Shown here: positions 1 to 64,000 of the stretch, piece after piece
How the letters are laid out: every line of letters begins with the position of its first letter
Position numbering within the stretch: the first letter of the stretch is position 1
IMG/VR virus record: IMGVR_UViG_3300008117_000088
Location: 1-64,000 of that record
Origin: a virus
Reading direction: 5' to 3' (one strand)
DNA: 64,000 nt
Notes under the pieces: model-generated
Databases searched by the model: none
What the model was told of the DNA's origin: nothing
What the model saw: only the letters and a program-made list of their open reading frames with translations
Position numbers and translations under genes: made by a program

Positions 1-110
1 AAGATCGCTTCCCGGATTTGCACGTTCATAAGACTTACGTCCTTTTTCATTTAGACCGCCTTTTTGATTTTTTCCTTCTTTGCGGGTCCATGCAGCAGTT
101 TTAGTAGCCA

Positions 111-506
111 TTAGATATACCTGTCCCTGTCTATATCCGCTTCAGCGGGTTTTAAGTCTAACTTAGGATTGTTTTCCATTGATCTACGAATTCTGTTTTC
201 TTTGCTACCGTACACGGGAGCGTTATTAGGGGCCTCTTCCATCAACCCTCTAAACTGTTGAGATCCCGGAGTATTAAGTTGTCGTTGGGCCCAATCTTGG
301 TCAATCTTGTCAGCAACCTTCGGATCAACCTTAGCAACCTTGTTTTCTGACATATGTTTTAATATTTCAGAAGCTGCATCTGGATGATAGTTCATTTTTA
401 CAGCCCTAGACGTCAAAGCCTTTTTTGCGGAATGGTCTTGCTTTCCAGTAGCCATTTGACTTAAGGTGCGCCCTTTGTACATGGAAACTTTTTTCTGTCT
501 AGGCAT
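111..506 (-). CDS. hypothetical basic protein (possible virion internal protein)
   Basis: ORF track; stop/start coupled to 506-706; K/R-rich. Confidence 0.6.
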   Translation of the reverse strand: MPRQKKVSMYKGRTLSQMATGKQDHSAKKALTSRAVKMNYHPDAASEILKHMSENKVAKVDPKVADKIDQDWAQRQLNTPGSQQFRGLMEEAPNNAPVYGSKENRIRRSMENNPKLDLKPAEADIDRDRYI

Positions 507-706
507 TATCGTCCCAACATATCTGTAGCTTGTTCAGAGACTTGATAGCGACCGAATGATGGACGTACACCGCCATAGATTCCGCCTTGAATAGAACGTG
601 TTCCATAGAACTCTTTCGCCCGAGACGACCCTGTACGTACACCTTCACCAAATGCACGTTCTTCACGTGTGCGTCCTAGTGCAGGATCTTTAATCTTCTT
701 TTTCAT
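506..706 (-). CDS. small basic hypothetical protein
   Basis: ORF track; operon-like packing. Confidence 0.55.
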   Translation of the reverse strand: MKKKIKDPALGRTREERAFGEGVRTGSSRAKEFYGTRSIQGGIYGGVRPSFGRYQVSEQATDMLGR

Positions 707-833
707 ACTTCTTCACAACTCCTGCATGTTGTGGTCCCCACATGCGCTCGCCGGGTTGAGTCTGTTCTTCTTTCTTTGCTTTGTAATCTGCCATTGAGAT
801 TACTTTGCCAAATTGAGTCTTGTTAGGTTCCAT
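690..833 (-). CDS. 47-aa hypothetical protein MEPNKTQFGKVISMADYKAKKEEQ...
   Basis: Translated by hand; TAATG coupling to upstream ORF at 833. Confidence 0.55.
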   Translation of the reverse strand: MEPNKTQFGKVISMADYKAKKEEQTQPGERMWGPQHAGVVKKYEKED

Positions 834-1201
834 TACTTGCTCTTCTTTAATGCACGTTGTGCGTTAGAACGCTTATTAGGATTCCATTGTGCCCATTGGA
901 TCATCTTCTGACGCTTCTTTTCTTTCTCAGCATCACTCTTTGCTCCACCCTTGCCTGTTACAGGACGGGCCTTTTGCCATTTGCCAACTTGTGCATCTCT
1001 TGCCTTAGTACCGGAACGAGTATTAGTTGTGGTTGCTACGAAATCTGGACTATTAGGATCAGTCTCAGCAAGAGCTTTCTTTGCATTTGCTTTGCGATTT
1101 GGATTGGCCATGGCCCACTGACGCCAGGTTTCACCTGTGCCTGTTTTAGGGGAAGAGTTCTTCCAGTCAGAGTTATCTACGCGGTCAGATTTCTTAGGCA
1201 T
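833..1201 (-). CDS. basic hypothetical protein with internal repeat (QWAxxNPNxxxNAxxAL twice)
   Basis: ORF track; TAAACT 6 nt upstream of ATG. Confidence 0.65.
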   Translation of the reverse strand: MPKKSDRVDNSDWKNSSPKTGTGETWRQWAMANPNRKANAKKALAETDPNSPDFVATTTNTRSGTKARDAQVGKWQKARPVTGKGGAKSDAEKEKKRQKMIQWAQWNPNKRSNAQRALKKSK

Positions 1202-1210
1202 GGAATAAGT

Positions 1211-1432
1211 TTACTTATCTAAAGGGGCGTCGTATGCCTTAATAGCTGCTATGAGATTTTGACGTATCTCAATAAAGCGCTCTGGGTGGTGGTTTATGAA
1301 ATGCTCAACCACAGACTTGACGCTTTTAGGAGGAGGCAGACAGCCGTTATTAAAGTCCCTATGGATGAGTCTTTGTAGATCGCCTACTTCATCATCCCGG
1401 TCTTCTTGCTCCATAAGCCATACCATGAACAT
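1211..1432 (-). CDS. YozE/SAM-like small protein
   Basis: F-x-x-WL-x-x-Q-x-DRDD-x-VGDL pattern recalled from YozE-like phage proteins. Confidence 0.5.
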   Translation of the reverse strand: MFMVWLMEQEDRDDEVGDLQRLIHRDFNNGCLPPPKSVKSVVEHFINHHPERFIEIRQNLIAAIKAYDAPLDK

Positions 1433-1469
1433 GGCATATAGGGTAAGTCAGCAAGGGGCTGAATTTGGT

Positions 1470-1670
1470 CTAAATCTTTTCGCATTCTGTGCGGATGTAG
1501 TCACGCAACTCAAATATTAATTCATCTGCTTCCATAGTGTCTTCATAGCCTTGTTCTTCAAGGTATTCGAAGAAATCACGAGATCCAACAAGGATAGGTA
1601 ACTCTCCGAGATCCGGATGCCAGATAACACCAATAATGTCATCTCTTTCAACAATAAACGGCTCTTTCAT
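1470..1670 (-). CDS. acidic hypothetical protein
   Basis: ORF track, start trimmed to ATG coupled with upstream stop (TAATG at 1670). Confidence 0.55.
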   Translation of the reverse strand: MKEPFIVERDDIIGVIWHPDLGELPILVGSRDFFEYLEEQGYEDTMEADELIFELRDYIRTECEKI

Positions 1671-1825
1671 TAATAACCTCCAAGGCATTGATCTGAATGC
1701 GTATGTATCCAGCGGGACTCATTGTACGCTTCCTTATTCGGAGCATATAACCAGAATCCACAAGCGCCACATTGACCACTCCACTCTTCCGCAAAGAAGT
1801 CGTACTCCATAAGCTTGTATCGCAT
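1670..1825 (-). CDS. 51-aa Zn-binding hypothetical protein (CGAC...HTH...C)
   Basis: Translated by hand: MRYKLMEYDFFAEEWSGQCGACGFWLYAP...HTHSDQCLGGY. Confidence 0.55.
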   Translation of the reverse strand: MRYKLMEYDFFAEEWSGQCGACGFWLYAPNKEAYNESRWIHTHSDQCLGGY

Positions 1826-1900
1826 GGGGGCCGACTCTACTCCCTAGGCTACTGTGTGACAAATTGAGGTGTTACCTACATTTGAGACCTGGCCCCCCTT

Positions 1901-1999
1901 TGTGATTTTGGCCACATTTAACCCTGGGGGGGTCAGCTTTGTGAGATGCGCCACATTATTACAAACCTACTTCCGCTAACTCAGCGTGTCTGCCATAGT
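1901..1999 (+). promoter_or_regulatory. early promoter module 1 with two CRP-like boxes
   Basis: TGTGA-N6-CCACA at 1901-1916 and 1940-1955; AAACCTAC; TTCCGC (1971)-17 bp-CATAGT (1994). Confidence 0.7.
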
Positions 2000-2041
2000 T
2001 CAACCATCAACACCGACCGAGTGTTGGTAAAGGGGCAACAA

Positions 2042-2326
2042 ATGGCAATCACAGCAGAAAACGCAAAGCGCATGATGTTAATCACCTCAAGCGCAAACCT
2101 CAGCGACGAGGACTTCCCGTTCTTTCGCAATCACATCACATCATTCAGCGAGTGGCTGGTATCCGAGGCAATCAACGACCTAGTGCGACTAGGTGTAGAT
2201 AAAGACCTTGCTTCCTCAATGCTCAACACCATCTCCCACATCTCAAGCATGGCGGGCGCAACCAATCTCTTTGATTACGGCGTGAGTGCCACAATCTTTG
2301 AGGAAAACGGACTTCGTGATGCGTAG
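2042..2326 (+). CDS. early hypothetical protein
   Basis: SD AAGGGG before ATG 2042. Confidence 0.7.
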   Translation: MAITAENAKRMMLITSSANLSDEDFPFFRNHITSFSEWLVSEAINDLVRLGVDKDLASSMLNTISHISSMAGATNLFDYGVSATIFEENGLRDA

Positions 2327-2480
2327 TCCTACTTACTATCGAATTCGAACACTTGTTCGGGTCTTATTCTGGACATCATTAGTCATAGGTATCTATTACC
2401 TAGCCACTCACATCAACTGGGTTGGCGATGGATACTGCTGGGGAACAATCACCGAGTGCTTCTTCGAGGAGGGGAAATGA
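2319..2480 (+). CDS. small membrane protein
   Basis: Hydrophobic segment LVRVLFWTSLVIGIYYLA; overlaps upstream stop. Confidence 0.65.
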   Translation: MRSPTYYRIRTLVRVLFWTSLVIGIYYLATHINWVGDGYCWGTITECFFEEGK

Positions 2481-2587
2481 CAGACGGCGAGATGATTGAC
2501 CAAATCATGGAATGGATCAACACGGACGGCGAACAGCTATCTGATGAAGATGTCATGAACAACATTAGGGAAATGCTCAAACAATAG
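2477..2587 (+). CDS. 36-aa acidic protein MTDGEMIDQIMEWINTDGEQLSDEDVMNNIREMLKQ
   Basis: ATGA overlap; SD GGAGGGG. Confidence 0.65.
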   Translation: MTDGEMIDQIMEWINTDGEQLSDEDVMNNIREMLKQ

Positions 2588-2602
2588 AGTTGCCCCACAA
2601 CA

Positions 2603-2634
2603 GCGGAGCGCCTGCCAATCGGTGGGCGCTTCGT
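2603..2634 (+). terminator. hairpin ending cassette 1
   Basis: GCGGAGCGCCTGCC-AATC-GGTGGGCGCTTCGT. Confidence 0.6.
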
Positions 2635-2648
2635 CTTGCTCGGCGAAA

Positions 2649-2789
2649 TGTTTGTGTTGGTCAGCCCACCCACCCTGACTCAACCCTAAAGGGAATAGGG
2701 GGGAGAGAAGCTCGAACAGATGTTCGGCCAGGAATGTGATGTAGATAACAACAAAGCCTATTCCGCTAACTGTGAGAAAGTGAGAAGGT
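2649..2789 (+). promoter_or_regulatory. early module 2
   Basis: TGTTTGTGTTGG 2649; CCCACCCACCC 2665; TGTGA-N6-TAACA 2735; TTCCGC 2761-17-GAAGGT 2784. Confidence 0.75.
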
Positions 2790-2837
2790 TCTCCTATCGG
2801 TGAAACAGAAGTAGCCGATAAGAAAGAAGGGGCAAAG

Positions 2838-3302
2838 ATGACCAAAGTCATCACTTACGGCTCAGCAGTAGAAGCGATAGACGCTCTCATGCTGGAGCAT
2901 GTAAATAACGCACCACTATCAGCAGACCTCGCTGAAGTTGTGGCGTTCGCAGTAAATAACGACCTACAAGTTCGGGATTATATTCTCGGATTACTACCTG
3001 ATGTTCTAACGGCACAAGGAGCGATTAGTTTCGTATCCGACCTGTTGCCACTCGTAGCGGAAGCCGACCGAGTTCCGTTCTACTCCGTATTATCCGCCTT
3101 CTACTCTGAAGCAGGGGATAACGACCTCGCCCACGCTTCACTATTCACAGCGCAGAGTCTAAATCCTGATTACTCTCTCGCTAAGTTGCTCTCTCGGGTT
3201 CTTGCCTCGGGTATGCCAATGGATTTCGCAAGCATGCGTGCGGAACTTCATCCGAAGGTTGTCGAAACCCTTACGGAGAATAGGGAACTGGTCATTTCCT
3301 AG
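2838..3302 (+). CDS. helical hypothetical protein (possibly DUF4192-like)
   Basis: SD GAAGGGG; VRD and YSLAKLL..L..G.P pattern. Confidence 0.65.
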   Translation: MTKVITYGSAVEAIDALMLEHVNNAPLSADLAEVVAFAVNNDLQVRDYILGLLPDVLTAQGAISFVSDLLPLVAEADRVPFYSVLSAFYSEAGDNDLAHASLFTAQSLNPDYSLAKLLSRVLASGMPMDFASMRAELHPKVVETLTENRELVIS

Positions 3303-3310
3303 AACTCACG

Positions 3311-3342
3311 CCGACCCCCACTCGCAAGGGTGGGGGGTTCGG
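3311..3342 (+). terminator. GC-rich hairpin with GCAA loop
   Basis: CCGACCCCCACTC-GCAA-GGGTGGGGGGTTCGG. Confidence 0.6.
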
Positions 3343-3371
3343 TGGATCGCGCCGGCCGCAGCTCGCGCAAA

Positions 3372-3494
3372 TGTTTGTGTTGAGACCCGCCCACCCTAGT
3401 CTCTGACTTACTTCGTAAGGGAGTTGTTGAGAGAGTTCGTGTGGCGCACATCACATCAAACCTACTTACGCTAACTAACGAGATAAGCAAAACT
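3372..3494 (+). promoter_or_regulatory. early module 3
   Basis: TGTTTGTGTTG 3372; CCCGCCCACCC 3386; TGTGG-N6-TCACA 3440; TTACGC 3466-17-AAAACT 3489. Confidence 0.75.
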
Positions 3495-3532
3495 AAGAGT
3501 GTTGGTGAAGGTCATCAACGGAAGGGGCAGTA

Positions 3533-3910
3533 ATGAAAGTAAAAGTGCCTGTAAATCTGGTAATCGCTGGTCTGGAACGCAGAGTAGCAGAAAACCGAGA
3601 GGTATCAGCACGCAACCAAATCGTTCGTGATAAATACGAGCAAGACAAAAAATCATGGGCAGAAGCGGTTGGCAAACTACCACTAGAAATAGATGATGTT
3701 AGTTATTCCACATGGCGAAACTCAGTATCTATTTCTTACAAAGTTCCAAACGGAACACGCATACCTGATGAACCACGACTTGGCGATTTAGAAAGCGAGT
3801 TGGGTAGCCATGAGGTTGATGAAATCGCTAATGCTGTTCGTATCTTAGGCATGAGCGAAGATGAGTATGTATCAGCAAGCACCATGAAGGAAATCGGAAG
3901 GTATCTCTAA
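3533..3910 (+). CDS. early hypothetical protein
   Basis: SD GAAGGGG; ORF track. Confidence 0.75.
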   Translation: MKVKVPVNLVIAGLERRVAENREVSARNQIVRDKYEQDKKSWAEAVGKLPLEIDDVSYSTWRNSVSISYKVPNGTRIPDEPRLGDLESELGSHEVDEIANAVRILGMSEDEYVSASTMKEIGRYL

Positions 3911-4395
3911 TGGGGTTGGACATGTATCTAGGCGCTCGCTCTACAAATAGCGAGTATCAAGAGTTGGGTTATTGGCGCAAGGCTAACGCTGTTCATGGTT
4001 GGTTCGTTCGTGAGTGCGCTAATGGATTAGATGAGTGCCAAGAGATTTTTGTATCTCGTGAGCAACTTCTAAAACTCCGTTCGGATTGTAATAATGCTCT
4101 CGCAAACCGAGAGAACGCAGTTCCGAATAATGAGGACAATGTAGTTATCAAGCAACCTGTTGGTAGCGGTCAAGACCTTGCTCAGTTCATCATGGAGAAC
4201 ATGAAAGCCGAGCAACAAAAGATTGGCACTACTCTGGTGAGTGATGACCCACTTCAGCCAACGGCTGGTTTCTTCTTCGGCTCAACCGAGAAAGATGAGT
4301 GGTATTACAACGACCTGATGGAAACCATTGACATCATAGATAAGGCGCTCGCCTTAGGTGATGATTGGCAAGTTATCTACCAAGCAAGTTGGTAG
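3910..4395 (+). CDS. conserved phage protein (MGLDMYL...YWRKANAVHGWF...YQASW family)
   Basis: Recognisable conserved phage motif; TAATG coupling. Confidence 0.8.
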   Translation: MGLDMYLGARSTNSEYQELGYWRKANAVHGWFVRECANGLDECQEIFVSREQLLKLRSDCNNALANRENAVPNNEDNVVIKQPVGSGQDLAQFIMENMKAEQQKIGTTLVSDDPLQPTAGFFFGSTEKDEWYYNDLMETIDIIDKALALGDDWQVIYQASW

Positions 4396-4404
4396 GTTGC
4401 CCCA

Positions 4405-4439
4405 AGCGAGTTGCCCCCGAAAGGGGGCGCTCGTTTTTT
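4405..4439 (+). terminator. intrinsic terminator
   Basis: GCCCCC-GAAA-GGGGGC stem plus T-run. Confidence 0.8.
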
Positions 4440-4464
4440 AGGGAACGCCAAACCCGAAGCCACT

Positions 4465-4582
4465 TGTTTGTGTTGGCTCCCACCCACCCTGAGCCTGATC
4501 CCTAAAGGGATAGGGAAAGAGAGCTCGTGTGATGTGGATCACTACAAAGCCTATTGTGCTAACTAGTGCTAGGCATTAGATT
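4465..4582 (+). promoter_or_regulatory. early module 4
   Basis: TGTTTGTGTTGG 4465; CCCACCCACCC 4479; TGTGA-N6-TCACT 4528; TTGTGC 4554-17-TAGATT 4577. Confidence 0.75.
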
Positions 4583-4619
4583 GGGTCTAGTTAGGAGATA
4601 CCTAACGGAAGGGGCAGAC

Positions 4620-4721
4620 ATGATGCTAATGGCGACATGTGTAGAGTGCGAGAGGGTGTTCAACCTTCTTGATGAGAATGATGCGAATGAGGTGGCATAT
4701 GGACACGATTGTGAGTCCTGA
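4620..4721 (+). CDS. 33-aa Zn-binding micro-protein (CVEC...GHDC)
   Basis: SD GAAGGGG; MMLMATCVECERVFNLLDENDANEVAYGHDCES. Confidence 0.7.
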   Translation: MMLMATCVECERVFNLLDENDANEVAYGHDCES

Positions 4722-4929
4722 GTCTCAAAAGTTTTACTCTAAGTATTATGGCGATTTAGTGGGCGCCACGATTCTTAGTTATGACGGGATGGTAGAGGAT
4801 GAGTTTGGAATGTATCCATTCCCTACATTTACTGTCCGGTTCAAGGATGGGCAGAAAGGTCAGATTCAGATCTATGCTGATGAGGAGGGTAATGGTGGCG
4901 GGTTCATCTCCGGATTAGCCTTGCCATAG
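4699..4929 (+). CDS. hypothetical protein (DEEGNGGG motif)
   Basis: ORF track; start either 4699 or GTG 4711. Confidence 0.65.
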   Translation: MDTIVSPESQKFYSKYYGDLVGATILSYDGMVEDEFGMYPFPTFTVRFKDGQKGQIQIYADEEGNGGGFISGLALP

Positions 4930-4938
4930 TAGATTTCG

Positions 4939-5037
4939 AGGTAGGTGCGTCAAAGCGGTTTATTTCCTTTCTTGCTCCCGCCAAGCGCATTCATGATCCG
5001 CCACACTTCTCGGGGAGATGTAGCTGCGTGCCTACCT
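4939..5037 (+). ncRNA. candidate structured 3'-UTR/small RNA
   Basis: AGGTAGGTGCG (4939) can pair with CGTGCCTACCT (5027), enclosing further stems and a pyrimidine loop. Confidence 0.35.
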
Positions 5038-5070
5038 ATTCCACAGCTGAGGCCGCCGGCCGCGGGGAAA

Positions 5071-5184
5071 GTTTGTGTTGGCCCACCCGCCCCGTTAAGG
5101 GAGTTGTTGTTATTCAGCTGTGATTCAAATCACAAGAGAAACTTTACAAACCTACTACCACGAAAGAGATATACATGAGAAGGT
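5071..5184 (+). promoter_or_regulatory. early module 5
   Basis: GTTTGTGTTGG 5071; CCCACCCGCCCC 5082; perfect TGTGA-N6-TCACA 5119; TACCAC 5156-17-GAAGGT. Confidence 0.7.
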
Positions 5185-5223
5185 TCACCTACCTAGTCAG
5201 GGCGACTAGAGAAAGAAGGGGTT

Positions 5224-5832
5224 ATGGGTTATTACATTGACCTAGTAGATGCAGAGTGGGAGATAACTGAATCTCCTGAATCTCTTGCAACTATTAGAGA
5301 GATGCCAACTAAATACCATGCTATTAAGCGTGGTGGCTCATCCAATGGCGAGAAGTGGTTCTCCTGGATGAATGATACTGATATCGAAACCGCGGAGACT
5401 GTAGAGAGTGTCTTCAATCAACTCGGATTCGAGACTGAAAAAGTAGACGGCGGGTTCAAACTTGCTTACTACAATAGCAAAACTGGTCAAGAAGATTTAT
5501 TTTTGGCGGTTATGGCTCCCTTTACCAAGGATGGTTCATACATTGAATGGCGAGGTGAGGACGGCGCGTTATGGAAGTTTGAAATCCACAACGGTCGCAT
5601 GTTTCGCTCCGAGTCTGAGATTATCTGGACCAACTCCCAACCGTATTCTTACTGGCACTATGATTTAGAGCCAGCAACAATGCAAGGACGTCAGATTAAT
5701 ATTGACCCACTTGCTCCCGCTGATGAGTTAGCGCAAGCGCTCAAAACTGCTAAAGAATGGGATGATGCGGACCAGGCATACTATGCCAAACTCCGTGCTG
5801 AACGTGAAGAGGCAGAGAAAGCCAACGCGTGA
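5224..5832 (+). CDS. early hypothetical protein (GSYIEWRGEDG motif)
   Basis: SD GAAGGGG; ORF track. Confidence 0.75.
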   Translation: MGYYIDLVDAEWEITESPESLATIREMPTKYHAIKRGGSSNGEKWFSWMNDTDIETAETVESVFNQLGFETEKVDGGFKLAYYNSKTGQEDLFLAVMAPFTKDGSYIEWRGEDGALWKFEIHNGRMFRSESEIIWTNSQPYSYWHYDLEPATMQGRQINIDPLAPADELAQALKTAKEWDDADQAYYAKLRAEREEAEKANA

Positions 5833-5963
5833 GAACTTTGCACGTATGTTGCTCGCACATACAGCATGAGAACTATTGCCCATGCTGTATGAGCGAGTGC
5901 GAAGCAGAGAAGGATTCTGGAATGCAAGGTCCTTACTGCAAGTGCAACAGATGTAGCAGCTAA
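5829..5963 (+). CDS. possible 44-aa Cys-rich micro-protein
   Basis: GTGA overlap; 9 Cys; overlaps strong hairpin 5851-5898. Confidence 0.4.
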   Translation: MRTLHVCCSHIQHENYCPCCMSECEAEKDSGMQGPYCKCNRCSS

Positions 5964-6001
5964 GGCTGCTGATGATCCAAGCTATGCCCCGCTAGGATCC
6001 A

Positions 6002-6041
6002 AACGAGCTCGGCCGCTGCCCCGGCCGGGCATCGTTTTTTT
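6002..6041 (+). terminator. intrinsic terminator
   Basis: CTCGGCCG-loop-CGGCCGGG stem plus T7. Confidence 0.75.
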
Positions 6042-6073
6042 AGGGCGCCAAATCTTATTTCCCGAATGCCTAA

Positions 6074-6210
6074 TGTTTGTGTTGGCCCGCCCTCCCCATT
6101 TATATACTAGGGAATATTCATATATTCATTCAGCTGCTGAAGAGAGCTGCAGTCATGTGATGTAAATCACTACAGACCTACTTACGCTAAAAGAGAGATG
6201 GACCTATGGT
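6074..6210 (+). promoter_or_regulatory. early module 6
   Basis: TGTTTGTGTTGG 6074; CCCGCCCTCCCC 6086; TGTGA-N6-TCACT 6156; TTACGC 6182-17-TATGGT 6205. Confidence 0.75.
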
Positions 6211-6253
6211 TCAGTCACTGGTTACAGATAGTAACTAAGTGAAGGGATAGAGA

Positions 6254-6508
6254 ATGCGTACTCTGAGAGAGATAGCGCTGGAGATAGATTGGGAATGCCG
6301 GGGTAAGTCTTGGTATCCATATGCAGAAGCATATGTCACTCCCATGATGTCACTCGATACCATGCAAGACCGGTACTTCGAGGATTCAGCAGAATCAATA
6401 GTCTCCTATGCACTGGCTAATCTCCAGTCATGGAGAGGAGACAATGCCCGTCGAATTAAGGCGGAACTCAATGCAATGCTCAAGTCAGCAAGGAAGGTGA
6501 ATGCATGA
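6254..6508 (+). CDS. conserved phage early protein (WRGDNARRIKAEL motif)
   Basis: SD GAAGGG; recognisable small phage family. Confidence 0.75.
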   Translation: MRTLREIALEIDWECRGKSWYPYAEAYVTPMMSLDTMQDRYFEDSAESIVSYALANLQSWRGDNARRIKAELNAMLKSARKVNA

Positions 6509-6957
6509 CAGCTGAGACATACAATCCGCATCAGCTAGTAACGTTGCGGGATATCAATGACGGGGCCGAAAGCTTCGTCATCCATAAAGCTACAGACCTC
6601 GAGTGGAAGCTCGAGACAGCTAAGCTCAATCGCCGGGAGCTGGATACAGCTCAAGCTAAGATTGGAGCTATCACTTCGGAGATGACCAGTGAAAGCTGGT
6701 ATCACTCGAATACAGATAAAGATGAAGTACTAAGTAAGCTCGAAGAGATTCTGGGCGTCAACCCTACAGCTACGATCAGCATCACAGCTACGATCGAGGT
6801 GTTCATTACAGCTGAGGTGCCGCTGAAAGAGCTCGACAGCTTCGATTCAGATTCACTGATCCACGACTCGATCACGATAGATGCGAGCGCTTGGGGATCA
6901 GAAGTCAATGTAGATGACTGGAATCTACAAAGCTCAGATTGGGAGGAACAGAGCTAA
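6505..6957 (+). CDS. acidic hypothetical protein (AGCT-saturated gene)
   Basis: ATGA overlap; ORF track. Confidence 0.7.
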   Translation: MTAETYNPHQLVTLRDINDGAESFVIHKATDLEWKLETAKLNRRELDTAQAKIGAITSEMTSESWYHSNTDKDEVLSKLEEILGVNPTATISITATIEVFITAEVPLKELDSFDSDSLIHDSITIDASAWGSEVNVDDWNLQSSDWEEQS

Positions 6958-7008
6958 CTCAGAGACAACGCACCCCGGGCCAGCTTCGCGGCGGCTCGGG
7001 GCTCGCGT

Positions 7009-7122
7009 TGTTTGTGTCGGCCCACCCACCCCATAGGGAATATATATAAGCTGCGGGCTCGGCCTGGTGTGAGATAGATCACTGCAAACCTACTTACACG
7101 TAGAGGGAGAGTCATATACCTT
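7009..7122 (+). promoter_or_regulatory. early module 7
   Basis: TGTTTGTGTCGG 7009; CCCACCCACCCC 7021; TGTGA-N6-TCACT 7068; TTACAC 7094-17-TACCTT 7117. Confidence 0.75.
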
Positions 7123-7144
7123 AAGCAATGAAGAGAGGGGTCTC

Positions 7145-7846
7145 ATGAAACTTAAACGGTCCAAAGATCGTAAAGTGGCTAATAGTCTTACTCCTAATGG
7201 GAAGACTGCAAGAATTGCTAATTCTTTCGGTTTACCCGCGGGGAGAGAGTACAGCTGCCCGGCGCAGACTTCAATTTGCGCTCGCATATGTTATGCCGGC
7301 AAGCTGGAGAAAATCTATCCAACAGTGCGTACTAACCTTATGCACAATTGGGAGATGCTTAAAGATGCAGATCATGACACGATGGAGAGTCTACTCGATG
7401 AGATGATTGTGGAATTCAAGGCGGAATGTGACAAGTGGTCCGCGCCTAAAGAATTTCGCATTCACTGGGACGGGGACTTCTTCTCCTCAGATTATGCATT
7501 CGCATGGAAGCATGTGATCATGAACCATCCGGACGTTCGCTTCTGGGTCTACACACGTGTAGAGTCTGCAGCTTATATGCTCCGGAACCTAGAGAATCTC
7601 ACTTTATACTTCTCCACTGATAAAGAGAATCTCGAAAGCGCTCAACGCCTACAGCGTGAAGGCGTGTTACTGGCAGGATTACACGATACTTTCGATCAAG
7701 CCAAGGATATGCTCCTGGCGCTAGGCGAGAGATCTGCAAAGTGTCCCGAGCAACGCAAGCAAATTCCCCTGGAAGGCGCCTGCATTGCATGCAAGATTTG
7801 CGTCAAGGGCACTAACAATATAACGTTCAGCATTACTAAGAGATAG
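7145..7846 (+). CDS. GP88-family protein (radical-SAM-like Cys motif)
   Basis: SFGLPAG...SCP...C..ICYA, RIHWDGDFF and WVYTR motifs. Confidence 0.75.
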   Translation: MKLKRSKDRKVANSLTPNGKTARIANSFGLPAGREYSCPAQTSICARICYAGKLEKIYPTVRTNLMHNWEMLKDADHDTMESLLDEMIVEFKAECDKWSAPKEFRIHWDGDFFSSDYAFAWKHVIMNHPDVRFWVYTRVESAAYMLRNLENLTLYFSTDKENLESAQRLQREGVLLAGLHDTFDQAKDMLLALGERSAKCPEQRKQIPLEGACIACKICVKGTNNITFSITKR

Positions 7847-7854
7847 GGATCAAT

Positions 7855-8124
7855 ATGGGATACACAACAGCGTTAGACTTAGCCGGCCAAATTCACCTGG
7901 ATCAAGGCCTGGCCCATCACTTAACCGGCAATCATTATCCGCCGGTACCGTTAACGATGGTCGATCCATGCAAAGCTGCAATCGATGCGTACCTGGATGA
8001 AGACTACGACCGGGAGATAGAGCTACCGGATCCAATTACGTATAAGGGCCGCACTACAGCGCCGGCACGGGCGATAGTAGATCAGCATCACTTGCACCCA
8101 TTCGTAGAATCACTGCAAGAATAA
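7855..8124 (+). CDS. conserved actinophage protein (HLTGNHYPPVP...HHL)
   Basis: ORF track; motif typical of small phage proteins. Confidence 0.7.
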   Translation: MGYTTALDLAGQIHLDQGLAHHLTGNHYPPVPLTMVDPCKAAIDAYLDEDYDREIELPDPITYKGRTTAPARAIVDQHHLHPFVESLQE

Positions 8125-8170
8125 TAGAGTTGCTCCCCTAGGTACTACCCTTCCACCTAGGGTCGAGCAC

Positions 8171-8214
8171 GGAGAAGCCGCGTTGTTTCAGGTCAGCGCG
8201 GCTTTCTTCTTTTT
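8171..8214 (+). terminator. intrinsic terminator
   Basis: GAAGCCGCGTTG...CAGCGCGGCTTTC plus T-run. Confidence 0.75.
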
Positions 8215-8245
8215 AAAAGGGAAATGCCTACTCCCAAAAGCCAAA

Positions 8246-8331
8246 TGTTTGTGTTGACCCTCCCACCCCTCATCCCTTCGGGATAGGGTGCGGCCGAAAA
8301 GTCAAGTAGCTTTGCTGTGATATTGCTCACA
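8246..8331 (+). promoter_or_regulatory. module 8, left half
   Basis: TGTTTGTGTTG 8246; CCCTCCCACCCC 8258; perfect TGTGA-N6-TCACA 8316. Confidence 0.7.
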
Positions 8332-8334
8332 CAG

Positions 8335-8485
8335 TGAGAGAGAGGCTCGGCCAGGCCGCCTATTCCAGTTAGTTTCACGTGAAACAAGCGATCTTCGAAG
8401 AAGAGAGCATGAATAAGAGAGATAGCTATTGGCAGAGAGAGCAGAGAGAGAAGAGAGAAGCCAAAAAGAGAGATAAGAGAGATAG
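8335..8485. repeat. GA-rich low-complexity tract
   Basis: Repeated GAGAGA/AAGAGAG; partial complement CTCTCTCTCTGC near 8666. Confidence 0.6.
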
Positions 8486-8711
8486 CCGACATTAAATGTC
8501 GACAAATCGACTAGTCGATTAGGCTACTGCATTGACCGGTCATGGCCTCCCCGGCTGTGCAGCCAGCTTTACAGCCTCGATCGGCTGAAACTATCCGATA
8601 TCACTGCAAGCTAATTGCTACCCAATGGCTGGCAGGGCAAAGAGATGTCAGTCCCTCTCTATATCCTCTCTCTCTGCATGTATAAGCCAATCTATTTGGG
8701 GCCGATTTTTC

Positions 8712-8766
8712 TGTGAGTCAAGTCACAGCAAACCTACTACCCCTAAGACGGCATATACGTAATGAT
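8712..8766 (+). promoter_or_regulatory. module 8, right half (promoter)
   Basis: Perfect TGTGA-N6-TCACA 8712; GCAAACCTAC; TACCCC 8738-17-AATGAT. Confidence 0.7.
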
Positions 8767-8803
8767 TAGAAAGTAAGGGCAAGAACTCAACGAAAGGTAT
8801 CAA

Positions 8804-9076
8804 ATGAGTCTCAAATGGGAACTCGATTATCACCAAGGTAAGTACAACGAAGCCAAGGCTAAGGAAAACGAAGCGTTCCACGCAATCCTCAAGATCATCA
8901 CTGATTTAGGCGGAAAGCGTGAGCACGTAGACAAGGCGATCGGTCTATGGGTAGATGGCACTTTGGCATCCAACGATATGGGATGGCACAGAGCATTTAG
9001 GTCTGAGGCTGAGGACAAGATTCAAGAACTTCGCAAGTTAGTCGATATGGATGAAGACGCGGAGTTGTTGAAATGA
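8804..9076 (+). CDS. hypothetical protein
   Basis: SD GAAAGG; ORF track. Confidence 0.7.
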   Translation: MSLKWELDYHQGKYNEAKAKENEAFHAILKIITDLGGKREHVDKAIGLWVDGTLASNDMGWHRAFRSEAEDKIQELRKLVDMDEDAELLK

Positions 9077-9180
9077 CGGGCAGACAAGTAGTCTGTCCTA
9101 CCTGCGGTAAAGAATTGGAGGTGAGGTCGGGCATCTTTGCCCACCAAACCCTCGCCCGCCATATGAAGGAGCATGAATGA
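9073..9180 (+). CDS. 35-aa C2H2-type zinc-finger micro-protein
   Basis: MTGRQVVCPTCGKELEVRSGIFAHQTLARHMKEHE; ATGA overlaps at both ends. Confidence 0.7.
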   Translation: MTGRQVVCPTCGKELEVRSGIFAHQTLARHMKEHE

Positions 9181-9431
9181 GCACTGATGATATATCTGTA
9201 GGCGATGCAATTATTGTAAAGGCGCTGTTGAACGGCACCTTTACTGATCCCGATGGAAACAAAGCAACATTAACTGTTAAGGGTTTTGTTGGTGCAAATA
9301 TCATTGCAGCTCGTGTGGCGTTGCTCACGCAACCACGCCCACTATCTGAAAGTGATATCACTGAGATTGTTAAGTTTCTCAAGGATGCAGAGACTGCATT
9401 GAACATGCTTGAGGACAAGGAACAAGAATGA
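9177..9431 (+). CDS. hypothetical protein
   Basis: SD AAGGAG; ATGA overlaps. Confidence 0.7.
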   Translation: MSTDDISVGDAIIVKALLNGTFTDPDGNKATLTVKGFVGANIIAARVALLTQPRPLSESDITEIVKFLKDAETALNMLEDKEQE

Positions 9432-10063
9432 AAGCGGTGTCGTTATTCGCCGGGGTCGGAGGTTTCGATCTTGCATTAGAACGTGCGGGTGTACCTGTTG
9501 TTGCATCTGTAGAGATTGATAAGCATGCACGTGGTGTACTGCAACAACAATTTCCTAACACAACATTATTGGAGGATGTAAAAAATGTCACAGGCGATCA
9601 ACTTAGAGAACTCGGATTCGAAGGTTCTGACGGAATTATTGTCGGAGGCTTCCCGTGTCAAGACCTCAGCGTTGCTGGTAAGCGAGCAGGTCTTGCTGGA
9701 GGTAGAAGCGGACTCTTCTGGGAAATCTGTCGCATCCTCGACGAAACGAAAACGAAATGGTTCGTCCTCGAAAACGTCCCCGGTCTTTTGTCATCTAACG
9801 AAGGACGAGATATGGGAACCGTCATCCAAGCGTTGGTTGAGCGCGGGTATGGGGTCGCATACAGGATTCTTGACGCTCAATACTTTGGAGTCGCCCAAAG
9901 AAGACGTCGTATCTTCATTGTCGGATGTCTTGGAGACAACGGGCGAGCACCTGCAGAAGTACTTGCTCTCATCGAAGGCATGCGAGGGTATTCTGAGGCG
10001 ATCAACCAAAAAGGGAAAACAACTTCCTCCCTTGCTTCACTCAGCTTTGGAGAACATGACTAA
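9428..10063 (+). CDS. DNA (cytosine-5) methyltransferase, N-terminal catalytic part (motifs I-VIII)
   Basis: FAGVGG (I), GGFPCQD (IV), ENV (VI), QRRRRIF (VIII). Confidence 0.92.
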   Translation: MKAVSLFAGVGGFDLALERAGVPVVASVEIDKHARGVLQQQFPNTTLLEDVKNVTGDQLRELGFEGSDGIIVGGFPCQDLSVAGKRAGLAGGRSGLFWEICRILDETKTKWFVLENVPGLLSSNEGRDMGTVIQALVERGYGVAYRILDAQYFGVAQRRRRIFIVGCLGDNGRAPAEVLALIEGMRGYSEAINQKGKTTSSLASLSFGEHD

Positions 10064-10082
10064 TGTGGTTCATAAAGAGTAG
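9585..10082 (+). CDS. overprinted MTase beta-like subunit in alternative frame
   Basis: SSLSDVLE...KYLLSSKACEGILRRSTKKGKQLPPLLHSAL, recalled pattern of M.EcoHK31I-beta-like polypeptides; true start uncertain. Confidence 0.6.
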   Translation: MSQAINLENSDSKVLTELLSEASRVKTSALLVSEQVLLEVEADSSGKSVASSTKRKRNGSSSKTSPVFCHLTKDEIWEPSSKRWLSAGMGSHTGFLTLNTLESPKEDVVSSLSDVLETTGEHLQKYLLSSKACEGILRRSTKKGKQLPPLLHSALENMTNVVHKE

Positions 10083-10602
10083 GCGTGCAAAGGACGTGGA
10101 AGATTATGAAACTTGGGTTGATGCGGAGGTTACTCCTACATTGAACGCATTCGATAACAATGGCGATACACGATCAACGGTGCTTATCTTCTACACTGGT
10201 ACCTTTGGTGAAGTACGAGTACAGGGAGATGTGATTAATACGTTGCCGGCAAAGATGGGAACGGGTGGTAATAACACTCCTATGATGGCATTCCCTATCC
10301 AGGGAACAATCATCGGTCGCAGTGATACTGCTGGACCACAAGGCAAAGGATTTGGTGATTCTACTGATCCTATGTACACAATAGATACCGTTGGTGGTAA
10401 TGCGGTTGCAACTCCTGCAATGGTGCGACGTTTAACTCCGTTAGAATGTGAGCGCCTACAAGGGTTTCCCGATAACTGGACTGCATCACAGTCTGATTCA
10501 CAACGATATAAACAAATGGGCAATGCGGTAGCAGTACCGGTTGTTCAATGGATAATAGATAGGTTGGTTGACGTTGAAACAAGATTTAATGCAAATGCTT
10601 AA
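10063..10602 (+). CDS. cytosine MTase C-terminal part (TRD repeats plus motifs IX-X)
   Basis: RRLTPLECERLQGFP and YKQMGNAV; TAATG coupling. Confidence 0.88.
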   Translation: MWFIKSRRAKDVEDYETWVDAEVTPTLNAFDNNGDTRSTVLIFYTGTFGEVRVQGDVINTLPAKMGTGGNNTPMMAFPIQGTIIGRSDTAGPQGKGFGDSTDPMYTIDTVGGNAVATPAMVRRLTPLECERLQGFPDNWTASQSDSQRYKQMGNAVAVPVVQWIIDRLVDVETRFNANA

Positions 10603-10771
10603 GTCTCAAGTAAAAGACATGTATGGAAAGCACGGCTTAAAAGCTGTGGATGAGTATTTAGATCAAAACTACAAGTTAATACCTTGGGAGCAATGCTACG
10701 AGTGCGACAAGATTACGCCCCGTGATCCACGCACACTAAAGTGTTTCTTTGAGGAGGATCATGAGTTCTAA
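10595..10771 (+). CDS. small Cys-containing hypothetical protein
   Basis: ORF track, start trimmed. Confidence 0.55.
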   Translation: MLKSQVKDMYGKHGLKAVDEYLDQNYKLIPWEQCYECDKITPRDPRTLKCFFEEDHEF

Positions 10772-11174
10772 ATGGGACTATGCTTTTTACGATCGTAACT
10801 CACAGCCTTGCACTTTAAAGGAATGGAGCGAAGAATTCGGTAGTCCATATGCATTCAAGAAGGATGTGTTTGTAAAAGATTATCGAGTATTAACCAAGTG
10901 GACCGGAGTTGATATGCCGGAATACGATTGGTTGCAAAAGAATCAATTCAGTTCTAAGAACTGGAAACCAAACTCTAAGCCATCACCGTTTGTTTCATAC
11001 GTATGGAATGCTGACGGGGAAATCGTAGAGTCAAAGCGTTATCAAACTATTGAACGTGCATACAAAGGTCATGCTGAATTAGTTCAGCGCTTTGCTAAGG
11101 AAGACCTTGGTGTGTATCATGTGCCTGTAGTCCTACAAGATATGGAGGAAACAAATGGCGAAGAAAAAGATTAA
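10761..11174 (+). CDS. hypothetical protein
   Basis: SD GAGGAGG before ATG 10761. Confidence 0.7.
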   Translation: MSSKWDYAFYDRNSQPCTLKEWSEEFGSPYAFKKDVFVKDYRVLTKWTGVDMPEYDWLQKNQFSSKNWKPNSKPSPFVSYVWNADGEIVESKRYQTIERAYKGHAELVQRFAKEDLGVYHVPVVLQDMEETNGEEKD

Positions 11175-11463
11175 AGTCTTTAAAGTTTCGCTTACAAACA
11201 ACTTTGAAAAAGGTGGCGGTTGGCTGTGCCACGTTCGTTGTTATGATGAACGTGATCAGTACGAAGCATCTTTTACAGATGTAATTGGTCAGTCAGACTA
11301 TTCTGCTTGGAAAAACCCTTCAGCAGCTAAGCGTCACGCTAAAGCTATGGCTCAGAAATGGACCACCAAGAAAAGCGTAAAGATGATTGCTGGTACAACT
11401 ACCGATTCAAAGGGCAAGCCTGCAACATTTCATGGCGAGTTTACTTTTAAAGTCGACGCCTAA
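11155..11463 (+). CDS. hypothetical protein
   Basis: SD GGAGG; ORF track. Confidence 0.7.
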   Translation: MAKKKIKVFKVSLTNNFEKGGGWLCHVRCYDERDQYEASFTDVIGQSDYSAWKNPSAAKRHAKAMAQKWTTKKSVKMIAGTTTDSKGKPATFHGEFTFKVDA

Positions 11464-11472
11464 ATAGAATAA

Positions 11473-11520
11473 CCCCCAGCATTAAGCATCGGCTGTGACC
11501 GACATGCTGGGGGCTTTTCT
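11473..11520. terminator. terminator at convergence of plus and minus transcription
   Basis: CCCCCAGCAT...ATGCTGGGGG stem followed by T-rich run. Confidence 0.75.
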
Positions 11521-11781
11521 TTAGTACGACAATATTTCTGGCAGTACTTCTTTACCTATAATTCTGTGCTTTCTTCTGTACTCATCTCTTTGATCTGTCG
11601 TAGTGCCCGCCCATATTCCTTGAACTTTATTCTCTATTGCGTATTTAAAACATTCATCTTGAACTGGGCAGTTTTTACATATTCTCTTCACATGACCCAA
11701 CTGTTGATAATGCATTCCTTCATCAGGAAAGAACAATTCAGTGTCAAGTCCTAAACATGAAGGGGTGCCACTAAAGCGCAT
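11521..11781 (-). CDS. whiB: WhiB-family transcription factor
   Basis: C...ELFFP...CKNCPVQDEC...GIWAG motif. Confidence 0.9.
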   Translation of the reverse strand: MRFSGTPSCLGLDTELFFPDEGMHYQQLGHVKRICKNCPVQDECFKYAIENKVQGIWAGTTTDQRDEYRRKHRIIGKEVLPEILSY

Positions 11782-12019
11782 TACTCTCCGGTTTCACTGT
11801 TCTTAATGAAGCAATTTTATCTGGTCTAAATCCAGACCAATGATTGTTATTGCTGACCACAACCGGAGTGTATTTATACCCCATAGAAACTACTAGATCA
11901 TAAGCATCTTTGTTTTCAGTTATGTCAACAGTATTAAATTCAATACCGTATTTGTTTAAATACTTTTTAGTTGCATCGCATTGTGGGCAATCTGGTTTTG
12001 TATATACCGTAGTGCTCAT
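11771..12019 (-). CDS. nrdH: NrdH-like glutaredoxin
   Basis: VYTKPDCPQC and WSGFRPDKI. Confidence 0.92.
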   Translation of the reverse strand: MSTTVYTKPDCPQCDATKKYLNKYGIEFNTVDITENKDAYDLVVSMGYKYTPVVVSNNNHWSGFRPDKIASLRTVKPESNAL

Positions 12020-14049
12020 TGATTCTCCTTAATTAATTTGATCTCACATGCATCAGTTGTGCAGTATGCCTCACCAATCGCATCGGCTGCAAGTCCTGCG
12101 TATACTCCGCTGAAATCTATGGGGAATAATTTCATCGTTGCATCTTCATATTCTTTTTCAGTAATCTGGGTGTACGGCATCTGCGGATAGGTCTCGTTCC
12201 CCATCGGTAAGAAGGAAACGGTTTTGAGCTGTCCGTCGAACATGTGAAGCGCTGTACCTACAGCTGACTTCTCCGTATCTTTGTTAAAGGATACTGTCAC
12301 TGAAACAGAATTGTCGGACCAATAGTATTGAGCGGTCGAAGCAAGGTGCATCTTTTCATAAATTGATACGTCTTTCTCCGAGCGTTTAGCATTAGATTTA
12401 ATAGGGAAGAACACCACAGAGGTTGTCTTTGGTGATTCTGATGCCTTCTCTACCCGATAGTTAGCCATCTTAAATAACGGCAACATCGGATCTTCATTGC
12501 TAAATCTAATAGCGCGGAGGAAGTATTCACCTCCTGGTGTCCAGTGAACTCCTGGTGATTCACCTGCAAGTATTGAAACTGTTCCTGATGGCTTAACTGT
12601 TGTCATCTTGATTGACTCACGGGTACATAGCCACTCTGAATATGTAACGTCGTATTGCTTTACGACTTCATATCCTGCATCCATCCATTCACGTAATGCC
12701 GGCATGCCTTTGGTATCTGCAAAGTTAGCTACGCCTGAAATAGATGTTCCAATACGGCGATTGCGTTGCATGATTGCATTGGTTTCTTCCCAGTGGGTAG
12801 GCAACAGGGTTACAGTCTTGGCATATAAATACGCAAACTTAAGTGTGCGCTTGAAATCTTCAAGGCTGTCATGACGATTTAAATAAGTTTCTACAAGTGT
12901 GCACATTTCATATGACTCAAGGCTCTGTTCAGCACATGGGTTATACCCAGCTACACGCCAGTCTTTGTTATTAACACCATCTTTGATACGCCCATACTTA
13001 CGGCTCATGTCCATCCATACAACACCTGGCTCACCGTTTAACGCAATACCATCTACGATCTTGTTTAAGTCCATACCAACGGTTGCGTCAATGGAGTTAT
13101 TGCTCATCCATGCCCAGCCTGGATTCTTAGGATCATAGGAGTTGCGCTCCGGAAATACTTCAGCGTTCTTTAGGTTAAGGAAGTTCTCGTCATCCGCTCT
13201 ACCAATTAAAAGCTCAGCAGAACGACGTACGTTGCCGCTTACAACACAAACCCCGATTAGGTTTCCAAGATCGGCTATATCAGTGCGAGTTAACTTCTCT
13301 CCAGCCCTACCCGTAAACAGTTTACGAATATGGTTGTGAAGTTTTTCTAACGGCTCGTGCCCGGCCGCTGTTCCCCCAAAAGTTTTGATTGGCGTACCTG
13401 CTGGGCGGACCTCTTTGTAATCAAATAGTGGAGCCTTCTGATCTGGTCGGAGGTAGGAATTGATGAGGAGTGTGACGGAATCAACCCATCCTTCTCTGGT
13501 GTCTGGGACGACATGAGTGTCTCCTTCCTGTGGTTCGTAGATTTGGAATTCTTTGTCTGCGCCTTTATCGTCAAAACCAACTCCAACGCCAAGCATCGAT
13601 GCTTCCATTAGAAATGCGAATGGTCTTGCGGGGTCTATTTTAGTCATTGATGTGGTTGAAACGAATGCACAGTTCTGCAAAGCTGCAGAGTTTTTTTGCT
13701 CGTTTACCAGTGGGGTTCCCATAACCCACAACCCACGTCCGGGTGGAGTCCACTTCAAATGAAACAGGCGATCAAAGGCTTCTTTGGCTGATGCCTGAGC
13801 TCGTGCATCATTCCATGGGAGTCGGTTGGATTTGCAGTGGTCTTTTTGTAATGAATACATGCCATTGATTACTCGCTCACAAACGTCTACCCAAGTTTCC
13901 TTTGTCCCGTCCTCTTTGAGTCTTGAGTAAGTTCGTAGGAATGTGATCTCTCCTACTGAGTTTCCGGCTGCATCTTTATAGCCCCAAGGGACCTGCTTCT
14001 CCTTGTAGGTGGACACGAACTCGTCCGCTAGTCGAAAACTTAATGACAT
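12016..14049 (-). CDS. nrdJ: class II (adenosylcobalamin) ribonucleotide reductase
   Basis: PPGRGLW, NCAF, GNVRRSA, NPCAEQ, TTVKPSGT, C-terminal CTTDAC. Confidence 0.93.
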   Translation of the reverse strand: MSLSFRLADEFVSTYKEKQVPWGYKDAAGNSVGEITFLRTYSRLKEDGTKETWVDVCERVINGMYSLQKDHCKSNRLPWNDARAQASAKEAFDRLFHLKWTPPGRGLWVMGTPLVNEQKNSAALQNCAFVSTTSMTKIDPARPFAFLMEASMLGVGVGFDDKGADKEFQIYEPQEGDTHVVPDTREGWVDSVTLLINSYLRPDQKAPLFDYKEVRPAGTPIKTFGGTAAGHEPLEKLHNHIRKLFTGRAGEKLTRTDIADLGNLIGVCVVSGNVRRSAELLIGRADDENFLNLKNAEVFPERNSYDPKNPGWAWMSNNSIDATVGMDLNKIVDGIALNGEPGVVWMDMSRKYGRIKDGVNNKDWRVAGYNPCAEQSLESYEMCTLVETYLNRHDSLEDFKRTLKFAYLYAKTVTLLPTHWEETNAIMQRNRRIGTSISGVANFADTKGMPALREWMDAGYEVVKQYDVTYSEWLCTRESIKMTTVKPSGTVSILAGESPGVHWTPGGEYFLRAIRFSNEDPMLPLFKMANYRVEKASESPKTTSVVFFPIKSNAKRSEKDVSIYEKMHLASTAQYYWSDNSVSVTVSFNKDTEKSAVGTALHMFDGQLKTVSFLPMGNETYPQMPYTQITEKEYEDATMKLFPIDFSGVYAGLAADAIGEAYCTTDACEIKLIKENQ

Positions 14050-14178
14050 ATATAAATCCTTTCCCCTAATGGTGAACTTGTTATTCTACTTATCGACCTG
14101 CCTTAGTTCAGCAAGTCTTCGAAACCGTTTTATGCTTGTATCGTTTCATGCTCTAGAAATAGAACATATACGATATGT

Positions 14179-15645
14179 TTACTCTTCGATTGCGCCCTTA
14201 ATTATCTGAGTTGTCTGGTCCTCATTGAGTCCTTCATTAGGTAACTCTTTAAGAACTTGAGCCTTCTCCCCAAAAATTTGGGATAGAACTCCGGCAGATC
14301 CTTGGCGCTCTACAGTCATCCGAATGAACTCTCTTGAGTCATCCAATTCCTTAGTTGTTTTGATAAGTTTGAATAACCTATCGATCTCTTGCGATACATT
14401 GGGGTCAGCGTATCCGCCGTTCATTTCCTCTGCAAATCGCATAAAAGCTACCCTTTGACCCTGCATTTCAATGATTGCATTGATCAAACTCTTAAGTTGT
14501 TCTTTAGTCTTAACCTCTACTGGAAGCTTAAAGGCGCAGGTATTTTGAGGTTTAAATGCTGGACAATTTGATGCTACAAAGCATGTATCGCACTGTCGCA
14601 AACTACTATCTCTGGTTTGCATAACTGGTACATCTTTAAGTACATCGTTACCTGAATCATCCTTCTCAATAATGGTCTTAACACCAAAACCAAACACTGG
14701 AAGATTGGTCATTTCCTCTGGATTTCGCGGTTCAAGTTTCCGCATCTCAACCCCTGACCTATCCGATATTGCGGGTAGGTTTTCCGCAAAGTCTTCACCA
14801 GCTGGATCCTCGAAACTATCGTATATGTTCGGATCTTTGGTCATACTCAACCTCGTTTCTAGTTGGTCAAACGACCAAACCGCTAACTTGCATAGTTCTT
14901 CAGAATCATCCGCTACGATCTTTTCGAAGCTTAAATTCGCCTTTTCATAAATTGCTTTATGACGAGGCCTGGCCTGTTCTTTCATGCTTTTTGGATACCG
15001 GACCAATCTTGTACCGTCCCAAACAATGGTCTCACCTCTAGTCATAGGTGACAGCCAAGACATGGTGCTGGCGGTCTCTACGGGCACCTGACGCAGGTTA
15101 TCTGGTCGAATGGTCCCCATTGCATGGAGTCTGGTCTCGTGCTTGTTCTTAAGCCCTCTGGCGGTCCTAGAAAGCCATACAGACTCGTCTATGGCTTCGC
15201 CTGGTATGGATATATCCAAATACCGTTCTGCCAGTTCCTCAAGCCCAGACTGCCCGCTTTCGGTCCTCCAGACCGGCAAGAACTTGGCTGGTGGAACCTC
15301 GCCCCAGACGGTATCTCGTTGATCTCGTATAAAGTCAGGTCCAACTTGATGGTGCGCTATCTCTGTGAAGTAGGTAATTCGGTCTATGTTGTTCATTATG
15401 AACTCTTCATAGTCTGCCGCAAACTCTTCAAGGGCTACTCGTTCTAACTCTTGAGTCTTTGGTATGCCGGGGTGAACCAGAATTGCCATATCCTCAGGAA
15501 AATAGTTAGCTAACAGGTATGTTTTAGTTTTAGGCAATCCGCGTTTGCTGGCTCTCCAATAGCTAAACCCAACTGCCGTAGCTCCGGCTGATCCAAGCAG
15601 TAGCCGATTACTAGGGACCTCAGCCCCTAGGTAAAAAAGTCTCAT
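14179..15645 (-). CDS. TGT/DpdA-like TIM-barrel protein with C-terminal Cys4 and helical domain (apparently degenerate)
   Basis: RLHAMG...VPVETASTMSWL...RGET resembles the HxxG...SxDSSSW region of TGT-like folds; CDTC..NC...C. Confidence 0.45.
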   Translation of the reverse strand: MRLFYLGAEVPSNRLLLGSAGATAVGFSYWRASKRGLPKTKTYLLANYFPEDMAILVHPGIPKTQELERVALEEFAADYEEFIMNNIDRITYFTEIAHHQVGPDFIRDQRDTVWGEVPPAKFLPVWRTESGQSGLEELAERYLDISIPGEAIDESVWLSRTARGLKNKHETRLHAMGTIRPDNLRQVPVETASTMSWLSPMTRGETIVWDGTRLVRYPKSMKEQARPRHKAIYEKANLSFEKIVADDSEELCKLAVWSFDQLETRLSMTKDPNIYDSFEDPAGEDFAENLPAISDRSGVEMRKLEPRNPEEMTNLPVFGFGVKTIIEKDDSGNDVLKDVPVMQTRDSSLRQCDTCFVASNCPAFKPQNTCAFKLPVEVKTKEQLKSLINAIIEMQGQRVAFMRFAEEMNGGYADPNVSQEIDRLFKLIKTTKELDDSREFIRMTVERQGSAGVLSQIFGEKAQVLKELPNEGLNEDQTTQIIKGAIEE

Positions 15646-16094
15646 TTACGAGGATCCTCCAAATACAGATCCTGTTGTTTATCTAACTCTGCCTTTATAT
15701 CTGACCAGCTTTTCATACCGGTTCTGGTATCTGGTCGGAACTTATGGTCTAGGTATACAGGGTCTAAAAACAGCAATACCCTAAAACCGAACTCTAATAG
15801 TTTTTTACTCAGGTCTACATCTGAAGTAACTACATAATCTACTGGACCCTGGGATCTACACCACTCTGCTTGTCTAAAAAGCACATCATCTAAGGCTCCG
15901 GGAAGTTTTTGATCAACTATGTTGTCTACTTGCAGAATCTTGTTTTCTCTTAACCAGCGGTCTGCTTTTTCTTTATCCTCACATAAAAGGATTACAGCCA
16001 TCTTTTCTTTTAGGGTTCGATACAAGGCTAACCCGTCTTTTATGGCTACTCCTTTGTTGGAAAGCACGCCATCTATATACATCAAAACCGCCAC
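15642..16094 (-). CDS. HAD-like protein
   Basis: VLMYIDGVL N-terminal motif; WL..N helix. Confidence 0.5.
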   Translation of the reverse strand: MAVLMYIDGVLSNKGVAIKDGLALYRTLKEKMAVILLCEDKEKADRWLRENKILQVDNIVDQKLPGALDDVLFRQAEWCRSQGPVDYVVTSDVDLSKKLLEFGFRVLLFLDPVYLDHKFRPDTRTGMKSWSDIKAELDKQQDLYLEDPRK

Positions 16095-16118
16095 AGTTTA
16101 TGCTCCGTCGACTCTCTG

Positions 16119-17051
16119 CTACTGCTTGTAGGTAGCTGCTCTCCTAATAAGGGTTGAAACTGAAGGTAACTCTATACCATACGTGGCTGCTGAAAACTCT
16201 TTAGCGGACATATCTGATATTTCTTTCATTTTGGCAAGCGCCTGAACAATTCCAGACTCTTTACCAGCCTGCCACCTGAAGTTAGCAAAATCTAAATAGC
16301 CTTCCCCAGACTCACTAAACGCATATTTGCGACCTTCATGAATCTCATCGTACAAAGCAGCTCCTTGATCAACAGCCAGTTTAAGTGCTCGCTCTGCGTT
16401 TAATCTTGATGCTGGGTTTGTAGCCGTTTGTATTTGTTGCAGTGCTGCTGCATATCTTGCAATTAACTCTGCAACTCTGGTTTTGTCTGACTCTGATTTA
16501 GATACCCAATCTCCGCTGTTTGGTGCTTGAACAACTGTTGGCTCTACTACCCAATCATCATTAATTAACGAATAAGCCGCATATGGTTTGATCTTTTTTA
16601 TATCTGTCTGTACGTTTACATAGAATGTAAGTTCAAAAGTATTTAAAAACTCTGTTGTTTGCGGCCACAATTCTTCACGAAAGTGCTCATTAAACATCTG
16701 CGAAATCTCTTTGTCGCTTAATCCCGAATATTTTGTGTTGGCGCGACGGAACCCGTTGTAGTCAACTCCAACTAAGCAATCTAGATCTCCTGGCCATCTT
16801 TTAGCTGCCCACTGGTGCGATACGCCGGAACCCGCCAACCATGCGTAAGTCCAATCGTATGGGCTTTGGTATTTGGAGGATAAGTGGTTAAACAATACGG
16901 TCAAGACCGCATTTCTAACTGATGGTATTAACTTATTGTTTCTAAATAATCTTGGATCTAAACCTACTTGCGGGGCGCTAAAATACGAAGTCTGTGATGG
17001 CTCTATATTTACTGGTGTTGCTTTTGCGGCCAGCGCTTCGTAAAAGTCCAT
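16119..17051 (-). CDS. Pol-beta-superfamily nucleotidyltransferase
   Basis: LAGSGVS...GDLDCLV (GS...DxD); ELTFYVN. Confidence 0.75.
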   Translation of the reverse strand: MDFYEALAAKATPVNIEPSQTSYFSAPQVGLDPRLFRNNKLIPSVRNAVLTVLFNHLSSKYQSPYDWTYAWLAGSGVSHQWAAKRWPGDLDCLVGVDYNGFRRANTKYSGLSDKEISQMFNEHFREELWPQTTEFLNTFELTFYVNVQTDIKKIKPYAAYSLINDDWVVEPTVVQAPNSGDWVSKSESDKTRVAELIARYAAALQQIQTATNPASRLNAERALKLAVDQGAALYDEIHEGRKYAFSESGEGYLDFANFRWQAGKESGIVQALAKMKEISDMSAKEFSAATYGIELPSVSTLIRRAATYKQ

Positions 17052-17065
17052 GACTTTATTTTATG

Positions 17066-17641
17066 CTATTTACGCTGGGTATAGGTGTGTATATCTCCGG
17101 CAGTAAAGGCATCCCATTGTTTTGCAATCTCAATTGACTTGCGGATCATCTTCTCTGCTTGTTCGGGGGTCCTACATTTCTCATAACCTTGAGCACACAT
17201 AGCTCCAAGGGCATAGGACGAACCACTACCGGCTATGTATATGTTTCTTTCTTCTCTGTCCCATGAGTAATCCTCAAATATTGGATATAAAACCCCTTGA
17301 ATGGAAACGATTAAATTAGAGTCAAAGCTAGCTGTGTCCCCGTCGTCCTTCATATCAAAACCAGAATCAATAAATAACTTTCTTAGTTCTGGTATAAACC
17401 TTTTGGTCATAAAAGTGTCTAGGGCCTGTAAAGTTAAAGTTGACTTTGGCTTTGGTGGTTTCCAACCAAATTGGACCAAGTTACCGCCTCTTGATGCTCC
17501 GGCTACGGCAATTAAATATCCGTTGTTCTCTACAACCTTTGGTGTTGCTAGTTGCATGACCATGCCGTTGTCTTCAGTTGCACGACTATCGCAACCTATT
17601 GCGGTCCAGCCGTTACCTTGAACTGCCACTAATGTGGTCAA
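17066..17641 (-). CDS. proteasome-beta/HslV-like Ntn hydrolase
   Basis: N-terminal MTT, GCDSRAT, K, GSGSSYALGA, D..TAG. Confidence 0.85.
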   Translation of the reverse strand: MTTLVAVQGNGWTAIGCDSRATEDNGMVMQLATPKVVENNGYLIAVAGASRGGNLVQFGWKPPKPKSTLTLQALDTFMTKRFIPELRKLFIDSGFDMKDDGDTASFDSNLIVSIQGVLYPIFEDYSWDREERNIYIAGSGSSYALGAMCAQGYEKCRTPEQAEKMIRKSIEIAKQWDAFTAGDIHTYTQRK

Positions 17642-17659
17642 TTTGGGTCCCCTCTGTCG

Positions 17660-17950
17660 TTACAGAATCTCTCGCTCCGTCAAAGCATGCCGTATAGCCT
17701 CACTAGTTCGCTGGCTATCCGACCTGTTAGCGGACGAAAGTTTGTTGACTATGTGGGTAGCCAAATCCTCATCTGCTAAAAACTCATACATTTCACGGCA
17801 ACCTGTCTTTACATCGTGCCGTTGGGACTCTCGTTCAATTGTGAAAGCCTGGGACATATCTGTAATCACCAACCAACTGCCGTCCCATTGCTTTGCCAAG
17901 ATAAAAGCAGTCTCTGTGTCTGCTCTTTCTATTTTTGCAATTTCTTCCAT
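17660..17950 (-). CDS. hypothetical protein
   Basis: ORF track; TAATG coupling. Confidence 0.65.
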   Translation of the reverse strand: MEEIAKIERADTETAFILAKQWDGSWLVITDMSQAFTIERESQRHDVKTGCREMYEFLADEDLATHIVNKLSSANRSDSQRTSEAIRHALTEREIL

Positions 17951-18507
17951 TAGTTATACAAACCTTTTTCTTCATTGTGCTTCTTCATGTTGTATGACTT
18001 AACTGGGCAAAAATCACACAAATAAGCTTTAGGAAGTTTGCTTGGATCTAATCCAGCCTCAACTCTTTCTTTGGCTGTGTCAGGAGTTAACATCTTTTTA
18101 TCTGACTTGTAGTCAGGGCATTGACCTTTTGGTCTGTTATGTTGTCTATAACACTCTAATGCGTCGGCTGAAAAATTGGCTTTAGTGTCGTAAAAGTTAG
18201 TTTTAAATACGTCAAGACCTGGTGATCCCTTACGTAATTGATCAACAATTTGTTGTCTTGAGTCTTTATGTTGCCAAATAGCTGTTGGAACATCAAACAA
18301 CAACCCTTTAGGGCATTTACTTTCTGGGTGACGTTCAACTATTGAAGGCAAAAATGGATTGTTTTTTTGATCGTGACCTAAAGATCCGTCTGGTTTAGTG
18401 ATTGGATATCTATCGTCATACCAAATTTCTTCCATGGTATTGCAACTAAAACAGGCTAATACAAGGACCTTTGGTACTTCGTCTAAATGCTTGGCGGTTG
18501 TTGACAT
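17950..18507 (-). CDS. Cys-rich hypothetical protein
   Basis: CFSC, C...C, LCDFCPV; TAGTCT 6 nt upstream of ATG. Confidence 0.7.
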   Translation of the reverse strand: MSTTAKHLDEVPKVLVLACFSCNTMEEIWYDDRYPITKPDGSLGHDQKNNPFLPSIVERHPESKCPKGLLFDVPTAIWQHKDSRQQIVDQLRKGSPGLDVFKTNFYDTKANFSADALECYRQHNRPKGQCPDYKSDKKMLTPDTAKERVEAGLDPSKLPKAYLCDFCPVKSYNMKKHNEEKGLYN

Positions 18508-18523
18508 GCGCCAAGACTACCAC

Positions 18524-18946
18524 CTAATCCCGGGGGCGTCGAACGTTCACTGGGTTACCGCCAATAGGCTTGCAACCACCAGTTGTCTCACAAGTTACGT
18601 TCTCTGTGTTAGCACGACGGCATCCACCGCTTGGACATGGCGCTTCCATGCCTTTTGGGACTCCGCGAGAACGAGCACGAACCTCATGAAATGCAGTTCT
18701 TGCAGCCTCAGCCTTTCCTCGATCTCCTCGAGTAGCGGCTGCAATAAAATCTGCTGAATGCTTTGCCATTTGCTGATGCAATGGGTTATCGCTATCTGCG
18801 CCAGGAACACGGCTGTGGATTGGGTTGTTTTTTCCGCCAGGTAGCTCATGCTCACGTGAAATGGCTGCGCCTACTTCTCGGCGTTGCTTGCGACCGGCTT
18901 CGTATTTATCCGCTGCTACGTCTGCTGAGTCTTTCTCATCTGCCAT
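18524..18946 (-). CDS. hypothetical protein
   Basis: ORF track; SD GAGG. Confidence 0.65.
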   Translation of the reverse strand: MADEKDSADVAADKYEAGRKQRREVGAAISREHELPGGKNNPIHSRVPGADSDNPLHQQMAKHSADFIAAATRGDRGKAEAARTAFHEVRARSRGVPKGMEAPCPSGGCRRANTENVTCETTGGCKPIGGNPVNVRRPRD

Positions 18947-18948
18947 GA

Positions 18949-19128
18949 CTATTTACCTCTCAGTTTATTAACAGCGGCCATTCCGCCTTTATCAAAAACT
19001 TCTTCTTCGCGCTGATGCGCTAATTGTCTTTCTTTAGCCGCAATAAAGTCATCTGGTGATGCAAGTGCTCCCATGCCAATAGGTGTTGGCCATGGAGCAT
19101 CTTTAAATTGACCTTTTGCGGGTTTCAT
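18949..19128 (-). CDS. 59-aa protein MKPAKGQFKDAPWPTP...
   Basis: Translated by hand; TAATG coupling; fills the gap exactly. Confidence 0.6.
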   Translation of the reverse strand: MKPAKGQFKDAPWPTPIGMGALASPDDFIAAKERQLAHQREEEVFDKGGMAAVNKLRGK

Positions 19129-19337
19129 TAATTACCTGCTGGGTTTACCTTTGCTGATTCTTCTGAATTAACAAATCCATAATTCATGTATGGGTGTAAA
19201 CCGGAGCGGTTCTTAACAACAATTTGATCTCCCATACCTGCGGAGACTTCTGTGTTTGGACGGCGCTTGCGGTACTTTCCGTCTGTTGCTCCCTCAAGAA
19301 GGGATGCGTTTTCTGAACGTGCTTTACGAACGGTCAT
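19128..19337 (-). CDS. small hypothetical protein
   Basis: ORF track; ATGA overlap. Confidence 0.65.
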   Translation of the reverse strand: MTVRKARSENASLLEGATDGKYRKRRPNTEVSAGMGDQIVVKNRSGLHPYMNYGFVNSEESAKVNPAGN

Positions 19338-19564
19338 GCCATCCGTCCTTTCACTAGTTTTGCGTGGTTACGGCGTGTGCAGTTTGGGCACATTCCGCTC
19401 GAATGCAAAACCTCTACAGGGTTCATAGCGATACCGCACTCGATACACGGCTTTGACCCATTGTAATAGGTTTTCTTCAAATCTTGTTGCGTTTCTAGGG
19501 ATGTATCAACAGTTCCGGCCATTCCCTCGCCGGTGCTATCGGTTAAAAGTCCTGGATCTTTCAT
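19334..19564 (-). CDS. small zinc-ribbon protein
   Basis: CIEC...CPNC. Confidence 0.7.
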   Translation of the reverse strand: MKDPGLLTDSTGEGMAGTVDTSLETQQDLKKTYYNGSKPCIECGIAMNPVEVLHSSGMCPNCTRRNHAKLVKGRMA

Positions 19565-19566
19565 TA

Positions 19567-19905
19567 TCAGCTCTTTATCTTTATGGTTTTTTTGTCTTTT
19601 TTGGACAGTTCATCTCTAAAAGAACTGTTTCTACGAGCGTCTGCAACTGAAGCTCCATAAGCAGCCGCTGCTCCTGACTTACGCATGTTAACTAGATCAG
19701 TGCTTACCTGGTTGTAATGTTCTGGGGTTAAAGCGGTAAAAGCACCATTTCTAGGCTCAATAACCGTTACGTTTTGTGAAAATTTTGTTTTCTTATGCCC
19801 AGCTAACGCTGAGGATGAAAACGAATCTACAGTTTCAGGAAGTTCAATTCCTCGGTTTTTAAAACCCATTAAACTTTTAGGGAACTGGTCTTGATTTGGA
19901 TTCAT
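19567..19905 (-). CDS. hypothetical protein (MNPNQDQF...)
   Basis: ORF track; SD GAGGGG. Confidence 0.65.
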   Translation of the reverse strand: MNPNQDQFPKSLMGFKNRGIELPETVDSFSSSALAGHKKTKFSQNVTVIEPRNGAFTALTPEHYNQVSTDLVNMRKSGAAAAYGASVADARRNSSFRDELSKKDKKTIKIKS

Positions 19906-20078
19906 TATTTCCCCTCAAATGAGTCTTCGATTTGATCTTCTAAAGGCTTAGCGTTTTTACCTTGGCAAGTTGGGCAAGTCTCCATTGAATAATCACTTTT
20001 ATCTTGTGATACCCAACCAAGATATCCACGACCATAACATTCTGGGCAGGACTTAAAGTCTTTGTTATTACGACCCAT
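19905..20078 (-). CDS. 57-aa DnaJ-type CxxCxGxG zinc-finger protein
   Basis: Translated by hand: MGRNNKDFKSCPECYGRG...CPTCQGK. Confidence 0.65.
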   Translation of the reverse strand: MGRNNKDFKSCPECYGRGYLGWVSQDKSDYSMETCPTCQGKNAKPLEDQIEDSFEGK

Positions 20079-20079
20079 C

Positions 20080-20430
20080 TTAAACGCCCTTTCCTAAAGT
20101 GTTGCGACTTGTAGACTCTTGAGTTGTAGGTTCTCCCGAGAAATCGTTTCGTTGTCTCGGGCGACCACTAAGTTCAATGATATCTTCAATACCAAGTTCT
20201 TCTTGTACATACCCGTATCTATCTGGGAAAAGTTCGATTTGTGGCAGGTTTGGTCGAACATGTTGTTGTAATTCTTCAGAAGTCATGGTGTAAGCCGCTA
20301 AAGACTGACTTACCAAGCGTTCCATGTTGGATGCAAAAGGACCAATGTATGCCTGTGGAGGGTACGCCGCCTCTGTTGGGGCTACCCAAGGTTTACGTGC
20401 GTAAACTCCGTCTTGATATTTTCCTGCCAT
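20080..20430 (-). CDS. hypothetical protein
   Basis: ORF track. Confidence 0.65.
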   Translation of the reverse strand: MAGKYQDGVYARKPWVAPTEAAYPPQAYIGPFASNMERLVSQSLAAYTMTSEELQQHVRPNLPQIELFPDRYGYVQEELGIEDIIELSGRPRQRNDFSGEPTTQESTSRNTLGKGV

Positions 20431-20431
20431 G

Positions 20432-20971
20432 TTATTTCCAACCTGGACGCATGTTAGACAATTGACTAATGCGTTTTTGATTCATTGTGTATGGGGAATC
20501 ACTACGTACCGAAGGACCGGCTTTTCCGTCGTTTGGTAAGTGTGGAGCTGGGGCTAACTTGGCTACATCCGCATTGCGGGGCGCCATTCTTACTCCATTG
20601 ACCATTACGCTTTTCATTTGACGTTTAATTCCACGATCCGCTTCAAGCCCGGATGGGTAATAATAGTCTGATGGATCAATACGCTCACCACGGTGAACAC
20701 CACGTTGATAAGAACGCTGACCAACGCGATTCTTTACGCCATCTAAAACCTTATCGGAAGTGCTGGAAGATCTACCGCGATCATCTCGACGGCTACGAAT
20801 TGTTCCTAAATAACCATTCGGATATTCGGCCTGAGGTTCACGACCAACACCCATTCGCAAAAAGTCCATTTCAGAACGAGCGACGGGTACGCCACCACCA
20901 CCATAGGTTGTATTAGTGGCATACATGCCACCTGCGCCAAGTGATTGGACGTTTTGATGTGGACTAGGCAT
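20432..20971 (-). CDS. hypothetical protein (R/G-rich)
   Basis: ORF track; TACAAT 6 nt upstream of ATG. Confidence 0.7.
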   Translation of the reverse strand: MPSPHQNVQSLGAGGMYATNTTYGGGGVPVARSEMDFLRMGVGREPQAEYPNGYLGTIRSRRDDRGRSSSTSDKVLDGVKNRVGQRSYQRGVHRGERIDPSDYYYPSGLEADRGIKRQMKSVMVNGVRMAPRNADVAKLAPAPHLPNDGKAGPSVRSDSPYTMNQKRISQLSNMRPGWK

Positions 20972-20994
20972 TCTCTAATTGTAAGTTAGGGAGC

Positions 20995-22167
20995 CTAAGC
21001 AATCACAGTTAACTCTCTGCGTGGATCAAAACCATCGCCCACCACCATGGAAACTATGCCGGGGGCGCTCTCTAAACCGCTCTTATCCCTGAACCAAGCG
21101 GATCCATTGTCCATGGTTGGGTTTTGAACAAACAATCTAGGACCAACGCTTCTTGTGTAATAGTGATGGAAATGACCAACATTTAAAATATCTGCCTGAG
21201 CAACTGAACAACGACCAAGGGCTTGACCTTGCCACCACTTAATCATGTCTTTTGCTTGATGACCATGAGCCATTCCGTAAAGAACACCGCTCACCTTTAT
21301 TGCCAATGTGCTGTCATCTTTAGCTGGAAATCTAAATTCAACTTTATCTTTTAAGTATTCGTTTTCTGCACAAGCGTCTGCTACAGCAGCGACTACTTCA
21401 ATTTGCCATGAATCTTCCGGTCTACCGACTAAAAAGCGCTGCACTTCATCGTGGTTTCCAGGAACAACAGGGACAATAATTTTATCCGCTAACTGGGCAA
21501 AAGCCTTAATCTGTGACAAAAGGACTCTGCGACCAACTCGTACTTGTTCTGAAACACCTATGTCGTGACGCCCCATGACTTTACCCTTTTGGCTTGTCAT
21601 ACCTTCAACGCAGTCTCCAAGTTGGGAAAGAACAACTTGATTGATTCCATATTGAGCTGCAATTCTCTTATGGTGCTCAACTGTTGAGTTTATTGATCCA
21701 AGAACTCTATCTATGATTGCTGGAGTGTCGTCTTTTCCATATTGTGTATCGCTAATACTGTAGATTGCGGTCAAATCACCTTTAAAACTTTGTACATTTT
21801 GTGGAACCCACGTTGAAAGTTTTTCAATTAAAGCTTCTTTGTCATAATCGTTTGAACTACTGGATGTTACTGGAACTACATTAACTCTAAATGATTCTAA
21901 CCATTCTCCATCGTACCTTTGCCATCTAGACCTTCTATGCGATATTACTGCCCACTCTTCCGGGTTTAAATTTGCTTCTCTTAATATTTCTTCAGCACCT
22001 GGGGTTGTTCCGTCTGGTCTTGGGGTTGAGATTACAAAACCGCCATCTGTGCCAATTTCTGATCTAGGACGCCAAGCTTCTGGGATGTCCTTTGTTACCG
22101 AGTCTGACCCTTCTTGACCAGCGTTTATAAACTTAGAAAACTCATCTTTTATTGACATGAGCACCAT
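20995..22167 (-). CDS. calcineurin-like metallophosphoesterase
   Basis: SDTQ, LGD, GNHD, HGH, GHFH motifs. Confidence 0.85.
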   Translation of the reverse strand: MVLMSIKDEFSKFINAGQEGSDSVTKDIPEAWRPRSEIGTDGGFVISTPRPDGTTPGAEEILREANLNPEEWAVISHRRSRWQRYDGEWLESFRVNVVPVTSSSSNDYDKEALIEKLSTWVPQNVQSFKGDLTAIYSISDTQYGKDDTPAIIDRVLGSINSTVEHHKRIAAQYGINQVVLSQLGDCVEGMTSQKGKVMGRHDIGVSEQVRVGRRVLLSQIKAFAQLADKIIVPVVPGNHDEVQRFLVGRPEDSWQIEVVAAVADACAENEYLKDKVEFRFPAKDDSTLAIKVSGVLYGMAHGHQAKDMIKWWQGQALGRCSVAQADILNVGHFHHYYTRSVGPRLFVQNPTMDNGSAWFRDKSGLESAPGIVSMVVGDGFDPRRELTVIA

Positions 22168-22382
22168 TTATTTCTGTGAGATTTAAAAGTGGTTAATCCT
22201 ACGTCAAGATCATCAAACTTTGCTATTAAAAACCTATGCAAACTTGCTGTTGACGCGGATTCTGATAATAGATCAATAATTTCTTGTTGTAATTGATCGT
22301 CTTTGTTTGCCAACCATTGACCCATAGAACAAAAACCCTTGCTGTTAATAGCAATGGGAGTTGGCGTAGGTGTTATCTCCAT
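22149..22382 (-). CDS. small hypothetical protein (C...HR..WCSC)
   Basis: ORF track. Confidence 0.6.
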   Translation of the reverse strand: MEITPTPTPIAINSKGFCSMGQWLANKDDQLQQEIIDLLSESASTASLHRFLIAKFDDLDVGLTTFKSHRNKWCSCQ

Positions 22383-22427
22383 TGCACGTATTAAATCACA
22401 GCCGTGTAATTGGGTGCAAAATAGAAT

Positions 22428-22448
22428 GCCCCCCTTACGGTGGGGGGC
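22428..22448. terminator. GC hairpin
   Basis: GCCCCCC-loop-GGGGGGC. Confidence 0.55.
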
Positions 22449-22465
22449 TAACCGCCTAGGTATTA

Positions 22466-22789
22466 CTAGGATTGACTGCTGATGCCCTCTTTAAAGTTTG
22501 GGGCAGTGCGACGAACAGCAGCCGAGAACAAGCGACCATTTGCTTGGGTCATTCCGGCTTCCGGTGCTGCATATGAAGGCATTGAAACTTTGATTCCGCC
22601 ATAAGTAGCTTTACCAGTTGCCTTTTTATTTGTTCGTGCAGGCTTTGCCTGCTTGTAAGGGTCCGCAGCTTGTGCGCCCTTCTTCTTTACAAGTTTTGCT
22701 TTTCCGGTGCCTTCAGCGGAAGCGTTGCGGAATCCGCGAGCTGCGCTGGTGCCCATAGTTTCAAACTTGCTCTTGCTTGATTCTTCCAT
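22466..22789 (-). CDS. basic hypothetical protein
   Basis: SD AGAGG; K/A-rich. Confidence 0.7.
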   Translation of the reverse strand: MEESSKSKFETMGTSAARGFRNASAEGTGKAKLVKKKGAQAADPYKQAKPARTNKKATGKATYGGIKVSMPSYAAPEAGMTQANGRLFSAAVRRTAPNFKEGISSQS

Positions 22790-22834
22790 AGTTACCTCTT
22801 TTGGCCAAAGGGTTGAAATTAAAATGTACCAGTA

Positions 22835-23107
22835 CTACGTGGTTTTTACTTCGAATACGATGGCCGAAATCTGACCATCATGGCTTTCGATGCTGGCAAA
22901 ACCTGGAACGCATACTAGATCGATGCCTCGTGGAGCGGTGTAACCGCGAGCAATAGCAATGGCTTTTACAGCTTGATTGACTGCTCCGGCTCCTACAGCT
23001 CTGATCTTGCATCCACGTGTTTCATACACGCTGTGTGCAATTGCTGAGGCAACGGATTGTGGGTTTGATCCTGCGCTTACACGTAAGATCTGTTCTTCTG
23101 TAGACAT
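22835..23107 (-). CDS. spoVS: SpoVS-family (Alba-like) protein
   Basis: LRVSAGSNPQSVASAIA...AVGAGAVNQAVKAIAIARG...GIDLVCVPGF matches the SpoVS signature. Confidence 0.9.
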   Translation of the reverse strand: MSTEEQILRVSAGSNPQSVASAIAHSVYETRGCKIRAVGAGAVNQAVKAIAIARGYTAPRGIDLVCVPGFASIESHDGQISAIVFEVKTT

Positions 23108-23186
23108 GTTGTGAACCTCTGAGTACGTTTAGTGGGTCTCCCTAACGTAAATTATGAGGGGTCTTTATTAGGGTGTAACGCTAAAC

Positions 23187-23396
23187 CTAGGGTTTGTCTA
23201 AAGGGGTTGGAGCCTTGGCAAAAGTGCCACAAGAAGCACACTCCATGTCTAGGAAATACGTGGATATCTCATAGTCTTCAAAACAAGCCTTGATATTCCA
23301 TATATTTGACTCGCATACAGGGCATTCATGAAGGACCTGGTCTTGATAGTCCAAAGATCCTGAGTAATCAGGCTTTAGTTGGCGAATCGATTTCAC
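23187..23396 (-). CDS. zinc-ribbon protein
   Basis: CPVC...CASC. Confidence 0.7.
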   Translation of the reverse strand: MKSIRQLKPDYSGSLDYQDQVLHECPVCESNIWNIKACFEDYEISTYFLDMECASCGTFAKAPTPLDKP

Positions 23397-23610
23397 TTTT
23401 TAACTTCTCTACTAGGGCTCTATTTTCCTCTAGTTGCTTTTCGATTGCCTCAATCTCTGACTCGGACAGTTTCTCTTTATTAGTCTCGTAAATCCGAACG
23501 CCCGCTTCTAGTGCCTGTTCAAATAAGTAAAGCTGTTGAATACGCCTAGCTCTGATGAACTCTTGTTGTTCTGCTTTGCGCTGTGCTCTTTTATCCTGAG
23601 TCTTGCTCAT
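23368..23610 (-). CDS. coiled-coil hypothetical protein
   Basis: ATGA overlap at 23610. Confidence 0.65.
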   Translation of the reverse strand: MSKTQDKRAQRKAEQQEFIRARRIQQLYLFEQALEAGVRIYETNKEKLSESEIEAIEKQLEENRALVEKLKSEIDSPTKA

Positions 23611-23780
23611 CCTTGTCCTCCCCAACCGCCACCTTTAAAATGTAATCCGGGCGCTGTCCAAATCCTAGTTAAAGTACTTTTACACAACTCGCATGAATAT
23701 TCTTGCTCAGGTTCGTCAAACCCTCGCATAAAGGTAGTGCGATCACCGCAGTTATCGCATACATATTCGTAAGTTGGCAT
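23607..23780 (-). CDS. FmdB-family zinc-ribbon protein
   Basis: Translated by hand: MPTYEYVCDNCG...CELC...FKGGGW. Confidence 0.85.
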   Translation of the reverse strand: MPTYEYVCDNCGDRTTFMRGFDEPEQEYSCELCKSTLTRIWTAPGLHFKGGGWGGQG

Positions 23781-24349
23781 TATCGCTCTCTATATTCTGC
23801 TGAGTTCAGCTTATCGTAAACTTCTTTTTCGTAGCTTAGTTTAGCCTTTCCAGAAACAATATGTGCTAAACCATATGAATCAGCAGCATTATCATCTGTA
23901 AACTCTGCGCCCCATTTCTTGTATACGTTAAGGAGGATTTGGCTCTTTGAAGTGCCTTGTCCTTTACCGGTTACGTATTTCTTAAGGCTGGTGGGTGGGA
24001 CTATTAATGGGTATTTTCCAGCCTCTAGTCCTTTGAGTTTATACAAAGTAAGTTTAACTACTCCGCCAAGTTCACCTAACATGTTAGCCATTTGAGATCC
24101 AAATGCATAACCTTCTATGGCTACATCTTTTACTACGGCATTTGCCATAGACTCGTTTAGGGTTTCAATTATGTGGTTTTCAATTTCGTTTAAGCGCTCA
24201 GGGCCACGAGTTTCAAACCTAGCAACTGTGGTTTTGTAAGAGCCGTCTTCAGCAAAAGCAGTCATAGCAAATCCGCTATAGGACTGATCAATGCCTATAT
24301 AAAGATCAGAACCGTGTGTGTATCCGGGTCCAAAAGACTTTAGTCTCAA
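23780..24349 (-). CDS. ruvC: RuvC-like Holliday junction resolvase
   Basis: IGIDQS, IEGY, ELGG, KKYVTGKG, DNAADSY. Confidence 0.85.
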   Translation of the reverse strand: MRLKSFGPGYTHGSDLYIGIDQSYSGFAMTAFAEDGSYKTTVARFETRGPERLNEIENHIIETLNESMANAVVKDVAIEGYAFGSQMANMLGELGGVVKLTLYKLKGLEAGKYPLIVPPTSLKKYVTGKGQGTSKSQILLNVYKKWGAEFTDDNAADSYGLAHIVSGKAKLSYEKEVYDKLNSAEYRER

Positions 24350-24837
24350 GGGAACATCCTTGTACTCTTATTAAAAGAAGATGTGCGTCTAGTTAACTCA
24401 CGACTTACTAATTGAGTGTTTCTATCTATGTTGTTAACCATAACTTCAATTAGTTTTTTGTAGGCGTATTTAGCTGACACCGCCTCTCTCATTTCGATTA
24501 TCTCTGGGTCTGCGGATAGTCGAGCCTTTGTTAGCGTTATGGTTTCTTTTTTATTATTTTCATGAGCTGCAATAAATCTTTTACTTTCAAGAAAATCAAG
24601 CGATTGTTCTGCATTTTTTTCATCAATTAAAGCACAAGAATATTGGGCAGATAGGAAATTGGCATAGGCAGTTAGTTCAGCAAATAGATTCATCAGACCT
24701 TCGTCGTCTAACTCAGTTATATCTGTAGGCACGGAAGGTATTGCAATTTCCATACGTGTGGAGAAGTTGAGACCTTGGTTCTTTAATACATCAATAATAG
24801 ATTCGCTAGATCCAACATTGATTGCTAGTTCTCCCAT
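24346..24837 (-). CDS. helical protein, possible recombination mediator
   Basis: Coiled-coil ending SRELTRR; lies among recombination genes. Confidence 0.5.
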   Translation of the reverse strand: MGELAINVGSSESIIDVLKNQGLNFSTRMEIAIPSVPTDITELDDEGLMNLFAELTAYANFLSAQYSCALIDEKNAEQSLDFLESKRFIAAHENNKKETITLTKARLSADPEIIEMREAVSAKYAYKKLIEVMVNNIDRNTQLVSRELTRRTSSFNKSTRMFP

Positions 24838-24839
24838 GT

Positions 24840-25697
24840 TTACTCCTCCGTGTAATTGCTACATTTGTTACAGCCGGCTACGCCGTTAATATTACATGTA
24901 GGGGGTACTCCCCCGTCAACTGCTGAAATGATTTGAGCAGCGTGATCAAATAGCTCAGCCACCCCAAAATCGCTTTTTGCAATTACAAACTCTTTTACCT
25001 CGTGCAAACCTTTGGCTTCATAAAGAATCAAGGCTTCTTTAGGGGCATTAGGTAGACCCATTAATTCCATAAGCTTCATGTAAATCTGAGCTTGTTGGAT
25101 ATGCTCGTGAAACGGGGCCTTAACAGCATCCCACATGCTTTTAAAGTCAGGATTGTTCATGCCAATCTCTGGTGCATACCAACGAATACTGCCTTCTCCA
25201 ATAGATTTAACTTCTAACAGAAGAGGGTCACCAAATTCGACAAGCCATCCATCTGCGTGACCGGAAATCCTTAACGGATCAAAACTTAAAGGAACTTCTT
25301 CGTAAACAACGTTGTACTTGCATTTACCTGGGTGGTCAGAAGGTAAACCAAAATATTCTTTTTTACATACGGTGCAAAACCATTTTCCTTTTAATTTGCC
25401 CATCTCATGAAACCAGTTTTGCCAAGTTTTGTGAATACTGTGACCTTGAGCAAATATCAATGCTCTGCGAAGTCCAACTGGTTCGTGCTTTGGCTTTTCA
25501 CCTTTTAACCAAAAGTATTGAGCTCTGTGACACCAAGAAGCGGATGCCATCTCAGACGGATGTATAACTAATGAAGATCTATTTGAAGGAGGTCTGCTAA
25601 GTAAGTATCTGTCTACGTGACCAATTACTCGACTGCTTTTATCCGTCGCCAAAAATGCTTTTAACGCACCTGATGGTCTTACTTTTTCTTTACCCAT
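24840..25697 (-). CDS. Cas4-like PD-(D/E)XK exonuclease
   Basis: HPSE..C.R, GHADG, LLEVKS, QAQIY, C-terminal Cys cluster. Confidence 0.85.
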   Translation of the reverse strand: MGKEKVRPSGALKAFLATDKSSRVIGHVDRYLLSRPPSNRSSLVIHPSEMASASWCHRAQYFWLKGEKPKHEPVGLRRALIFAQGHSIHKTWQNWFHEMGKLKGKWFCTVCKKEYFGLPSDHPGKCKYNVVYEEVPLSFDPLRISGHADGWLVEFGDPLLLEVKSIGEGSIRWYAPEIGMNNPDFKSMWDAVKAPFHEHIQQAQIYMKLMELMGLPNAPKEALILYEAKGLHEVKEFVIAKSDFGVAELFDHAAQIISAVDGGVPPTCNINGVAGCNKCSNYTEE

Positions 25698-26005
25698 TCT
25701 TCGAGTGTCTTCCCGTTCTTGGTCGCCTTACGCTTAAGAGCATTACGCTCTCTGTGGCTAAGACCGCCCCATATGCCGTGTTGTTCATCGTTTTGGTCCG
25801 AATACAGTAAGCACTCTATTCGCACAGGACATTCTGCCTTACCATCCTTGCCAAAGCAAACCGCCTTGGCTTTATCGGCAATAGGCTTATATTTAGTTTT
25901 ATCTCTGGGGGGAAACCAGTAATCAGTCTCGGGACTTGAGCACATGCCGCGACACTTGGCTTGGTATCGCCACTTTTCTACGCCTTCGTCTTCGTACAAG
26001 AGCAC
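25679..26005 (-). CDS. whiB: WhiB-family transcription factor
   Basis: AKC...WFP...AKAVC...CPVRIEC...GIWGGLS..ER. Confidence 0.9.
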   Translation of the reverse strand: MLLYEDEGVEKWRYQAKCRGMCSSPETDYWFPPRDKTKYKPIADKAKAVCFGKDGKAECPVRIECLLYSDQNDEQHGIWGGLSHRERNALKRKATKNGKTLEEWVKKK

Positions 26006-26316
26006 TCCAATAAGTATTGGCGCAGCTCTAAAAAGTCGTCTTCGGTCAGCATGACATAGTTTTCACCGTTAAGATGAAAGCCAAGGACAGGCATTCGACC
26101 GTCCAGAATTGCTTCTGTGACAATCTTTTCAAGAACCGCAGCCTTGATGGATACGGAGGCTTTGCCAGTCCACTTATGCTCTACGAGCAAATCTTTGGAT
26201 CTAACATCGCCTTTACGACTCCAGAATGCTCCGCTTCCAGCATTACGCTTTCCACCGATCTTCTTTGCAAGTCGTTCCTCGTGCTTCCTTGACTCCTTTT
26301 GTCCTTTACTCCGCAT
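25978..26316 (-). CDS. Hjc-like PD-(D/E)XK resolvase/endonuclease
   Basis: HE..LA, GSGA...KGDV, LVEHK; start trimmed to MRSKG. Confidence 0.75.
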   Translation of the reverse strand: MRSKGQKESRKHEERLAKKIGGKRNAGSGAFWSRKGDVRSKDLLVEHKWTGKASVSIKAAVLEKIVTEAILDGRMPVLGFHLNGENYVMLTEDDFLELRQYLLECSCTKTKA

Positions 26317-27379
26317 TGTCTTCCGGCTCGACAACGTACTTCGAGCTCGCTCTGACGGTTTCAAGAACGTCCTTCTCCAGTGTTTCTTTTAGGTCGATCT
26401 CTTCTTTAATGGAGGCAACCATAGCATCTGAGCCTTGCCACTGCCTTTCGGCATAGCGGTAATAAGCCCCTGCTCGTTTAATTACGCCATTTAGAATACC
26501 TAAAGCAACAATTTCTTTAGCAAAATCATAGGACCCAGGACTGACAGATCCTCCTTCTGCAAAGTAAAAATCCATATAAGCGGTCTGAGATGGCGGGGCA
26601 GACTTGTTTTTCAAAGTTCTAGCCTTGATTGTCTGACCAACTCGACGCTTAGCGTCACCAGTTCCTACTTCAATCCACTCATCACGTTTAATCTCTACTC
26701 GAGTAAAGTAACTGTAGTTCTTACCTTTGCCTCCTGGAGTAGTGCGAGGATCTCCGTACATAACTCCAACTTTGTCACGCCATTGATTAATCATAATTCC
26801 AATAAACGGTCTTTCTGATTCAACAAGGCTTCTCTTTGATGCCTTACCTACTTTACGAAAGAACTTATTAGTCATGATTGCTCCACGACCTACTGTGAAC
26901 TCTTCCATTTCTTTTTCATTTTCTGCACTAGGTACAAGAGCAGGAAGGGAGTCGATAACAACGCAATCGATAGATTTGCTTTCAACAATTTGAATAACCG
27001 CTTCATAAACTTCTTCCATGATGTTAGATTCGATGACAAAAATTCTTGACACATCAACGCCACATAGTTCTGCGTACGATGGAACCCATTGCTCAGCTGC
27101 TACCCAAACTGTTGTAAATTCAGGATCGCGTTTTTGATTAGCCGCAATAGTTTTGAAAGCAATAGCAGTTTTACCATTGGACTCTTCTCCAATAATTTCA
27201 TGCCATTGATTGGCGGGCCATCCTCCGCCTAAAGCAACATCTAGCGCTAATGATCCGCTAGTAAATCTTTCTGATAAGTCGCGTATGTCTGATCCAATGA
27301 CAATAGTGTCATCACCAAACTTTTTGTTTAACTTTGCTACTACTTTTAAGAGGTCCGTATTTAGCGCCATAGATTTCAT
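26306..27379 (-). CDS. recA: RecA recombinase
   Basis: SGSLALDVALGGG, GEESNGKT, VIDSL, INQ.R.KVGVMYGDP.TTPGG. Confidence 0.95.
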   Translation of the reverse strand: MKSMALNTDLLKVVAKLNKKFGDDTIVIGSDIRDLSERFTSGSLALDVALGGGWPANQWHEIIGEESNGKTAIAFKTIAANQKRDPEFTTVWVAAEQWVPSYAELCGVDVSRIFVIESNIMEEVYEAVIQIVESKSIDCVVIDSLPALVPSAENEKEMEEFTVGRGAIMTNKFFRKVGKASKRSLVESERPFIGIMINQWRDKVGVMYGDPRTTPGGKGKNYSYFTRVEIKRDEWIEVGTGDAKRRVGQTIKARTLKNKSAPPSQTAYMDFYFAEGGSVSPGSYDFAKEIVALGILNGVIKRAGAYYRYAERQWQGSDAMVASIKEEIDLKETLEKDVLETVRASSKYVVEPEDNAE

Positions 27380-27738
27380 TACCCCAGTTTACCAATAATC
27401 CCTTGGGGGTTCCAACCCCCTGTTTCTATTTGTAGTGCGGCCTGTGTGGGACCGGCATTTGGGACACTTATTCCTTTTCCAAGACCGCTACCACTTTGTT
27501 TTAACGGATAACCACAGTCATAACATCGAGCGCGAGCTCCCTCAAAGCTTCCATAATTTTTACTGCGACATTCTGGACACGCTGAAATTTGTACAGCACT
27601 TTGCGGAAGATTTGGTTGAGCCGGTCTTGCTGGTGGAGCCATAGTCATTGGCTGTTGAGAAGGAGGCATTGGTGGAAGGTTTGCTGGTCTTGCTTGGGGT
27701 TGCGGAGTCCCTAATTTATTAGCCCACCAACTACTCAT
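27379..27738 (-). CDS. Pro-rich zinc-ribbon protein
   Basis: CPEC...CYDCGYP. Confidence 0.7.
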   Translation of the reverse strand: MSSWWANKLGTPQPQARPANLPPMPPSQQPMTMAPPARPAQPNLPQSAVQISACPECRSKNYGSFEGARARCYDCGYPLKQSGSGLGKGISVPNAGPTQAALQIETGGWNPQGIIGKLG

Positions 27739-28175
27739 GTGCGAATGTCTCCTTTAACGGTATCGGTGCTAATGATACCTAACTCTAGCGCAGCCGCAAA
27801 AGCCGACAGTAAAGCCGAGTAACTGACTTGCCTATAAAGTTCTTCTACAACGTCTTTTTCATCAGTCAATTGTTTAGGGTCTAACTGATGGGTCTCAAAA
27901 TAATGATCAAATTGAAGTTCTGCAAAGCTTCTAGCGTTTATCTCTGTCATGGTCTCTATATAGGGGATAAGAGGCAAAACCCTAGAAATCCTCAGATCGC
28001 TGGCTTCTTCTTCCATCTCACTGCCCTCTATGCTGTCTGGGACCATCCCCACCACAGAAGCCATTTTGTTAGGTTCATCCAACCCGGCGTCATAGAAATA
28101 CCACCTGGCTAAGGTGGTCATAGGGATTTCGGTTACAAAGGTATCTTGTTTTTTGCGTTTCTTTTTGCGCCACAT
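27735..28175 (-). CDS. hypothetical protein
   Basis: ORF track; coupled to polA stop. Confidence 0.7.
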   Translation of the reverse strand: MWRKKKRKKQDTFVTEIPMTTLARWYFYDAGLDEPNKMASVVGMVPDSIEGSEMEEEASDLRISRVLPLIPYIETMTEINARSFAELQFDHYFETHQLDPKQLTDEKDVVEELYRQVSYSALLSAFAAALELGIISTDTVKGDIRT

Positions 28176-30130
28176 TATTTAGCGTCACCCCAGCGCTCAA
28201 CTACAGTTATGTCTGCTACCAATGGAACATCTAGCATATTTATGCCCTCCATAGCGGTTCTGATTGCTTCTACAGACTGTTCGACCAGGTTATCCGGGGC
28301 TAAAGTCACAAGTTCATCGTGAACTGTAAGTATAAGTTTAGACCCTGTGGGTAGGAGCTTGTGTGCTCGAACCATAGCCATTTTTATTACGTCTGCAGCC
28401 GTTCCTTGGATTTTAGTGTTGAACGCCTGACGCTCTGCTCCAGCTCGCTCTCCCTTATCTGATGAGTTCATTTCAGGAAGATATCTACGACGACCTAGAA
28501 CAGTTGTTACATATGGAACTGGTTTATCTTTGTCACCAAGTTTTTTAGTAGAAACCAATACCTTGGTTCTGTACCTGTTAATTGAAGGGAAACGATCGGA
28601 AAACCTATCTAATAAATCTCTGGCTTCTTGTTTAGTACAACCAATTTGCCTAGAAATTTTTTCTGGACCAACACCATAAGACATAGCAAGAACTAAAACT
28701 TTACCTGCCTTACGATCAACGCCCATCTCGTTTCCTACAGCAGTGTAAATATCTCCTCCGGATTTGTAATTTTCGAGCATGATTGGGTCTTTGGATAGTG
28801 ATGCGATGACCCTAGGCTCGATTTGTGAGTAATCCGCAACAATGAATTTGTAACCAGTTGGTGCTTGGAAAAGGTTTCTAATGGCTTTTCCGTGAGCGGT
28901 ATGCGGAGCCGGAACGTTTTGGAGGTTTGGGTCTCGACTCGAGAACCGTCCGGTTTCAGCTCCATGCTGTATGAAGTTACAGTGGATTCTATTGTTAATG
29001 AGCAAACTTTGTTTGTATTCAACTTTGGACTTACCTCCAGTTGTTCTTGTGACATTTCCCCCTAAGTAGGGAACAACATAAGTACTATGCAACTTGTTTA
29101 AGTCAGCATAAGTTAGCAGTGCAGTAACTAAAGGGTCCTTGTCTCGGTACTCCTCTAGTGCCTCTGATGAAACAGATGCGTTACCTGTACTTGTTAACAA
29201 AGTTTGCTTAAGTCCTCTACCACCTTGGGATACTGGACTGTAAAGCAAAGTTTGCTTTTCAGCGTTTGAATTAATGTTAAATTGTCTGCCGGCAACTTTA
29301 AAGATTTCTGCTTTGGCTTTCTCAATATCTTCCGTTAGAGAGGTATCAAGTTCTTCTAACGCTGATCTATCTATAGGTGCTCCGGTTAACTTCATGTCAC
29401 ACAGAACGGCAAGAACATCCATTTCCAAAGCCATTATGTTTTCTACATTACTTTCTTTTAATTTAGGTGCAACAACCTTCCACAATAGAAATGTGTATTT
29501 GGCGTCTAAATACGCATACTTTGCTACTTCTGTAAAAGAGTAACGTTCAACCTCAGCGCCTACGCCCTTCTCCATATGAAAACCTAATTCGCGTTTTAAG
29601 CACTCAGCAAGACTGCACTTATTTTTATTTCTATTGTCGTAAAGAAATGAAGCAATCATTGTGTCAAAGTAAGGACCGGGAGGTATTTCTCCCCCGTAAT
29701 ATTTAGCCACAGAAGTAAGATCAAACACTAAATTGTGACCTATAGTTAATTTACTATTATCAAACAATAGAGGCTTTAACGCTGCAAACACCTCTGATGG
29801 AAAAAGTTGTTTAGGTGGATCAGAAAAAACTTTGGTAGATTTTTTTGCGTCACGAGAATAATCGCTTGGTCTTGCCTGTAATCCTGCTTGTACTCGCTTC
29901 TCTCCTTGACCCGTTAAAGGGTAAATTACATCAAGTAATTCACCATTTGGATGACCCATAGGAATAACGTCGCACCGACCATGAGTAGCAAAAGAGATCC
30001 AAAGTACTTCATTAACAGGAGTGTCGCCTCTACGATCTCCGACCGTCTCAACATCAAAGGCCAGGGCATCTTGTCCAAGGTAATACTCCACCATCTCCTG
30101 TAATTGTTCTTGAGATGTAATTATATTCAT
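28175..30130 (-). CDS. polA: family A DNA polymerase with 3'-5' exonuclease
   Basis: DVET, HNLVFD, YAYLD, TGRFSS..PNLQN, DYSQIEPR, K...YG, VHDE. Confidence 0.95.
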   Translation of the reverse strand: MNIITSQEQLQEMVEYYLGQDALAFDVETVGDRRGDTPVNEVLWISFATHGRCDVIPMGHPNGELLDVIYPLTGQGEKRVQAGLQARPSDYSRDAKKSTKVFSDPPKQLFPSEVFAALKPLLFDNSKLTIGHNLVFDLTSVAKYYGGEIPPGPYFDTMIASFLYDNRNKNKCSLAECLKRELGFHMEKGVGAEVERYSFTEVAKYAYLDAKYTFLLWKVVAPKLKESNVENIMALEMDVLAVLCDMKLTGAPIDRSALEELDTSLTEDIEKAKAEIFKVAGRQFNINSNAEKQTLLYSPVSQGGRGLKQTLLTSTGNASVSSEALEEYRDKDPLVTALLTYADLNKLHSTYVVPYLGGNVTRTTGGKSKVEYKQSLLINNRIHCNFIQHGAETGRFSSRDPNLQNVPAPHTAHGKAIRNLFQAPTGYKFIVADYSQIEPRVIASLSKDPIMLENYKSGGDIYTAVGNEMGVDRKAGKVLVLAMSYGVGPEKISRQIGCTKQEARDLLDRFSDRFPSINRYRTKVLVSTKKLGDKDKPVPYVTTVLGRRRYLPEMNSSDKGERAGAERQAFNTKIQGTAADVIKMAMVRAHKLLPTGSKLILTVHDELVTLAPDNLVEQSVEAIRTAMEGINMLDVPLVADITVVERWGDAK

Positions 30131-30194
30131 TTAGTGTCCCCTAAGGTCTGAAAGCGCTAGGGGGATCGTCTAGCGCCTTCAGACATCTATTTGT

Positions 30195-30866
30195 TTAGAG
30201 CAGGCTCTTTGCGAGTTCTTCTAGCGCAGCGAAATTATCCTGACGGATATCGGCGATAGTGAACGGCTGGAACCCTGCGATTGCAGCTTCGACTTCCTCA
30301 ACACTCAGACCCCAATCTTCTTGAAGATCACGAGCCTTGACTGCCATCAAGTTGTAGACAGTTTGTTGCTTCTCTCCCGTGCGACTTAACGCCCAGTAGT
30401 TCTTTGTTAAAGGACCCTGTGGCGAAAACTCTGCAGCATGCAACGTTTTGTAAAGTCTTGGACTTGCAATAATCATCTGTCGTTGGAATGGCTTAGCGGA
30501 CAGATTGACAATAGAAAAAGCACGCTTAATTTCTGGCTTGCTTTTTAGGATGGTTTCCAATGGATCGTAAGCGCCGACTCCGTCCCATACATAGGACTTG
30601 CGACCCTCTTTATCCTTTAGGAAATGCTGGCGATAGCTAGCAAATGGTCCACTGAGATCAATGAACTTGATTAGTTGGAAAGTGTTTGAGTGCTTGTACT
30701 CAACAGGAAACTCTTTAAGAGTTGTTGTAACAAGTTTCTCTGCTGCTTCCCATCCGCCTTGAACGGCGGTAGATGTTGCGTTAGTTGGACGAGCCTCAAT
30801 TAATGAAGCTTCGTCAATTGCTTGACCGTATGTCGAAACATCCGGTGCTGTTGGGTTTATACCCAT
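30195..30866 (-). CDS. probable single-stranded DNA-binding protein
   Basis: Position next to polA; SRTG...TVY motif. Confidence 0.5.
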   Translation of the reverse strand: MGINPTAPDVSTYGQAIDEASLIEARPTNATSTAVQGGWEAAEKLVTTTLKEFPVEYKHSNTFQLIKFIDLSGPFASYRQHFLKDKEGRKSYVWDGVGAYDPLETILKSKPEIKRAFSIVNLSAKPFQRQMIIASPRLYKTLHAAEFSPQGPLTKNYWALSRTGEKQQTVYNLMAVKARDLQEDWGLSVEEVEAAIAGFQPFTIADIRQDNFAALEELAKSLL

Positions 30867-30890
30867 TTTTCTCCTTTGTCAGTTGTTTCA

Positions 30891-31346
30891 TCAGTTTGCA
30901 GTTTCCTCGGCACGAGATTTCTCCCACGCCTTGGCGATTTCTTCAGTAACCTTTCGGTACTTCTCCCAGTCTATACGCTTCACGTGCAAAACGCCAAACT
31001 TAGTAAATACCTCGATTGCTGATTCAATCATCGACCTGCTGTAGAGGCGTCTTCCTTGCCGATCCTTACCGTTCTTGTCGACTTTCGTCGGTAATCGATA
31101 CGGAGAGGTTGGCAGGTGACCCTCTTTCATCCACAATTTGATTGTTATTACAGGTCGCCCTAAGGCTATTGCTAACGCACCAATTGTGAACAAATCTATT
31201 TCTTTGCCATTGGGAAGCACAGTAGGTCGTGGGTGTTTATCCCACGAGGTGTCTACCGGCTCTTCTACTTTTGGTTCTCTGCGTTTTCTTTTACTACCTG
31301 GGTAGTAAAGGTCTCCAAAAGTTTCCGCAATTAAATCTTCACTCAT
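30891..31346 (-). CDS. MerR-like HTH DNA-binding protein
   Basis: FTIGALA.ALGR...TIKLW..G.LP...RLYS. Confidence 0.75.
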   Translation of the reverse strand: MSEDLIAETFGDLYYPGSKRKRREPKVEEPVDTSWDKHPRPTVLPNGKEIDLFTIGALAIALGRPVITIKLWMKEGHLPTSPYRLPTKVDKNGKDRQGRRLYSRSMIESAIEVFTKFGVLHVKRIDWEKYRKVTEEIAKAWEKSRAEETAN

Positions 31347-31735
31347 ACGATCAGTGCGTAGGTAACCTTTGCGGGGAACATTGAATCAACTTCGTCTTCA
31401 GTTAGTTGACCTTTATACACAGCTGCCATAACAGCATCTTGATCAACTTGACGAACTAATGGGGCACAGTCATCAAGAAGATTTTTATCTGTAAGGATCT
31501 TCATTGCTGTGTCGTTATCCAAAACTTTGGATACTTTGCGTTGATTTACGACTTTAATGTCATCATCCAGCTCTAGTGTGATGTGACCGCGACCATCGAC
31601 TTCGCCGAGTTCTTTTACGGCGTCATTAAGTCGTTCTTTAACTTCACCAAGTCGTTCTGTTAAGAACTTTATTTCATCCTTAAGCGACTTGTATTGCTTA
31701 GCTTCATTGGTCAGTTGTTTCTTGTCTAGTGTCAT
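31343..31735 (-). CDS. coiled-coil hypothetical protein
   Basis: ORF track; SD GAGGG. Confidence 0.7.
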   Translation of the reverse strand: MTLDKKQLTNEAKQYKSLKDEIKFLTERLGEVKERLNDAVKELGEVDGRGHITLELDDDIKVVNQRKVSKVLDNDTAMKILTDKNLLDDCAPLVRQVDQDAVMAAVYKGQLTEDEVDSMFPAKVTYALIV

Positions 31736-31817
31736 TGAGATCCCTCTCGTTAAGTGGTTAGAGGGTATAACCTAACAGACCCTACCGACAAATCCAATAG
31801 GGTTTGTATATGTCCGA

Positions 31818-31967
31818 TTAGTCCTTTTTGTCTATGTAGGCTTCAAGAGCCTTAATAATCACGCTTGTGACAGTTACGCCTTCAAGGGCGGCCTTTTTTT
31901 GGACTGAGACCCACAGGTCATCGGCTACGCGGATAGTACGCGTTGGGGTCTTAGGTGCGTTTGGCAT
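31818..31967 (-). CDS. ribbon-helix-helix DNA-binding protein (49 aa)
   Basis: Translated by hand: MPNAPKTPTRTIRVADDLW...A..EG.TVT.VI..AL..Y; TACAAT 6 nt upstream. Confidence 0.8.
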   Translation of the reverse strand: MPNAPKTPTRTIRVADDLWVSVQKKAALEGVTVTSVIIKALEAYIDKKD

Positions 31968-31979
31968 GCCTTAATTGTA

Positions 31980-33572
31980 TTACACATAGTTGCTCAAAAG
32001 GAACTTATTCAAGCTACTAAGTGTGAAATCTATGCCTCCAGCCTCATTTATGCCCTCTCCATCGATTACTGCGCTTGCTACAGCATTCTTATGCTGAAGC
32101 ATGTCGTGTTGTCTAACTTCGATTGAGCCGTCTACCAAAAGATCTTGAATAACTATGCTCGGCCATTTTGATGATGCACGCATGATTCTGCCGTTGCGTT
32201 GTGTAGCCCCTCCGGATGACCATGGCAAGTCGTAATTGATGAGGAGGTTAGCAGCCGGTAAATCAACGCCATAACCACCAGCGTCTGAAGACACAAGGAC
32301 ACGAATACCAGGATCAGTGTTGAAAGCAATTTTGTTGTCCTCCTTGGTTTTAGCATCTAGTTTACCTGTGTAAGTTTTTACTCCGTATTCTGAAAGCGCC
32401 TCAGATATTTTATCTACCATGTCTACATACGTGGCAAAAACAACTAATTTGTTTTCGCTGTCCTGTTCCAAAAAGTCTTTGGCGTACTGGATTAATAGTT
32501 TTAGTTTAGGAGAGGTATCAACTCCATCTAAATAACCGCCTTCTACCAGGTTATTAGCGTAAGAAGAACCTTCTCCCGAAGAAGTTAAAAACTTAGTGGC
32601 ACTAGTGCGAAGTAAATCTGGGTGTGAACAAAGCATCTTCAATGCCCCAACTTTAGCCATAATCTTTCCGCGCCACTCATTTTCAGCAGTATTTCCAGAA
32701 GACCCTTGCATCCCGTAATGAGCAAAGATATTAAAGTTTTTACCAAATAAAGCAGTTGCTTCTTCTAAGTCATCTAGTAAATCGCTTTTTATCTTTTCGT
32801 AAAGCTTGGCTCCTCTTCTATCGAGCGAGATGAGAATTGGTTCATTATGTATGGAATCTGGTAGGTGAGGCGCAACGTCTGGATCTTTTTGTGACTTTCT
32901 AACACTTGCTTCCTTAAGACGCTCATGAAGAGTAGGCAAATTACGATAACGCTGAACTCCACCCCAATTATTACGAACAATAAATGCTGAGTCAAAGATG
33001 TCAAACCTTCCTAGAACGGAATCGTCTACAAACTGCATGATGCTAAATAACTCTTCTGGTTTTCCGTTCTCTATAGGGGTACCAGTTAGAGCAAACTTAA
33101 AGGGCGCGTTAGACATTCGTTTAACGGCTTTAGATCTTTTTGATCTAAATGATTTGATAGCGGTGGCTTCGTCACAGACAATAAATCCTCTAGGCAATTT
33201 TTTTACAAATGCCCAATCGTTTACTACCTGCTCATAGTTCATGATTACATAATCTACTTTTGTTTCACGCCAGTTATACGCTGATTCGTACTGTTCCTGA
33301 CGTTTCTTTGGGGTACCGTCTATGACTAATGCTTTAGACGTACCGTTAGTAAATTTTTCTATTTGATTAGCCCATTGATATTTAAGGCTGGATAAACAAA
33401 TGACCATCCCAGGTTCAGTTATTTCTCCTGAATCCATCAATTGTTCTACCGCTGCAATAGTAAGAACGGTTTTACCTAGCCCAAGATCATAGGCAACAAG
33501 AACCTTATGGCGGTCAGTCATTTTCTCAACCGCCTCAGGTTGATAAGGTAAAAGCGTCCCCGTAAATGTCAT
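31980..33572 (-). CDS. SNF2-family helicase
   Basis: DLGLGKT, CDEA, LTGTPIEN, GVDL, QRNGRI.R. Confidence 0.9.
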   Translation of the reverse strand: MTFTGTLLPYQPEAVEKMTDRHKVLVAYDLGLGKTVLTIAAVEQLMDSGEITEPGMVICLSSLKYQWANQIEKFTNGTSKALVIDGTPKKRQEQYESAYNWRETKVDYVIMNYEQVVNDWAFVKKLPRGFIVCDEATAIKSFRSKRSKAVKRMSNAPFKFALTGTPIENGKPEELFSIMQFVDDSVLGRFDIFDSAFIVRNNWGGVQRYRNLPTLHERLKEASVRKSQKDPDVAPHLPDSIHNEPILISLDRRGAKLYEKIKSDLLDDLEEATALFGKNFNIFAHYGMQGSSGNTAENEWRGKIMAKVGALKMLCSHPDLLRTSATKFLTSSGEGSSYANNLVEGGYLDGVDTSPKLKLLIQYAKDFLEQDSENKLVVFATYVDMVDKISEALSEYGVKTYTGKLDAKTKEDNKIAFNTDPGIRVLVSSDAGGYGVDLPAANLLINYDLPWSSGGATQRNGRIMRASSKWPSIVIQDLLVDGSIEVRQHDMLQHKNAVASAVIDGEGINEAGGIDFTLSSLNKFLLSNYV

Positions 33573-34120
33573 CGATTGACGTTAGCACCGTTGTATAGGT
33601 AGGAGTTTATTCCTTTTTTAGCCATAAACTGAAGTTTGCTTAACGGACCATCGTTATCAATAACGTAATCAAACGGGTACATATCCATTGCAACTTCAGA
33701 TGCATGTTTATTTATTGGAGCAACCCCCCAACGATTAATGCGCCAAACAGCACCGGCTAAATCTCGTATGTAATCAGCTTCGTTTGGAAACCTAACATCA
33801 GAAATAACATAATCTTCTGATGGGTCTGCTCCAGCAAATGCTTGCTCGACCCAGAAGTCTTCGCCAAACATAATGCGAGCGGCCATGCCGGTTTCTTGTA
33901 GAAGTCTACGAACTTCTTCTTTTGATTTAGCAACTTCCCAACCATACATTTGAACAACATCTTGTAACCTAAGTTGACCTTCAATGATTGGGTTAATTTT
34001 TAATGTGAACTCTTTAATTGGATCTGCAAACGCAAGTCGTTTAAACCCATGCTCTTCTACTAAAAAAGAAGCAACCGTATCTTTACCGCTACGGGCATAC
34101 CCAGATATTCCAATAATCAC
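33569..34120 (-). CDS. deoxynucleoside monophosphate kinase
   Basis: GYARSGKDT, FADPIK, R.LLQ..G, DVRFPNE, HASE. Confidence 0.9.
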   Translation of the reverse strand: MIIGISGYARSGKDTVASFLVEEHGFKRLAFADPIKEFTLKINPIIEGQLRLQDVVQMYGWEVAKSKEEVRRLLQETGMAARIMFGEDFWVEQAFAGADPSEDYVISDVRFPNEADYIRDLAGAVWRINRWGVAPINKHASEVAMDMYPFDYVIDNDGPLSKLQFMAKKGINSYLYNGANVNR

Positions 34121-35046
34121 GCTAAGCTCCTATCTCCGTATAAACAATGTTTTGCTCGATCAAGACCCTGGAGGATCTCGTTCTTGCTCATAGCGCCTAT
34201 ATCTTTCACGTCTACGTGAGAATAGTCAAAAAGCCAAAACTCCATCCACAGGTCTCGCGCTTTATTGACCAGGTCTAATGAGGTTGCTTTGCCAGCCTCA
34301 TCATTATCCATAGCAAGAATCACTCGATTAGCTCCCTTAATAAGCGCAAGTTGGTCCATGGAAACTGAGGTTCCAAAAGTTGCTACGCCACCCGACACCC
34401 CAACAGAATCTAGCCTTAATACATCTAACGGCGACTCAACAACAACCATGGTTCCACCTGTGTATTGGTGATACCCAAATAAAGATTTACTCTTTTGCAT
34501 GCCTGCTGGGTAATTTCTAAAAAATCTTCCCCTAACACTTTTTTCTTGCCATCCCAATAATTTTCCAAAAACATCTCGTATTGGAATAATCCATAAGTCT
34601 TTTCTGTAATCGTACAAAACTCCATACTTAATTGCGGAGTCTGTTGTTATTCCACGACTAAGTAATATCTCCTTTGGTGGAGTGGTGTAAGCAGCCAAGT
34701 TTGCTTCTGTTATATCAATCTCTGGTTTCTCAACAACTTTCTTAGGAGCTAGGGCACGCTCTAAACGTTTAGCAAGATCGCTAGTGGTTGTCTTTACCCA
34801 CTCTCCAGCTTCTTCCATAGGAATGCCATTCATGTAAGAAACTAAATACTGAAGGCTTCCTCGAAAGCCACAAGAAAAACAATTGTGTGCTCCGGTATCA
34901 GAATTAATAGACCAAGAGGGATTGTTATCGGGCTTTCCTGTTCTATCTAAATGCCCAGGGCAAAGCGCTTTTACTTCAGAACCGCGAGCGCCGTATGTCT
35001 CAATACCGAGACCATGTAAAAAATCTTCCATCTCTTCTGGTGTCAT
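34117..35046 (-). CDS. dnaG: DNA primase (Zn finger plus TOPRIM)
   Basis: CPGH...CFSC; VESPLD; DNDEAG. Confidence 0.9.
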   Translation of the reverse strand: MTPEEMEDFLHGLGIETYGARGSEVKALCPGHLDRTGKPDNNPSWSINSDTGAHNCFSCGFRGSLQYLVSYMNGIPMEEAGEWVKTTTSDLAKRLERALAPKKVVEKPEIDITEANLAAYTTPPKEILLSRGITTDSAIKYGVLYDYRKDLWIIPIRDVFGKLLGWQEKSVRGRFFRNYPAGMQKSKSLFGYHQYTGGTMVVVESPLDVLRLDSVGVSGGVATFGTSVSMDQLALIKGANRVILAMDNDEAGKATSLDLVNKARDLWMEFWLFDYSHVDVKDIGAMSKNEILQGLDRAKHCLYGDRSLA

Positions 35047-36287
35047 AGGTCTTCACCTGACATCTCACGAAATGTTCCAGAGTCCCAACCCCAAGCAAGG
35101 AATGTAGATCCTGGACCAGAATTACGGCTGGCAAGAATGGAAAGAATGCGAGTTTCATCAACACTATCTTCAGGTTTTTCTAGACCGAAAATAACGTCTG
35201 CATCTTGATAGAAAGATGATGAGTAACCAATAGAGTTAGCGGTTAGTCGCCCGCCTTTGCCTTTCTTCCAATCAAGAGACTGAGTAGTTATAACAATAGG
35301 AAGACTGTACTTCTGCGCCAATCTTTTAAATCCACGAGTTAAGTTAGTTAAAGCTTGTGGGGTGTTAGATTCTCCAGTCTGCTCATCAATCATCAAATAC
35401 ATACCGTCAATAAAAAGAATTCCAGGTTGATGTGTTTGTAGTTTTGCAGCTACCTGAGAAAGAGTGGCTCCTGAAGATTGATCAACCAACCAAAACTTGT
35501 TTTTGTCTTCTCTCATTCGTTCAATAACTAGGCGAGAATATCTAAGTTCTTCGTCAGGTGTAAGTGTTCCTGTGATTAAACGCTGGTGTGAAACTCTTGC
35601 TCTCATTGCATCGTAACGATCTTCTTGCTCTCTGTTACTCATCTCAAACGAATAGAACATAGGCGTTACATCCGAGTTTACGTGGATGTTAATGGCAATT
35701 TGCATAGCAACAGTTGATTTACCTGTTTTAGGGGTAGCGGTAATAACAATCAATTGTTCTGGTTGAAGACCGTTAGTTACTTTATCAATAGTAGGAAAAC
35801 CTGTAGGTAGCCCAAGCAAACCGTCTGGTATTTCTTTACGGCGTTGATACCGTTCCCAACGTCTATCTAGTTCCGGCTCTTGCGTAATATCTACGTCGTT
35901 GCTTTTAGAAAAACCTTGATCGTCCATTTGGACAATACCGGCTTCAAGAACTCTAACAGCAGCTTCGTGGTCGTTTTCCCTATCTAACTTCTCGATAGCG
36001 TCTCTAAGAATATTGGCAGTAGTTATTCTGCGACGCGAAGAAACTAACGAATCAAGAATGTAATCAATAGAATCAGTTACTGGAGCAAGTTCAAAAGAAG
36101 GGTAATTTTCTTTAACAACTTCTAGGCTGGGGCATTCGCCATATCTGCTGTGGTGTTCTCTTAAAAACACCCAAATCTTTTTATCGTTTTCATCTGAGAA
36201 CCAAGATTGATTAACCTGACGATCAAATAAAGGTACAAGGTCACGACTTTCAATCGCCTTACTTAATAAACGTTTTTCGTTATTCAT
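35043..36287 (-). CDS. dnaB: replicative DNA helicase
   Basis: TGFPTID, ATPKTGKS, EMS, IDG, QDAD. Confidence 0.92.
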   Translation of the reverse strand: MNNEKRLLSKAIESRDLVPLFDRQVNQSWFSDENDKKIWVFLREHHSRYGECPSLEVVKENYPSFELAPVTDSIDYILDSLVSSRRRITTANILRDAIEKLDRENDHEAAVRVLEAGIVQMDDQGFSKSNDVDITQEPELDRRWERYQRRKEIPDGLLGLPTGFPTIDKVTNGLQPEQLIVITATPKTGKSTVAMQIAINIHVNSDVTPMFYSFEMSNREQEDRYDAMRARVSHQRLITGTLTPDEELRYSRLVIERMREDKNKFWLVDQSSGATLSQVAAKLQTHQPGILFIDGMYLMIDEQTGESNTPQALTNLTRGFKRLAQKYSLPIVITTQSLDWKKGKGGRLTANSIGYSSSFYQDADVIFGLEKPEDSVDETRILSILASRNSGPGSTFLAWGWDSGTFREMSGEDL

Positions 36288-36694
36288 AACCTCGTTATAT
36301 CCATTCCCCAGTGCCCGTACCGTAACAGACGGCTTGGCATGTCTATGACACCCAAAAGTTCCGGTCTATACGGAAGTTGGCTAACCAAATCTTCCACAGA
36401 TGTGTAAGCAACGCAATACCTGAAAGGATTGGTTCCGTACTCATCTAACGTATCAAACAATTTTTGCAGTTCTTCTTGTGACAAGTCAAATGAGGCTAGT
36501 TCTATCGTGTAAGGAACTTGCATTCCCCACAAGTACAACTTGCTTAAGACTTCTTTTTTAAAAGAAACTTTTTTGCGCGTCTGTTTAAATAATTTATATT
36601 TGCGTGGAAGTTTTTCATACTCCAGCAAAACAAAAACGTTAGTAGTAACAATTACACGCTTAGGTATATCGTTACTGATATCCCCAAACTGCAT
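36284..36694 (-). CDS. hypothetical protein
   Basis: ORF track. Confidence 0.7.
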   Translation of the reverse strand: MQFGDISNDIPKRVIVTTNVFVLLEYEKLPRKYKLFKQTRKKVSFKKEVLSKLYLWGMQVPYTIELASFDLSQEELQKLFDTLDEYGTNPFRYCVAYTSVEDLVSQLPYRPELLGVIDMPSRLLRYGHWGMDITRL

Positions 36695-37003
36695 TTAAAA
36701 AACTTCTATCTTTGCAAAACGAATTACAAAGTCTCTAAATGCTTCTGGAGAAGACTCGGCTACCTTTGCGTCTGTAGGGGTGGCGGACTTTAGTATCTCT
36801 AACGGATAAGTTCCACCATTTGACTCAATACGAGCTTTTACAAATCGAGTGTGCTTGCAAGTTGACCGTCCGTTAAAACCTGGACAGGTGCAGTACAACT
36901 TTCCGTTATTACTGCTAACTTCAAAGATGCAAGGACCGGGGCTGGCAGCAGGACTTAAGAAGATCTGTATAAGTCGGCTCTGCTCCACTGATGACTCCAT
37001 CAT
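36695..37003 (-). CDS. SWIM zinc-finger protein
   Basis: CTCPGF...CKH. Confidence 0.8.
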   Translation of the reverse strand: MMESSVEQSRLIQIFLSPAASPGPCIFEVSSNNGKLYCTCPGFNGRSTCKHTRFVKARIESNGGTYPLEILKSATPTDAKVAESSPEAFRDFVIRFAKIEVF

Positions 37004-37683
37004 ATTCGTCTGAGGTCTCCCTTCTCCGATTTTAGTTCAATATTGGCAAATGCTTCATGGGTAAAGCTACCTGTGGCTTCACCGTACCATTCAGGCCACT
37101 TTTCTTGCAAAATATTAGAAGTTACGATGGTAGGAAGCCCTCTGTTAAAACGGCTTCTCAATACGTGATGCAATAAATTCTTATTCCATCCGCTTCCACT
37201 TGGATGCTCACGCCCAACATCATCTAAAACCAAAATCTTTATATTTCGGTACTCATCTTTGTGCTCTCCCATAATGCCTGCAAAAAGGTTTTGAGTAGAT
37301 TCATCTACGTACTCTTCCATGGTTAAACCCTTTAGATCTACCAAAGATGCGTAAGTTATAAAGTAGCAGGGGCGTGCGTCGTTTAAAGAAAAAACGTCTT
37401 GTGAGAAAGTACGCATAGCCTCTTGAATAATTGAAGCTGCTAAAGTTGTTTTGCCGTTACCTGGACTTCCGTAAAACGCTAAACCCTTACCGCAAGTTCT
37501 TTCTCCAATAGCATCAATAATTTTTCCTGACTGAACCTTATGAAGCCAGCCTTTTACAATGCTTAAAGTGTTTTCCGAAACTTCCAAACAATCAGATAAT
37601 TCCCAACCAATTAAATGAGACGGCAAACCTGCAGACCTAATCCAAGTATTTCTACGAAGTTTTAAATCGTTTACGTTAAACAA
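37000..37683 (-). CDS. DnaC/IstB-like helicase loader ATPase
   Basis: GSPGNGKT, LVLDDVGRE, R...PTIVTSN. Confidence 0.88.
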   Translation of the reverse strand: MFNVNDLKLRRNTWIRSAGLPSHLIGWELSDCLEVSENTLSIVKGWLHKVQSGKIIDAIGERTCGKGLAFYGSPGNGKTTLAASIIQEAMRTFSQDVFSLNDARPCYFITYASLVDLKGLTMEEYVDESTQNLFAGIMGEHKDEYRNIKILVLDDVGREHPSGSGWNKNLLHHVLRSRFNRGLPTIVTSNILQEKWPEWYGEATGSFTHEAFANIELKSEKGDLRRI

Positions 37684-38599
37684 TGTTTCCGAACTCCCTC
37701 ATCGCTCTAGCCATTGATTCCTCTGCAACCTTCTGAGTCTCCTCAGTAACTTGGGACATCTTAACCTCACCAATCAAGGATGCAAACCGACTTATGTAAA
37801 GTCTCCAAAGAACCTCAGCGTCTTTGTAATCTTTTATGTTTATCTGGCGAAAGAATATATCCATAACAGCAACTTCTAGTTCGCCGTTAGTGCCAAGACG
37901 ACTACGTAATCCAGCAAGTGCCCCAGAGAACTGGCTTTGATTTACTTTCCAAGGTTCGATATGGAAGTGCTGGTCGATGCGATCAGCAAACTCATAACAA
38001 ACGTCAACCACTCGCCAATCTTCCATCAGGTTACGCTCTCTAAAAGTCTTGCGTTCACCTTGAAGCTCTCGCCTAGCCTTAGTCTGGTCAGATTTTCTTT
38101 TATCGCTGGCCGCCTTTGACTCAGCCTTTTTAACTTTCTGGTCCTTAACCAGCTCTTCCTTAAGTTCGGCGGTCGGATCGGACGTCGAATCAAATAATCC
38201 TCCCCATCCCATATCGCTCACCTCGATTTCCATAGTCTTGAACTCTTCCTTTGGCTCCGCCAAAGAATGTTTATTACTTATAACAGTAGAATATTTATTA
38301 TTCTGCTTTATTAGCCTATTCCGTGTAATAGCAGTCGCATTATGTGACTCCACAAAACGTGGAATCCCAAACATAGACCGCTCTGCTTTTTTGGTTAGTT
38401 TAGACGCTGTCACAATTCGGTTTTCAACTCTAAGCAGGTTTGTTTTTATGTAGTTGTTTTCACGCAACTCTTTCAAACCGCTTAGCGCTGCTCTACGTCC
38501 AACGCCAAAGTGATCCATCATGGACTCAGCTGAGATATTTAACCCATGCTGGTAGATGGCTACCAAAAAGCCGTATGCCTTGGCTGAAATGTCTTTCAC
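37676..38599 (-). CDS. probable replication initiator (N-terminal HTH)
   Basis: ISAKAYG...GLKEL...YI; directly upstream of the loader. Confidence 0.65.
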   Translation of the reverse strand: MKDISAKAYGFLVAIYQHGLNISAESMMDHFGVGRRAALSGLKELRENNYIKTNLLRVENRIVTASKLTKKAERSMFGIPRFVESHNATAITRNRLIKQNNKYSTVISNKHSLAEPKEEFKTMEIEVSDMGWGGLFDSTSDPTAELKEELVKDQKVKKAESKAASDKRKSDQTKARRELQGERKTFRERNLMEDWRVVDVCYEFADRIDQHFHIEPWKVNQSQFSGALAGLRSRLGTNGELEVAVMDIFFRQINIKDYKDAEVLWRLYISRFASLIGEVKMSQVTEETQKVAEESMARAMREFGNIV

Positions 38600-39153
38600 T
38601 TAATGACCCCTGAGTCCCTTAACTGGGCGAGGACGATATCAGCAACCTTGACCGCAATGCGAGAGGCTAGGTCGTCTTCCTCAATAACCACCTTTGGGGC
38701 TTCTGGGGCGTTTAGAGACGGTGTAATGGCATTCCCAGCCGATATCTCTACCAAACCTAGGCAAAGGTCGTAGCAGGGCACAGAAGCCGTTTTAAGGGCT
38801 GTTTGTAGTGCGACCGTGTTCGAGTCTTCCTCAGTCCAAAGCAAAAAGGCTACAGAGCCGTTTTCAGCGGTTCCAGCCAGTTCTACCGTAGCCTGTATTG
38901 GATCCGACGAATGGTGCAAATCGGACGTATTGAGTCCAATCAACAAAGCGTTCTCTGGAGCAACCACCAAGCTAGGTATCCCTAAGTCATGGGCTAATTG
39001 ATGAGCCCATATCTGACCCTGACTTGGTCTATCGTAAAACGGAAGAACTAATCTGAAGTCCTTGCCATTGCCTCGAAAATAGTCTTCTAAAAGGGCTTCT
39101 ACGTTTACCCGTGTAGTTTCTTTGTTTCCAGCAACTATTAAAAATGATCCCAT
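38596..39153 (-). CDS. hypothetical protein
   Basis: ORF track; SD AGGAGG. Confidence 0.7.
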   Translation of the reverse strand: MGSFLIVAGNKETTRVNVEALLEDYFRGNGKDFRLVLPFYDRPSQGQIWAHQLAHDLGIPSLVVAPENALLIGLNTSDLHHSSDPIQATVELAGTAENGSVAFLLWTEEDSNTVALQTALKTASVPCYDLCLGLVEISAGNAITPSLNAPEAPKVVIEEDDLASRIAVKVADIVLAQLRDSGVIK

Positions 39154-39200
39154 GTGATCCTCCTAGGCGGTGGATACTACACAGACTTTTTAACCGGCGT

Positions 39201-41441
39201 CTACTCCTCGGGTTGAGCCAGCCTAATTACGAAAGGAGTTCCGTGAACTAGGTAGTTAGGTAATTGAGCAATTAAGCGTAGTTGAGTAGCAACTCTGTTC
39301 TTGTAGTAGTGAGATCTAGACTCGTAGGGGCTACTCTCCCACACAAGGTCTGAAGTTGAGCTGAATCCTGTGCTTCCATCAAAATATGGTTTTGCAATTG
39401 TTGAGCGCTCAAACATACAACTGTCTAAATGGATAATTTGTCCGTTAAGAGGGTTATCCCAAACAAATTTAATTTTGGCGTAAGCCGCGTTTGTTGGGGA
39501 AAGCGCAGAATATGAGTTTCTAACAAAATCAAGTTTTAAATCTTGAACATATGTTCCTGGATTAACTTCCGTTAAATCAATGTCAGGTCCCGCTGCAACC
39601 ACTTGAAAGAACCTTCCAGAAACAAATTGAACTTCATATTCTCCATCCAAAGAAGGATCATCAAAGTCTAAAAGACGAACGTCTTGACCAGCAACGAGAC
39701 TTGTTGTTTCTGATGTATATACCGTCAAAATACCTTGAGTTCTGTAGTACTCAGTTACATTATAGAACTCGGTTAAGTTTTTAGCGGAATCAGTGCTTGT
39801 AGAAATAAGAGTTTGGTTAGAGTCATACCAAGAAATAACCCAGTTACCTAAACGATCTTCTGCTCTATCTCCTGTAAAACCTGTTCTTATGTAACCACTT
39901 GCGCTGTACCAAAATCCTGAAGACACAGGCATAAATCTGTTATAAGAAACTTCAACTACGTCATTTGTCGTAGAAGTTAATGCTAAAGAATACGCGCTAT
40001 TTCTATCCGTATCTTTAATTGTATTTGTTCTAGTCCCAGTTGCGCCGGTAACAACCCAAGGAGTTATTGTTGTGTCAAACCCAGGGTTTTCAAGTTCGTT
40101 GACTCTTGTGGCTTTTAAAGTAATGTTAATTCCTCTAGCCTCTTCAAAATCTGTAACGCCAATTGAGCTTTCTTCTACTTGAGCTGCGTCAAAGTAATGA
40201 ACTTCACTAGCTGCAGATCCTTGAATTCGAATTGTTGGAACCATAAAAAAGCAATCAACGGGCGCCGTGTCGGTCACTGAACCACGAGTCCAACCACCGG
40301 CTGAATTTGTCCAGTTAGTTTCGCCAGCACGAGACAGTTCTTGTCCGTATAGATTAAACCAACGTATATCTAAGTAAATGCCTCTTGTTGTTGAGGCTGC
40401 TCTTGAGTAAATAGAGAACGTATAAACAAAACCTTCTTTTACAGGTATGCCACGTGTTTTAGGTGCGCTAAGTCCGCAAGCAAACTCTGCGTCACCACCA
40501 GAACCACAGGTAACTCTTAGAGCACCAGTAGCTTTGTTTGGGAAAAGGGAAGGTAATGTAGACTCTACGTACGGAGCAACTACTGCATTGTTAACTCTAT
40601 CAAGAGTTGCTCTAGCAATTGATGCCCAACGACCAACAGACTCTTCAAAAGAAGAATCATTGTAATCAAGCATGATGTTTTTGCTTGGTGTAGTTATTTG
40701 ATCGTATCCAGTAAAAGCTTTAATAAAATTTTCAATACCCTCTAAACTACCTTTTGATTTGTCAATATAAGCAACGTTACGCAAAAGAATACGTGACTGT
40801 TGTAATCCAAGTTCTGGCTCAAAAGCCAAACCAAATTGTTGCATCATTACAGGAATGATTGGGGCGTACGCTACTGAGGTATCGTATGTTTGACGAACAA
40901 GGTCTGCGTTAGTCTTGTACAAGTCTAAAGCAACAGCAAAAATTCTTAAAAAGTCTTCGAGGTCTTCATTTGCCCCAGTATCTGTAATAACCTTTAAGTT
41001 ATTTGTTCTGTAAATTCCAGGTATGGCGTTGTATAGATAATCAAAAGTTCCGTAGTCTTTAATAGAAATTGCAAAAGCGTTACCGGCTTTTACCCAAACT
41101 TCGTTTTGAGTATCAAAAACAAAAAGACTGTAGTGATAAGCAATTCCTGGTTTTAAACCAATTTCGTCCGGAATTTGACCAGTGTCATCGTATACACCTA
41201 CGTCAAAGCTTTTAGGTTCATCGTAAACCACAGCACCATCATCCACAGACAAAGGGAATCCATAGGTGTTACGGACTAAACGAATTCTTGACCAGTCTCC
41301 AGAAGGAGAGGTCCATTCAAGACGAATTTTTTGATAGCCGATAGGCGTCGCTGTAAACGGGGATGCGTCAAACTCAACAAAAGAAGTTGAGTCTGATCCG
41401 TACGCAACTAAACCGTAGTAATCAACGCCATAGCGTGCCAT
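39201..41441 (-). CDS. baseplate/tail protein (P2 gpI-like plus carbohydrate-binding-like modules)
   Basis: LYNAIPGIYR...KSKGS..GI; SFEE/NPGF beta modules; follows baseplate J. Confidence 0.7.
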   Translation of the reverse strand: MARYGVDYYGLVAYGSDSTSFVEFDASPFTATPIGYQKIRLEWTSPSGDWSRIRLVRNTYGFPLSVDDGAVVYDEPKSFDVGVYDDTGQIPDEIGLKPGIAYHYSLFVFDTQNEVWVKAGNAFAISIKDYGTFDYLYNAIPGIYRTNNLKVITDTGANEDLEDFLRIFAVALDLYKTNADLVRQTYDTSVAYAPIIPVMMQQFGLAFEPELGLQQSRILLRNVAYIDKSKGSLEGIENFIKAFTGYDQITTPSKNIMLDYNDSSFEESVGRWASIARATLDRVNNAVVAPYVESTLPSLFPNKATGALRVTCGSGGDAEFACGLSAPKTRGIPVKEGFVYTFSIYSRAASTTRGIYLDIRWFNLYGQELSRAGETNWTNSAGGWTRGSVTDTAPVDCFFMVPTIRIQGSAASEVHYFDAAQVEESSIGVTDFEEARGINITLKATRVNELENPGFDTTITPWVVTGATGTRTNTIKDTDRNSAYSLALTSTTNDVVEVSYNRFMPVSSGFWYSASGYIRTGFTGDRAEDRLGNWVISWYDSNQTLISTSTDSAKNLTEFYNVTEYYRTQGILTVYTSETTSLVAGQDVRLLDFDDPSLDGEYEVQFVSGRFFQVVAAGPDIDLTEVNPGTYVQDLKLDFVRNSYSALSPTNAAYAKIKFVWDNPLNGQIIHLDSCMFERSTIAKPYFDGSTGFSSTSDLVWESSPYESRSHYYKNRVATQLRLIAQLPNYLVHGTPFVIRLAQPEE

Positions 41442-41444
41442 TTA

Positions 41445-41921
41445 TTACGACCCTAAAATGCCAAGAAGTAAAGCGTGGTCTGTTTCTGGCGCTGATACAG
41501 ATGGGACCGACAATACGCCGCTTGCCGAAACGCTTGCTAACAAAGTATTAGACGAGTTACGCCATTCCAATAGATTTGCGCTTTGACTGGCCGCCCCTCT
41601 AATAACTAATGCTACGTTGGTAGAAGTTCCGTTAACGATTGTTTCGTTACCTGTTTTTCTAACATACTGCGTATGCACATCCGCGACAATACCGGTTTCA
41701 ATATTTGCCAATCTTTGTACAAGAGTGGTGTATTGAGTCGCTGTTGCTGAAAAAGTTCCTGATGGAGAAGGGGCTGTTGAAAGCGCTGGGTTTAAACCAA
41801 TTGTGCTCTCAATAGCAACAACTTCTTCTTGTAATGAATTTGGGTGAGCTGCGTCAATAATGTCAACAACGTTTGTTTTGTTAACAAAGGGACGTACCGC
41901 ACCTGGATAACTGGCTGCCAT
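41445..41921 (-). CDS. tail/baseplate-associated protein
   Basis: AAHPNSLQEEVVAIE; position. Confidence 0.6.
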   Translation of the reverse strand: MAASYPGAVRPFVNKTNVVDIIDAAHPNSLQEEVVAIESTIGLNPALSTAPSPSGTFSATATQYTTLVQRLANIETGIVADVHTQYVRKTGNETIVNGTSTNVALVIRGAASQSANLLEWRNSSNTLLASVSASGVLSVPSVSAPETDHALLLGILGS

Positions 41922-41928
41922 ATCTCTC

Positions 41929-43392
41929 CTAACCTACGATTCCGCCACTGACGGTTACAGTAATTGTCCCCGCTGTTGGAATTTCACTTACAACAAACAC
42001 AGCATCATTAGTGCCTGATTGAGCACCATCAGCTCTAGCCAATAAGGTTACGTTTGAATAAGCCACTCCAGGGGCATTTGCCAACGCTTCAATCACATAG
42101 TGAAGAGAAATACGATCGGCAAAATTAACATTATCAAAAGCCAAAATTTCTTGAAGCGCTCTTTCAGCATTTCTTTTTACTACGCTCTGCTTGTATTGAG
42201 CAAGTGCTGTAACGCTAACAGTTATATTTACTCCAACAAATGTTGGCGGAAATAGAGTAACGCTAACGTTTGGCGGAGTTTTATCAACAAAGAATCGTTG
42301 AATTTCATTACCAAGTTGGTTAAACACCTGTGTTAAAACTCCACCGTTTTGCCCAGGGTCTCCAAACGGTGCAATATAAAGGTTAACGCTTGTGTAAACC
42401 TCTGATGTTGCAACTGCTTTAGCAACACCCGATACCTGTAAAGCAAGATCTGAATAATCTTTTAGCGACACGGCACGGTTTTGTACTCGGAGGCTGGCTG
42501 GAGCATTGACACGTATTGAGTCAGTTGATTCCGCGTCAGCTCCACCAGAAGCAGCCGCTGCGTTGTTAACAGTTAGTCCAGGAGAGTAGTTTGTAAGAAT
42601 GTTCTTTAATGTATTGGAGTTTACGTTTCCAATAGTTCCGCCACCTACTCGATAGGTAACTAAAATTTGAGAGTTTGCTGGAGGAATACGACCGCTTACA
42701 CCATCACCAAATACAATCTTGGTTACGTCCTCGGCATCAGTTACGCTGTAGAACACAGCATCTGTTCCAGAGGCGTCAATTAAATACGGGACGCTAATGT
42801 AAACAGTATCGTTAACCGTTACAGATATGCTGTTATTAATAACAGGAGTGTTATCAAGTATGAACTCTTGATCTGAAGTTCCGTTTGAGTCTCCAACATC
42901 TTCGTTTACTATTGTTTGACCCTGTGTAGCGGCTGCGTTTGCCTGACCGCTAGTAGAACCAACCGCAGCTGGCACAGTAACAGCAGAATTTGTTTCAAAT
43001 ATAACTTGAGTGGTAACACCGTTAACAATTGTTGTAGTTGCTACTTGAGTTAATGCTGGTACGACAATTGCAGCGTTGGTGCTGTTGTAAAAGGTAAGAG
43101 TAACTGTTGCTGGAATGCTTCCAGTTGGAGTGTATCCAAGCAAGTTAGCAATATTTAGAATGCTTTGGCGTTGGCTTGCTGTAGACAAGAACGCCTCATT
43201 AGCCGCTCTATCAATGTAATAATTAAGAAGGTCTCCAAGATAGGAAAACATTTCCAAAAGAATGATTCCAAAGTCAGCGGGGTCACGGGTTGTCCATTGA
43301 GGCGCGTATAGAGGAATTAAGTTGACTAGATCTTCTCTAATAGAGTCATAATCTCTAGAGGTATAGTCAATCTGAGGTATGAAATTAGCCAT
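41929..43392 (-). CDS. baseplate wedge protein (gpJ/gp6-like)
   Basis: IDYTSRDY, YYIDR.ANE.FL.TA, FGDG..GR.P, GGAD.E, RAVS..DY. Confidence 0.9.
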   Translation of the reverse strand: MANFIPQIDYTSRDYDSIREDLVNLIPLYAPQWTTRDPADFGIILLEMFSYLGDLLNYYIDRAANEAFLSTASQRQSILNIANLLGYTPTGSIPATVTLTFYNSTNAAIVVPALTQVATTTIVNGVTTQVIFETNSAVTVPAAVGSTSGQANAAATQGQTIVNEDVGDSNGTSDQEFILDNTPVINNSISVTVNDTVYISVPYLIDASGTDAVFYSVTDAEDVTKIVFGDGVSGRIPPANSQILVTYRVGGGTIGNVNSNTLKNILTNYSPGLTVNNAAAASGGADAESTDSIRVNAPASLRVQNRAVSLKDYSDLALQVSGVAKAVATSEVYTSVNLYIAPFGDPGQNGGVLTQVFNQLGNEIQRFFVDKTPPNVSVTLFPPTFVGVNITVSVTALAQYKQSVVKRNAERALQEILAFDNVNFADRISLHYVIEALANAPGVAYSNVTLLARADGAQSGTNDAVFVVSEIPTAGTITVTVSGGIVG

Positions 43393-44441
43393 TACTCAAT
43401 CTCCTCAATTAACTCTCCGGCTCTGGTGAAAGATCCGATTTTGGTGGTTATGGTGTCCACTTGCTTATTTGGCAACCTATATTCTACCGAAACTGTCAGT
43501 ACTAGGTCACTTAATCCTTGGTTAGGTTCTTTTTCAATTTCAACTCTAATGAGCTTTAGTTCAGGCAAAAACTCTCCAAAAGAAGAAGTGATGGTCTGTT
43601 GTACAAAATCAATGACCGAGCCTTCCGGTTCAAACAATGCGTCGGTCGCAATGCTGCCGTAGTTTGGTCTCATTGGTCTTTCCCCAAATCGAGTAAAGAT
43701 TGCTCCAAATACCCGGTCTGCCCACTGTTTAGACTCTAGGTTGTTTGTGTTGATGGCACCTGAGGCATTGAAAGAAAAAGGAAGCGATATATCTCCGCCT
43801 TCAAACATAGCCCAAGCCGGGGTGTTTGGTCTCGGTTTATATTTACCAATTAAGCTTACAGTAGCAATAATGCCAGGCGTAGCGGGACCTACCCCTGCGG
43901 CATCAGAACTTATAAACGTATTGGTGTTGCTTGCGGATGCAACAAATTGAATGTAATCCCCGGCGTCTAAATCTAAAATAAGAGCTACGGTCATTGTAAT
44001 TTCAGAATTGTTTCCAGCTAATGTAATTTTAGTATTGCTATCAGGAATATCTACACCATTTTTTCTAAACCAAATATTAGCTGTCCCAGAGTTAGCGTTT
44101 GTTTTAGTAAGCATAGAAGAAAACTGAACAAAATAATCTCCAGTTTCTTCCACATATATTTTATCCCCATCTAAATACGTTTTATTTGCGTCTCCCTCAA
44201 CCCAACTAGTGTTGATTAAGGTAGGGGTATTAACCCCAATAGCCTGATCTCCTGTTGTGTAAAAAGTTCCATAAGGGTAGTTAATTTGGTTGATTGCACC
44301 ACCTACAGGCCAGGCCCATTCGGTCACGGCTTCGCCAAGCACTTGAGGTATGTAAAGTTTTGCTCTACCTAGGTCTAACGGATCGTCTGCGTCCGCTATT
44401 ACCCCACGATAGATACCATAAAAACGATTATCAGAGGACAT
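43392..44441 (-). CDS. fusion: gp5/gpV OB-fold with C1q-like insert plus gp25-like sheath initiator
   Basis: YGIYRG...DP..GR...WAWP; L.AGDYIQ; FEGGD then ISLPF...T..GERPMRP.YG. Confidence 0.75.
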   Translation of the reverse strand: MSSDNRFYGIYRGVIADADDPLDLGRAKLYIPQVLGEAVTEWAWPVGGAINQINYPYGTFYTTGDQAIGVNTPTLINTSWVEGDANKTYLDGDKIYVEETGDYFVQFSSMLTKTNANSGTANIWFRKNGVDIPDSNTKITLAGNNSEITMTVALILDLDAGDYIQFVASASNTNTFISSDAAGVGPATPGIIATVSLIGKYKPRPNTPAWAMFEGGDISLPFSFNASGAINTNNLESKQWADRVFGAIFTRFGERPMRPNYGSIATDALFEPEGSVIDFVQQTITSSFGEFLPELKLIRVEIEKEPNQGLSDLVLTVSVEYRLPNKQVDTITTKIGSFTRAGELIEEIE

Positions 44442-45696
44442 TTATCCATCTTTGTGCAATTATTGTTTTATTAGCAACCTTAGGTTTAGACCTATTTGTT
44501 ATGTTACCAAAACCTGTTTGAGACTTAACACCAGGATTTTTTGTACCCTTTTTTAATTTACTCTTTGGTTTTTTATTAGTTTGACGAACTCCCTTTTTAA
44601 TATTTCTTTTTGCTTTGGCTGAAGGTACTTCTACAAGTCTGTTGTCTTTACCCTGAGTTGCAGTGCCAAGTGAGTCCGTTCCCACAGTTAGGGTTGTTGT
44701 GTAAATATAGGAGTTATAAGAATTAGAAACAATTTTATGTTTTGCTTTTAGTACTACCCAAAAACCAGAATAAGTATTACCTAATCCGTCAAAGAAAGCC
44801 GGCATACCTGGGTATACAGTGGAGTCCCCAAGAACTTCTGCTTTTGCTCTATAAGGAAATCTAGTTCTTTGGTCTACTGCCTTAGATTCATTGTCAGCCA
44901 CAGAGTAATCGTTAGCGACTACTCCTGAAGCAAACCGATCGAAGAACTCAGGCTCAGCCTTTTTTCTTGTTGCCTTTGGTCGTTTTTGATTTGTAAGTTT
45001 AATTATTTTTCCAGTAAAAGCATCAACGCCAGATACGGCAGTTGCTGATTTGTATTCTCCGTCCTCAAACTCAAGGCTTTCTCCAACTAAAGGCTCAAAA
45101 GAATAAAGGGTTGATCCCTCAGGTCTAGCTGCGTCTCGCAAAGTAAAGGTAGGAGCGTTGTCTCTAAACTCTTCATACAATTTAGTCATTGAGTGAAAAT
45201 AGATTTGAGTATTTGTTACTCTTAAAAAATAACCAGATTGTTTTGCTAACTTAACCATGGTCTCCATATCGGTAAGACCGGCTTGAGAAAATTGAGGGTA
45301 AACGCGAGGGTGTGCGTCTACGTCGTAAGCAAAGTTATTTCTTTTAGCAATTGCAGTAACTATGTCTGACGCTGTTTGCTCTACGTACACTTGTTGAGAA
45401 GTTTTTTTAAGGAAGTAAGACGCGCCAATAACGTGTACTTCAACAAAACGTTTACCGGGCGTAACGTGAGGTTCAATGTGGTGCACGTAACAACTAAGCT
45501 CTTGTGTTCCATTTTGTCCGGCAAGGGTTATTAAAACAGGTGTGCCGGGGCGAATATCATCGTAATCAACGTCCCAGTCTCTAAATTGAATTGTCCCAAA
45601 GTCATGCTTGTATCTTTCCTGCCAAAAGGTCATAGAATGAACTCGAGCAGGCGGTACCTTTGCATTAGGAAAATCAACACCAACAAAGTTATACAT
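44431..45696 (-). CDS. baseplate hub (gpD/gp27-like)
   Basis: TASDIV..IA, Q...TD..L.K..G; G...YSG.W.V. Confidence 0.75.
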   Translation of the reverse strand: MYNFVGVDFPNAKVPPARVHSMTFWQERYKHDFGTIQFRDWDVDYDDIRPGTPVLITLAGQNGTQELSCYVHHIEPHVTPGKRFVEVHVIGASYFLKKTSQQVYVEQTASDIVTAIAKRNNFAYDVDAHPRVYPQFSQAGLTDMETMVKLAKQSGYFLRVTNTQIYFHSMTKLYEEFRDNAPTFTLRDAARPEGSTLYSFEPLVGESLEFEDGEYKSATAVSGVDAFTGKIIKLTNQKRPKATRKKAEPEFFDRFASGVVANDYSVADNESKAVDQRTRFPYRAKAEVLGDSTVYPGMPAFFDGLGNTYSGFWVVLKAKHKIVSNSYNSYIYTTTLTVGTDSLGTATQGKDNRLVEVPSAKAKRNIKKGVRQTNKKPKSKLKKGTKNPGVKSQTGFGNITNRSKPKVANKTIIAQRWINVL

Positions 45697-45970
45697 TAGG
45701 AATCCTAATAACAGTTCCCGGCTTTATATTTGTAGGGTCAACAATTTCTGGGTTTACATCAAGAATAATCCACCAAAGGGCTGGGTCTTGGTAGAAATCA
45801 AACGCTATGTTATCTAGGCGCTCGCCTTGTTTGTAGGTATGTTCTCTGTAAGAAATTGTTCCAATATCCTCAAACTCGTAAAACACAACAGCGTTAGCAT
45901 CAGAGTCTTCTGCAATAGATATAAAATCAACTACCGAAAACTCGTATCTAGATCCTTGGTATATAGACAT
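45689..45970 (-). CDS. LysM/gpX-like baseplate protein
   Basis: GERLDNIA..FY.DP.LWW.I...NP..PG.VIRIP. Confidence 0.85.
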   Translation of the reverse strand: MSIYQGSRYEFSVVDFISIAEDSDANAVVFYEFEDIGTISYREHTYKQGERLDNIAFDFYQDPALWWIILDVNPEIVDPTNIKPGTVIRIPNV

Positions 45971-45978
45971 ATCTACTC

Positions 45979-47055
45979 CTACTTCGTTGGCGCAATGGCC
46001 GCTGCAGTTTTTTCAACAGATGCAATACCAGCAGAAGCCATAAGGTTCATAGCGATGCTTACGTCTGTTCTAATTGGGGTCATATCTTGAGCAAAAGCAA
46101 TATGAGTTACGTTTAGGTTGTTTATATACCCTACGTAAGACAAAGGACCAATATCAACACGCAAAAGCGTTGCAGCTAGGTAACCAATATCTCCAGTAGA
46201 ACGACCGGTAATACTCTTCCAATCAGGTCCGTTAACCGCTTTATACAGATACTCTAAATCAGCAACTGTTCCATAGTTAACAAGGTCTAATATTTTGTCA
46301 GAAATTTTTCCAGCGTCTGCTTCTGCAAAAAAGCCAGTTTTGTAAAACTCAGCCATTCTTTCAAACGTTGCTGCAGACCCAGACCTTTGATCTAACTGTA
46401 GGTCAAACTCTTTTTGTAGCAAATGTTTCATACAAGCAAAATCGTTAGTTCTATCTAAACGCAGCTGTAAAGAAAGAGTTTCCCCGCTTGGGAAGGCTCC
46501 GGCTACTGAAGCAAAGATGTCTGCAGGGTGCGGAGTAACTTCGGTGTTAAGCGCAACAGAAGTGCTAAAGGTGTCTGGGTTCCACATAAATTGAAAACCA
46601 ATTCTTCTATCTTTACCAGTACTCTGAGTTTTTTCTTCACCAGTAGCCGTAACGTATGTGTTGTTAGCGTTGTAGTACCACCAGATACGACCGCGTCTGT
46701 ACTTTTCAGGAACTTCTCCGGGAGGAGTTGTGTAACCCCATTTGCCCGGCTCTATGTATAGATCTGGTTCAACTATCTTTGGTTTTACAGGCAGGCTCCA
46801 TTGATGTGGAGGTAAATTCCAGTCATAATCAATTGGAAGTTTTAACGGCTTTACTTCTTTGTTCTTCTTGTTTTTGTTCTTTGATTTTTTATCTTTCTTT
46901 TTCTTTTGTTCTTCAGCCGCACGTACTTTTTGACCTTCTGTTAGCCTTCTAAAACGTGCTCTTTCAGCCTCATCTTCGGCAGTTGCGTTAGGGTACTGAG
47001 TACCATAATTTTGAGGTGCAGTAGTTGTGCTAAACGTGATACCTTCAATTGGCAT
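45979..47055 (-). CDS. tail tube initiator-like protein
   Basis: FQFMWNP; HIAF...MTPIR; between tape measure and LysM. Confidence 0.6.
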   Translation of the reverse strand: MPIEGITFSTTTAPQNYGTQYPNATAEDEAERARFRRLTEGQKVRAAEEQKKKKDKKSKNKNKKNKEVKPLKLPIDYDWNLPPHQWSLPVKPKIVEPDLYIEPGKWGYTTPPGEVPEKYRRGRIWWYYNANNTYVTATGEEKTQSTGKDRRIGFQFMWNPDTFSTSVALNTEVTPHPADIFASVAGAFPSGETLSLQLRLDRTNDFACMKHLLQKEFDLQLDQRSGSAATFERMAEFYKTGFFAEADAGKISDKILDLVNYGTVADLEYLYKAVNGPDWKSITGRSTGDIGYLAATLLRVDIGPLSYVGYINNLNVTHIAFAQDMTPIRTDVSIAMNLMASAGIASVEKTAAAIAPTK

Positions 47056-49382
47056 TACTTAGACACCGCCTTTTCTCTTATATTGTCCACACTAAGAATC
47101 TTTTTAACTTCCCTAGCAATTTCTTTTGCATCTGCCGCTGTTTTTTCAGGCATATGGAAGTTTACCGTTACTCCGCCATAATTAACTGTTGCTCCATGGG
47201 ATTGAGCATTTGTCATTGATCCCATGTCAGTTGAAGACACAATAGAAGGACCACCAGAACCAATAATTAGACCCGATGGATTTCGGCTCATTACTAGATC
47301 TGAACTAGGTGCAGGCTGTGCTCCCTCAACAATAGACGGAGTTCCTGCGCCCGCAAGCCATGCGCTTGGATCCATCTTTTGACCATTTTTGCGTACCTCA
47401 AAGTGAAGGTGGGCTCCGGTAGATTGTCCAGAGTTTCCGCTATAACCAACAAGGTCTCCAGCTTTAACACGAGTTCCACCAGTAGCTATCTTGCTACTTA
47501 AGTGGCCATAAAATAGTTGTGCCCCATCTTCTGTAACAAGCTTTATGTAATTTCCAAAACCAGGAGCGTCATAAGGTGTTGCTTCTATAACACCATTAGC
47601 GGATGCAAAAACTGGAGTGCCTTCTGGCAAACCGTAGTCAATTCCGCCGTGACCTTCTCCGTAGGATGGGCTCTTCTTTCCATTAAACATTAAGTGACGA
47701 ACTACACCAAACGGACTTGTAATTGAGTAATTTCCTTGGAACGGCATTACATAGCCGGAAGCTCCTGCGCCCTCTCCGCCACCTTTACCGCCAGGATTGC
47801 TGTTTCTAGCAATTCCAACTCCACCTTGAACAGCGCCTACAGCAGTTCCAGCAATTGCTCCAGGAAGACCTCCAGCAACTAATCCAGTAGCTGCGCCTTG
47901 TCCAGTATCAAAAGCAAAATTTCCAATATCTCTAATAAATTCAGGTCCAGCATAATTTTCGTTTAACCAATCCTGGACTTTATCTAGTCCAGCGTAAGCT
48001 CCAGCAGCAAGACCAGCTCTTCCTAAACCTCCCAAGAAACTTTTTGGCATGAACTTGCCAAATTTTCCAAACAAACCGCCCTTGGCTCCACCGGCTGCTG
48101 TTGCACCACCGCCACCACCAAATAAATTTTTAATTCCGCCAAAAGCTTTTCCAGCCATCATTGCGGCGCCACCACCAAGTACTCCAAGGATTCCTGCGCC
48201 AGCACCATTACCTGATGCTCCAATTGTGTCAATAAAACCTTTACCTTCAAGAATTTTACGGAACGCATCTCCCATTAAACCCGCATCTCTTGCTATGTCG
48301 GCAACTTTATTGCTTGCCGCTGCAAGAAGATCATTAGCAGCTTCAAATCCTTTTAGAACAGATGGGGCAACTGCTTGAGTAGCATTTAACGATGCTGCGT
48401 TTTTATCGCTTGTACTTAAAACGGCACTAGTGGTTGCGCCTTCTTGAGCCAAAGTCGCTTTATTTAGAGAGGATCCTTTACCACCAGTTCCAGCAAGAAG
48501 CATAAGTTCTGAAATAACTGATTGACGAAGGATTGGGTCATTGCCAAAATATTGGTTAAGCATTGAGTCAAGAGCATTACCAGGTTGCAATGAGAACGAA
48601 ATTTGTTCTTTAGTGATTGCACCTTCGCCAGTCTTACCTTTGTTAAGTACTTTCCAAAGGTCTTTAGCAATGTCTTGGAATCCACGCATCATTCCATCTG
48701 CGCCACGAACGTTAACGCCAATCATGCGAAGCATGTTTACGTTACGTCCTTGGTTTAACGCAGCTGTAGCCTGCATACCTCCAGATAGACCAACACCTGG
48801 CATTAAGTTAGATATTGCTGCTGCGCTTTGACCAACTTGATTAAAGTTCTTTAAGCCAGGCATTATGCCCATGCTTGCGCCAAGCATTGTGGCGCGGGCT
48901 GCGTCTAAAGTATCAGTAGTAGTTCCTTGACGAGCCATTCGCATTTGAGTTGCGTTGGCATTGGCTCCACCATAGAAACCAAAACGGGATCTTAATAAAT
49001 CTTGTTCAAAAGATTGTTCAACTGTAGGAATGCCCTGCAATCCAGCAAGAGCAATTTTGCCAGTTCCTTTTAGTAACGCTGCGCCAGCGCTCTTTAGGAA
49101 TCCTCCAAAGCCACCGCCTTGGCTTCCATCATTTTCTGTAGCAGTTTTTGTTCCCGTGGAAGTTCCCATACTTCCATTGAGAAGATTGCCTGAACCGCCA
49201 CCAGGGAAAGAGCCTTTTAAGTTTCTAGATATCTCCGCCGATAAATCGCGGGTGCGCTCAAGCTCTTTATTTAACTGTTTAAAGGCAGACGTAAGATCGG
49301 CAACAAGTTCGGTTTTGCGACCGAAAATGCCACCACCGCCACTGGTTCCCATGGCTGTGCCGGTATTTTTTTTAGCCAACAC
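47055..49382 (-). CDS. tape measure protein with M23 peptidase domain
   Basis: A/G-rich helical body; HGGID, YGHLS, STGAHLHFEVR. Confidence 0.88.
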   Translation of the reverse strand: MLAKKNTGTAMGTSGGGGIFGRKTELVADLTSAFKQLNKELERTRDLSAEISRNLKGSFPGGGSGNLLNGSMGTSTGTKTATENDGSQGGGFGGFLKSAGAALLKGTGKIALAGLQGIPTVEQSFEQDLLRSRFGFYGGANANATQMRMARQGTTTDTLDAARATMLGASMGIMPGLKNFNQVGQSAAAISNLMPGVGLSGGMQATAALNQGRNVNMLRMIGVNVRGADGMMRGFQDIAKDLWKVLNKGKTGEGAITKEQISFSLQPGNALDSMLNQYFGNDPILRQSVISELMLLAGTGGKGSSLNKATLAQEGATTSAVLSTSDKNAASLNATQAVAPSVLKGFEAANDLLAAASNKVADIARDAGLMGDAFRKILEGKGFIDTIGASGNGAGAGILGVLGGGAAMMAGKAFGGIKNLFGGGGGATAAGGAKGGLFGKFGKFMPKSFLGGLGRAGLAAGAYAGLDKVQDWLNENYAGPEFIRDIGNFAFDTGQGAATGLVAGGLPGAIAGTAVGAVQGGVGIARNSNPGGKGGGEGAGASGYVMPFQGNYSITSPFGVVRHLMFNGKKSPSYGEGHGGIDYGLPEGTPVFASANGVIEATPYDAPGFGNYIKLVTEDGAQLFYGHLSSKIATGGTRVKAGDLVGYSGNSGQSTGAHLHFEVRKNGQKMDPSAWLAGAGTPSIVEGAQPAPSSDLVMSRNPSGLIIGSGGPSIVSSTDMGSMTNAQSHGATVNYGGVTVNFHMPEKTAADAKEIAREVKKILSVDNIREKAVSK

Positions 49383-49535
49383 TAACTCCTACGTCTGTTA
49401 ATGGCTCGTTCGAGCCAGTTCTTTCTTTCTCTGAAAGACAGTGACAGTACATCTGTCAAAGTCCAGCCGGGGTATGCTCGAGTTAGTGCTTCAAATTGGT
49501 CCAGTAAGTTTTCGTAATCTTCGTGCTTATATGCG
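49382..49535 (-). CDS. C-terminal extension of tail chaperone (+1 frame)
   Basis: Open frame ...KHEDYENLLDQFEALTRAYPGWTLTDVLSLSFRERKNWLERA with no ATG start. Confidence 0.6.
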
Positions 49536-50321
49536 AAACAAAGCAGCTAAGGTCAACGGCATAGGAATATCCTCACCGCATGCCTCGCATGCCTTCTTCA
49601 CCTCCCCAAGGCGTGGGCCTGGGTTACGTTCAAGAATCTCTTGGACAATTGCTTCACGGTCTTTCCAACTTAGTTTCAAGACCGTAGATGCTCCGATAGA
49701 TGGGCTTCCATTTATTGAAGCAACGCAACCTGCCAAAAGGATTGTGTTTAGTTCAGCTGAGTTCTTGTCGTTGTTTTCAAGCAAACGACGTTGTGTAACT
49801 CCCGTAGGAAGTCCAACAACTACTGTTCCCAACTTAGACTCATATGTCCAGAGTCGATCTTCTTTTGGATCTTTTAGTTCGACAATTGGAATGTCCTTGG
49901 TTAGATCCAGAGTTAAAGTTTGCTCTGTTCTACAGGACGGACAAGTGCCTGTGAAATCAATTGTGTTTCCAAAGGTTGCTCTACGGATTCCAATTAATAT
50001 CGCATCTCTGTCGCCTGAAAGAAGAGTTTCTAAGTCTTCCTTAGACGCTTGCTCCATACCTAAACTGACCAGACCTCTTTGAAGCATTGTGTTTAAAGCA
50101 CGACCAGTAGTTCCTGCTCTAGCAACAGCTTCTTCGTCTGCGCCGTTTAACTCTCTAACCTCAACATATTTGACCAAGGCGCCTTCCCGATTGATATATC
50201 CACCGGGAAGTGCGACCTCGGTATCAGACGGAGCCTGTGTTTCTACTTTTACAACAGGCTCCGCTGCTAAAGCTTTGACCGCTTGGTTAACGACTTTTGG
50301 ATCTGAAATTAATTCTGCCAC
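49527..50321 (-). CDS. tail assembly chaperone (CxxC-containing, gp26/gp51-like)
   Basis: VRELNG.DEE, GDRD..L..IR..TFG, CPSC/CEAC; between tube and tape measure. Confidence 0.75.
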   Translation of the reverse strand: MAELISDPKVVNQAVKALAAEPVVKVETQAPSDTEVALPGGYINREGALVKYVEVRELNGADEEAVARAGTTGRALNTMLQRGLVSLGMEQASKEDLETLLSGDRDAILIGIRRATFGNTIDFTGTCPSCRTEQTLTLDLTKDIPIVELKDPKEDRLWTYESKLGTVVVGLPTGVTQRRLLENNDKNSAELNTILLAGCVASINGSPSIGASTVLKLSWKDREAIVQEILERNPGPRLGEVKKACEACGEDIPMPLTLAALFRI

Positions 50322-50341
50322 GTCTTGTGTCTCCTAATTGT

Positions 50342-50962
50342 TTAGAGTGCTGCCGGCCTTACTGGGTCGTATCCACCGGTTCCATTGGTAAAGAATACCG
50401 AAAGTCCTTCGTGGACAAGTCCAAGGGTTTCGACCATAAGGTTGTTTCCGCCAGCATCTAGGTCAGAGTAGTTCAAAGTTGAAATCCATGCGTTGTGCAC
50501 ATGGAAGCCCATCTTTGGAGTATTTGATCCACCTTCACCGCTTGCGGTTGCTGTTGCGTTACTTGCTGCTGGATGATCAAGAACATAAATCTTGATATCG
50601 CAACGGAAGTCTTTACCACTGGTCAAAGCAATTCCGTCTCCGGCTGCTGCTGCAAACAGTGTACGCATCCAATCAATAGCCTGGTTGTTACCAAAGATAA
50701 CTCCACGGTCCATAGTGATTGGGTTGAATGTTGTCATACCAGGTACCTGGTGAATGGTGGTGTTGTATCCACCTTCGCGGTACGCGATACTTTGTGTGTT
50801 AATGCCGAGACCGCTGATTGAACGAAAACCGCCAGTAAAGCCGGTAATCCGCTTGTCCACCGAAGAACCTTGTTGTGGTGGAAGGAACTCAGCGATAAAT
50901 CGGAACGAGCGTAACGGATCGGTCGCCACACTCGAGAACCGATTAATTGTTGTATCTGCCAT
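50342..50962 (-). CDS. tail tube protein (T4 gp19-like)
   Basis: DPLR.FRF, GF..ISGL, YREGG, PG...F..IT..RG, NAW. Confidence 0.92.
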   Translation of the reverse strand: MADTTINRFSSVATDPLRSFRFIAEFLPPQQGSSVDKRITGFTGGFRSISGLGINTQSIAYREGGYNTTIHQVPGMTTFNPITMDRGVIFGNNQAIDWMRTLFAAAAGDGIALTSGKDFRCDIKIYVLDHPAASNATATASGEGGSNTPKMGFHVHNAWISTLNYSDLDAGGNNLMVETLGLVHEGLSVFFTNGTGGYDPVRPAAL

Positions 50963-50977
50963 GTTTGGTTATCTCCT

Positions 50978-52474
50978 TTACGCCGTAGTAACGGTGGTGC
51001 CACCGTCAAACTGACCGATTTTAATAACTACGAACTCGGCTGGGCGTTGTAGAGCCACACCAACTTCGATGTTAACTAATCCAGCGTCAATGGACTGTTG
51101 TGGGTTCAATTCAGCGTCACATTTTACATAAAATGCTTGTGCTGGGATTGAGCCACGTAGACCGCCTGAGCGCCAGAAGTTATTTAAGAAGCCTTCCAAA
51201 GTTGCAACAATTCGACGCCAAGTCTTTTCATCGTTTGGCTCAAAGATTGCGAACTGGGTTAGCTCTGATAAGGACTTGCGTAGATAGATGAGAGTACGAC
51301 GAACTGGAACATACTTGTCTACGTATGAACCAAGAAGCGTGCGTGAACCCATAACTACAATTCCTGAACCAGGAACAAACTTGATTGCGTTAACTGCAGC
51401 CGCGTTGCTGTTCATTCCATCCAACTGAGCGTTGGTTAGTGGACGAACTGAAACTGCGCCTCCAACTCGAGTGCTGAGACCAGCAGGTGCCTTAAAGACT
51501 CCTCGAGCTGCATCGGTTCCTAGGTATAGACCAACAATTGCTCCACCTGGTGCTACTTCACGAGTAACTCCTGGGGTTGTAACTGCTGGGTCTTTAATTG
51601 TGATTGGTGGGTAGTACACAGCACCGTAAGAGGTAGCTGTATAAGAATCTGCTCTTGTAATTTGATTATCTACAGATCCAAAAACTGGGTCAATAACAAC
51701 AAATACGTCTCCGCGGTTTGATGCGTAGGTAGTCATTGCGTTGACAGCAGCTGCTTCTGTAACTCCAGGAGCGTTTAGAACTAGCGAGTTCAAGACAGTA
51801 TCAAAACGAACAACTTCGTTAGATATTTCTACCTCACTAACAGAACCAGTTCCGTTAGTTCCACCAGCTAATGATTGGTTTGTAGAAACTACTGGTAGTC
51901 GGGCTGAGCCGGTAGCAGTAGATCCTTCATCAACAGCTGAGATGAACTTAGATTGAGAATTGATGATATCAATCACATAGCGATCGTTACCAGGTGTCAT
52001 AGAAAGATCTGTGTATCTTTCTACAACATTGCTATTTGCGGTTCCACCAAACTTTACAGTGATGTCTACATTGTTTGCTGTAGCAGAGTTCGCAATGCTG
52101 ATATTAATGTCATTTCCCCAAGCACCAGCATTCTTTGAATTGATGGTGAGGGTAGCGTCTGCCGTTGGGGTGACGCGGTCATTAAATGTACGGGTAGCAA
52201 CGTCTGCATCAGCATTTGCTGCACGCAAGAAGTATGCTTGATTACCACCGTTTGAGAAGAACAACAGCGCTGCAACGTGCAACGGTGAGTCGTTCTCCCA
52301 GCCACCATACAGACTGACGTATTGACTCCAAGATGTGACCAGAGTTGGAACAAGCGGACCACGATCTACGACGCCAACAAATGCAGCGATGGACTGTGAA
52401 GTGGCACTTTGAACTGGGGTTACTAAGTTAAGGGATTCCTCAACATAGACACCAGGCCGAAGGTATACAGCCAT
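50978..52474 (-). CDS. contractile tail sheath protein
   Basis: YLRPGVYVEE, RGVFKAPAG, YVPVRR, FEPND, RPAEFV. Confidence 0.95.
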   Translation of the reverse strand: MAVYLRPGVYVEESLNLVTPVQSATSQSIAAFVGVVDRGPLVPTLVTSWSQYVSLYGGWENDSPLHVAALLFFSNGGNQAYFLRAANADADVATRTFNDRVTPTADATLTINSKNAGAWGNDINISIANSATANNVDITVKFGGTANSNVVERYTDLSMTPGNDRYVIDIINSQSKFISAVDEGSTATGSARLPVVSTNQSLAGGTNGTGSVSEVEISNEVVRFDTVLNSLVLNAPGVTEAAAVNAMTTYASNRGDVFVVIDPVFGSVDNQITRADSYTATSYGAVYYPPITIKDPAVTTPGVTREVAPGGAIVGLYLGTDAARGVFKAPAGLSTRVGGAVSVRPLTNAQLDGMNSNAAAVNAIKFVPGSGIVVMGSRTLLGSYVDKYVPVRRTLIYLRKSLSELTQFAIFEPNDEKTWRRIVATLEGFLNNFWRSGGLRGSIPAQAFYVKCDAELNPQQSIDAGLVNIEVGVALQRPAEFVVIKIGQFDGGTTVTTA

Positions 52475-52512
52475 TATTTATCTCCTTTGATTTTATCTAG
52501 TTTGCACATATG

Positions 52513-53133
52513 TTAAACCAACTCGAATCCCGAAGGGGGGTTCCCTGTTGTCATGATGTTTGCCGATTGAATCTGTGGTGTTGGAACAGACGGCGTGTAA
52601 GGCGTCATTTCACTTACCACTCTGATACTAAAGACGTTTCTTAGTAAACGTCTTCCATCCTCAATGGAGTCGCGTTTTACGAATCCCTCGAGAAACATAT
52701 GCCTAGCAACATAGCCATTGCCATTCGCTTGCGGAATGATGAGGTGACCATATTTGCCAGGAATTTTTCTATTTAGCATTTCAAAAATTATTGTTCTATC
52801 GTGGCGTGGGTGACGAGCAAAAGAACTAACTTGATAATAAAGATCGTAGACCACTGGGGCGTAGTAACTGTGTCTAGCGTTGCTTGACGCTTGTTGAGTT
52901 CCACGATTGGTGTTATCAATCCAAAAACCAGAACTTTGACGATCGTTAGCCGGTTGAATGTCAAACAAGTCAATAACCATGTATGGGTATTCTTGAGCTT
53001 TTAACTCTACGTCCGGATAACCAAACCATACTTTTACAGGTCTTGTGCTGTCTTTTGCATCTTGCACTTGAATGCCTTGAAGATGTGTTTTAAGAGCCTT
53101 GTCTTCTGCATACAAAAATGATGTGTCGCTCAT
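52513..53133 (-). CDS. tail terminator-like protein
   Basis: Upstream of sheath; YP...IDL, P..DL.YQ. Confidence 0.6.
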   Translation of the reverse strand: MSDTSFLYAEDKALKTHLQGIQVQDAKDSTRPVKVWFGYPDVELKAQEYPYMVIDLFDIQPANDRQSSGFWIDNTNRGTQQASSNARHSYYAPVVYDLYYQVSSFARHPRHDRTIIFEMLNRKIPGKYGHLIIPQANGNGYVARHMFLEGFVKRDSIEDGRRLLRNVFSIRVVSEMTPYTPSVPTPQIQSANIMTTGNPPSGFELV

Positions 53134-53447
53134 GGCAGAATCCCCTTATCAAATAAGTAATCAAGTGCATCGCCTTCAATCGCTTCTCTAATTGCTACAT
53201 CTGCTTTAGTCATAAAGGGGCGGATTACTACAGTAGGAGGTCTATCCTCAGTTCCGTATTCAAGATTAAATATTTCATCTTCACGGAACTCAAAATACTC
53301 AAGTGAAATTACACCCTTATTTTGGGTTAGTTCAATTGGATTACCCCAGCCAGCATCGGCCGTCGCTTCTTGAAGAAGAGGATCTAACTCCTCAACCAGA
53401 CTTTCGGCTAAACGCGGGGCACGTGCTTCGAAGCTATTAGTGTTCAC
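53130..53447 (-). CDS. hypothetical (neck/tail completion-like) protein
   Basis: LEYGT...PP..IR.F. Confidence 0.55.
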   Translation of the reverse strand: MNTNSFEARAPRLAESLVEELDPLLQEATADAGWGNPIELTQNKGVISLEYFEFREDEIFNLEYGTEDRPPTVVIRPFMTKADVAIREAIEGDALDYLFDKGILP

Positions 53448-53608
53448 TTCTTTTTCTTTTTCTTTACCTTCTTGACGCCGTATAGAGCACCAAGTCCGAT
53501 GGCTGCGTAGGTCATGGCAGATTCTTTTGCGCCTGGGGCATTTTCAATAATGCCTTTATAGAAATCAACCTCAGTGGGTCTATCTATCCAGTCTTTGTAG
53601 CCAGACAT
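53444..53608 (-). CDS. small hypothetical protein with hydrophobic then poly-K C-terminus
   Basis: ORF track, start trimmed to MSGYKDW. Confidence 0.55.
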   Translation of the reverse strand: MSGYKDWIDRPTEVDFYKGIIENAPGAKESAMTYAAIGLGALYGVKKVKKKKKK

Positions 53609-53694
53609 AGCATGCTCCAATCGGAGTTCGCAGGTACTCGTACGCAAAAGGGTAAAGCCACTCCCCGCATGGGAGTTACCACTATAGTAAATGA

Positions 53695-53716
53695 AAAAGC
53701 CCCCTTGCGGGGGCTA
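53695..53716 (-). terminator. intrinsic terminator
   Basis: AGCCCC-loop-GGGGCT plus T-run on minus strand. Confidence 0.7.
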
Positions 53717-53721
53717 ATTCG

Positions 53722-53916
53722 CTATTTCTTCCGTTTTGCTTTTATGCCTTTAATAATCTTGGCATCAATTTTTCGGTCTTCTTCTAGGGTCTTTGGCTTC
53801 TTCTTTTTACCGTGGGCTGTGTCCTTTTTTTCAAACTCAGCCTTTTCTTTTTTAGACAGCCCTTTTGTCATTTTGGCGTCTTTTTTTTCGTCAGCCTCTT
53901 TTGTGTATTTAGCCAT
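53722..53916 (-). CDS. lysine-rich small protein
   Basis: ORF track; TAATG coupling. Confidence 0.7.
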   Translation of the reverse strand: MAKYTKEADEKKDAKMTKGLSKKEKAEFEKKDTAHGKKKKPKTLEEDRKIDAKIIKGIKAKRKK

Positions 53917-54044
53917 TATTTTTTCTTAGCTTTCTTGTCTTTTGCATTTGCACCCTTCTTTGCAGCAAACTTCTTGTTCGCCGCCTTGAGGGTCTTCATC
54001 CCGTGTTTGTCCTTGGGACGGCCACAGCCGCAGGTCGCGCACAC
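53916..54044 (-). CDS. 42-aa MCATCGCG lysine-rich micro-protein
   Basis: Translated by hand; GTG start overlapping upstream TAG. Confidence 0.7.
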   Translation of the reverse strand: MCATCGCGRPKDKHGMKTLKAANKKFAAKKGANAKDKKAKKK

Positions 54045-54184
54045 TACTTTTTCTTCTTCTTACGTAGAGCTGCAAAATCAGCCCCATCAAGCTTCTTCTT
54101 ATCGCCAGCTTTGCCAGCAATTTTCTTTTGCTTTGGGGAAAGCTTCTTGCTTCCCTTTCCACCGCAACCACATGTAGCACACAT
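54044..54184 (-). CDS. 46-aa MCATCGCG lysine-rich micro-protein
   Basis: Translated by hand; TAATG coupling. Confidence 0.7.
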   Translation of the reverse strand: MCATCGCGGKGSKKLSPKQKKIAGKAGDKKKLDGADFAALRKKKKK

Positions 54185-54333
54185 TACTTTTTACCTGCTT
54201 TCTGTTTTTTGGGTTTTGCGACCTTGCTCTTACCGGATCCTTCTGGTACACAGTTAGGAACCTTCTTACCGTTCTTTGTTTTAAAACCTACTTGGACATA
54301 GCCGTCCCAGCATGGACCTTGCTTTGCCATCAT
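54184..54333 (-). CDS. micro-protein with CWDGY...VPNCVP motif
   Basis: Translated by hand; ATGA overlap. Confidence 0.7.
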   Translation of the reverse strand: MMAKQGPCWDGYVQVGFKTKNGKKVPNCVPEGSGKSKVAKPKKQKAGKK

Positions 54334-54536
54334 TTACCTTTCTTGTGCGGGTTCTTCTTGTGCCAGTCCTTCACGGCTTTTACGCCTTGCTTGACTGTCT
54401 TAGACCCACCATTCTTTGTCAAATTAATCTTATCCCACTTACCGGCTGACTTGCCTTCGTGGTCAACAATGACATCGCCCTTTTTATTCTTTTTAACGGT
54501 GTGCTTCATGCCGCCAACTTTAAGAGTTTTACCCAT
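54330..54536 (-). CDS. basic small protein
   Basis: ORF track. Confidence 0.7.
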   Translation of the reverse strand: MGKTLKVGGMKHTVKKNKKGDVIVDHEGKSAGKWDKINLTKNGGSKTVKQGVKAVKDWHKKNPHKKGK

Positions 54537-54538
54537 AA

Positions 54539-54700
54539 TTATTTACTCTTATAACGAATAGTTGCTTTAGGGCGTCTAGCAATCCCGCCTTTTTTACGAC
54601 GAGACTTTGCTCCACCAGAACGATATTTGCTTTGATCTAACTCAATAGAAATATTCTTAGTTGGGTTTTTACCAACTGTGTCTCCGATACGACGTGGCAT
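54539..54700 (-). CDS. basic small protein
   Basis: SD AGGAG before ATG 54700. Confidence 0.65.
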   Translation of the reverse strand: MPRRIGDTVGKNPTKNISIELDQSKYRSGGAKSRRKKGGIARRPKATIRYKSK

Positions 54701-54707
54701 ATGTCTC

Positions 54708-55247
54708 CTAAGAAGCAGGTTGTGCGTAGGCCTGGAACTGTTCATCATTAACCAGTTCGTCTGGCATCAGCTGAATCATGTTCAGGGTAATAAGTGTACC
54801 GCGGTCATCAATGTATCCGTCAGGCTGTGTGTGGTATGGCCTAAAAACTTGACCTTTCCATACGCAACGGTAACGGTTTGCTTCCTGTAGGCGAGCGCGA
54901 AACTCACCGCGCTTGTCAAACAACTGAGGGCTTACCCTGTACAGGTCATCAATGTTTATAGTTAGGTTTAACGTATCGGCTGCGTAGAAACCTCGTTGAT
55001 CCATAGGTGACTTACCCATTTGTAAATCAGCGCTAACAATATGAAGCACTTTTGGACCAACCCAGACACGGCCGCCAGAGATAGACTCAACATCGTAAAT
55101 AGGGTCGGTAGTAGTAGAAGAAGTGTCGTACTCCCACCATTCTGCGTGAGTACCAAATGGGTTAGTTGAATCCCACGTAATGCCGTCTCCGACCTCGTTT
55201 AGTTCAAAATCAATGGTGAACCTTCCACCCGGCTCAAAGGATCTCAT
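54708..55247 (-). CDS. probable head-tail connector/neck protein
   Basis: DPIYDV..G..W; RGFY..D.L; position. Confidence 0.55.
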   Translation of the reverse strand: MRSFEPGGRFTIDFELNEVGDGITWDSTNPFGTHAEWWEYDTSSTTTDPIYDVESISGGRVWVGPKVLHIVSADLQMGKSPMDQRGFYAADTLNLTINIDDLYRVSPQLFDKRGEFRARLQEANRYRCVWKGQVFRPYHTQPDGYIDDRGTLITLNMIQLMPDELVNDEQFQAYAQPAS

Positions 55248-55255
55248 GCCACCCC

Positions 55256-56305
55256 TTATTCACTGTAGAAGACTAGGTTACGCTTTAGGCGCTCGTCTGT
55301 AGGGTTTAACTCAACCGCCTTTTCGCCGTACTCCTTTGCTTTGTCTGTAAGTCCTAAATGATGTGAGGCAATTGCCGCATAATCGTATGGTGCCGAACCC
55401 CATGCAAACTCTTCGCATAAGTACTCAAGTGGTTTTTCTGTAATACGAAGCGCCTCTTCCGCTACGTCAAGGCAGTCAAACCAACGGTTGTTTTCATAAT
55501 AAAGTTTGGCTAACTCTACGTAAGCCTCCCGTCTATCTGGTGCTTCTTCAACGGCTTTTTTAAACCAATCTTCAGCTCCCATAAAATCATCAGACATCTT
55601 TGCAATGTAACGCATAGATGCTGCTCTTTCAGGTTTCCACACTGCCCGTGGTAGAGATAAGTGACGCTTAAACTCTTCTGTTGCTTCTGCAAACTTTCCA
55701 TAAAAGAATAATTCTCTGGCGTAGTAAAACGCGTTCCTATCATCGTGTGGGTCTTCAATTACAGATTGAGCCAATAACGGGAAATACTGAGAGCGTGGTT
55801 TAGTGTCGTCTGGGTGATGATGGATCTCAAGTCCTACCCAATTTTCAATTTGTTGTATTCGATCAGTTACCAATACTTCGTGGACAGGATGCTTCCAACG
55901 ATAGCCGTGGCGTTTGTGGATCTTGTCTCCACCATACTGAAGACCAGGAGACCCGTCGGGGTTCCAGTTCCAGGTGTATTTGTAGCGTGGTCTGGTTGTT
56001 TGTGTTGGGACAGCCTCTAGGTGTTTACGCCATCCTTCAACTAATACCTCATCCATATCCAAAGCAATACAGTAGTCAATATCATTTGGAAGCGCTGCAA
56101 GGGATGCATTGCGTGCATCGTCAAACCGCCAAGGTTTTACAGAAATAGATATAACATTGATACCAAGTTCTTTGGCTAGTTCAACCGTATTGTCTGTAGA
56201 CCCGGTGTCCGCAATTAATAAGTAGTCAGCTTCTTTAGCGGACTCATACCACTTATGAACAAATTGTTGTTCATTAAGGGCGATTGTGTAAACCGCTATT
56301 TTCAT
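55256..56305 (-). CDS. GT2 glycosyltransferase with TPR repeats
   Basis: YTIALNE, DTGSTD, FDDARN, LDMDE, HPVHE, FYYARE. Confidence 0.9.
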   Translation of the reverse strand: MKIAVYTIALNEQQFVHKWYESAKEADYLLIADTGSTDNTVELAKELGINVISISVKPWRFDDARNASLAALPNDIDYCIALDMDEVLVEGWRKHLEAVPTQTTRPRYKYTWNWNPDGSPGLQYGGDKIHKRHGYRWKHPVHEVLVTDRIQQIENWVGLEIHHHPDDTKPRSQYFPLLAQSVIEDPHDDRNAFYYARELFFYGKFAEATEEFKRHLSLPRAVWKPERAASMRYIAKMSDDFMGAEDWFKKAVEEAPDRREAYVELAKLYYENNRWFDCLDVAEEALRITEKPLEYLCEEFAWGSAPYDYAAIASHHLGLTDKAKEYGEKAVELNPTDERLKRNLVFYSE

Positions 56306-56523
56306 TAGCTAAGGGCTGCTAGTTTTTCCTTATGAAAAGCCAAAGCGTTTTTTACGCCTTCAACAGCAACTCGGTACTTTTCTGCCGTTTCTTCTTGGTT
56401 TTGAGAAACAGAAAATAAGTAGTTAAGCTCTAAAGAATATCCGTCTTTAGAAAGTTTATTTATTCTTTCAATAAGAACGTCTTTCTTTGTTTCTACGTCT
56501 AAACCCCAGTCAATGTCTTCCAT
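56305..56523 (-). CDS. small hypothetical protein
   Basis: SD AAGGAG; ORF track. Confidence 0.65.
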   Translation of the reverse strand: MEDIDWGLDVETKKDVLIERINKLSKDGYSLELNYLFSVSQNQEETAEKYRVAVEGVKNALAFHKEKLAALS

Positions 56524-56531
56524 GATTCTCC

Positions 56532-56660
56532 TTATTCTTCGTTTGGTGCCACCATATCATATCCGATTACTTCTCCTGTATCGGCATTCTTGACTTCAAA
56601 TTTCTCAAAGCCTGAAGCATCTTTTCCAAGGCTTGTTTTAATTACATTAATAGATGTCAT
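56532..56660 (-). CDS. 42-aa hypothetical protein (possible fibre chaperone)
   Basis: Translated by hand; ATGA overlap with fibre gene stop. Confidence 0.55.
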   Translation of the reverse strand: MTSINVIKTSLGKDASGFEKFEVKNADTGEVIGYDMVAPNEE

Positions 56661-58381
56661 ATGAACCTCGCCCAATATCCGTTAGATGTGTTGTTAAGTG
56701 GTGTGGCTGAAGAGGGTAGATCTGACTGACTGTCTAAGTAGCCACGCATGACTGGTGATAGTGCGTTTAAAACCGCTGGTGGGTAACCAAAGGCAAGGTA
56801 GCCGGTACCAGGGGTTGTAGCAATAACAAGGATTGCAAAGCCGTAGCGTTGTCCAGCCTGGAACGTTACAGAAGAACTTAGATTTCTTGTGTAAACAGTG
56901 TTACGTGTTCCAAAAATAGTAATGTCGTTTGCTGTGCTTGCCAACAGTGTGGCTGTAGTCTCATCAAAAGAGTAAACACCCATCTTAATAAGGGTAGCGC
57001 CAGTAGTTGCTGTACCAGCAGATGCCACCGATACAGTTGATGCGGTATGGGTGTGAAGCGGGCTAAAGAAGCTCCAGTAAACAGTTCCGCTAGTAAACGA
57101 GGCAGAACGGTTGTCATAACGAGGGGCTACATCGATGTATGTATCAGACAACTCCATACGAGCCTGCACTCGATTAATAAGAGCTATCTCTCCAGAAGCA
57201 TTTGGCAACGTAAGTGTACGGTCTGCAGTTGGGTCTGTTACTTGAAGGGTAGTCTCAAACGCATCTGCGGTTGCTCCTTCAAAAACAATTGAAGATCCAA
57301 CAGTAAGACCACTAAAGGTTGGGGTTGTAATAGTTCCACCTAAAGAAACCGTGTCAGTTCCAATAGTTATAGAGGAGTTCGCTAACTTAACGTTAGTCAC
57401 ATTTCCATCAACTATTTTTGCTGTAGTAACAGTGTTGTCGGTTGGGGTACGGGTGTCGGAGAGTCGAGTATCTGTTCCATAAACAACTTCTGTTGCTGAA
57501 GCGTTTCCAGTAGCGGGAATGTCTTTTGTAGATGACGTTCCAAGACCAGTAACTTGAGTGTTTGCAATTGACAATAATGTTTGATCAATACCAATAACTG
57601 CAGCAATATTTGTTCCAGTATTTGTTATAGGACCTGTTACAGATACAACTCCTGTAGCCCCAGTAGGGCCAGTAGGACCGGTTACTGTTGAGTCAGCTCC
57701 CGTAGGACCGGTTGGACCAGTAGGTCCTGTGGGACCAGTAGGACCAGTTACATTAGAGTCTGCGCCTGTTGGACCGGTTGGTCCTGTGGGCCCTGTTGCT
57801 CCAACAATTTGACCAGCGCTGTACCAAGTTGTTCCATCCCAAACGTACACATCTCCATCTGCATCAACAATATACGCATCGTTAATGTCATTTCCTGTTG
57901 ACGGAAGATCAACAACGTTAGCAACACTACCTATTAAAGTAATAGGAACACCTTGAGGACCTTGTGGTCCAGTAGGTCCAGTAGGTCCGGTTGGTCCAGT
58001 TACTGTTGAATCTGCGCCGGTTGGTCCAGTTGAACCCGTAGGACCCGTTGGTCCAGTTGGACCAGTTGGTCCAGTTGGACCCGTTACACCTTGAGGAATT
58101 CCAAAATTATAAATTGCCGATGAAGCTGTTCCAGTATTAGTTACTGTTGCTGATGCTCCAGGACCTAATGTTGTTACTGCACCAATAGTGGCTGTAGAAC
58201 TTGGACCAGTAGGACCAGTTACACCTGAAGAGTATTGAAGACCAGACCACGGAGTTGTACCTGTGCCAACTTTAAATCTACCAGTATCAAATTCATAACC
58301 AACTTCACCTTGTGAAAGTGTTGGGTTATTAGTTGTCCAGTTAGCTGCGGTGTCACGTCTGAATTGAATCTTTACAGCCAT
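56657..58381 (-). CDS. collagen-like fibre protein with Mtd-type N-terminus
   Basis: IQFRRDTAANW..NP.L.QGE.G.E.DTGRFKVG; (GPT)n repeats. Confidence 0.85.
   Translation of the reverse strand: MAVKIQFRRDTAANWTTNNPTLSQGEVGYEFDTGRFKVGTGTTPWSGLQYSSGVTGPTGPSSTATIGAVTTLGPGASATVTNTGTASSAIYNFGIPQGVTGPTGPTGPTGPTGPTGSTGPTGADSTVTGPTGPTGPTGPQGPQGVPITLIGSVANVVDLPSTGNDINDAYIVDADGDVYVWDGTTWYSAGQIVGATGPTGPTGPTGADSNVTGPTGPTGPTGPTGPTGADSTVTGPTGPTGATGVVSVTGPITNTGTNIAAVIGIDQTLLSIANTQVTGLGTSSTKDIPATGNASATEVVYGTDTRLSDTRTPTDNTVTTAKIVDGNVTNVKLANSSITIGTDTVSLGGTITTPTFSGLTVGSSIVFEGATADAFETTLQVTDPTADRTLTLPNASGEIALINRVQARMELSDTYIDVAPRYDNRSASFTSGTVYWSFFSPLHTHTASTVSVASAGTATTGATLIKMGVYSFDETTATLLASTANDITIFGTRNTVYTRNLSSSVTFQAGQRYGFAILVIATTPGTGYLAFGYPPAVLNALSPVMRGYLDSQSDLPSSATPLNNTSNGYWARFI
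57655..58090 (-). repeat. GPT collagen coding repeats
   Basis: Tandem 9-bp GGNCCNACN units in two blocks. Confidence 0.85.
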
Positions 58382-58738
58382 TTACACTCCTAATGCATTT
58401 CCGCAGTCGATTGTGGGAGTACCACCATATATTGTAGAGGCTTGACCGCCATCTATATTCTGAAAAATAGGACCAGTTGGTCCTGTTGGTCCGGTGGGAC
58501 CTGTAGGACCAGTAACAGCGGGACCTGTAGGTCCCAAAGGTCCTGTTGGTCCGGTAGATCCAGTTGGTCCAGTTAAACCTAAAGGTCCAGTCGGACCAGT
58601 GGGACCTAAAGGTCCAGTTGGTCCAGTTGCTCCTTGAGAGTTACTGATACGCCAAACTGATCCATCCCAGTACCAAGTAACATCGCCAACCGTAAACAGT
58701 TCGTTTAGCGCAGGGCTATTAGGGAAGTCAATTGGCAT
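58382..58738 (-). CDS. short collagen-like fibre protein
   Basis: [15 protein letters not shown]; (GPT/GPL)n; IDGG. Confidence 0.8.
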
Positions 58739-58760
58739 AGGAAAAAGTGTATCTCTTTAC

Positions 58761-59447
58761 TTATTCAAAAGTCTTCTTAACCCACCAGTGCTTTCTATAT
58801 CCACCAGTTATGTACTTAGATATAGACCAAATCTGTTTATCAGCCCAGTCAGGATCGTACTCTGCTACTTCCGATTTCCATCCTTCTCTTTTTATAGGTA
58901 CCACCTGAATGATTGGAGTGCCTTCAGGGATAACTCCTTCAAAACCTTCTTTTAAAAAGAAGGGGATACCCCCACCGGCTGAAAATCCATCAGATTCTAC
59001 AAAACCATTGGTTGTAGTAAAGGGCAGATCAAATCTATTAAATGGGTGAGTAAATAAGCAGCTATACCCTTCCGGAACTTCTATTCCCCAAGTTGTGTTC
59101 CAAGCATATAGATCGTGATCGTGACCTGCTGGTCTAGGTAATTCAGTAGCCATGTCTTTTGGACGAACTTCTAACGGAGAAGATATTTGGTTTCTTGCAC
59201 CATTCCAAGCAAATCCAACCCTACCGTTTTTTCGTTCTATAAGAACATCCCCGGGCAAGGTAATGCAGTAGCCGGCAGTCATTGCTTCTAAAAATGGAAT
59301 ACAAAGTTTTATGTCTTTGTTTACTCCTCCACCTTCAAGAATTTCAGGCTTACCACTACGCCAACGTTTTGATTTTTTGTACCAATCTGGAACAAATGCT
59401 CGTGCAGGCTTAGGGGGAGAGTGCAGCTTAGCCACACTCTCTTCCAT
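58761..59447 (-). CDS. DUF6065-like beta-rich protein
   Basis: PDWYK, CIPFLEAM..GY, P.GYS.LF.HP.NR, GTPI.Q..P. Confidence 0.6.
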   Translation of the reverse strand: MEESVAKLHSPPKPARAFVPDWYKKSKRWRSGKPEILEGGGVNKDIKLCIPFLEAMTAGYCITLPGDVLIERKNGRVGFAWNGARNQISSPLEVRPKDMATELPRPAGHDHDLYAWNTTWGIEVPEGYSCLFTHPFNRFDLPFTTTNGFVESDGFSAGGGIPFFLKEGFEGVIPEGTPIIQVVPIKREGWKSEVAEYDPDWADKQIWSISKYITGGYRKHWWVKKTFE

Positions 59448-59467
59448 AGCTCTAAAAGTTATCTTTT

Positions 59468-60418
59468 TCAGAGGATTCCTCCGTAATATAAAGTAATTCC
59501 CATTAAAATTATCGGAATTACTAAAGCAAAGATGGCTTTGTAGTAGTCCTTAAGAGGAGTTCTAAAGTAACTTTTACCAACTACTAAACATTTATGGGCT
59601 GGGGACAGCATGTAGCCAGCGTAGTCAAAAGCAAAGAATAGTGGCAAAGTTTCAACGCCAAATACCCCTACAGAAAGTACAACAAAACCAGCAAACTTAC
59701 TACTGCTTCCTAGAGCAAAACTGGCTAGAAAACCGGTAGCAGCAACTAAAAATAGTAGATTGTGTTGATGAGCGTCTTCTAACCACGCATTAATAGTTTC
59801 TATATTTGCTTTAATAATGTTGCTAAGAACAATAACAATTGCCGTAAATACCAAAACTCTAGCGTAATCTATTAGCTGTTTACGATCTCGTTTCCAGTCG
59901 GCTTCAATTTGCCAAGGCTCTTTGTCTTTCTTTTTTAAAGGTTTTTCTGGAATTGATATCTCAATATCGTCTTCTTTTAAAACCTTAAATATGTAGAACA
60001 AAATAACAATTCCCGCAGTAGCTAATAGCGGCCATGTTTTACCTAGAAGCTCCCAATAACTAAGGCTGAGAGCTGCCATAGGTAGTAAAACAGTTGCCTC
60101 TAGCGGAGACCAAAAATAAAAGTGATGCGTAGATAGATAATCAATAATTCCGTAGTTCTTACGTTTTTTATAATCATCTGGGGCAATAGTGTCTAGAGCA
60201 CCTGCCGATACAGCGACGCGACCTGAAATCGGTAGTACGCCCGAGAACAGAGAGATAAGAGCAACAACTGCTCTTTTTGATTTTATAGTTGTGGCAATCC
60301 AAGCATAGAAGGGCATAAATATTTGGCTCTTCTTTGCCGCAAAGGACAAAGCCATAACTGAAGCAAGAAGTAGAAGGTATTGCTGATTATCCAGCAACAA
60401 CGAGGATGTAAACTCCAT
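59468..60418 (-). CDS. multi-pass membrane protein (ion-transporter/DUF401-like)
   Basis: Many hydrophobic segments; GVLPI.GR..VSA; GYMLSP.HKC. Confidence 0.7.
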   Translation of the reverse strand: MEFTSSLLLDNQQYLLLLASVMALSFAAKKSQIFMPFYAWIATTIKSKRAVVALISLFSGVLPISGRVAVSAGALDTIAPDDYKKRKNYGIIDYLSTHHFYFWSPLEATVLLPMAALSLSYWELLGKTWPLLATAGIVILFYIFKVLKEDDIEISIPEKPLKKKDKEPWQIEADWKRDRKQLIDYARVLVFTAIVIVLSNIIKANIETINAWLEDAHQHNLLFLVAATGFLASFALGSSSKFAGFVVLSVGVFGVETLPLFFAFDYAGYMLSPAHKCLVVGKSYFRTPLKDYYKAIFALVIPIILMGITLYYGGIL

Positions 60419-62030
60419 TCCACCATAACCTTTCGTTCTCGATACTGTTAAGTATCTTTTTAGAGTATACGGGTGTAAGACCCGCGGCTTTTACCGCGTC
60501 GTCTGCAGCCCGTACCGTATCTGTCCAATTCGCGTCATCGAACACCAGGATGGCCTGCTTGGCGAAGCAGTCCCTATAACGGGTCACGGTCTTATATATA
60601 TGCTCGTACTCGTGAGGTCCATCATAGAAAAATAAATCTACATCTTTGATAGTAGACACATCAACTTCGTGCACATCTTCATTAATAATGTGCACCTTGT
60701 TGTTGCCGATATAAGGGGCTATATTCTTTTCAAATTCATTTTGATCATTTGGAGGCAGCTCGCCGTGTCGCTCTTCTACAGGCTGAAGGTCCTCTTCCCA
60801 CATATCAATGAAATAGGCTTCGAGGTTATTGCCCGCTAAAGCAGCCGCACCGGTTGCGCCTAGATACGCTCCAACCTCAAGGTAAACCTTAGATTGTGAG
60901 GCTAAACCGTTTAAGAGCTGCTGAACTCTACGGCTAGTCAAACCAGGAATGTCGATGTCCAGTTTTCTATTGACAGAGTCAACCAGCTCTCGGGTTACCA
61001 CTAGGGTCCTGGGTTGGCGCTTATCTCCGTACTTAGCTGCAACAATCTTGTCGCAGTATCCGCAGTCCCAGCAGTCAAATTTGCAAGTGCGAATTTTTTT
61101 ACGCCAGATGTCTATAGGTTTATCTACCAAGTTAGTCTCTTCAATAAAATCTTTAAAATGGTCAAAAAGTATTTCTTTACCGGCTGCATAGTTTTTGATA
61201 ATTTGCATAGTCTCTCTGAGACGAGACTTGGACTCTCTTCCATGCATCTTTATAACGTCTATGCCTAGATCGGTAAAAAAGTACTCCCAATCTTCACGCC
61301 ATGGTGGGAAATTAGCTGTTTTTAAAGGCACTGCTTGATCTTCGTATGTCCACTTCATACATGAAACGTGGCTAACAGGGTCGTGAAAATATTGTGGACC
61401 GTCTGTACGAGTGTTGTTAAATTGATAGTGCTCATCCATCATAGGGCATCCACCAAGACACCCCTCGTTGGCTAAAAGAGATAATTTAACTCCGTACTGT
61501 TCTTTAGCCTTTTTAAATCTCAGTAACTTTTCGTGATCTCTCATTAGATCTCGATCTAAGTTTATATAGTTAAACCCAGCCTTGGCTAAATGAGATATTT
61601 CTCTGGGTTCATTTACGTTTCTTAAAATAGTATTTTTAATAAAAATGCCGGGGAAAGCGTCTTGAATTTGACCCGTAGCTACCCAATGGGTGTGCGGAAT
61701 AGTTACCGATTGTATGCCGGCATCATACAAAGGTTTAAAGTTTTGAATAAATAGATCTAAATTTTCTTGAGATGGGCGAACGTAAATATTGTTAAACACA
61801 GCAGATGCTGTAACCCCAGTAACTTCTTGTATATATAGGGCAAGTTGATTTAGGTAATCCCAGTCTTCTTCACGACCGTTAAATACGTCCCCCATAGCGT
61901 CTTGAGTAAAAGGAGGAATGCGACAGGTAAAATAAAAATCATAAATATAAGGCTTATAGTCAATTAAAAAATTTATAAATTGTTCTGTCTCTGCTTCAGC
62001 CAATTTAGGGTTTAACGGAACGGTAAACAA
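60387..62030 (-). CDS. U32-family Fe-S protein fused to class I SAM methyltransferase
   Basis: LDRDL.RD, LLANEGC.GGCP, IK.HGRE, C..DCWDC.YC; C-terminal LEVGAYLG, FYDGPH, VFDD. Confidence 0.75.
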   Translation of the reverse strand: MFTVPLNPKLAEAETEQFINFLIDYKPYIYDFYFTCRIPPFTQDAMGDVFNGREEDWDYLNQLALYIQEVTGVTASAVFNNIYVRPSQENLDLFIQNFKPLYDAGIQSVTIPHTHWVATGQIQDAFPGIFIKNTILRNVNEPREISHLAKAGFNYINLDRDLMRDHEKLLRFKKAKEQYGVKLSLLANEGCLGGCPMMDEHYQFNNTRTDGPQYFHDPVSHVSCMKWTYEDQAVPLKTANFPPWREDWEYFFTDLGIDVIKMHGRESKSRLRETMQIIKNYAAGKEILFDHFKDFIEETNLVDKPIDIWRKKIRTCKFDCWDCGYCDKIVAAKYGDKRQPRTLVVTRELVDSVNRKLDIDIPGLTSRRVQQLLNGLASQSKVYLEVGAYLGATGAAALAGNNLEAYFIDMWEEDLQPVEERHGELPPNDQNEFEKNIAPYIGNNKVHIINEDVHEVDVSTIKDVDLFFYDGPHEYEHIYKTVTRYRDCFAKQAILVFDDANWTDTVRAADDAVKAAGLTPVYSKKILNSIENERLWWNGVYILVVAG

Positions 62031-62032
62031 GT

Positions 62033-62440
62033 TTAATCCTTATAGTAGTCGTTATACGGGACATAGCAGTCTATCTTATTTCTTAAAGAAAGAGCTTTTT
62101 CTCTATCTTCAGAAGTAAGGGTGTACTTGTACTTTATCACCTCCGGATCAACTTCCCCTGTAGATTTGTTTACTACTTGTGGCACTTTTTCTAAATAGCG
62201 GTCTTTTAATTGCTCGTAAACTTCGGTATTTGGGCGCACAGTTATTTGAGAAACGTTTTCTGGGACCTCTACAAATCTCCAAGCAAATGCTTCTTCTTTA
62301 GTCAGTTCAACCCTAGAGCATCTAGCAGGATCCACATCAGACTCTACTATGACCGCTAAATATGACCTACCAATTTCTTTAAATTTAAACAGATCTTTAT
62401 ATTTTAAATAATCGTCTAGAAATATAGCAAAGTACTTCAT
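62033..62440 (-). CDS. hypothetical protein
   Basis: ORF track; ATGA overlap. Confidence 0.65.
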   Translation of the reverse strand: MKYFAIFLDDYLKYKDLFKFKEIGRSYLAVIVESDVDPARCSRVELTKEEAFAWRFVEVPENVSQITVRPNTEVYEQLKDRYLEKVPQVVNKSTGEVDPEVIKYKYTLTSEDREKALSLRNKIDCYVPYNDYYKD

Positions 62441-63219
62441 TCAATTTCCTTTACCGCTTCCTTACGTATTTTGTAAAGGTCTAAAACAGGTAAATCATTT
62501 TTAAGAGAAGGTAAAATTGCCTGTTCAATTCTTCCCATTTCAATTTTCATTTGATTACCGTAACTAATTGCAAGTTGTAAAGTTTCCTTAGCCGCGTTGT
62601 TATCCATCTGCAGTATGGCGTCCATATTACCTATTCCAATTTGACCATAAGCCATCAAATCTAAAGAGGCCTGTCTTGCTAGTCTTACTATCCAATGATC
62701 CCTCTCTAGTTGAGAGTTTAAATACGGGTCTCTAATTGCGTCTAGTAAATCGGTACCATCTTCTAGATACGCAGATCCATCATCATACATTTCTTGAATC
62801 ATTCTGAGGTATTGATCACGTTCGTATATTGTTTGACTCATACGACGCATGATTATAAGTCGTTCACGATCTAAATCTTTTATACGAGTTTTACATAATT
62901 TTTTAAACGCTACGGAGTCTGACTCATTTGCTCGTTCTTGCTCATAGTCTATTTCAGCTAATTTTTCTTCTAACTTTAGGACATGAACTTCTAAAGCCTC
63001 TTCACGAGAACGGAGTTCTAAAAGAAATTGTTTAAACTTTTGATATGGCGTAATCTGAGCATCGCCAACAAAATGCCTAGTTTTAAAATCAGATTGACTG
63101 TGCTCATAATTTGTCGCAACTTCAAGCCACTTCTGTTGCGTGTCTGTTAAATGTTCTTTATTAGTCCCAATAGGACCAGGCAAAAGTTCTTGTTTTCTTT
63201 GCTCCATAGTAATCTCCAA
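62437..63219 (-). CDS. coiled-coil hypothetical protein
   Basis: FV...QITPY..Q..LE; W..RLA.QA..D...G.IG.GN. Confidence 0.7.
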   Translation of the reverse strand: MEITMEQRKQELLPGPIGTNKEHLTDTQQKWLEVATNYEHSQSDFKTRHFVGDAQITPYQKFKQFLLELRSREEALEVHVLKLEEKLAEIDYEQERANESDSVAFKKLCKTRIKDLDRERLIIMRRMSQTIYERDQYLRMIQEMYDDGSAYLEDGTDLLDAIRDPYLNSQLERDHWIVRLARQASLDLMAYGQIGIGNMDAILQMDNNAAKETLQLAISYGNQMKIEMGRIEQAILPSLKNDLPVLDLYKIRKEAVKEIE

Positions 63220-63231
63220 TTATAGTATAAG

Positions 63232-64000
63232 TTAGTCACGCCAAGCACATGCGCCGGAAGAGCGCCCGCTAATACCCGATCCTCTCGGTTGCATTGTAGA
63301 ACTGCCTTCAAATCCTGAATCTGTGGAATAGTTCCATCTCCAAGCACGGTTATTTTGAGCTCCGTCAAACATACCTAGCATGTAGGCATGTGCCTGACCC
63401 ATGTCTAGATTTTCTTCCCCAGAGTTAGCAATAGGTTTGCTGTGGTTAGAAACAACACTATCCGTAGCATAGTTCCATTTACGAAACGCGTTTCCTCCGT
63501 TATACGATCCCTCGTTGCCGGCCCAACCAAAACCAATTTTAGAACTATGTCCTTTTTGTTGGTGATGGTTTGCCGCAGAAGCCACGCCAGATTGAGCTTC
63601 GGTAGCATAAGTAAACTTTGTTGTTGTCCCTGAACCATTCCAAACATAGCCGTAGTTTTCACCATAGTGGTGTCCAGCGTTAGAATCGTTTAGCGCAGAG
63701 GACCCAATAGTTCCTGCAAAACCCTCAGTAGCAAGGTTAAACTTTGAAATTGTAGTGCTATTGCCAAATACATACGCCATCATTCCAAAACCGGTAACTG
63801 GATCTGAGGACTGCATACCTTCAGAGTCGTCATAGGTTTGGGGCATAGAGAAATCTCCAGTGTTTACGTTAGTTCTCATGTTGTATGAGGAAGCGGTTGA
63901 ATAGCCTCCCATACCGCCAGTGTTCCAAACAAAGTGACGGTTTGCGTTGTGACTTGACCCAATATACCCTCCAGCAGATGAAATCAAGTTACCCTGATCT
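63232..64000 (-). CDS. beta-propeller-like virion/fibre protein (5' end probably outside window)
   Basis: Repeated KF/W-N-Y-ATE/D blades, G/S/N-rich. Confidence 0.65.
   Translation of the reverse strand, partial: DQGNLISSAGGYIGSSHNANRHFVWNTGGMGGYSTASSYNMRTNVNTGDFSMPQTYDDSEGMQSSDPVTGFGMMAYVFGNSTTISKFNLATEGFAGTIGSSALNDSNAGHHYGENYGYVWNGSGTTTKFTYATEAQSGVASAANHHQQKGHSSKIGFGWAGNEGSYNGGNAFRKWNYATDSVVSNHSKPIANSGEENLDMGQAHAYMLGMFDGAQNNRAWRWNYSTDSGFEGSSTMQPRGSGISGRSSGACAWRD

Follow-up and report, generated by a model that had tools for sequence, protein, structure and literature searches.

The window analysed here (64,000 nt) is the start of the complete 96,030-bp genome of a phage, an uncultured myovirus. 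Two WhiB genes in the phage genome identify it as an actinophage, and it looks lytic, since the complete genome gave no match to the tyrosine integrase family (PF00589). Sigma-70 region 2 had no match in the phage, and the T7-type polymerase family had none either, in a search whose control likewise returned nothing. Searches for N-like or NusG-like proteins found none. The region from about 1890 to 8803 may, at even odds and jointly with the full explanation given below, be the block in which a lytic actinophage keeps its early genes. It carries short rightward cassettes separated by repeated intergenic modules. The first unit, before module 1, comprises genes at 2042-2326, 2286-2480 and 2456-2587. 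Module 1 is followed by a DUF4192-like gene (2838-3302), module 2 by 3533-3910 and 3910-4395, module 3 by 4669-4929 and an uncertain gene at 4620-4721, module 4 by 5224-5832, module 5 by 6254-6508 and 6505-6957, and module 6 by 7145-7846 (GP88 family) and 7855-8124. None of the ten cassette proteins tested (10/10) has a known function, which speaks neither for nor against the host-takeover or anti-defence role that the earlier note had proposed.

The earlier note on this DNA had described seven intergenic regions sharing one ordered module; the seven lie at 2588-8803, and all the coordinates that it named hold. The 10-mer GTTTGTGTYG starts at 2650, 3373, 4466, 5071, 6075, 7010 and 8247; these module copies account for seven of its ten matches in the window, where 0.40 were expected. 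Each of the seven is followed after 1-5 nt by CCCNCCCNCCC, which is confined to these seven sites within the 96-kb genome. The box TGTGA-N6-TCACA, with at most one mismatch, was found 11 times in the window (2.3 expected), and ten of these matches lie in the early region, at 1901, 1940, 2735, 3440, 4528, 5119, 6156, 7068, 8316 and 8712. In the modules, an AAVCCTAY box adjoins a TTnCGC-like hexamer, and 17 bp past it stands a second hexamer, whose second base is A and sixth base T in 8/8 copies; in most copies a hairpin in the 5'-UTR follows, and then AAGGGG as ribosome-binding site. With its terminator hairpin, operator and promoter ahead of these, each module is plausibly, as had been proposed, a self-contained unit in front of one to three small genes. 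Correcting the earlier note, the variable stretch from the CCC motif to the box is structured too: it forms another hairpin, with AGGGA(A/G)T at its end. The module consists of two separable halves, designated here part A (10-mer and hairpins) and part B (box and promoter). Judging from its arrangement, part A is separable from the promoter, because the first promoters lack it and sister phages pair the same part A with other operators.

At the left edge, a leftward promoter-like site detected by consensus scan (1834-1862, minus strand, TTGTCA-17-TAGAGT) belongs to the divergent arm and lies about 81 bp from the 1901 box. Two CRP/GlxR-like boxes (1901-1916 and 1940-1955) without part A make up a half-module before the first cassette; of the half-module formerly placed at 1940, a promoter-only copy at 1901/1940 is what was confirmed. 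The first rightward promoter, predicted by consensus only, spans 1963-1999 (AAACCTAC, TTCCGC at 1971-1976, 17 bp, CATAGT at 1994-1999). All seven modules lie on the plus strand. Module 1 (2588-2837) has a GC hairpin at about 2604-2631, part A at 2650-2707 (10-mer 2650-2659, C-loop 2665-2675 in a GTCAG/CTGAC stem, GGGAA 2691-2695), a LexA-like box (2712-2727), a CRP-like box (2735-2750), a promoter (2761-2789), a UTR hairpin and AAGGGG. Module 2 (3303-3532) has two GC hairpins, part A at 3373-3433 (49.9 bits; C-loop 3386-3396, stem AGAC/GTCT, second hairpin CTTAC/GTAAG), a box at 3440-3455 and a promoter at 3466-3494. In module 3 (4396-4619), a T-run terminator (4412-4439) and an optional pre-A piece (4437-4465) precede part A (4466-4522; 56.3 bits; C-loop 4479-4489, stem GGCTC/GAGCC), the box (4528-4543) and the promoter TTGTGC-17-TAGATT (4554-4582). 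Module 4 (4930-5223) has a part A of short type (5071-5110), a perfect box (5119-5134), 11 extra bp before AAACCTAC (5148-5155), and a promoter at 5156-5184. Module 5 (5833-6253) consists of a T-run terminator (6007-6040), a pre-A piece (6041-6074), part A (6075-6145), a box (6156-6171) and the promoter TTACGC-17-TATGGT (6182-6210). Module 6 (6958-7144) has a hairpin (6969-7005), the shortest type of part A, a GTTTGTGTCG variant (7010-7045), a box (7068-7083) and a promoter (7094-7122).

Module 7 (8125-8331) has a T-run terminator (8174-8215), a pre-A piece (8216-8246), a part A of the CCCTTCGGGATAGGGT subtype (8247-8290), which occupies the last place of the array in six relatives, and a perfect box (8316-8331). 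It had been reported as one unit at 8246/8712. The elements are present, but the copy at 8247 is a part A and a box without the AAACCTAC promoter part. A 380-nt non-coding block on the plus strand follows (8332-8711), with a GA-rich tract (8332-8490) and a conserved stretch of AATGTCGACAAA, GGCTACTGC and CCAG..ACAGCC (8496-8700); the block is kept at the array end in at least 12 relatives and has no Rfam match. The array is closed by a second promoter-only module on the plus strand (8712-8803), with a perfect box (8712-8727), AAACCTAC (8730-8737) and a promoter (8738-8766).

Part A, about 55-75 nt long, comprises the invariant 10-mer GTTTGTGTTG, a covarying stem (P1) around the invariant CCCNCCCNCCC loop, and the second hairpin (P2), often with GAGAGAG. 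It was found in 50 IMG/VR contigs, all of related phages, and in no GenBank phage; the Rfam 15 families, including 6C and the known ribozymes, gave no relevant match (E up to 5, 1500-12000). Across 114 copies from the 50 contigs, the 10-mer and the C-loop are invariant, the stems covary and the interior diverges, which points to purifying selection on structure. The 38 distinct P1 stems contain 170 Watson-Crick pairs, eight G-T and no A-C. In the gap-free subset, 93.8% of cells are paired, compared with 78% after shuffling (0/500 reach the observed value) and 24-45% with slid partners; 23 cells are double changes and 12 are G-U. We take this covariation, G-U pairs included, to show that part A folds as a single strand and that such folding is under selection. 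The GTTTGTGTTG/CCC part is accordingly, on comparative grounds, a covarying hairpin element conserved far beyond the source phage, a feature missing from the earlier note.

Two readings of part A bear directly on these data. It might lack a function of its own and persist as a repeat of the MITE or REP kind, selfish or hitch-hiking, or only as a recombination substrate in the sense of the promoter-early stem-loop elements known as PeSL. The many copies per array, the reassortment of subtypes, the PeSL precedent (PMC4122927) and one genome (L001) with four nearly identical copies, suggestive of conversion or duplication, would suit such a repeat. However, we hold it very improbable in view of the invariant 10-mer and C-loop, the covarying stems, and the identity in 44/44 copies between the base after CCCC and the base after GGGA; neither a Y1 transposase nor a tyrosine integrase was found. 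Part A could also be non-B DNA (a G-quadruplex or i-motif of G3-N-G3-N-G3, a (GA)n triplex or a cruciform) that senses or absorbs supercoiling between tandem units. This idea draws on the invariant C3-N-C3-N-C3 tract and the adjoining GAGAGAG tract, but it is hardly credible: a fourth C/G run lies within reach in only 3/7 window copies, GAGAG stands 5' of the box in only 4/7 and is missing from the other 3/7, and with stems of 4-9 bp and loops of 11 nt cruciform extrusion from duplex would be too weak.

In part B, TGTGA-N6-TCACA stands at a fixed spacing from a predicted weak sigma-A-type promoter, one copy being shifted by 11 bp, that is, one helical turn. The box is a 16-bp pseudo-palindrome that fits the CRP/GlxR consensus, with three perfect copies; the GlxR consensus of Actinobacteria is TGTGANNTANNTCACA (PMC4254451). 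By its sequence and its fixed place upstream of promoters it would resemble a CRP/GlxR operator, although no Crp-type HTH was matched in the phage genome. Estimated from the predicted hexamers, the box centre is at about -53.5, which is not a classical CRP activation position; two copies have it at -58.5 and -64.5. The module promoters were missed by a generic E. coli-type promoter scan and are thus weak by that consensus. Both the off-position box and the weak promoters were counted against the explanation favoured below. A CRP-like box accompanies 68/141 part A copies; in sister lineages, LexA-like, DnaA-box, HAIR-like, CGACACGCC and GTTAT-repeat operators stand beside part A. The co-regulated array that had been proposed is therefore upheld inside one phage lineage but not across sister phages, which use other operators.

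Gene order is not fixed among relatives but differs widely. Families F1, F6, F8, F14, F17, F29 and F30 occur in many orders and cassette combinations with part A elements between them, part A subtypes reassort with respect to both neighbouring genes, and no cassette gene or early protein is common to all five complete genomes compared. Shuffling at the modules, as earlier suggested, is borne out as far as the PeSL-like reshuffled order goes, but breakpoints also fall inside cassettes, where genes join or leave (F8-F17 or F8-F1 without an intervening module); these intra-cassette rearrangements were also counted against our explanation. In the PeSL of T4-type phages, a stem-loop is directly followed by a sigma-70 promoter within about 50 bp (Arbiol 2010, PMC2839356; Comeau 2014, PMC4122927), and mini-circle formation was shown in RB49/phi1 (PMC2839356; PMC4122927). 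Both systems place composite terminator and early-promoter repeats between small variable early genes, in many copies and in a plastic region, and here too the flanking genes vary among relatives. Given the reshuffled order, the PeSL analogy holds at the level of mode of working. In contrast to the direct joining in PeSL, hairpin and promoter are set 120-170 bp apart here, with a conserved folded element and a box for a regulator in the gap; neither the phage lineages nor the host phyla are related, so that the two systems share no sequence homology. An integron-type attC cassette array was rejected (no PF00589 match, and no 3' partner for the 10-mer in the window copies), and REP/RAYT or IS200/IS605-type repeats were set aside, as the Y1 (HUH) transposase family PF01797 had no match.

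Beyond the array, the 10-mer is strongly polar: its strand ratio is 12:1 over the whole genome, and 9:1, 10:1 and 10:1 in relatives. This polarity of the 10-mer alone is new here and was missing from the earlier note. The genome holds six lone copies where 0.25 are expected: 43743-43752 (GTTTGTGTTG) and 55998-56007 (GTTTGTGTTG(GG)), both on the plus strand and antisense within virion genes, and four past the window, at genome positions 64716, 72216, 79881 and 89485. Lone 10-mers share the strand of the early genes even where they fall within leftward virion genes or in the gaps between them, and do not follow local gene direction; 8-9/19 are intergenic. Two stand directly after a hairpin and T-run (G001, 93319; G002, 243), and rightward units have the 10-mer as a mark of their 3' ends also where the remainder of part A is missing.

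A polar DNA site is one way to read this. The 10-mer may be bound by a phage protein that blocks polymerase from one direction, in the manner of a stoperator, insulating or shutting off rightward transcription at borders and stopping antisense transcription in virion genes, with the part A hairpins as accessories. Its asymmetry, invariance and single orientation, the excess of lone copies, many of them intergenic, and the lack of 10-mer enrichment in the candidate host bin outside its phage-like contig all favour this. Actinophages offer a precedent in the Cluster A mycobacteriophage stoperators, 13-mers whose orientation follows local transcription and to which the immunity repressor of temperate phages binds (PMC9283540); as there, asymmetric multi-copy sites of strict orientation sit in short intergenic spaces. 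In contrast to stoperators, however, the 10-mer keeps to one strand genome-wide whatever the gene direction, belongs to a phage that looks lytic and is joined to a covarying hairpin, whose G-U pairs mark a selected single-strand fold that a duplex-binding site would not need. No repressor-like protein was recognised in the phage, and an early protein shared by the five genomes is absent. We consider this reading unlikely.

C-rich-loop small RNAs of Gram-positive bacteria (6C, LhrC, RsaE) are hairpins with C triplets, and LhrC is multi-copy and tandem, two traits that part A shares. Part A might accordingly be a multi-copy small RNA, or yield sRNA-like 3' or 5' fragments, acting in trans. G-rich ribosome-binding sites would then be the partners of the C-loop, while the 10-mer would pair with CAACACAAAC sites in late mRNAs and time late expression. 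The invariant C-rich loop with a single-stranded 10-mer on its 5' side and the G-rich ribosome-binding sites of the phage (AAGGGG) fit, as do the lone 10-mers, which read CAACACAAAC in late mRNAs and include one conserved site 27 nt before the start of a late gene. The pre-A piece of some copies has the form TGCCAA-N17-19-TAATNT, and one subtype has a strong hairpin directly 3', resembling a stand-alone small gene. Yet most copies lack a promoter and terminator of their own, target positions are unconserved between phages apart from that one site, and neither the Rfam 6C model nor any other family matched. This makes the trans-acting reading quite unlikely.

The explanation we favour, with a probability of roughly 0.5, is that the module joins, in this order, a terminator, a directional insulator and a promoter linked to a host regulator. 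Host RNA polymerase would read the composite modules from left to right, and the GC-rich hairpin would end the upstream cassette. A strong fold (-20 kcal/mol or lower) is present in the 68 nt upstream of 79% of 139 part A copies, compared with 14% of controls, and a T-run in 35%. Part A, as a strand-specific single-strand fold of 10-mer, P1 with its C-rich loop, and P2 ending AGGGART, may then work on polymerases or transcripts that have run past the hairpin, as a site of fail-safe termination, processing or factor loading, and so insulate each cassette from its neighbour. Lambda-type nut sites (boxA and a boxB hairpin) are few and lie downstream of promoters. Like them, part A sets a short linear conserved element ahead of a hairpin whose stem varies and whose loop is conserved, and it is polar and co-oriented with transcription; in contrast to them, it occurs at every cassette, after a terminator and before the promoter that comes next. 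The CRP/GlxR-type box, at its fixed distance, would tie each cassette to a host global regulator, with the UTR hairpin and AAGGGG site following the promoter. The invariant part A ends provide 20 bp or more of identity wherever cassettes meet and would thus be substrates for homologous exchange, so that related phages would shuffle their early genes in a PeSL-like way.

Three window copies of part A stand behind good T-run terminators, so that little read-through RNA would reach them, which speaks against this explanation. Same-strand 10-mers in and between leftward virion genes fit a DNA-level polar signal as well as RNA. Two further observations were counted against it: part A has no evident promoter ahead of it, and in a sister lineage the complement of the 10-mer lies about 90 nt downstream of it.

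It is a tentative and rather unlikely possibility that part A represents a new class of phage regulatory nucleic acid, a 10-mer address with a C-rich-loop hairpin read one way, acting in cis (nut- or terminator-like) or in trans as a small RNA pairing with CAACACAAAC. If so, part A would set the early-to-late programme in a large group of uncultured freshwater actinophages, whose early promoters would be connected with regulators of the host through CRP/GlxR, LexA, DnaA and HspR-type boxes.

The repeated module that the earlier note had placed between the early-gene cassettes is real, lies at the coordinates given there and is far above chance. Seven intergenic regions (2588-8803) share one order of elements. 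Read 5' to 3', they carry a GC-rich hairpin, with a T-run in three of the seven; (A/T)3-T followed by GTTTGTGTYG, hereafter the '10-mer'; after 1 to 5 nt, the C motif CCCNCCCNCCC; a variable stretch of 26 to 59 nt; TGTGA-N6-TCACA; a CAAACCTAC-like box abutting a TTnCGC hexamer; 17 bp and then a hexamer whose A2 and T6 are present in 8/8 copies; and a UTR hairpin with AAGGGG. The promoter half stands alone at 1901/1940 and 8712. A generic scan for sigma-70 promoters and terminators did not single out the module promoters.

Several smaller features accompany the array. Both cassette 1 and cassette 3 have GTGTTGG, the 3' part of the 10-mer, inside their 5'-UTR hairpins (2010-2030 and 3499-3523). 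An optional 'pre-A' piece, AGGG-n-GCCAAA-n-CCCaAAGCC-nAAT, is found after T-run terminators (4437-4465, 6041-6074 and 8216-8246) and in about 20 copies from relatives; some of these pieces resemble TGCCAA-N17-19-TAATNT, a possible candidate promoter with its start inside the 10-mer. The last folded element is followed by a non-coding block (8332-8711) that has no match in Rfam. It contains a GA-rich tract, in which GAGAGA is repeated about nine times, and a second stretch, AAT(T)GTCGACAAA (often twice), GGCTACTGC and CCAG..ACAGCC, kept at array ends in at least 12 relatives; possible readings of the block are a non-coding RNA and an origin-like region.

The phage is represented by a single 96,030-bp contig with overlapping ends, which IMG/VR classes as a complete viral genome bearing terminal repeats. 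It encodes a tail sheath, baseplate and tape-measure-like peptidase, a ribonucleotide reductase, a DpdA-like transglycosylase, PolA, RecA, and DnaB-, DnaG- and DnaC-like replication proteins. A block of small genes reads rightward from 2042 to about 11,460, and the remainder of the genome reads leftward. Two genes, at 11584-11763 (-) and 25736-25972 (-), belong to the WhiB family, which is regarded as restricted to Actinobacteria and their phages (PMC10202952). GC content is 44 to 49%, no tRNAs were found, and the best GenBank relatives are Streptomyces phages, with a PolA identity of only 38%. A pattern scan of 185,579 cellular genomes yielded true copies of the element on only two short phage-like contigs, one binned with a Nanopelagicaceae MAG and the other with a Rhodoferax MAG. 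The host is therefore probably a low-GC freshwater actinobacterium. In the arm adjoining the early block, a small HNH_3 endonuclease (genome 95174-95467 (-), equivalent to 7174-7467 of locus L126; the other L numbers below denote loci in relatives) is conserved in 4/5 genomes; it would be of interest if the 10-mer were a nick site.

The left half of the module, designated 'part A', is the portion conserved across the whole group, as seen in an alignment of 114 copies. Its components are the 10-mer, the C motif, a second hairpin ending in AGGGA(A/G)T, a tail of 6 to 10 nt that is often a 3- to 4-nt micro-repeat, and GAGAGAG. A pattern search of IMG/VR for the 10-mer combined with the C motif gave 63 loci in 52 contigs, two of the loci being chance matches; many of these contigs are about 95 kb long, and arrays hold up to eight copies. 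About 140 copies of part A are present in 50 uncultured phage contigs. A covariance model built from copies of part A, a check proposed in the earlier note, recovered complete elements from the early arrays of the five complete genomes and from nowhere else in them. No GenBank phage matched the array region or a part A copy, and Rfam gave no relevant match over 1500-12000 at a permissive E-value.

The bases separating the 10-mer from the C motif are complementary to the bases directly after the C motif, and so form a first hairpin, P1, around the C-rich loop. The 38 distinct P1 stems comprise 170 Watson-Crick pairs, 8 G-T pairs and no A-C pair. In a gap-free alignment of 16 copies, 93.8% of the cells of an 8-pair helix were paired, compared to 78% in shuffles (0/500 reached the observed value) and 24 to 45% with slid partners; 23 cells showed double changes and 12 were G-U. 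The 10-mer ends in GTTG, and these four bases pair with a YAAC further downstream to form the base of this helix. A sister lineage has CCAACACAAAC about 90 nt downstream of the 10-mer; there the whole 10-mer is paired with it, and the C motif is enclosed together with two or three hairpins. The presence of G-U pairs together with the absence of A-C pairs indicates that the gene-sense strand folds. A cruciform is not credible with stems of 4 to 9 bp around an 11-nt loop; given this weakness and the strand of folding, we favour RNA as the folded molecule, single-stranded DNA being the alternative. RNAalifold returned no pairs on a MAFFT alignment of the 114 copies because the variable arms were misaligned; a gap-free subset and a named structure were used instead. 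A comparison of minimum free energies favoured the minus strand, and was rejected as confounded by the G-rich complement; wobble pairs counted in the defined helices favoured the plus strand.

Part A always has the orientation of the genes. The 68 nt upstream of it, with a GC content of 59%, fold strongly (<= -20 kcal/mol) in 79% of 139 copies, compared to 14% of controls; part A therefore separates the end of one unit from the regulatory region of its successor. In two relatives, a bare 10-mer directly follows the last rightward terminator (hairpin and T-run). Since the first promoters of arrays have no part A, it is dispensable for promoter function. In the short type of part A, the base after CCCC equals the base after GGGA (22 G/G, 20 A/A, 2 T/T, 0 discordant; window copies 5093/5103, 6097/6114 and 7032/7040, plus 41 in relatives), a match of identity and not of complementarity. 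A separate subtype, found at the divergent junction and facing the non-array arm (L003, L007, L014, L020, L041 and L055), is directly followed by a GC hairpin of 10 bp to which the GAGAGAG tract contributes; judged by its sequence, it looks like a stand-alone small RNA gene.

The right half of the module, part B, comprises an operator box and a promoter, and it differs between lineages. A CRP-like box was present in 68/141 copies. Other types include TGTGGATAA, a DnaA-box sequence; TTGAGT-N7-ACTCAA, which resembles the HspR HAIR motif; CGACACGCC; and GTTAT-N-GTTAT. The HAIR-like box takes the place of CRP-like boxes in L009, L052 and L061, as do repeats of the DnaA box, TTATCCACA, in L002, L006, L008, L020 and L048. 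A LexA type, TCGAAC-N4-GTTCG, agrees with the mycobacterial LexA consensus (PMC3381160). A LexA-like box is also seen in the window at 2712-2727 (TCGAAC-AGAT-GTTCGG, 11/12 positions of the mycobacterial box TCGAAC-N4-GTTCGA). In the cassette of a DUF4192-like gene, it has part A on one side and the CRP-like box on the other, and the same box precedes this family in L051, L052 and L058. The box of the window phage fits the consensus TGTGANNTANNTCACA of GlxR, which is mostly an activator (PMC4254451). From their sequences, the early promoters of this group seem to use differing host-regulator motifs. No match to a Crp-type HTH or to sigma-70 region 2 was found in the phage, so that service of the modules by the host polymerase and a host regulator is the simplest reading. 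A search for the T7-type RNA polymerase family also gave no match in the phage, but its control likewise matched nowhere, so that this negative carries no weight.

The 10-mer is also strand-polar. Across the genome, the early-gene strand carries 12 copies of GTTTGTGTTG and the opposite strand one; the ratios in relatives are 9:1, 10:1 and 10:1. Six copies outside the array compare to 0.25 expected under strand-specific Markov models (P about 3e-7), and the 7-mer parts of the 10-mer are not enriched. The lone copies lie at 13242 (-), 43743 (+) and 55998 (+), and beyond the window at 64716, 72216, 79881 and 89485 (all +). They are mostly followed directly by GG and are confined to the virion-gene half, never occurring in the replication module; the genes and reading frames they occupy vary, their positions are non-homologous between phages, and 8 to 9 of 19 are intergenic. 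Three genomes share one conserved site, 27 nt ahead of the start of a late gene, where the 10-mer is joined to a GC hairpin whose base is GTTG/CAAC. The polarity fits a signal for something moving rightward, for example antisense or read-through transcription; a polar site at the DNA level, or target sites (CAACACAAAC) in late mRNAs, fit equally. A host motif of the Chi or KOPS kind was rejected, true copies being limited to the two phage-like contigs among 185,579 genomes; the 10-mer was not enriched in the Nanopelagicaceae bin outside its phage-like contig. Like stoperators, the 10-mer is short, asymmetric, multi-copy and oriented (PMC9283540), but it does not have their defining tie to the local direction of transcription. 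It poses a puzzle of its own, for which stoperators, Chi sites and T5-type nick sites are the few precedents.

To follow gene content, ORFs of all loci were clustered into families. Families F1, F8, F14/F13, F17, F29, F30, F6/F10 and F25 recur in many orders: at least six different families occur upstream of F8, and F1 and F8 are arranged as F1|F8, as F8|F1, or as F8-F1 within one cassette. Subtypes of part A, defined by stem and second hairpin, recur across phages unlinked to the upstream or downstream gene, except for the 'CCCTTCGGGATAGGGT' subtype, which occupies the last array position in six relatives. No cassette gene is present in all five complete genomes. Gene order is therefore not fixed in relatives. 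Of the proposal that genes are shuffled at module borders, the swapping of gene order holds, but rearrangements are not limited to the borders; the relatives, at 65 to 75% identity, are too divergent for junctions to be mapped. Integron-like and REP-like readings fail, since no tyrosine integrase or Y1 transposase was matched in the phage; NusG was not matched either. Pfam and PHROG searches with ten cassette proteins returned DUF4192, GP88 and PHROGs, all families of unknown function, and the role in host takeover or anti-defence proposed earlier is a guess from position. The likeness to the promoter-early stem-loop cassettes (PeSLs) of T4-type phages (PMC4122927) held for the effect of the module; the module is nevertheless not a PeSL family member, because its hairpin and promoter do not form one compact unit and the phage lineage is unrelated.

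We conclude that the architecture is real, strongly non-random, family-wide and regulatory; its promoter/operator half is ordinary in kind, while the folded part A and the polar 10-mer are undescribed. In our proposal, a terminator would close the upstream unit, part A would act as a directional insulator on read-through transcripts, and a promoter tied to a host regulator would follow, recombination at the conserved joints being an evolutionary consequence. We give this statement as a whole about an even chance (0.5); the RNA-insulator step, taken alone, is tentative and rather doubtful.

Transcription control in actinophages is little known. Part A, being sharply defined, covarying, present in about 140 copies and absent from Rfam and from sequenced isolates, is a concrete candidate for a new actinophage cis-regulatory element. 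The PeSL principle, in which regulatory repeats serve as joints for early-gene shuffling, is not confined to T4-type phages and here has a richer form. That the operator half can be exchanged suggests a coupling of early genes to physiological regulators of the host; if this is true, it would be a means of reading the state of the host at infection.

Follow-up and report, generated by a model that had tools for sequence, protein, structure and literature searches.

Crp/GlxR-type boxes at a fixed register upstream of weak early promoters suggest a host regulator of the infection programme in an uncultured actinophage

The early region of this uncultured phage carries a series of near-identical palindromes between its genes, and the question it raises is which protein reads them and whether that protein comes from the phage or from its host. 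The DNA analysed here (the window) comprises positions 1–64,000 of IMG/VR record IMGVR_UViG_3300008117_000088, a stretch of 64 kb; the complete phage genome is 96,030 bp. An initial annotation of the window had listed ten boxes of the type TGTGA-N6-TCACA, at 1901, 1940, 2735, 3440, 4528, 5119, 6156, 7068, 8316 and 8712, and had called those at 5119, 8316 and 8712 perfect; every coordinate and all three perfect matches are correct. The ten sites, each with at most one mismatch, lie within 1901–8727, and all of them (10/10) are non-coding.

The boxes are genuine and restricted to the early island. At one mismatch or fewer the window holds 11 sites against 2.28 ± 1.33 expected, a count reached in 0 of 100 shuffles, and at two mismatches or fewer it holds 33 against 31.65, which is the chance level; the signal therefore resides in the near-perfect sites only. 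Counting hits outside the island, a check proposed along with the initial annotation, gives two in the rest of the 96,030-bp genome, at 9577 (within a methylase gene) and at 80638, against ten inside it, and 10 of the 12 genome-wide sites thus fall within 7% of the genome (binomial p = 2e-10). As 16-bp TGTGA-N6-TCACA palindromes with zero or one mismatch, the ten sites belong to the Crp/GlxR type, for which one or two departures are allowed. Their inner positions also show GlxR-type preferences: position 6 is Y (T/C), position 11 is R (A/G) and the centre favours a Y-A step, where GlxR has TA. The logo including these features matches the GlxR consensus of Corynebacterium glutamicum, TGTGANNTANNTCACA (PMC4254451). 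Compared by position counts, the box logo is identical across three phage groups. An exact search of IMG/VR with the box-plus-core pattern returned zero matches, and megablast and blastn against named phages gave no useful match.

Eight of the boxes head a repeated rightward promoter module, which consists of the box, 1 nt, CAAA(C/G), a weak −35, 17 nt, a −10 of the form N-A-N-N-N-T and a predicted purine start. In the standard arrangement the palindrome spans −61 to −46 and the conserved CAAA(C/G) −44 to −40, the latter beginning 1 nt after the box end in six of the eight promoters. The geometry proposed in the initial annotation is borne out: the gap from box end to −35 is 10 nt in 6/8 promoters and 15 nt (1940) and 21 nt (5119) in the others, the −35 to −10 spacing is 17 nt in 8/8, the −10 hexamer keeps A2 and T6 in 8/8, and the box centre, placed there near −53, lies at −53.5 in six promoters, at −58.5 in promoter 1 and at −64.5 in promoter 5, relative to predicted starts. 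The six promoters centred at −53.5, all on the plus strand, are promoter 2 (2735–2796; box 2735–2750, −35 2761–2766, −10 2784–2789, predicted start 2796), promoter 3 (3440–3501; box 3440–3455, −35 3466–3471, −10 3489–3494, predicted start 3501), promoter 4 (4528–4589; box 4528–4543, −35 4554–4559, −10 4577–4582, predicted start 4589), promoter 6 (6156–6217; box 6156–6171, −35 6182–6187, −10 6205–6210, predicted start 6217), promoter 7, which precedes the GP88 gene (7068–7129; box 7068–7083, −35 7094–7099, −10 7117–7122, predicted start 7129), and promoter 8 (8712–8773; perfect box 8712–8727, −35 8738–8743, −10 8761–8766, predicted start 8773). Promoter 1 (1940–2006, plus strand) has its box at 1940–1955 with the centre at −58.5, CAAAC at 1962, the −35 at 1971–1976, the −10 at 1994–1999 and a predicted start at 2006, and promoter 5 (5119–5191, plus strand) has a perfect box at 5119–5134 centred at −64.5, 11 nt beyond the standard register, with the −35 at 5156–5161, the −10 at 5179–5184 and a predicted start at 5191.

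The remaining two boxes stand outside this series. The box at 1901–1916 (one mismatch) adds a second, distal site to the first rightward promoter, 44 nt upstream of the standard register and centred at about −97.5, and the perfect box at 8316–8331 lies within a reverse-oriented copy of the 8712 module (8305–8331, minus strand; inverted repeat I1, 27 nt, 81%) with a leftward CAAAG and a good −35, for which we found no convincing −10. In six of the eight promoters transcription is predicted to begin with a purine at the foot, or within the first bases, of a 5′ hairpin (−6 to −8 kcal/mol) that precedes the ribosome-binding site. The module has a second element, (T)GTTTGTGT(T/C)G with a C-rich tract after it, which occurs in seven copies between 2649 and 8256 on the plus strand, each after a cassette terminator and 55–85 nt upstream of a box, and is conserved across the phage family; the upstream GTTTGTGTTG element was ruled out as a promoter, as no −10 keeps a constant spacing to it. 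A search of region 1–12000 against Rfam families gave no match.

What sets the boxed promoters apart is the poverty of their cores. Their −35 elements match the consensus at 1–3 of six positions, and a generic sigma-70 scan misses all eight, finding as the sole island promoter a leftward, divergent one at 1862–1834 (minus strand) that has a near-consensus −35 and −10, a 17-nt spacer and no box in the standard register; by this contrast the rightward cores are weak. The initial claim that boxes precede every early promoter was thus slightly too strong, holding for the eight rightward promoters and failing for the leftward one, while its description of weak sigma-A-type promoters preceded by boxes in a fixed register stands. 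A weak core is also what characterizes class I CRP promoters, and we infer from it a dependence on an activator; orthologous promoters that have no box match the −35 consensus at 5 of six positions. A natural comparison is provided by the close relative L009, which carries the same cassettes at 73–85% protein identity, lacks most of the boxes and has near-consensus −35 elements instead, with an A/T-rich tract in the place of the box. Matches to TTGACA average 2.5/6 in the box-bearing promoters and 4.7/6 in the six box-less L009 promoters of the same register (Mann–Whitney p = 4e-4), and this trade-off between box and −35 strength is the signature of a putative activator site. Upstream of GP88, moreover, the box is one of two invariant islands in a four-phage alignment; read as phylogenetic footprints, the boxes support an activator role.

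These results bear directly on whether the boxes could instead be operators of a phage repressor that shuts off or silences the early cassettes in the manner of phiC31 or L5, for immunity or in an early-to-middle switch. Such a repressor would account for the many copies of one palindrome across the early region, for the pair at 1901 and 1940 in the divergent control region and for the clustering of boxes in the non-coding hub 8130–8800 and in its counterpart in relatives. An operator array, however, has operators that overlap promoters or lie inside transcription units, together with a repressor gene, whereas here the box sits upstream of the −35 and, going by the predicted starts, overlaps neither core promoter nor transcript, and no repressor-like or integrase gene was found among the ORFs scanned. 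The inverse relation between box and −35 strength is predicted by an activator and not by a repressor, and we consider repression distinctly improbable.

A related question is whether the palindrome is simply part of the promoter, read directly by RNA polymerase with no separate regulator, for instance as an UP-like or hairpin element or by an alternative host sigma factor. The box does occupy the place of an UP element (−40 to −60), where L009 has its A/T-rich tract. Nevertheless, it shifts by +5, +11 and +44 nt relative to a core promoter that stays unchanged, its half-sites are strictly conserved in sequence with no covariation between them, and the phage encodes neither an RNA polymerase nor a sigma factor; we find this explanation barely credible. 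Promoters of a T7- or N4-like phage RNA polymerase were likewise ruled out, there being no polymerase family match, giant ORF or sigma factor. Searches of the complete genome found no Crp-type HTH, cNMP domain, sigma factor or T7-type RNA polymerase, with the proviso that the control for PF00940 matched nothing anywhere, which makes that one negative weak.

The comparison with relatives addresses who supplies the binder. Arrays of Crp-type boxes are also present in close relatives and in a second group of phages that is almost unrelated, with 15 sites in G006, 14 in G008 and 8 each in G007 and G009, against 1–3 in a reversed control. G007 and G009, which are 44% and 20% complete, have only a handful of genes in common with this phage, yet they share its box logo. 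The arrays go together with the early module as a whole and are lacking in the complete family members G001, G003 and G004, so they are tied to that module and do not reflect a general need of the family; a near-identical counterpart of box 1940 is kept in the distant relatives G001 and G002. In L006 to L008 three boxes abut, with a centre spacing of 16–17 bp. For the second phage group we make no claim about helical phasing, as box centres there range from −44 to −125 and the −10 elements called automatically cannot be relied on.

Several of these features would suit a dimeric activator that is encoded by the phage or delivered with the virion, as with Ogr of P2 or Mor of Mu, in which case the rightward genes would be delayed-early, with either a product of the leftward promoter or an injected protein as their trigger. 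The fixed −53.5 centre and weak −35 resemble Ogr-dependent promoters more than the classical CRP positions, and the 16-bp element that Mor binds contains 5-bp inverted repeats (PMC4390567). The strong leftward promoter at 1862–1834 would need no activator, the arrays move with the early module and are missing from G001, G003 and G004, the abutting triple boxes fit a small protein, and there are many small unannotated ORFs, including Cys-rich ones at 1670–1825, 4620–4721 and 9073–9180. None of these three, however, is conserved in G006, G008, G007 or G009, which removes them as binders, and the leftward ORFs adjoining the boxes are replaced in L007. Of the early proteins that both box-bearing groups possess, only two are missing, or almost so, from the box-less relatives: one of 150 aa that is strongly acidic and one of 125 aa whose model shows no DNA-binding fold. 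ORF 6505–6957 has a phyletic pattern that matches the arrays but is strongly acidic and so unlikely to bind DNA, and the model of ORF 3533–3907 (pLDDT 80) consists of a long helix, a beta-hairpin and helices, with no HTH and no significant PDB match. No HTH families were found among the roughly 80 ORFs scanned and no Crp HTH in the relatives, nor did we find a conserved phage activator gene that co-occurs with the boxes, in a set where many ORFs are unannotated and the relatives incomplete; with about half of the ORFs here unannotated, a phage binder may have escaped notice. Between groups with hardly any genes in common, an operator peculiar to the phage ought also to have diverged, whereas both groups show one logo, equal to the Crp/GlxR consensus. 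On balance, a phage-encoded activator appears unlikely.

These observations leave a protein of the host as the most likely binder, with a Crp/GlxR-family regulator the most economical choice. The initial annotation saw no Crp-family gene in the window, and there is likewise none in the complete genome. The genome carries two WhiB genes, which indicate an actinobacterium as the host (PMC10202952), probably a low-GC aquatic one; a host search with the RNR gene across genome contigs returned only a Bacillota fragment. With neither an RNA polymerase nor a sigma factor encoded by the phage, the module promoters must be read by host RNA polymerase carrying its primary sigma factor. We propose that the boxes are the upstream activator sites of an eightfold promoter module driving rightward early gene cassettes, whose core elements, with a poor −35 and a poor −10 retaining only A2 and T6, would be too weak alone. 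A dimeric box-bound protein most likely supplies the missing affinity, the alpha C-terminal domain probably docks on the CAAA(C/G) stretch, and the binder would be a host Crp/GlxR-family regulator already present when the DNA enters. The phage also encodes a DpdA-like transglycosylase, and replacement of its guanines by 7-deazaguanines, should it occur, could alter how the box is read in the major groove. A metallophosphatase-like ORF at 20995–22167 was ruled out as a cAMP phosphodiesterase, being an SbcD-type exonuclease.

As a whole, activation of the early cassettes by host Crp/GlxR from these boxes is the best explanation, to which we assign a probability of roughly 0.55; start sites, activation rather than repression, the identity of the binder and any cAMP dependence are all inferred from sequence. 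Against it, the −53.5 centre is neither a class I (−61.5, −71.5) nor a class II position (−41.5), it lies half a turn off the mycobacterial activating site at −58.5 (PMC2844151), and Crp dimers could not co-occupy the triple boxes of L006 to L008. The wider class I series, which adds −82.5 and −92.5 and keeps the site on the helix face occupied by RNA polymerase, accommodates none of the centres calculated from predicted starts, the distal −97.5 included. As to the nutrient signal that the initial annotation envisaged, cAMP raises DNA binding by Crp only slightly in Mycobacterium tuberculosis (PMC2844151).

Crp may have company at these promoters. The Gram-positive or actinobacterial LexA SOS box is TCGAAC-N4-GTTCGA (PMC3381160), and sites of this sequence with one mismatch each occur at 2345 and at 2712–2727 (TCGAAC-N4-GTTCG), the latter 7 nt upstream of box 2735, against 0.14 expected. 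Perfect copies are found in L006, L007 and L009, at the same module position in L006 and L007, and LexA boxes stand beside some Crp-type boxes or replace them at the same upstream position, which suggests that the module may be read by LexA as a second host regulator. It is tempting to combine the two, such that this lytic-looking phage has given its early programme wholly to two host regulators, with Crp-type activation at eight promoters from an undescribed −53.5 position and LexA boxes as a possible block on it; whether infection starts would then depend on the metabolic and DNA-damage state of the host, and −53.5 would represent a new mode of Crp–RNA polymerase contact in Actinobacteria. 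This fuller scheme we advance tentatively, as unlikely in its entirety.

The arrangement suggests that a host regulator switches on the infection programme. If host Crp does bind, the onset of infection by these abundant freshwater actinophages would depend on a global regulator of the host, viral lysis of dominant lake bacteria would be linked to host physiology, and eight natural promoters with one non-classical activator position would become available for studies of Crp–RNA polymerase contacts in Actinobacteria.

Among known systems, P2 Ogr-dependent promoters have their dyad near −55. They and the Mor promoter of Mu, with a 16-bp dyad at −43.5 (PMC4390567), likewise place a dyad at a fixed point upstream of or at a poor −35, and one dyad is likewise common to many promoters of a single temporal class; those activators, however, are phage-encoded and act on middle or late genes, while here there is no conserved phage candidate and the genes look early. 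Class I CRP promoters of the E. coli lac type and M. tuberculosis whiB1 have the same TGTGA-N6-TCACA 16-bp palindrome upstream of the −35 of a weak core, with activation through the RNA polymerase alpha subunit, which here would be expected by analogy. Actinobacterial Crp activates whiB1 from an upstream site, CRP1, at −58.5 (PMC2844151), a centre that box 1940 shares; six of our eight, at −53.5, match no described activating position, and here one virus carries the candidate site on eight of its promoters. With the GlxR regulon of C. glutamicum (PMC4254451) the boxes share identical half-sites, the central Y-A preference and an actinobacterial setting, although the host here is probably a low-GC aquatic actinobacterium. 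We found no description in the searchable literature of arrays of Crp-type sites on phage early promoters. A case of similar wiring is phage T1, whose lysis–lysogeny switch responds to CRP (PMC6737242): if the Crp reading is true, promoters of both phages read a global regulator of the host, as in other host CRP/LexA wiring of this type, but where the T1-type cases involve one or a few control promoters, here it would be a whole array of early promoters.

Allowing at most one mismatch to the 16-base palindrome TGTGA-N6-TCACA, the window contains 11 boxes against an expectation of 2.28 ± 1.33, and no shuffle reaches 11. Ten of these sites, all non-coding, are found where the initial annotation placed them (1901, 1940, 2735, 3440, 4528, 5119, 6156, 7068, 8316 and 8712), and the eleventh, at 9577, lies within a methylase gene. 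The other 32 kb of the genome hold one further box, such that 10 of 12 genome-wide boxes fall in 7% of the genome (binomial p = 2e-10); motif density outside this island, which the annotation had proposed to count, does not reach the island's level in the late regions. When two mismatches are allowed the box count is at chance level, showing that the signal is carried by near-perfect sites.

The record is 96,030 bp long with 114-bp direct terminal repeats and is rated complete, with bases 1-64000 forming the window. Tail sheath and baseplate J protein genes mark a contractile-tailed phage, whose other genes include those for a family A DNA polymerase, a class II ribonucleotide reductase, RecA, a primase, a DnaB-type helicase and a DpdA-like transglycosylase. 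Its GC content is 44%, and the best-matching named relatives are phages of Streptomyces (polymerase identity 38%). Two WhiB genes are present (11584-11763 and 25736-25972), a family considered to be confined to Actinobacteriota and the phages that infect them (PMC10202952), and the GP88 and DUF4192 domains point in the same direction. Nearly all genes are on the minus strand, the exception being a plus-strand block of small unknown genes (2042-11463) whose start is some 2 kb away from the left terminal repeat; from this setting we infer that the block is the early region. The window also encodes a SpoVS-family protein (22835-23107, E 1.5e-29), a 49-aa ribbon-helix-helix-like protein conserved family-wide, including in box-less members (31818-31967), and a non-conserved 35-aa ORF with a C2H2-like Cys/His pattern (9073-9180). 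The DpdA-like gene (14179-15645; queuine tRNA-ribosyltransferase-like, PHROG 887) has no recognisable preQ0 synthesis genes adjoining it. Its presence raises the prospect of 7-deazaguanine modification of the DNA, with a possible effect on how proteins read G-rich operators.

Eight rightward promoters, with boxes at 1940, 2735, 3440, 4528, 5119, 6156, 7068 and 8712, were aligned on a conserved CAAA(C/G) anchor downstream of each box; the gap between box and anchor is 1 nt in six cases, 6 nt at 1940 and 12 nt at 5119. Four nucleotides past the anchor is a hexamer starting TT or TA that matches the -35 consensus at only 1-3 of 6 positions, and the 17-nt spacing from there to the -10, as first reported, is exact in all eight, with the -10 hexamer keeping A at position 2 and T at position 6. 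The seventh base after this hexamer is a purine in 7 of 8 promoters, and in 6 of 8 this base, the predicted start, is no more than 2 bases away from the foot of a -6 to -8 kcal/mol hairpin, after which comes an unpaired purine-rich ribosome-binding site. The starts are predictions, and a 5' stem-loop situated right at them provides independent support for the register. Measured from these predicted starts, the box centre, annotated near -53, comes to -53.5 for six promoters; box 1940 is centred at -58.5, box 5119 at -64.5 and the extra box of the first promoter (1901) at -97.5. The helix face is kept by offsets of +11 and +44 nt and not by +5. A generic sigma-70 scan detects none of the eight yet picks out a near-consensus leftward promoter of sigma-A type (1862-1834), indicating that the rightward cores are weak. 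The leader of this leftward promoter runs only about 8 nt to an ATG at 1825, which opens the first leftward ORF; this encodes a Cys-rich protein of 51 aa that relatives do not conserve. The stems of six early leaders (2006-2041, 2796-2837, 3501-3532, 4589-4619, 5191-5223 and 6217-6253) vary in sequence between cassettes and precede a conserved GAAGGGG-like ribosome site; they probably serve as 5' stabilisers of early mRNAs. After the terminator-like hairpin that closes each cassette come a second conserved element, GTTTGTGTTG, and a C-rich tract.

Relatives were sought in IMG/VR with the GP88 protein, encoded behind the seventh promoter, and with the polymerase, returning nine and 80 loci, respectively. 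Whole-record box counts against a reversed control are 15 vs 2 in G006, 14 vs 3 in G008, and 8 vs 1 in both G007 and G009, and in all four the boxes cluster in the small-gene region. Members of the same polymerase family without the array are G010, complete G001, G003, G004 and partial G005. A tblastn search of all ORFs identifies G006, G008 and locus L009 as close relatives, while G001, G003 and G004 have replication and structural genes in common with the window phage and a different early module. G007 and G009 are a different phage group with only a few genes in common with it, so that the arrays travel with an early module and are present in two otherwise nearly unrelated groups. Three sets of boxes share one logo, with invariant half-sites, mostly T or C at position 6, A or G at position 11 and a centre favouring a pyrimidine-A step, and this logo equals the GlxR consensus TGTGANNTANNTCACA (PMC4254451). 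Upstream of GP88, an alignment of four phages leaves the box and the GTTTGTGT element as the only invariant islands.

The clearest indication of what the box does comes from L009, which shares the window phage's cassettes (73-85% protein identity) and its CAAAC anchor and lacks the box at six promoters, where A/T-rich DNA takes its position. At the register of the window phage's poor -35, these six match TTGACA at 5, 3, 5, 5, 5 and 5 positions. Mean matches are 2.5 for box-bearing and 4.7 for box-less promoters (Mann-Whitney p = 4e-4; p = 8e-4 for the window phage only against L009), and the one L009 promoter in the set that keeps its box (11765) also has a poor -35. The box is thus exchangeable for a strong -35, as an activator-type site would be. 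Were it instead a repressor operator, no relation between the box and -35 strength would be expected, and a site at -53 lies clear of the core promoter. In silico, an activator role of the box at weak early promoters of host type is well supported, and to this extent the initial annotation stands; its proposal that host Crp is the binder we retain as a best guess.

The absence of a CRP gene, noted for the window, extends to the complete genome, in which no Crp-type HTH, cNMP-binding domain, sigma-70 region 2 or 4 or T7-type RNA polymerase was found; a Crp HTH is likewise absent from the box-bearing relatives, and about 80 ORFs compared with Pfam or PHROGs returned no HTH family. This search covered fragmentary records for G007 and G009, and many of the ORFs carry no annotation. 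Five early or small proteins are common to both box-bearing groups (3533-3910, 6505-6957, GP88, 7855-8124 and 94664-94852), of which GP88, 7855-8124 and 94664-94852 are found in box-less phages as well. ORF 6505-6957 was set aside as strongly acidic, and the small Cys-rich ORFs near boxes as not conserved in relatives. The structure model of ORF 3533-3907 (pLDDT 80) contains no HTH and matches nothing significantly in the PDB. A host Crp/GlxR-family protein would be the most economical binder, at a probability of roughly 0.55; it is present at DNA entry, and its specificity is conserved enough to account for identical boxes in unrelated phages. Actinobacterial Crp activates whiB1 from an upstream site centred at -58.5, and cAMP enhances DNA binding by M. 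tuberculosis Crp only slightly (PMC2844151). The cAMP gating first proposed exceeds the data here. 7-Deazaguanines, if the virion DNA carries them, would, we infer, alter the groove read by a Crp helix. Several features speak against host Crp and would suit a phage-made activator, as in Ogr-type systems: a centre at -53.5 corresponds to no described activating position, with half a helical turn separating it from -58.5 and 8 bp from -61.5; L006 to L008 have three boxes placed end to end, their centres 16-17 bp apart, and Crp dimers could not fill all three at once; and such an activator could come first from the strong, box-less leftward promoter. P2 Ogr-dependent late promoters have a dyad near -55 and a poor -35, a combination that the present promoters recall.

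Box 8316, with its leftward CAAAG and good -35, repeats the 8712 module in inverted orientation (8305-8331 facing 8712-8738, with a 380-bp GA-rich spacer between); no convincing -10 was found for box 8316. The surrounding non-coding hub (8130-8800, 670 bp) contains GA-rich repeats (8402-8486) and a perfect 16-bp palindrome near 8505-8520; in L006 to L008 the corresponding region carries five boxes, of which three lie end to end. The hub may function as an origin or a switch region, or encode a non-coding RNA. GTTTGTGTTG is strongly over-represented, with 9 in the window against 0.19 expected (2650, 3373, 4466, 5071, 6075, 8247, 43743 and 55998; elsewhere in the genome 64716, 72216, 79881 and 89485). 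Genome-wide, the 9-mer TTTGTGTTG has 14 plus-strand copies and a single minus-strand copy regardless of gene orientation. The distant relatives G001 and G002 conserve it in both orientations, and it may serve as a protein site or as an orientation signal. ATCGGACAT and TTGTCGG-N11-TAnnnT recur at 31736-31817, upstream of the minus-strand gene 31343-31735, and at genome positions ~80630-80700, and the second phage group (L010, L013) has them, together with GGCGTGTCGC, at its promoters; these may be middle-promoter signals.

LexA-type SOS boxes of the host type, TCGAAC-N4-GTTCGA (PMC3381160), are present at 2345-2360 and 2712-2727, each with 1 mismatch, against 0.14 expected. Perfect copies occur at the same module position in L006 (5405) and L007 (5427), and in L009 (3809 and 6301), where LexA boxes stand at the places in which the window phage carries Crp-type boxes. 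With LexA boxes alongside or replacing Crp-type boxes, the module promoters seem, as judged from their motifs, to gather sites for conserved host regulators. In the searchable literature we found no description of Crp-type box arrays on phage early promoters. In sequence the boxes are Crp/GlxR operators by definition; in box position the promoters correspond to neither class I nor class II CRP promoters. There is precedent for a phage control promoter that responds to host CRP or LexA, as in T1 (PMC6737242).

Follow-up and report, generated by a model that had tools for sequence, protein, structure and literature searches.

What does a tract of three C3 runs with single-base spacers do when it recurs between the early genes of a phage? 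The question was raised by the 64,000 nucleotides of the virus record IMGVR_UViG_3300008117_000088 analyzed here (the window), for which the original prediction proposed a G-quadruplex (G4) or DNA:RNA hybrid G4, or a protein site, serving cassette recombination, DNA entry pausing or termination. The window contains seven CCCNCCCNCCC tracts, all on the + strand and exactly where they had been reported (2665, 3386, 4479, 5082, 6086, 7021 and 8258), with A, G or T as the spacer base. The expected number of matches is 0.25, and none of 100 dinucleotide shuffles gave seven. The whole 96,030-bp myophage genome holds only these seven CCCNCCCNCCC copies and no GGGNGGGNGGG on its + strand. The fourth CCC noticed at 4–10 nt in three modules is also present, after the tracts at 2665 (8-nt loop), 4479 (10-nt loop) and 8258 (4-nt loop), of which only the last falls within the usual G4 loop limit (≤7 nt).

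All seven tracts are preceded by an exact copy of the 10-mer GTTTGTGTYG (the box) at a gap of 1–5 nt, and TGTTTGTGTTG lies immediately 5′ of every tract (five exact, with one mismatch each at 5070 and 7009). The relatives sampled comprise 63 loci with box and tract from approximately 50 IMG/VR contigs, which gave 130 unique elements. In the relatives' loci, the exact box is found upstream of 139 of 140 unique tracts, C is never a spacer among the 130 unique elements, and variants with a broken tract, such as CCCACCCACCT and CCCACCTCCCC, are scarce (approximately 5–8 of about 138 C-type elements). The tract pattern is far above chance and kept across relatives, and the selection on it that had been suggested is upheld; the three runs are nearly invariant. 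Together, GTTTGTGTYG and the C3-D-C3-D-C3 tract (C-patch) that follows it make up a bipartite signal of 22 nt, in which the tract is the invariant second half. The carriers of this signal are a family of ~96-kb uncultured freshwater myophages, the hosts of which are probably freshwater Actinomycetota.

The element is confined to terminator-to-promoter junctions between co-directional early-gene cassettes (coordinates below are on the + strand). At junction 1, a GC-rich terminator hairpin (2590–2646; 75-nt RNA fold of −34.4 kcal/mol) follows the preceding small genes. Element 1 (2650–2709) consists of the box (2650–2659), hairpin 1 (2660–2679), whose GTCAG/CTGAC arms present C-tract 1 (CCCACCCACCC, 2665–2675) as the loop, a mini-hairpin (2684–2693, CCCTAAAGGG), GGGAAT at 2691 and GGAGAGA at 2702. 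Junction 2 (3306–3368; −38.6 kcal/mol) has a terminator hairpin (3306–3346) and a small GC hairpin (3349–3368), followed by element 2 (3373–3436) with the box (3373–3382), hairpin 1 (3382–3403, GAGAC/GTCTC) around C-tract 2 (CCCGCCCACCC, 3386–3396) as the loop, a mini-hairpin (3407–3419, CTTAC-TTC-GTAAG), GGGAGT at 3419 and AGAGAG at 3430. An intrinsic terminator with a T-run (4404–4439) and a 25-nt AGGGAACGCCAAACCCGAAGCC extension form junction 3, and element 3 (4466–4524) has the same layout, with the box at 4466–4475, hairpin 1 at 4475–4495 (GGCTC/GAGCC), C-tract 3 (CCCACCCACCC, 4479–4489) in the loop, a mini-hairpin at 4498–4511 (ATCCC-TAAA-GGGAT) and AGAGAG at 4518.

Elements 4, 5 and 6 have no arms, and their tracts are unpaired. 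At junction 4, a GC-rich structured region (4997–5066; −20.3 kcal/mol), a weak terminator, reaches to 4 nt before the box; element 4 (5071–5112) comprises the box (5071–5080), a G, C-tract 4 (CCCACCCGCCCC, 5082–5093), CCCC-G-TT...GGGA-G-T (G type) and a GTTGTTGTT tail, and GAGAGAG is absent. Junction 5 has an intrinsic terminator with a T-run (6001–6042) and a AGGGCGCCAAAT...GCCTAAT extension (6043–6074), and element 5 (6075–6147) contains the box, C-tract 5 (CCCGCCCTCCCC, 6086–6097), CCCC-A-TT...GGGA-A-T (A type) at 6110 and AGAGAG at 6141. At junction 6, the terminator hairpin (6967–7009) ends flush with the box of element 6 (7010–7050; box GTTTGTGTCG), which is of the A type, with C-tract 6 (CCCACCCACCCC, 7021–7032), GGGAAT at 7036 and a ATATATATAA tail. 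Junction 7 again has an intrinsic terminator with a T-run (8172–8216), followed by a AAAGGGAAATGCC...GCCAAAT extension. Element 7 (8247–8290), of which many relatives have an orthologous copy, contains the box, C-tract 7 (CCCTCCCACCCC, 8258–8269), a mini-hairpin (8272–8284, ATCCC-TTC-GGGAT) and GGGATAGGGT. Only at C-tract 7 are four C3 tracts separated by loops of ≤7 nt, the fourth (8274–8276) being a hairpin arm.

A GC hairpin ends 0–6 nt 5′ of the box in approximately 75% of the scored cases (72/94 in the C class and 71/88 in the other), and the linker between them is mostly AAAU rather than an ideal U-tract. The next promoter is less regularly placed. Cassette A has an operator palindrome and promoter block at 2735–2770 (+), and equivalent blocks are located at 3440–3475, 4528–4563, 5119–5165, 6156–6191, 7068–7103 and 8712–8747, with −35/−10 elements (TTACGC-like, 17 nt, nAnnnT) assigned by eye only. 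Because the distance from box to promoter varies (~85–100 nt at six junctions and ~465 nt at junction 7), the element is anchored to the terminator and not to the promoter. The control region of the first cassette (1901–1980, +) has TGTGA-N6-CACA palindromes (1901–1916 and 1940–1955) and a CAAACCTACTTCCGCTAAC promoter block, with no box, tract, GGGAAT or GAGAGAG, which shows that the promoter does not include the element. At the other end of the early block, the last + strand gene is followed by a plain bidirectional terminator (11465–11520) with no box behind it, so that both ends of the block lack the element.

These positions bear on an upstream control element, in which a phage early protein, for instance one from the first cassette, would bind the box and C-patch DNA and switch on or boost the next cassettes. 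This would be delayed-early control, functionally akin to the MotA box of T4 middle promoters. The element is indeed 5′ of and co-oriented with every cassette promoter but the first, which on this reading would be immediate-early; RGAGAGAG often adjoins the operator palindrome, and the operators vary by lineage while box and tract are constant. However, it is the distance to the upstream hairpin that is fixed rather than that to the promoter, insertions of 2–5 nt between box and tract are offset by base pairing and not by helical phasing, and the solitary boxes in late genes described below have no promoter context. Together with a G·T bias in the stems that is not expected of a duplex site, this makes such an element unlikely.

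The stems were analyzed in the relatives. The C-patch is usually followed by a second covarying mini-hairpin, GGGA(R)T and RGAGAGAG. For hairpin 1, there are more than 20 complementary arm pairs; in the 3-nt-gap class, 85 of 108 pairs are Watson-Crick under a single register, with three pair types at stem position 1, four at position 2 and two at position 3. Complementarity is 3.45 of 5 with the own partner, compared with 2.57 (maximum 2.93) for shuffled partners. For hairpin 2, the mini-hairpin, perfect stems of at least 5 bp occur in 41% of the elements against 6% of the shuffles, with 70 distinct sequences. Stem mismatches are 40 G·T and 11 A·C (p = 6e-4 relative to what composition predicts), and this excess shows that the C-rich sense strand is the strand selected to fold. 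In about half of the elements the tract has no stem. Whether it is left unpaired or forms the loop of a short hairpin with compensatory changes in the arms, the C-patch always stays single-stranded.

A G4 on the bottom strand, alone or as a DNA:RNA hybrid, acting as a recombination initiator or polymerase block, has several attractions. No G4 core is more stable than three G3 tracts joined by non-G loops of 1 nt, a fourth tract lies within 12 nt in 47 of the 130 elements, and when G4 energies are enabled, 44 of the 130 G-rich strands contain a quadruplex in their best fold. The G4 of pilE in Neisseria gonorrhoeae (PMC3547852) offers a precedent, with G3 tracts and very short loops beside a recombining locus. 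In pilE the quadruplex is built from four tracts and depends on a cis sRNA being transcribed while the G-rich strand is displaced (PMC3547852), whereas the elements here mostly have three tracts, their G-rich strand is the template, and structural selection falls on the C-rich strand. A fourth C3 tract within 12 nt is missing from 83 of the 130 elements (64%), only two of the seven window elements fold as a G4, and any fourth tract is the 5′ arm of the covarying mini-hairpin, paired to a GGG on the same strand. A hybrid G4 would need the G-rich strand as the non-template strand; since it is the template for cassette transcription, no hybrid G4 with the nascent RNA can form in that direction. 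Substitutions that disrupt the G runs are not common, and what is missing is the fourth tract. Quadruplex identity was therefore rejected for the tracts, and a G4-based initiator or block is highly improbable. Of the original interpretation, selection on the tract stands and the quadruplex at its head does not, while a protein site, termination and cassette recombination are still live; the box adjoins terminator hairpins, and relatives permute their cassettes with a box at every boundary.

A single-stranded C-patch could also belong to a C-rich-loop regulatory RNA of the actinobacterial 6C sRNA or RsaE/RoxS class that pairs with G-rich ribosome-binding sites (RBSs), either the RBS of the next cassette on read-through RNA or those of host or phage mRNAs in trans; in a variant, the box would pair with CAACACAAAC words of late mRNAs. 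Chaperone-free pairing of C-rich loops with G-rich RBSs is established in Actinobacteria (PMC6486639), and the present short hairpins with a C-rich loop, in a probably actinobacterial setting with G-rich RBSs, resemble both 6C sRNA (Rfam RF01066) and other C-rich-loop regulators from Gram-positive bacteria. Early genes have G-run RBSs (GAAGG in 7/18 early and 3/103 late genes), GGGG-type RBSs are commoner after C-type junctions (37/107 vs 11/62, p = 0.02), and conserved sites in late mRNAs are exactly complementary to the box. However, the tract does not covary with the downstream RBS (51/200 permutations; Fisher p = 0.47) or with any other cis sequence (upstream 4.81 vs 4.76 permuted; downstream equal). 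No match to the Rfam 6C covariance model was obtained, the loop is strictly C3-D-C3-D-C3 and not a C-run, no promoter or terminator delimits an independent small RNA, and half of the elements are stemless. A regulatory RNA of this kind is thus improbable.

The box also occurs outside the early block, in six copies compared with 0.28 for words of the same composition. The late-region boxes share one strand. The one that follows the major head gene has the order box, hairpin and U-rich tail when read rightward. Solitary boxes at 43743–43752 (+) and 55998–56007 (+) lie antisense within − strand genes for a baseplate protein and a glycosyltransferase-like protein, respectively, and boxes of this kind within late coding sequence have no adjacent hairpin. 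The second of these is kept at 10/10 positions at the syntenic site of one relative (G005), where the flanks are 57% identical. The sole box on the opposite strand (13242–13251, −) falls within the RNR gene, on its sense strand, where relatives use the same codons, consistent with coding constraint. Over the whole genome, strand polarity is 13:1 in the present phage, and three relatives have 1:9, 10:1 and 10:1.

Such polarity recalls Chi and other polar DNA words, and the strand-specific nick sites of T5 and phiKMV-like phages, in that a G/T-rich box is over-represented, almost entirely on one strand, and also occurs within genes. The G/T-only box, assisted by the C-patch, might be read on one DNA strand and actively drive cassette recombination as a strand-specific nick site, a Chi-like stop or loading site for a phage-encoded helicase-nuclease, or a preferred loading site for the RecA/UvsX-like recombinase of the phage. 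The polarity, the excess outside the early block and the conservation in diverged late coding sequence would fit, as would the UvsX-like recombinase, Cas4-type nuclease, Mre11-like exonuclease and RuvC encoded by the phage, the permutation of cassettes at boxes, and the inverted box/anti-box pairs of certain other lineages, in which the box has a perfect downstream anti-box. Against this, counts of the box in 41 genomes from the candidate host family are close to those of the reversed-word control and show no over-representation, so that the box is not a host Chi, and at 10–12 nt it is longer than known Chi sites. The box is also tightly tied to RNA-type hairpins, at a fixed position relative to the terminators, and the covarying stems with their G·T bias point to a folded single strand, most simply RNA. 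The breakpoint mapping suggested by the original prediction gave 71 homology endpoints only, which are not clustered at the box. We consider a polar DNA signal unlikely.

An element that acts as RNA could be a processive antitermination signal. The lambda nut and rrn boxA-boxB-boxC signals act on nascent RNA and combine a linear conserved box with a hairpin that has a conserved loop close behind. By analogy, the sense-strand, RNA-like element, with a boxA-like box and a boxB-like hairpin, might equip RNA polymerase that has slipped past one terminator with a factor, so that later terminators are read through. However, it sits 3′ of the terminator and 5′ of the next promoter, so that transcripts initiated at the promoters never contain it. 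The boxA-like sequence of candidate-host rRNA leaders and spacers (ACCUUGAGAACU...) is unrelated to the box, no exact box occurs near rrn in five closed genomes, half of the elements are stemless, and no N-like protein was recognized, which leaves antitermination very improbable.

We therefore favor, tentatively and at somewhat less than an even chance, a terminator-appended RNA signal that insulates the cassettes and is read by a putative factor, serving secondarily as a homology patch for cassette shuffling. Its targets would be rightward sense transcripts, with the signal read either in the nascent RNA or in the non-template strand, and a sequence-specific factor may recognize the U/G-rich box and the adjoining C-patch, and stop or cut RNA that ran past the hairpin. 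More than 230 exact copies of the 10-mer are unusual for a terminator tail and suggest a specific reader. Candidates include host RNA polymerase with elongation or termination factors, an RNase, or a phage early protein; in the phage genome itself no reader candidate was found, with no RNA polymerase or sigma factor and no informative family among the early proteins. Several features sit uneasily with an insulator. Junctions 3, 5 and 7 have a canonical T-run terminator 25–30 nt before the box, which would not be needed there as a tail. No box follows the last + strand gene, even though read-through from it would collide with late genes. The solitary boxes of late genes have no neighboring hairpin, and the perfect anti-box of some lineages is not obviously needed by a single-stranded RNA signal.

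RNA processing or retroregulation sites between phage early genes, such as the RNase III sites of T7 and lambda sib/tI, are likewise conserved structured RNAs beside terminator-like hairpins and are active only on read-through or polycistronic RNA. Those sites are long irregular duplexes recognized by RNase III, whereas here the 10-nt U/G box and the 11-nt C-patch, which form the invariant part, are single-stranded.

The closest comparison for the cassette layout is the promoter-early stem-loop (PeSL) cassettes of T4-type phages (Arbiol et al. 2010, PMC2839356; PMC4122927). There, too, a repeated conserved intergenic motif brackets small, mostly uncharacterized early genes with their own promoter and stem-loop terminator, and cassettes are permuted, gained or lost at the motifs between related phages. 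The PeSL motif is a sigma70-like promoter plus a terminator stem-loop, whereas the core here (box, C-patch and mini-hairpin) is neither. The terminator hairpins and operator/promoter blocks vary by cassette and lineage, and the first promoter works without the element. The present phages are of another family, probably infecting actinobacteria. If read-through RNA is stopped or cut at the favored signal, each operator-controlled cassette would be expressed from its own promoter only, and the 22 or more nucleotides repeated at every junction may serve as homology patches for cassette permutation, as in PeSL cassettes.

The window contains seven copies of the pattern CCCNCCCNCCC, all of them on the + strand, against 0.25 predicted from shuffles. 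The original prediction had placed seven runs of the form C3-D-C3-D-C3 (C-tracts) at 2665, 3386, 4479, 5082, 6086, 7021, and 8258, and all seven coordinates and the + strand assignment proved exact. The full genome of 96,030 bp has no further copies, and its + strand never shows the complementary pattern. At each site, the C-tract follows the 10-mer GTTTGTGTYG (the box) with a gap of 1–5 nt, and we designate the pair as the element. The elements occupy gaps (junctions 1–7) in a + strand block of small genes (1.9–11.5 kb), in which each cassette within 2.6–8.3 kb holds one gene or gene pair. In all seven gaps, a GC-rich terminator hairpin comes first and is joined by a short A/T linker to the box, which the C-tract follows. 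Next come a variable mini-hairpin and GGGA(R)T, in many cases RGAGAGAG, and then a TGTGA-N6-TCACA palindrome and a CAAACCTACTTACGCTAAC block; a leader of ~60 nt, a G-rich Shine-Dalgarno site, and ATG complete the series. The CAAACCTACTTACGCTAAC block is probably a promoter, with its −35 and −10 assigned by eye. In junctions 1–3, the C-tract forms the loop of a 5-bp hairpin whose arms differ (GTCAG/CTGAC, GAGAC/GTCTC, and GGCTC/GAGCC).

Several other features surround the elements. The palindromes, which are of the CRP/GlxR type, stand ahead of every early promoter block (1901–1955, 2735–2750, 3440–3455, 4528–4543, 5119–5134, 6156–6171, 7068–7083, 8316–8331, and 8712–8727). In relatives, the same place holds other words, namely TTATCCACA (DnaA-box-like, in the loci L009 and L038), CGTTATCAAATCGTTATA, and GACACGCC, and also clear TTGACA −35 boxes. 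An extra conserved extension of 25–30 nt lies between the T-run terminator and the box in three junctions (4440–4465, 6043–6074, and 8217–8246); its form, AGGGnnGCCAAA...CCCRAWGCCnAAT, is common to many relatives, and its GCCAA is able to pair with TTGGC at the box end. After junction 7, ~400 nt of non-coding sequence (8300–8700) contain dense AGAGAG/GAGAGA purine repeats and a second palindrome, and the next promoter is at 8712.

A scan of viral contigs with the exact pattern gave 63 loci on ~50 contigs, many of them ~96 kb long, and the arrays in relatives contain up to nine elements. Because circularity was to be avoided, a second collection was anchored on the box alone. It contains 234 unique boxes in 606 kb, against ~2 expected, and a perfect tract follows 130 of them; viewed from the tracts, an exact box is present upstream of 139 of 140 unique tracts. 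In the 130 elements, C never occurs as a spacer of the tract (all spacers are A, T, or G), and only ~5–8 elements have a broken tract. The 104 boxes lacking a perfect tract precede TTGG...CCAA hairpins or GGGCT repeats, or they form box/anti-box inverted pairs 65–130 bp apart. Because these boxes carry different followers, the box is the general signal, followed most often by the C-patch. In other lineages (3760–3870 and 2338–2450 of locus L017, and genomes G002–G004 and G006–G009), the box pairs with a perfect downstream anti-box CCAACACAAAC, in some cases with the C-tract also present; the resulting stem, at most 20 bp long, surrounds two hairpins, and its length is sufficient for an RNase III-type substrate.

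The bases flanking the C-tract pair with each other in many elements. In 60 of the 130 elements, 3–6 nt between the box and the tract pair with the bases after the tract, with more than 20 different arm pairs. Arm pairs were counted per gap class and not from a single consensus bracket on the MAFFT alignment A2, because this alignment misaligns arm insertions. The 3-nt gap class has 85/108 Watson-Crick pairs in one register, with three, four, and two pair types at stem positions 1–3, respectively. The complementarity of an arm with its own partner is 3.45 of 5, compared with a mean of 2.57 and a maximum of 2.93 in shuffles. For the mini-hairpin that separates the tract from GGGART, 41% of the elements and 6% of the shuffles show a perfect stem of at least 5 bp; it occurs in 70 distinct sequences, frequently with TTC(G) or TAAA loops. 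The non-Watson-Crick stem positions comprise 40 G·T and 11 A·C pairs (p = 6e-4 against the composition expectation). Therefore, the folding strand is the C-rich sense strand, most simply as RNA. No covarying partner for the tract itself was found within 80 nt upstream, within 140 nt downstream, or in the ribosome-binding site (RBS) of the next gene, and the tract behaves as a displayed single-stranded patch. Pairing of the tract with the downstream purine block was rejected (Fisher test, p = 0.26 for CCCTCCC/GGAGG and p = 0.15 for CCCACCC/GGTGG), as was pairing with the upstream terminator arm or with anything within ~140 nt downstream, where an element's own tract gave the same result as permuted tracts. 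Masking of the next gene's RBS in cis is disfavoured; GGGG enrichment in the RBS after C-type junctions is weak (p = 0.02), and covariation between tract and RBS is absent. The early cassette genes (starts 2820–8804) have the G-run RBS GAAGG(GG) in 7/18 cases compared with 3/103 late genes, and the RBSs of the latter include AGGAG (23/103) and AAGGA (18/103).

A C-rich loop is also a feature of the 6C sRNA (PMC6486639), and a 6C-like C-loop RNA is a rival explanation. The element differs from 6C in that it fails the covariance-model test and, for the next gene's RBS, the covariation test, and a search of 1500–9500 against Rfam, 6C (RF01066) included, gave no hit at E ≤ 5 besides two chance matches. 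A separate regularity was observed in the arm-less elements among the 130 (in the window, 5093–5104, 6097–6115, and 7032–7041). The base after CCCC equals the base after GGGA in 43/43 cases (22 A/A and 21 G/G), a link of identity and not of Watson-Crick pairing, and the next 5–10 nt resemble short tandem repeats starting with the linked base (ATATATAT, GTTGTTG, and GTATGTATG). This link could reflect two ancient subtypes or a functional coupling.

The original prediction took the conserved runs as a possible G-quadruplex (G4) on the opposite strand. The fourth CCC after the tracts at 2665, 4479, and 8258 is present as it described, and only the one at 8258 keeps all loops at 7 nt or less. Thus, four tracts are found at 1/7 sites with loops ≤7 nt and at 3/7 with loops ≤12 nt, and 83 of the 130 elements lack a fourth C3 run in the adjacent 12 nt. 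Any fourth tract that is present forms the 5′ arm of that element's mini-hairpin (CCCTAAAGGG and ATCCCTTCGGGAT). When the G-rich strand was folded using ViennaRNA with G4 energies and DNA parameters, a quadruplex was predicted in the minimum free energy structure of only 44 of the 130 elements and two of the seven in the window. Transcription of the cassette genes uses the G-rich strand as its template, which rules out a G4 hybrid with nascent RNA in that direction. From the missing fourth tract, its role as a hairpin arm, the folding counts, and the template strand, it follows that the conserved feature is not G4 capacity. An intramolecular G4 of the pilE type is not supported by the number of tracts, the predicted fold, or the strand under selection, which is the C-rich one. 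A tempting but wrong G4 annotation is thereby removed. The genome encodes a 488-aa protein (14179–15645) with the PHROGs label queuine tRNA-ribosyltransferase (E = 5e-54). The DpdA label comes from the PHROG hit only; this protein has no Pfam TGT match, and the genome has no recognised QueC. The presence of 7-deazaguanine DNA modification is therefore not established, and it was not used as an argument against G4.

The position of the element is tied to the preceding terminator. A hairpin of at least 6 bp with at least 4 GC pairs ends 0–6 nt 5′ of the box in ~75% of the scored cases, in both follower classes. Read as a terminator tail, the box supplies six U among its 10 nt, but AAAU is the usual linker, and a separate T-run already lies upstream in three junctions. 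A rival explanation is an upstream activator site, which would serve the promoter that follows. The first cassette (gene at 2042) has twin palindromes and a promoter block without box, tract, GGGAAT, or GAGAGAG. The last + strand gene has a plain terminator and no box, and at junction 7 the terminator is adjacent to the element and the next promoter is ~465 nt off. These three cases tie the element to terminators and make it specific to junctions. It is a junction element, terminator-anchored and present only where a co-directional cassette follows.

The same order bears on a nut-like site. A nut (boxA/boxB) site, a further rival explanation, implies promoter, element, and then terminators, and the order here is terminator, element, operators, and promoter; this reading is therefore disfavoured. 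A mimic of host boxA/boxC was rejected because the rrn leader and spacer of the candidate host, itself only a hint, carry the unrelated ACCUUGAGAACU..., and no exact box was found near the rRNA operons in five closed genomes of the candidate host family. A rut site needs ~60–80 nt of C-rich, G-poor, unstructured RNA, whereas the C-rich stretch here is 11–13 nt and is followed by hairpins and the purine-rich GGGART/RGAGAGAG. A phage-polymerase promoter was rejected because the annotated proteins include neither a recognisable RNA polymerase nor a sigma factor and because such a promoter would leave the hairpin arm directly after the box untranscribed. Reading box...GGGAAT as a sigma70-, SigB/F-, or SigH-type promoter fails on a spacing of 14 to 40 nt. 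A mini-ORF from an (A/T)TG overlapping the box was rejected as well (GTG never occurs, the lengths are 9–87 aa, and each of the three frames is represented in the tract). A host Chi was also rejected: the word is not enriched in the candidate host family, where 41 genomes have 0–6 copies per 1–2 Mb, much like the counts of its reversed form, the phage contig of genome G011 aside. As a CRISPR-repeat mimic, it gave single hits at chance level in 185,579 species genomes, and the multi-hit contigs are phage-like. The literature yielded only primer hits for the 10-mer, and no prior description of the box or C-patch was found in Rfam or the literature.

This genome has 13 copies of the 10-mer on the + strand and one on the − strand. 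Six copies lie outside the early block, against 0.28 for words of the same composition. These are solitary copies of GTTTGTGTTG on the + strand of the late region (43743–43752 and 55998–56007 in the window; 64716, 72216, 79881, and 89485 in the genome). The sole opposite-strand copy is inside the RNR gene, where conserved codons account for it. The strand polarity is equal in three relatives. The late-region copies of three genomes are antisense to late genes or stand in gaps before a GC hairpin, and the late mRNAs carry CAACACAAAC, the complement of the early-junction box. At syntenic sites in relatives, all bases of the word are kept (10/10), with flanks only 57–60% identical. The copy directly after the major head gene reads rightward as box, hairpin, and U-rich tail. 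As a word, the box is phage-specific and sensitive to direction. A rival explanation, a polar signal or nick site at the DNA level, would also be direction-sensitive; the stems with their G·T excess point most simply to RNA. In the region 3′ of the major head gene (72190–72262 of the genome; 1690–1762 of locus L113), a GC hairpin has a U-rich tail on the antisense (rightward) side only. It would be a one-way terminator against antisense traffic, with late transcription reading on, and the gene after it has the SD sequence GGAGGA and a GTG start.

Relatives have homologues of the early proteins, but their order is permuted, and boxes always separate them. The order of the cassettes (A to IJ, and the first gene g1; slashes mark boundaries) is A/BC/E/F/GH/IJ in this genome, C/A/g1 B/E/F/GH/IJ in L059, CE/B/A in L030, B/C/A in L054, AB/F/E in L022, and G/A/g1/J/I in L040, the last five being loci of the comparison set. 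Shuffling was read from gene order, as close pairs are too few for breakpoints in nucleotide homology to place exact joints. The functionally closest system is the PeSL cassettes of T4-type phages, described as self-contained early promoter-gene-terminator units whose motif combines a sigma70-like early promoter with a terminator stem-loop (PMC2839356). Both systems have a repeated conserved intergenic motif around small early genes (seven junctions here and up to nine in relatives) and modular gene shuffling between related phages at these motifs, with the box at each boundary here. In contrast to PeSL, the conserved core here is the box and C-patch and not the promoter and stem-loop; what varies here is the terminator hairpins and the promoter/operator blocks, and the first promoter and last terminator lack the core.

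The window covers the first 64 kb of an IMG/VR virus record that has direct terminal repeats (a 114-bp exact repeat was confirmed), and the GC content is 43.8%. The phage is contractile-tailed, with the sheath, baseplate, major head protein, DNA polymerase, DnaB, primase, RNR, UvsX-like recombinase, Cas4-type nuclease, and RuvC on the − strand. Among cultured phages, the closest are BRock-type myophages of Streptomyces, whose sheath identity is only ~40%, and two early proteins match the actinophage families GP88 and DUF4192. Short element-bearing contigs are binned into freshwater Actinomycetota MAGs, which is a hint, not proof, of an Actinomycetota host. One of them, L073 (CBFHTP010000044.1, 7.3 kb), has eight boxes and the look of a phage early region, and it is probably a contamination of its Nanopelagicaceae MAG.

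The observations establish the anatomy of the element, its conservation, its single-strandedness, its strand, its restriction to junctions, and the shuffling; from them, we infer a signal that acts as RNA, through termination or cleavage, and that has a reader. The best-supported reading, which is tentative and which we rate at a little below even, is that the box and C-patch are a terminator-appended signal on rightward sense transcripts that insulates the cassettes and secondarily provides homology patches. A sequence-specific reader would stop or cut RNA that ran past the terminator, and each operator-controlled cassette would thereby be insulated; the repeated 22+ nt might secondarily serve as homology patches for cassette shuffling. 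In a further reading, which we consider improbable, the pair would be the address label of an undescribed, sequence-specific RNA-level control system. On every rightward transcript, GUUUGUGUUG beside the displayed C3-D-C3-D-C3 would be read by a factor dedicated to it, either from the phage (an endoribonuclease or a termination factor) or from the host (one found only in Actinomycetota). The complement of the same word of 10–12 nt in late mRNAs, such as that right after the major head gene, would pair with early junction RNAs as an early/late antisense switch.

To our knowledge, Hfq and ProQ are absent from Actinomycetota, and termination signals in this phylum are poorly understood. The conserved part across this abundant freshwater phage family is neither a promoter nor a terminator but a near-invariant, two-part signal of 22 nt with structural covariation of the RNA type. 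In metagenomic phage genomes, the element makes both the early region and the cassette boundaries easy to locate by sequence, and it could supply a compact genetic insulator. Finding its reader could expose a new mechanism of termination, insulation, or processing in Actinomycetota phages.
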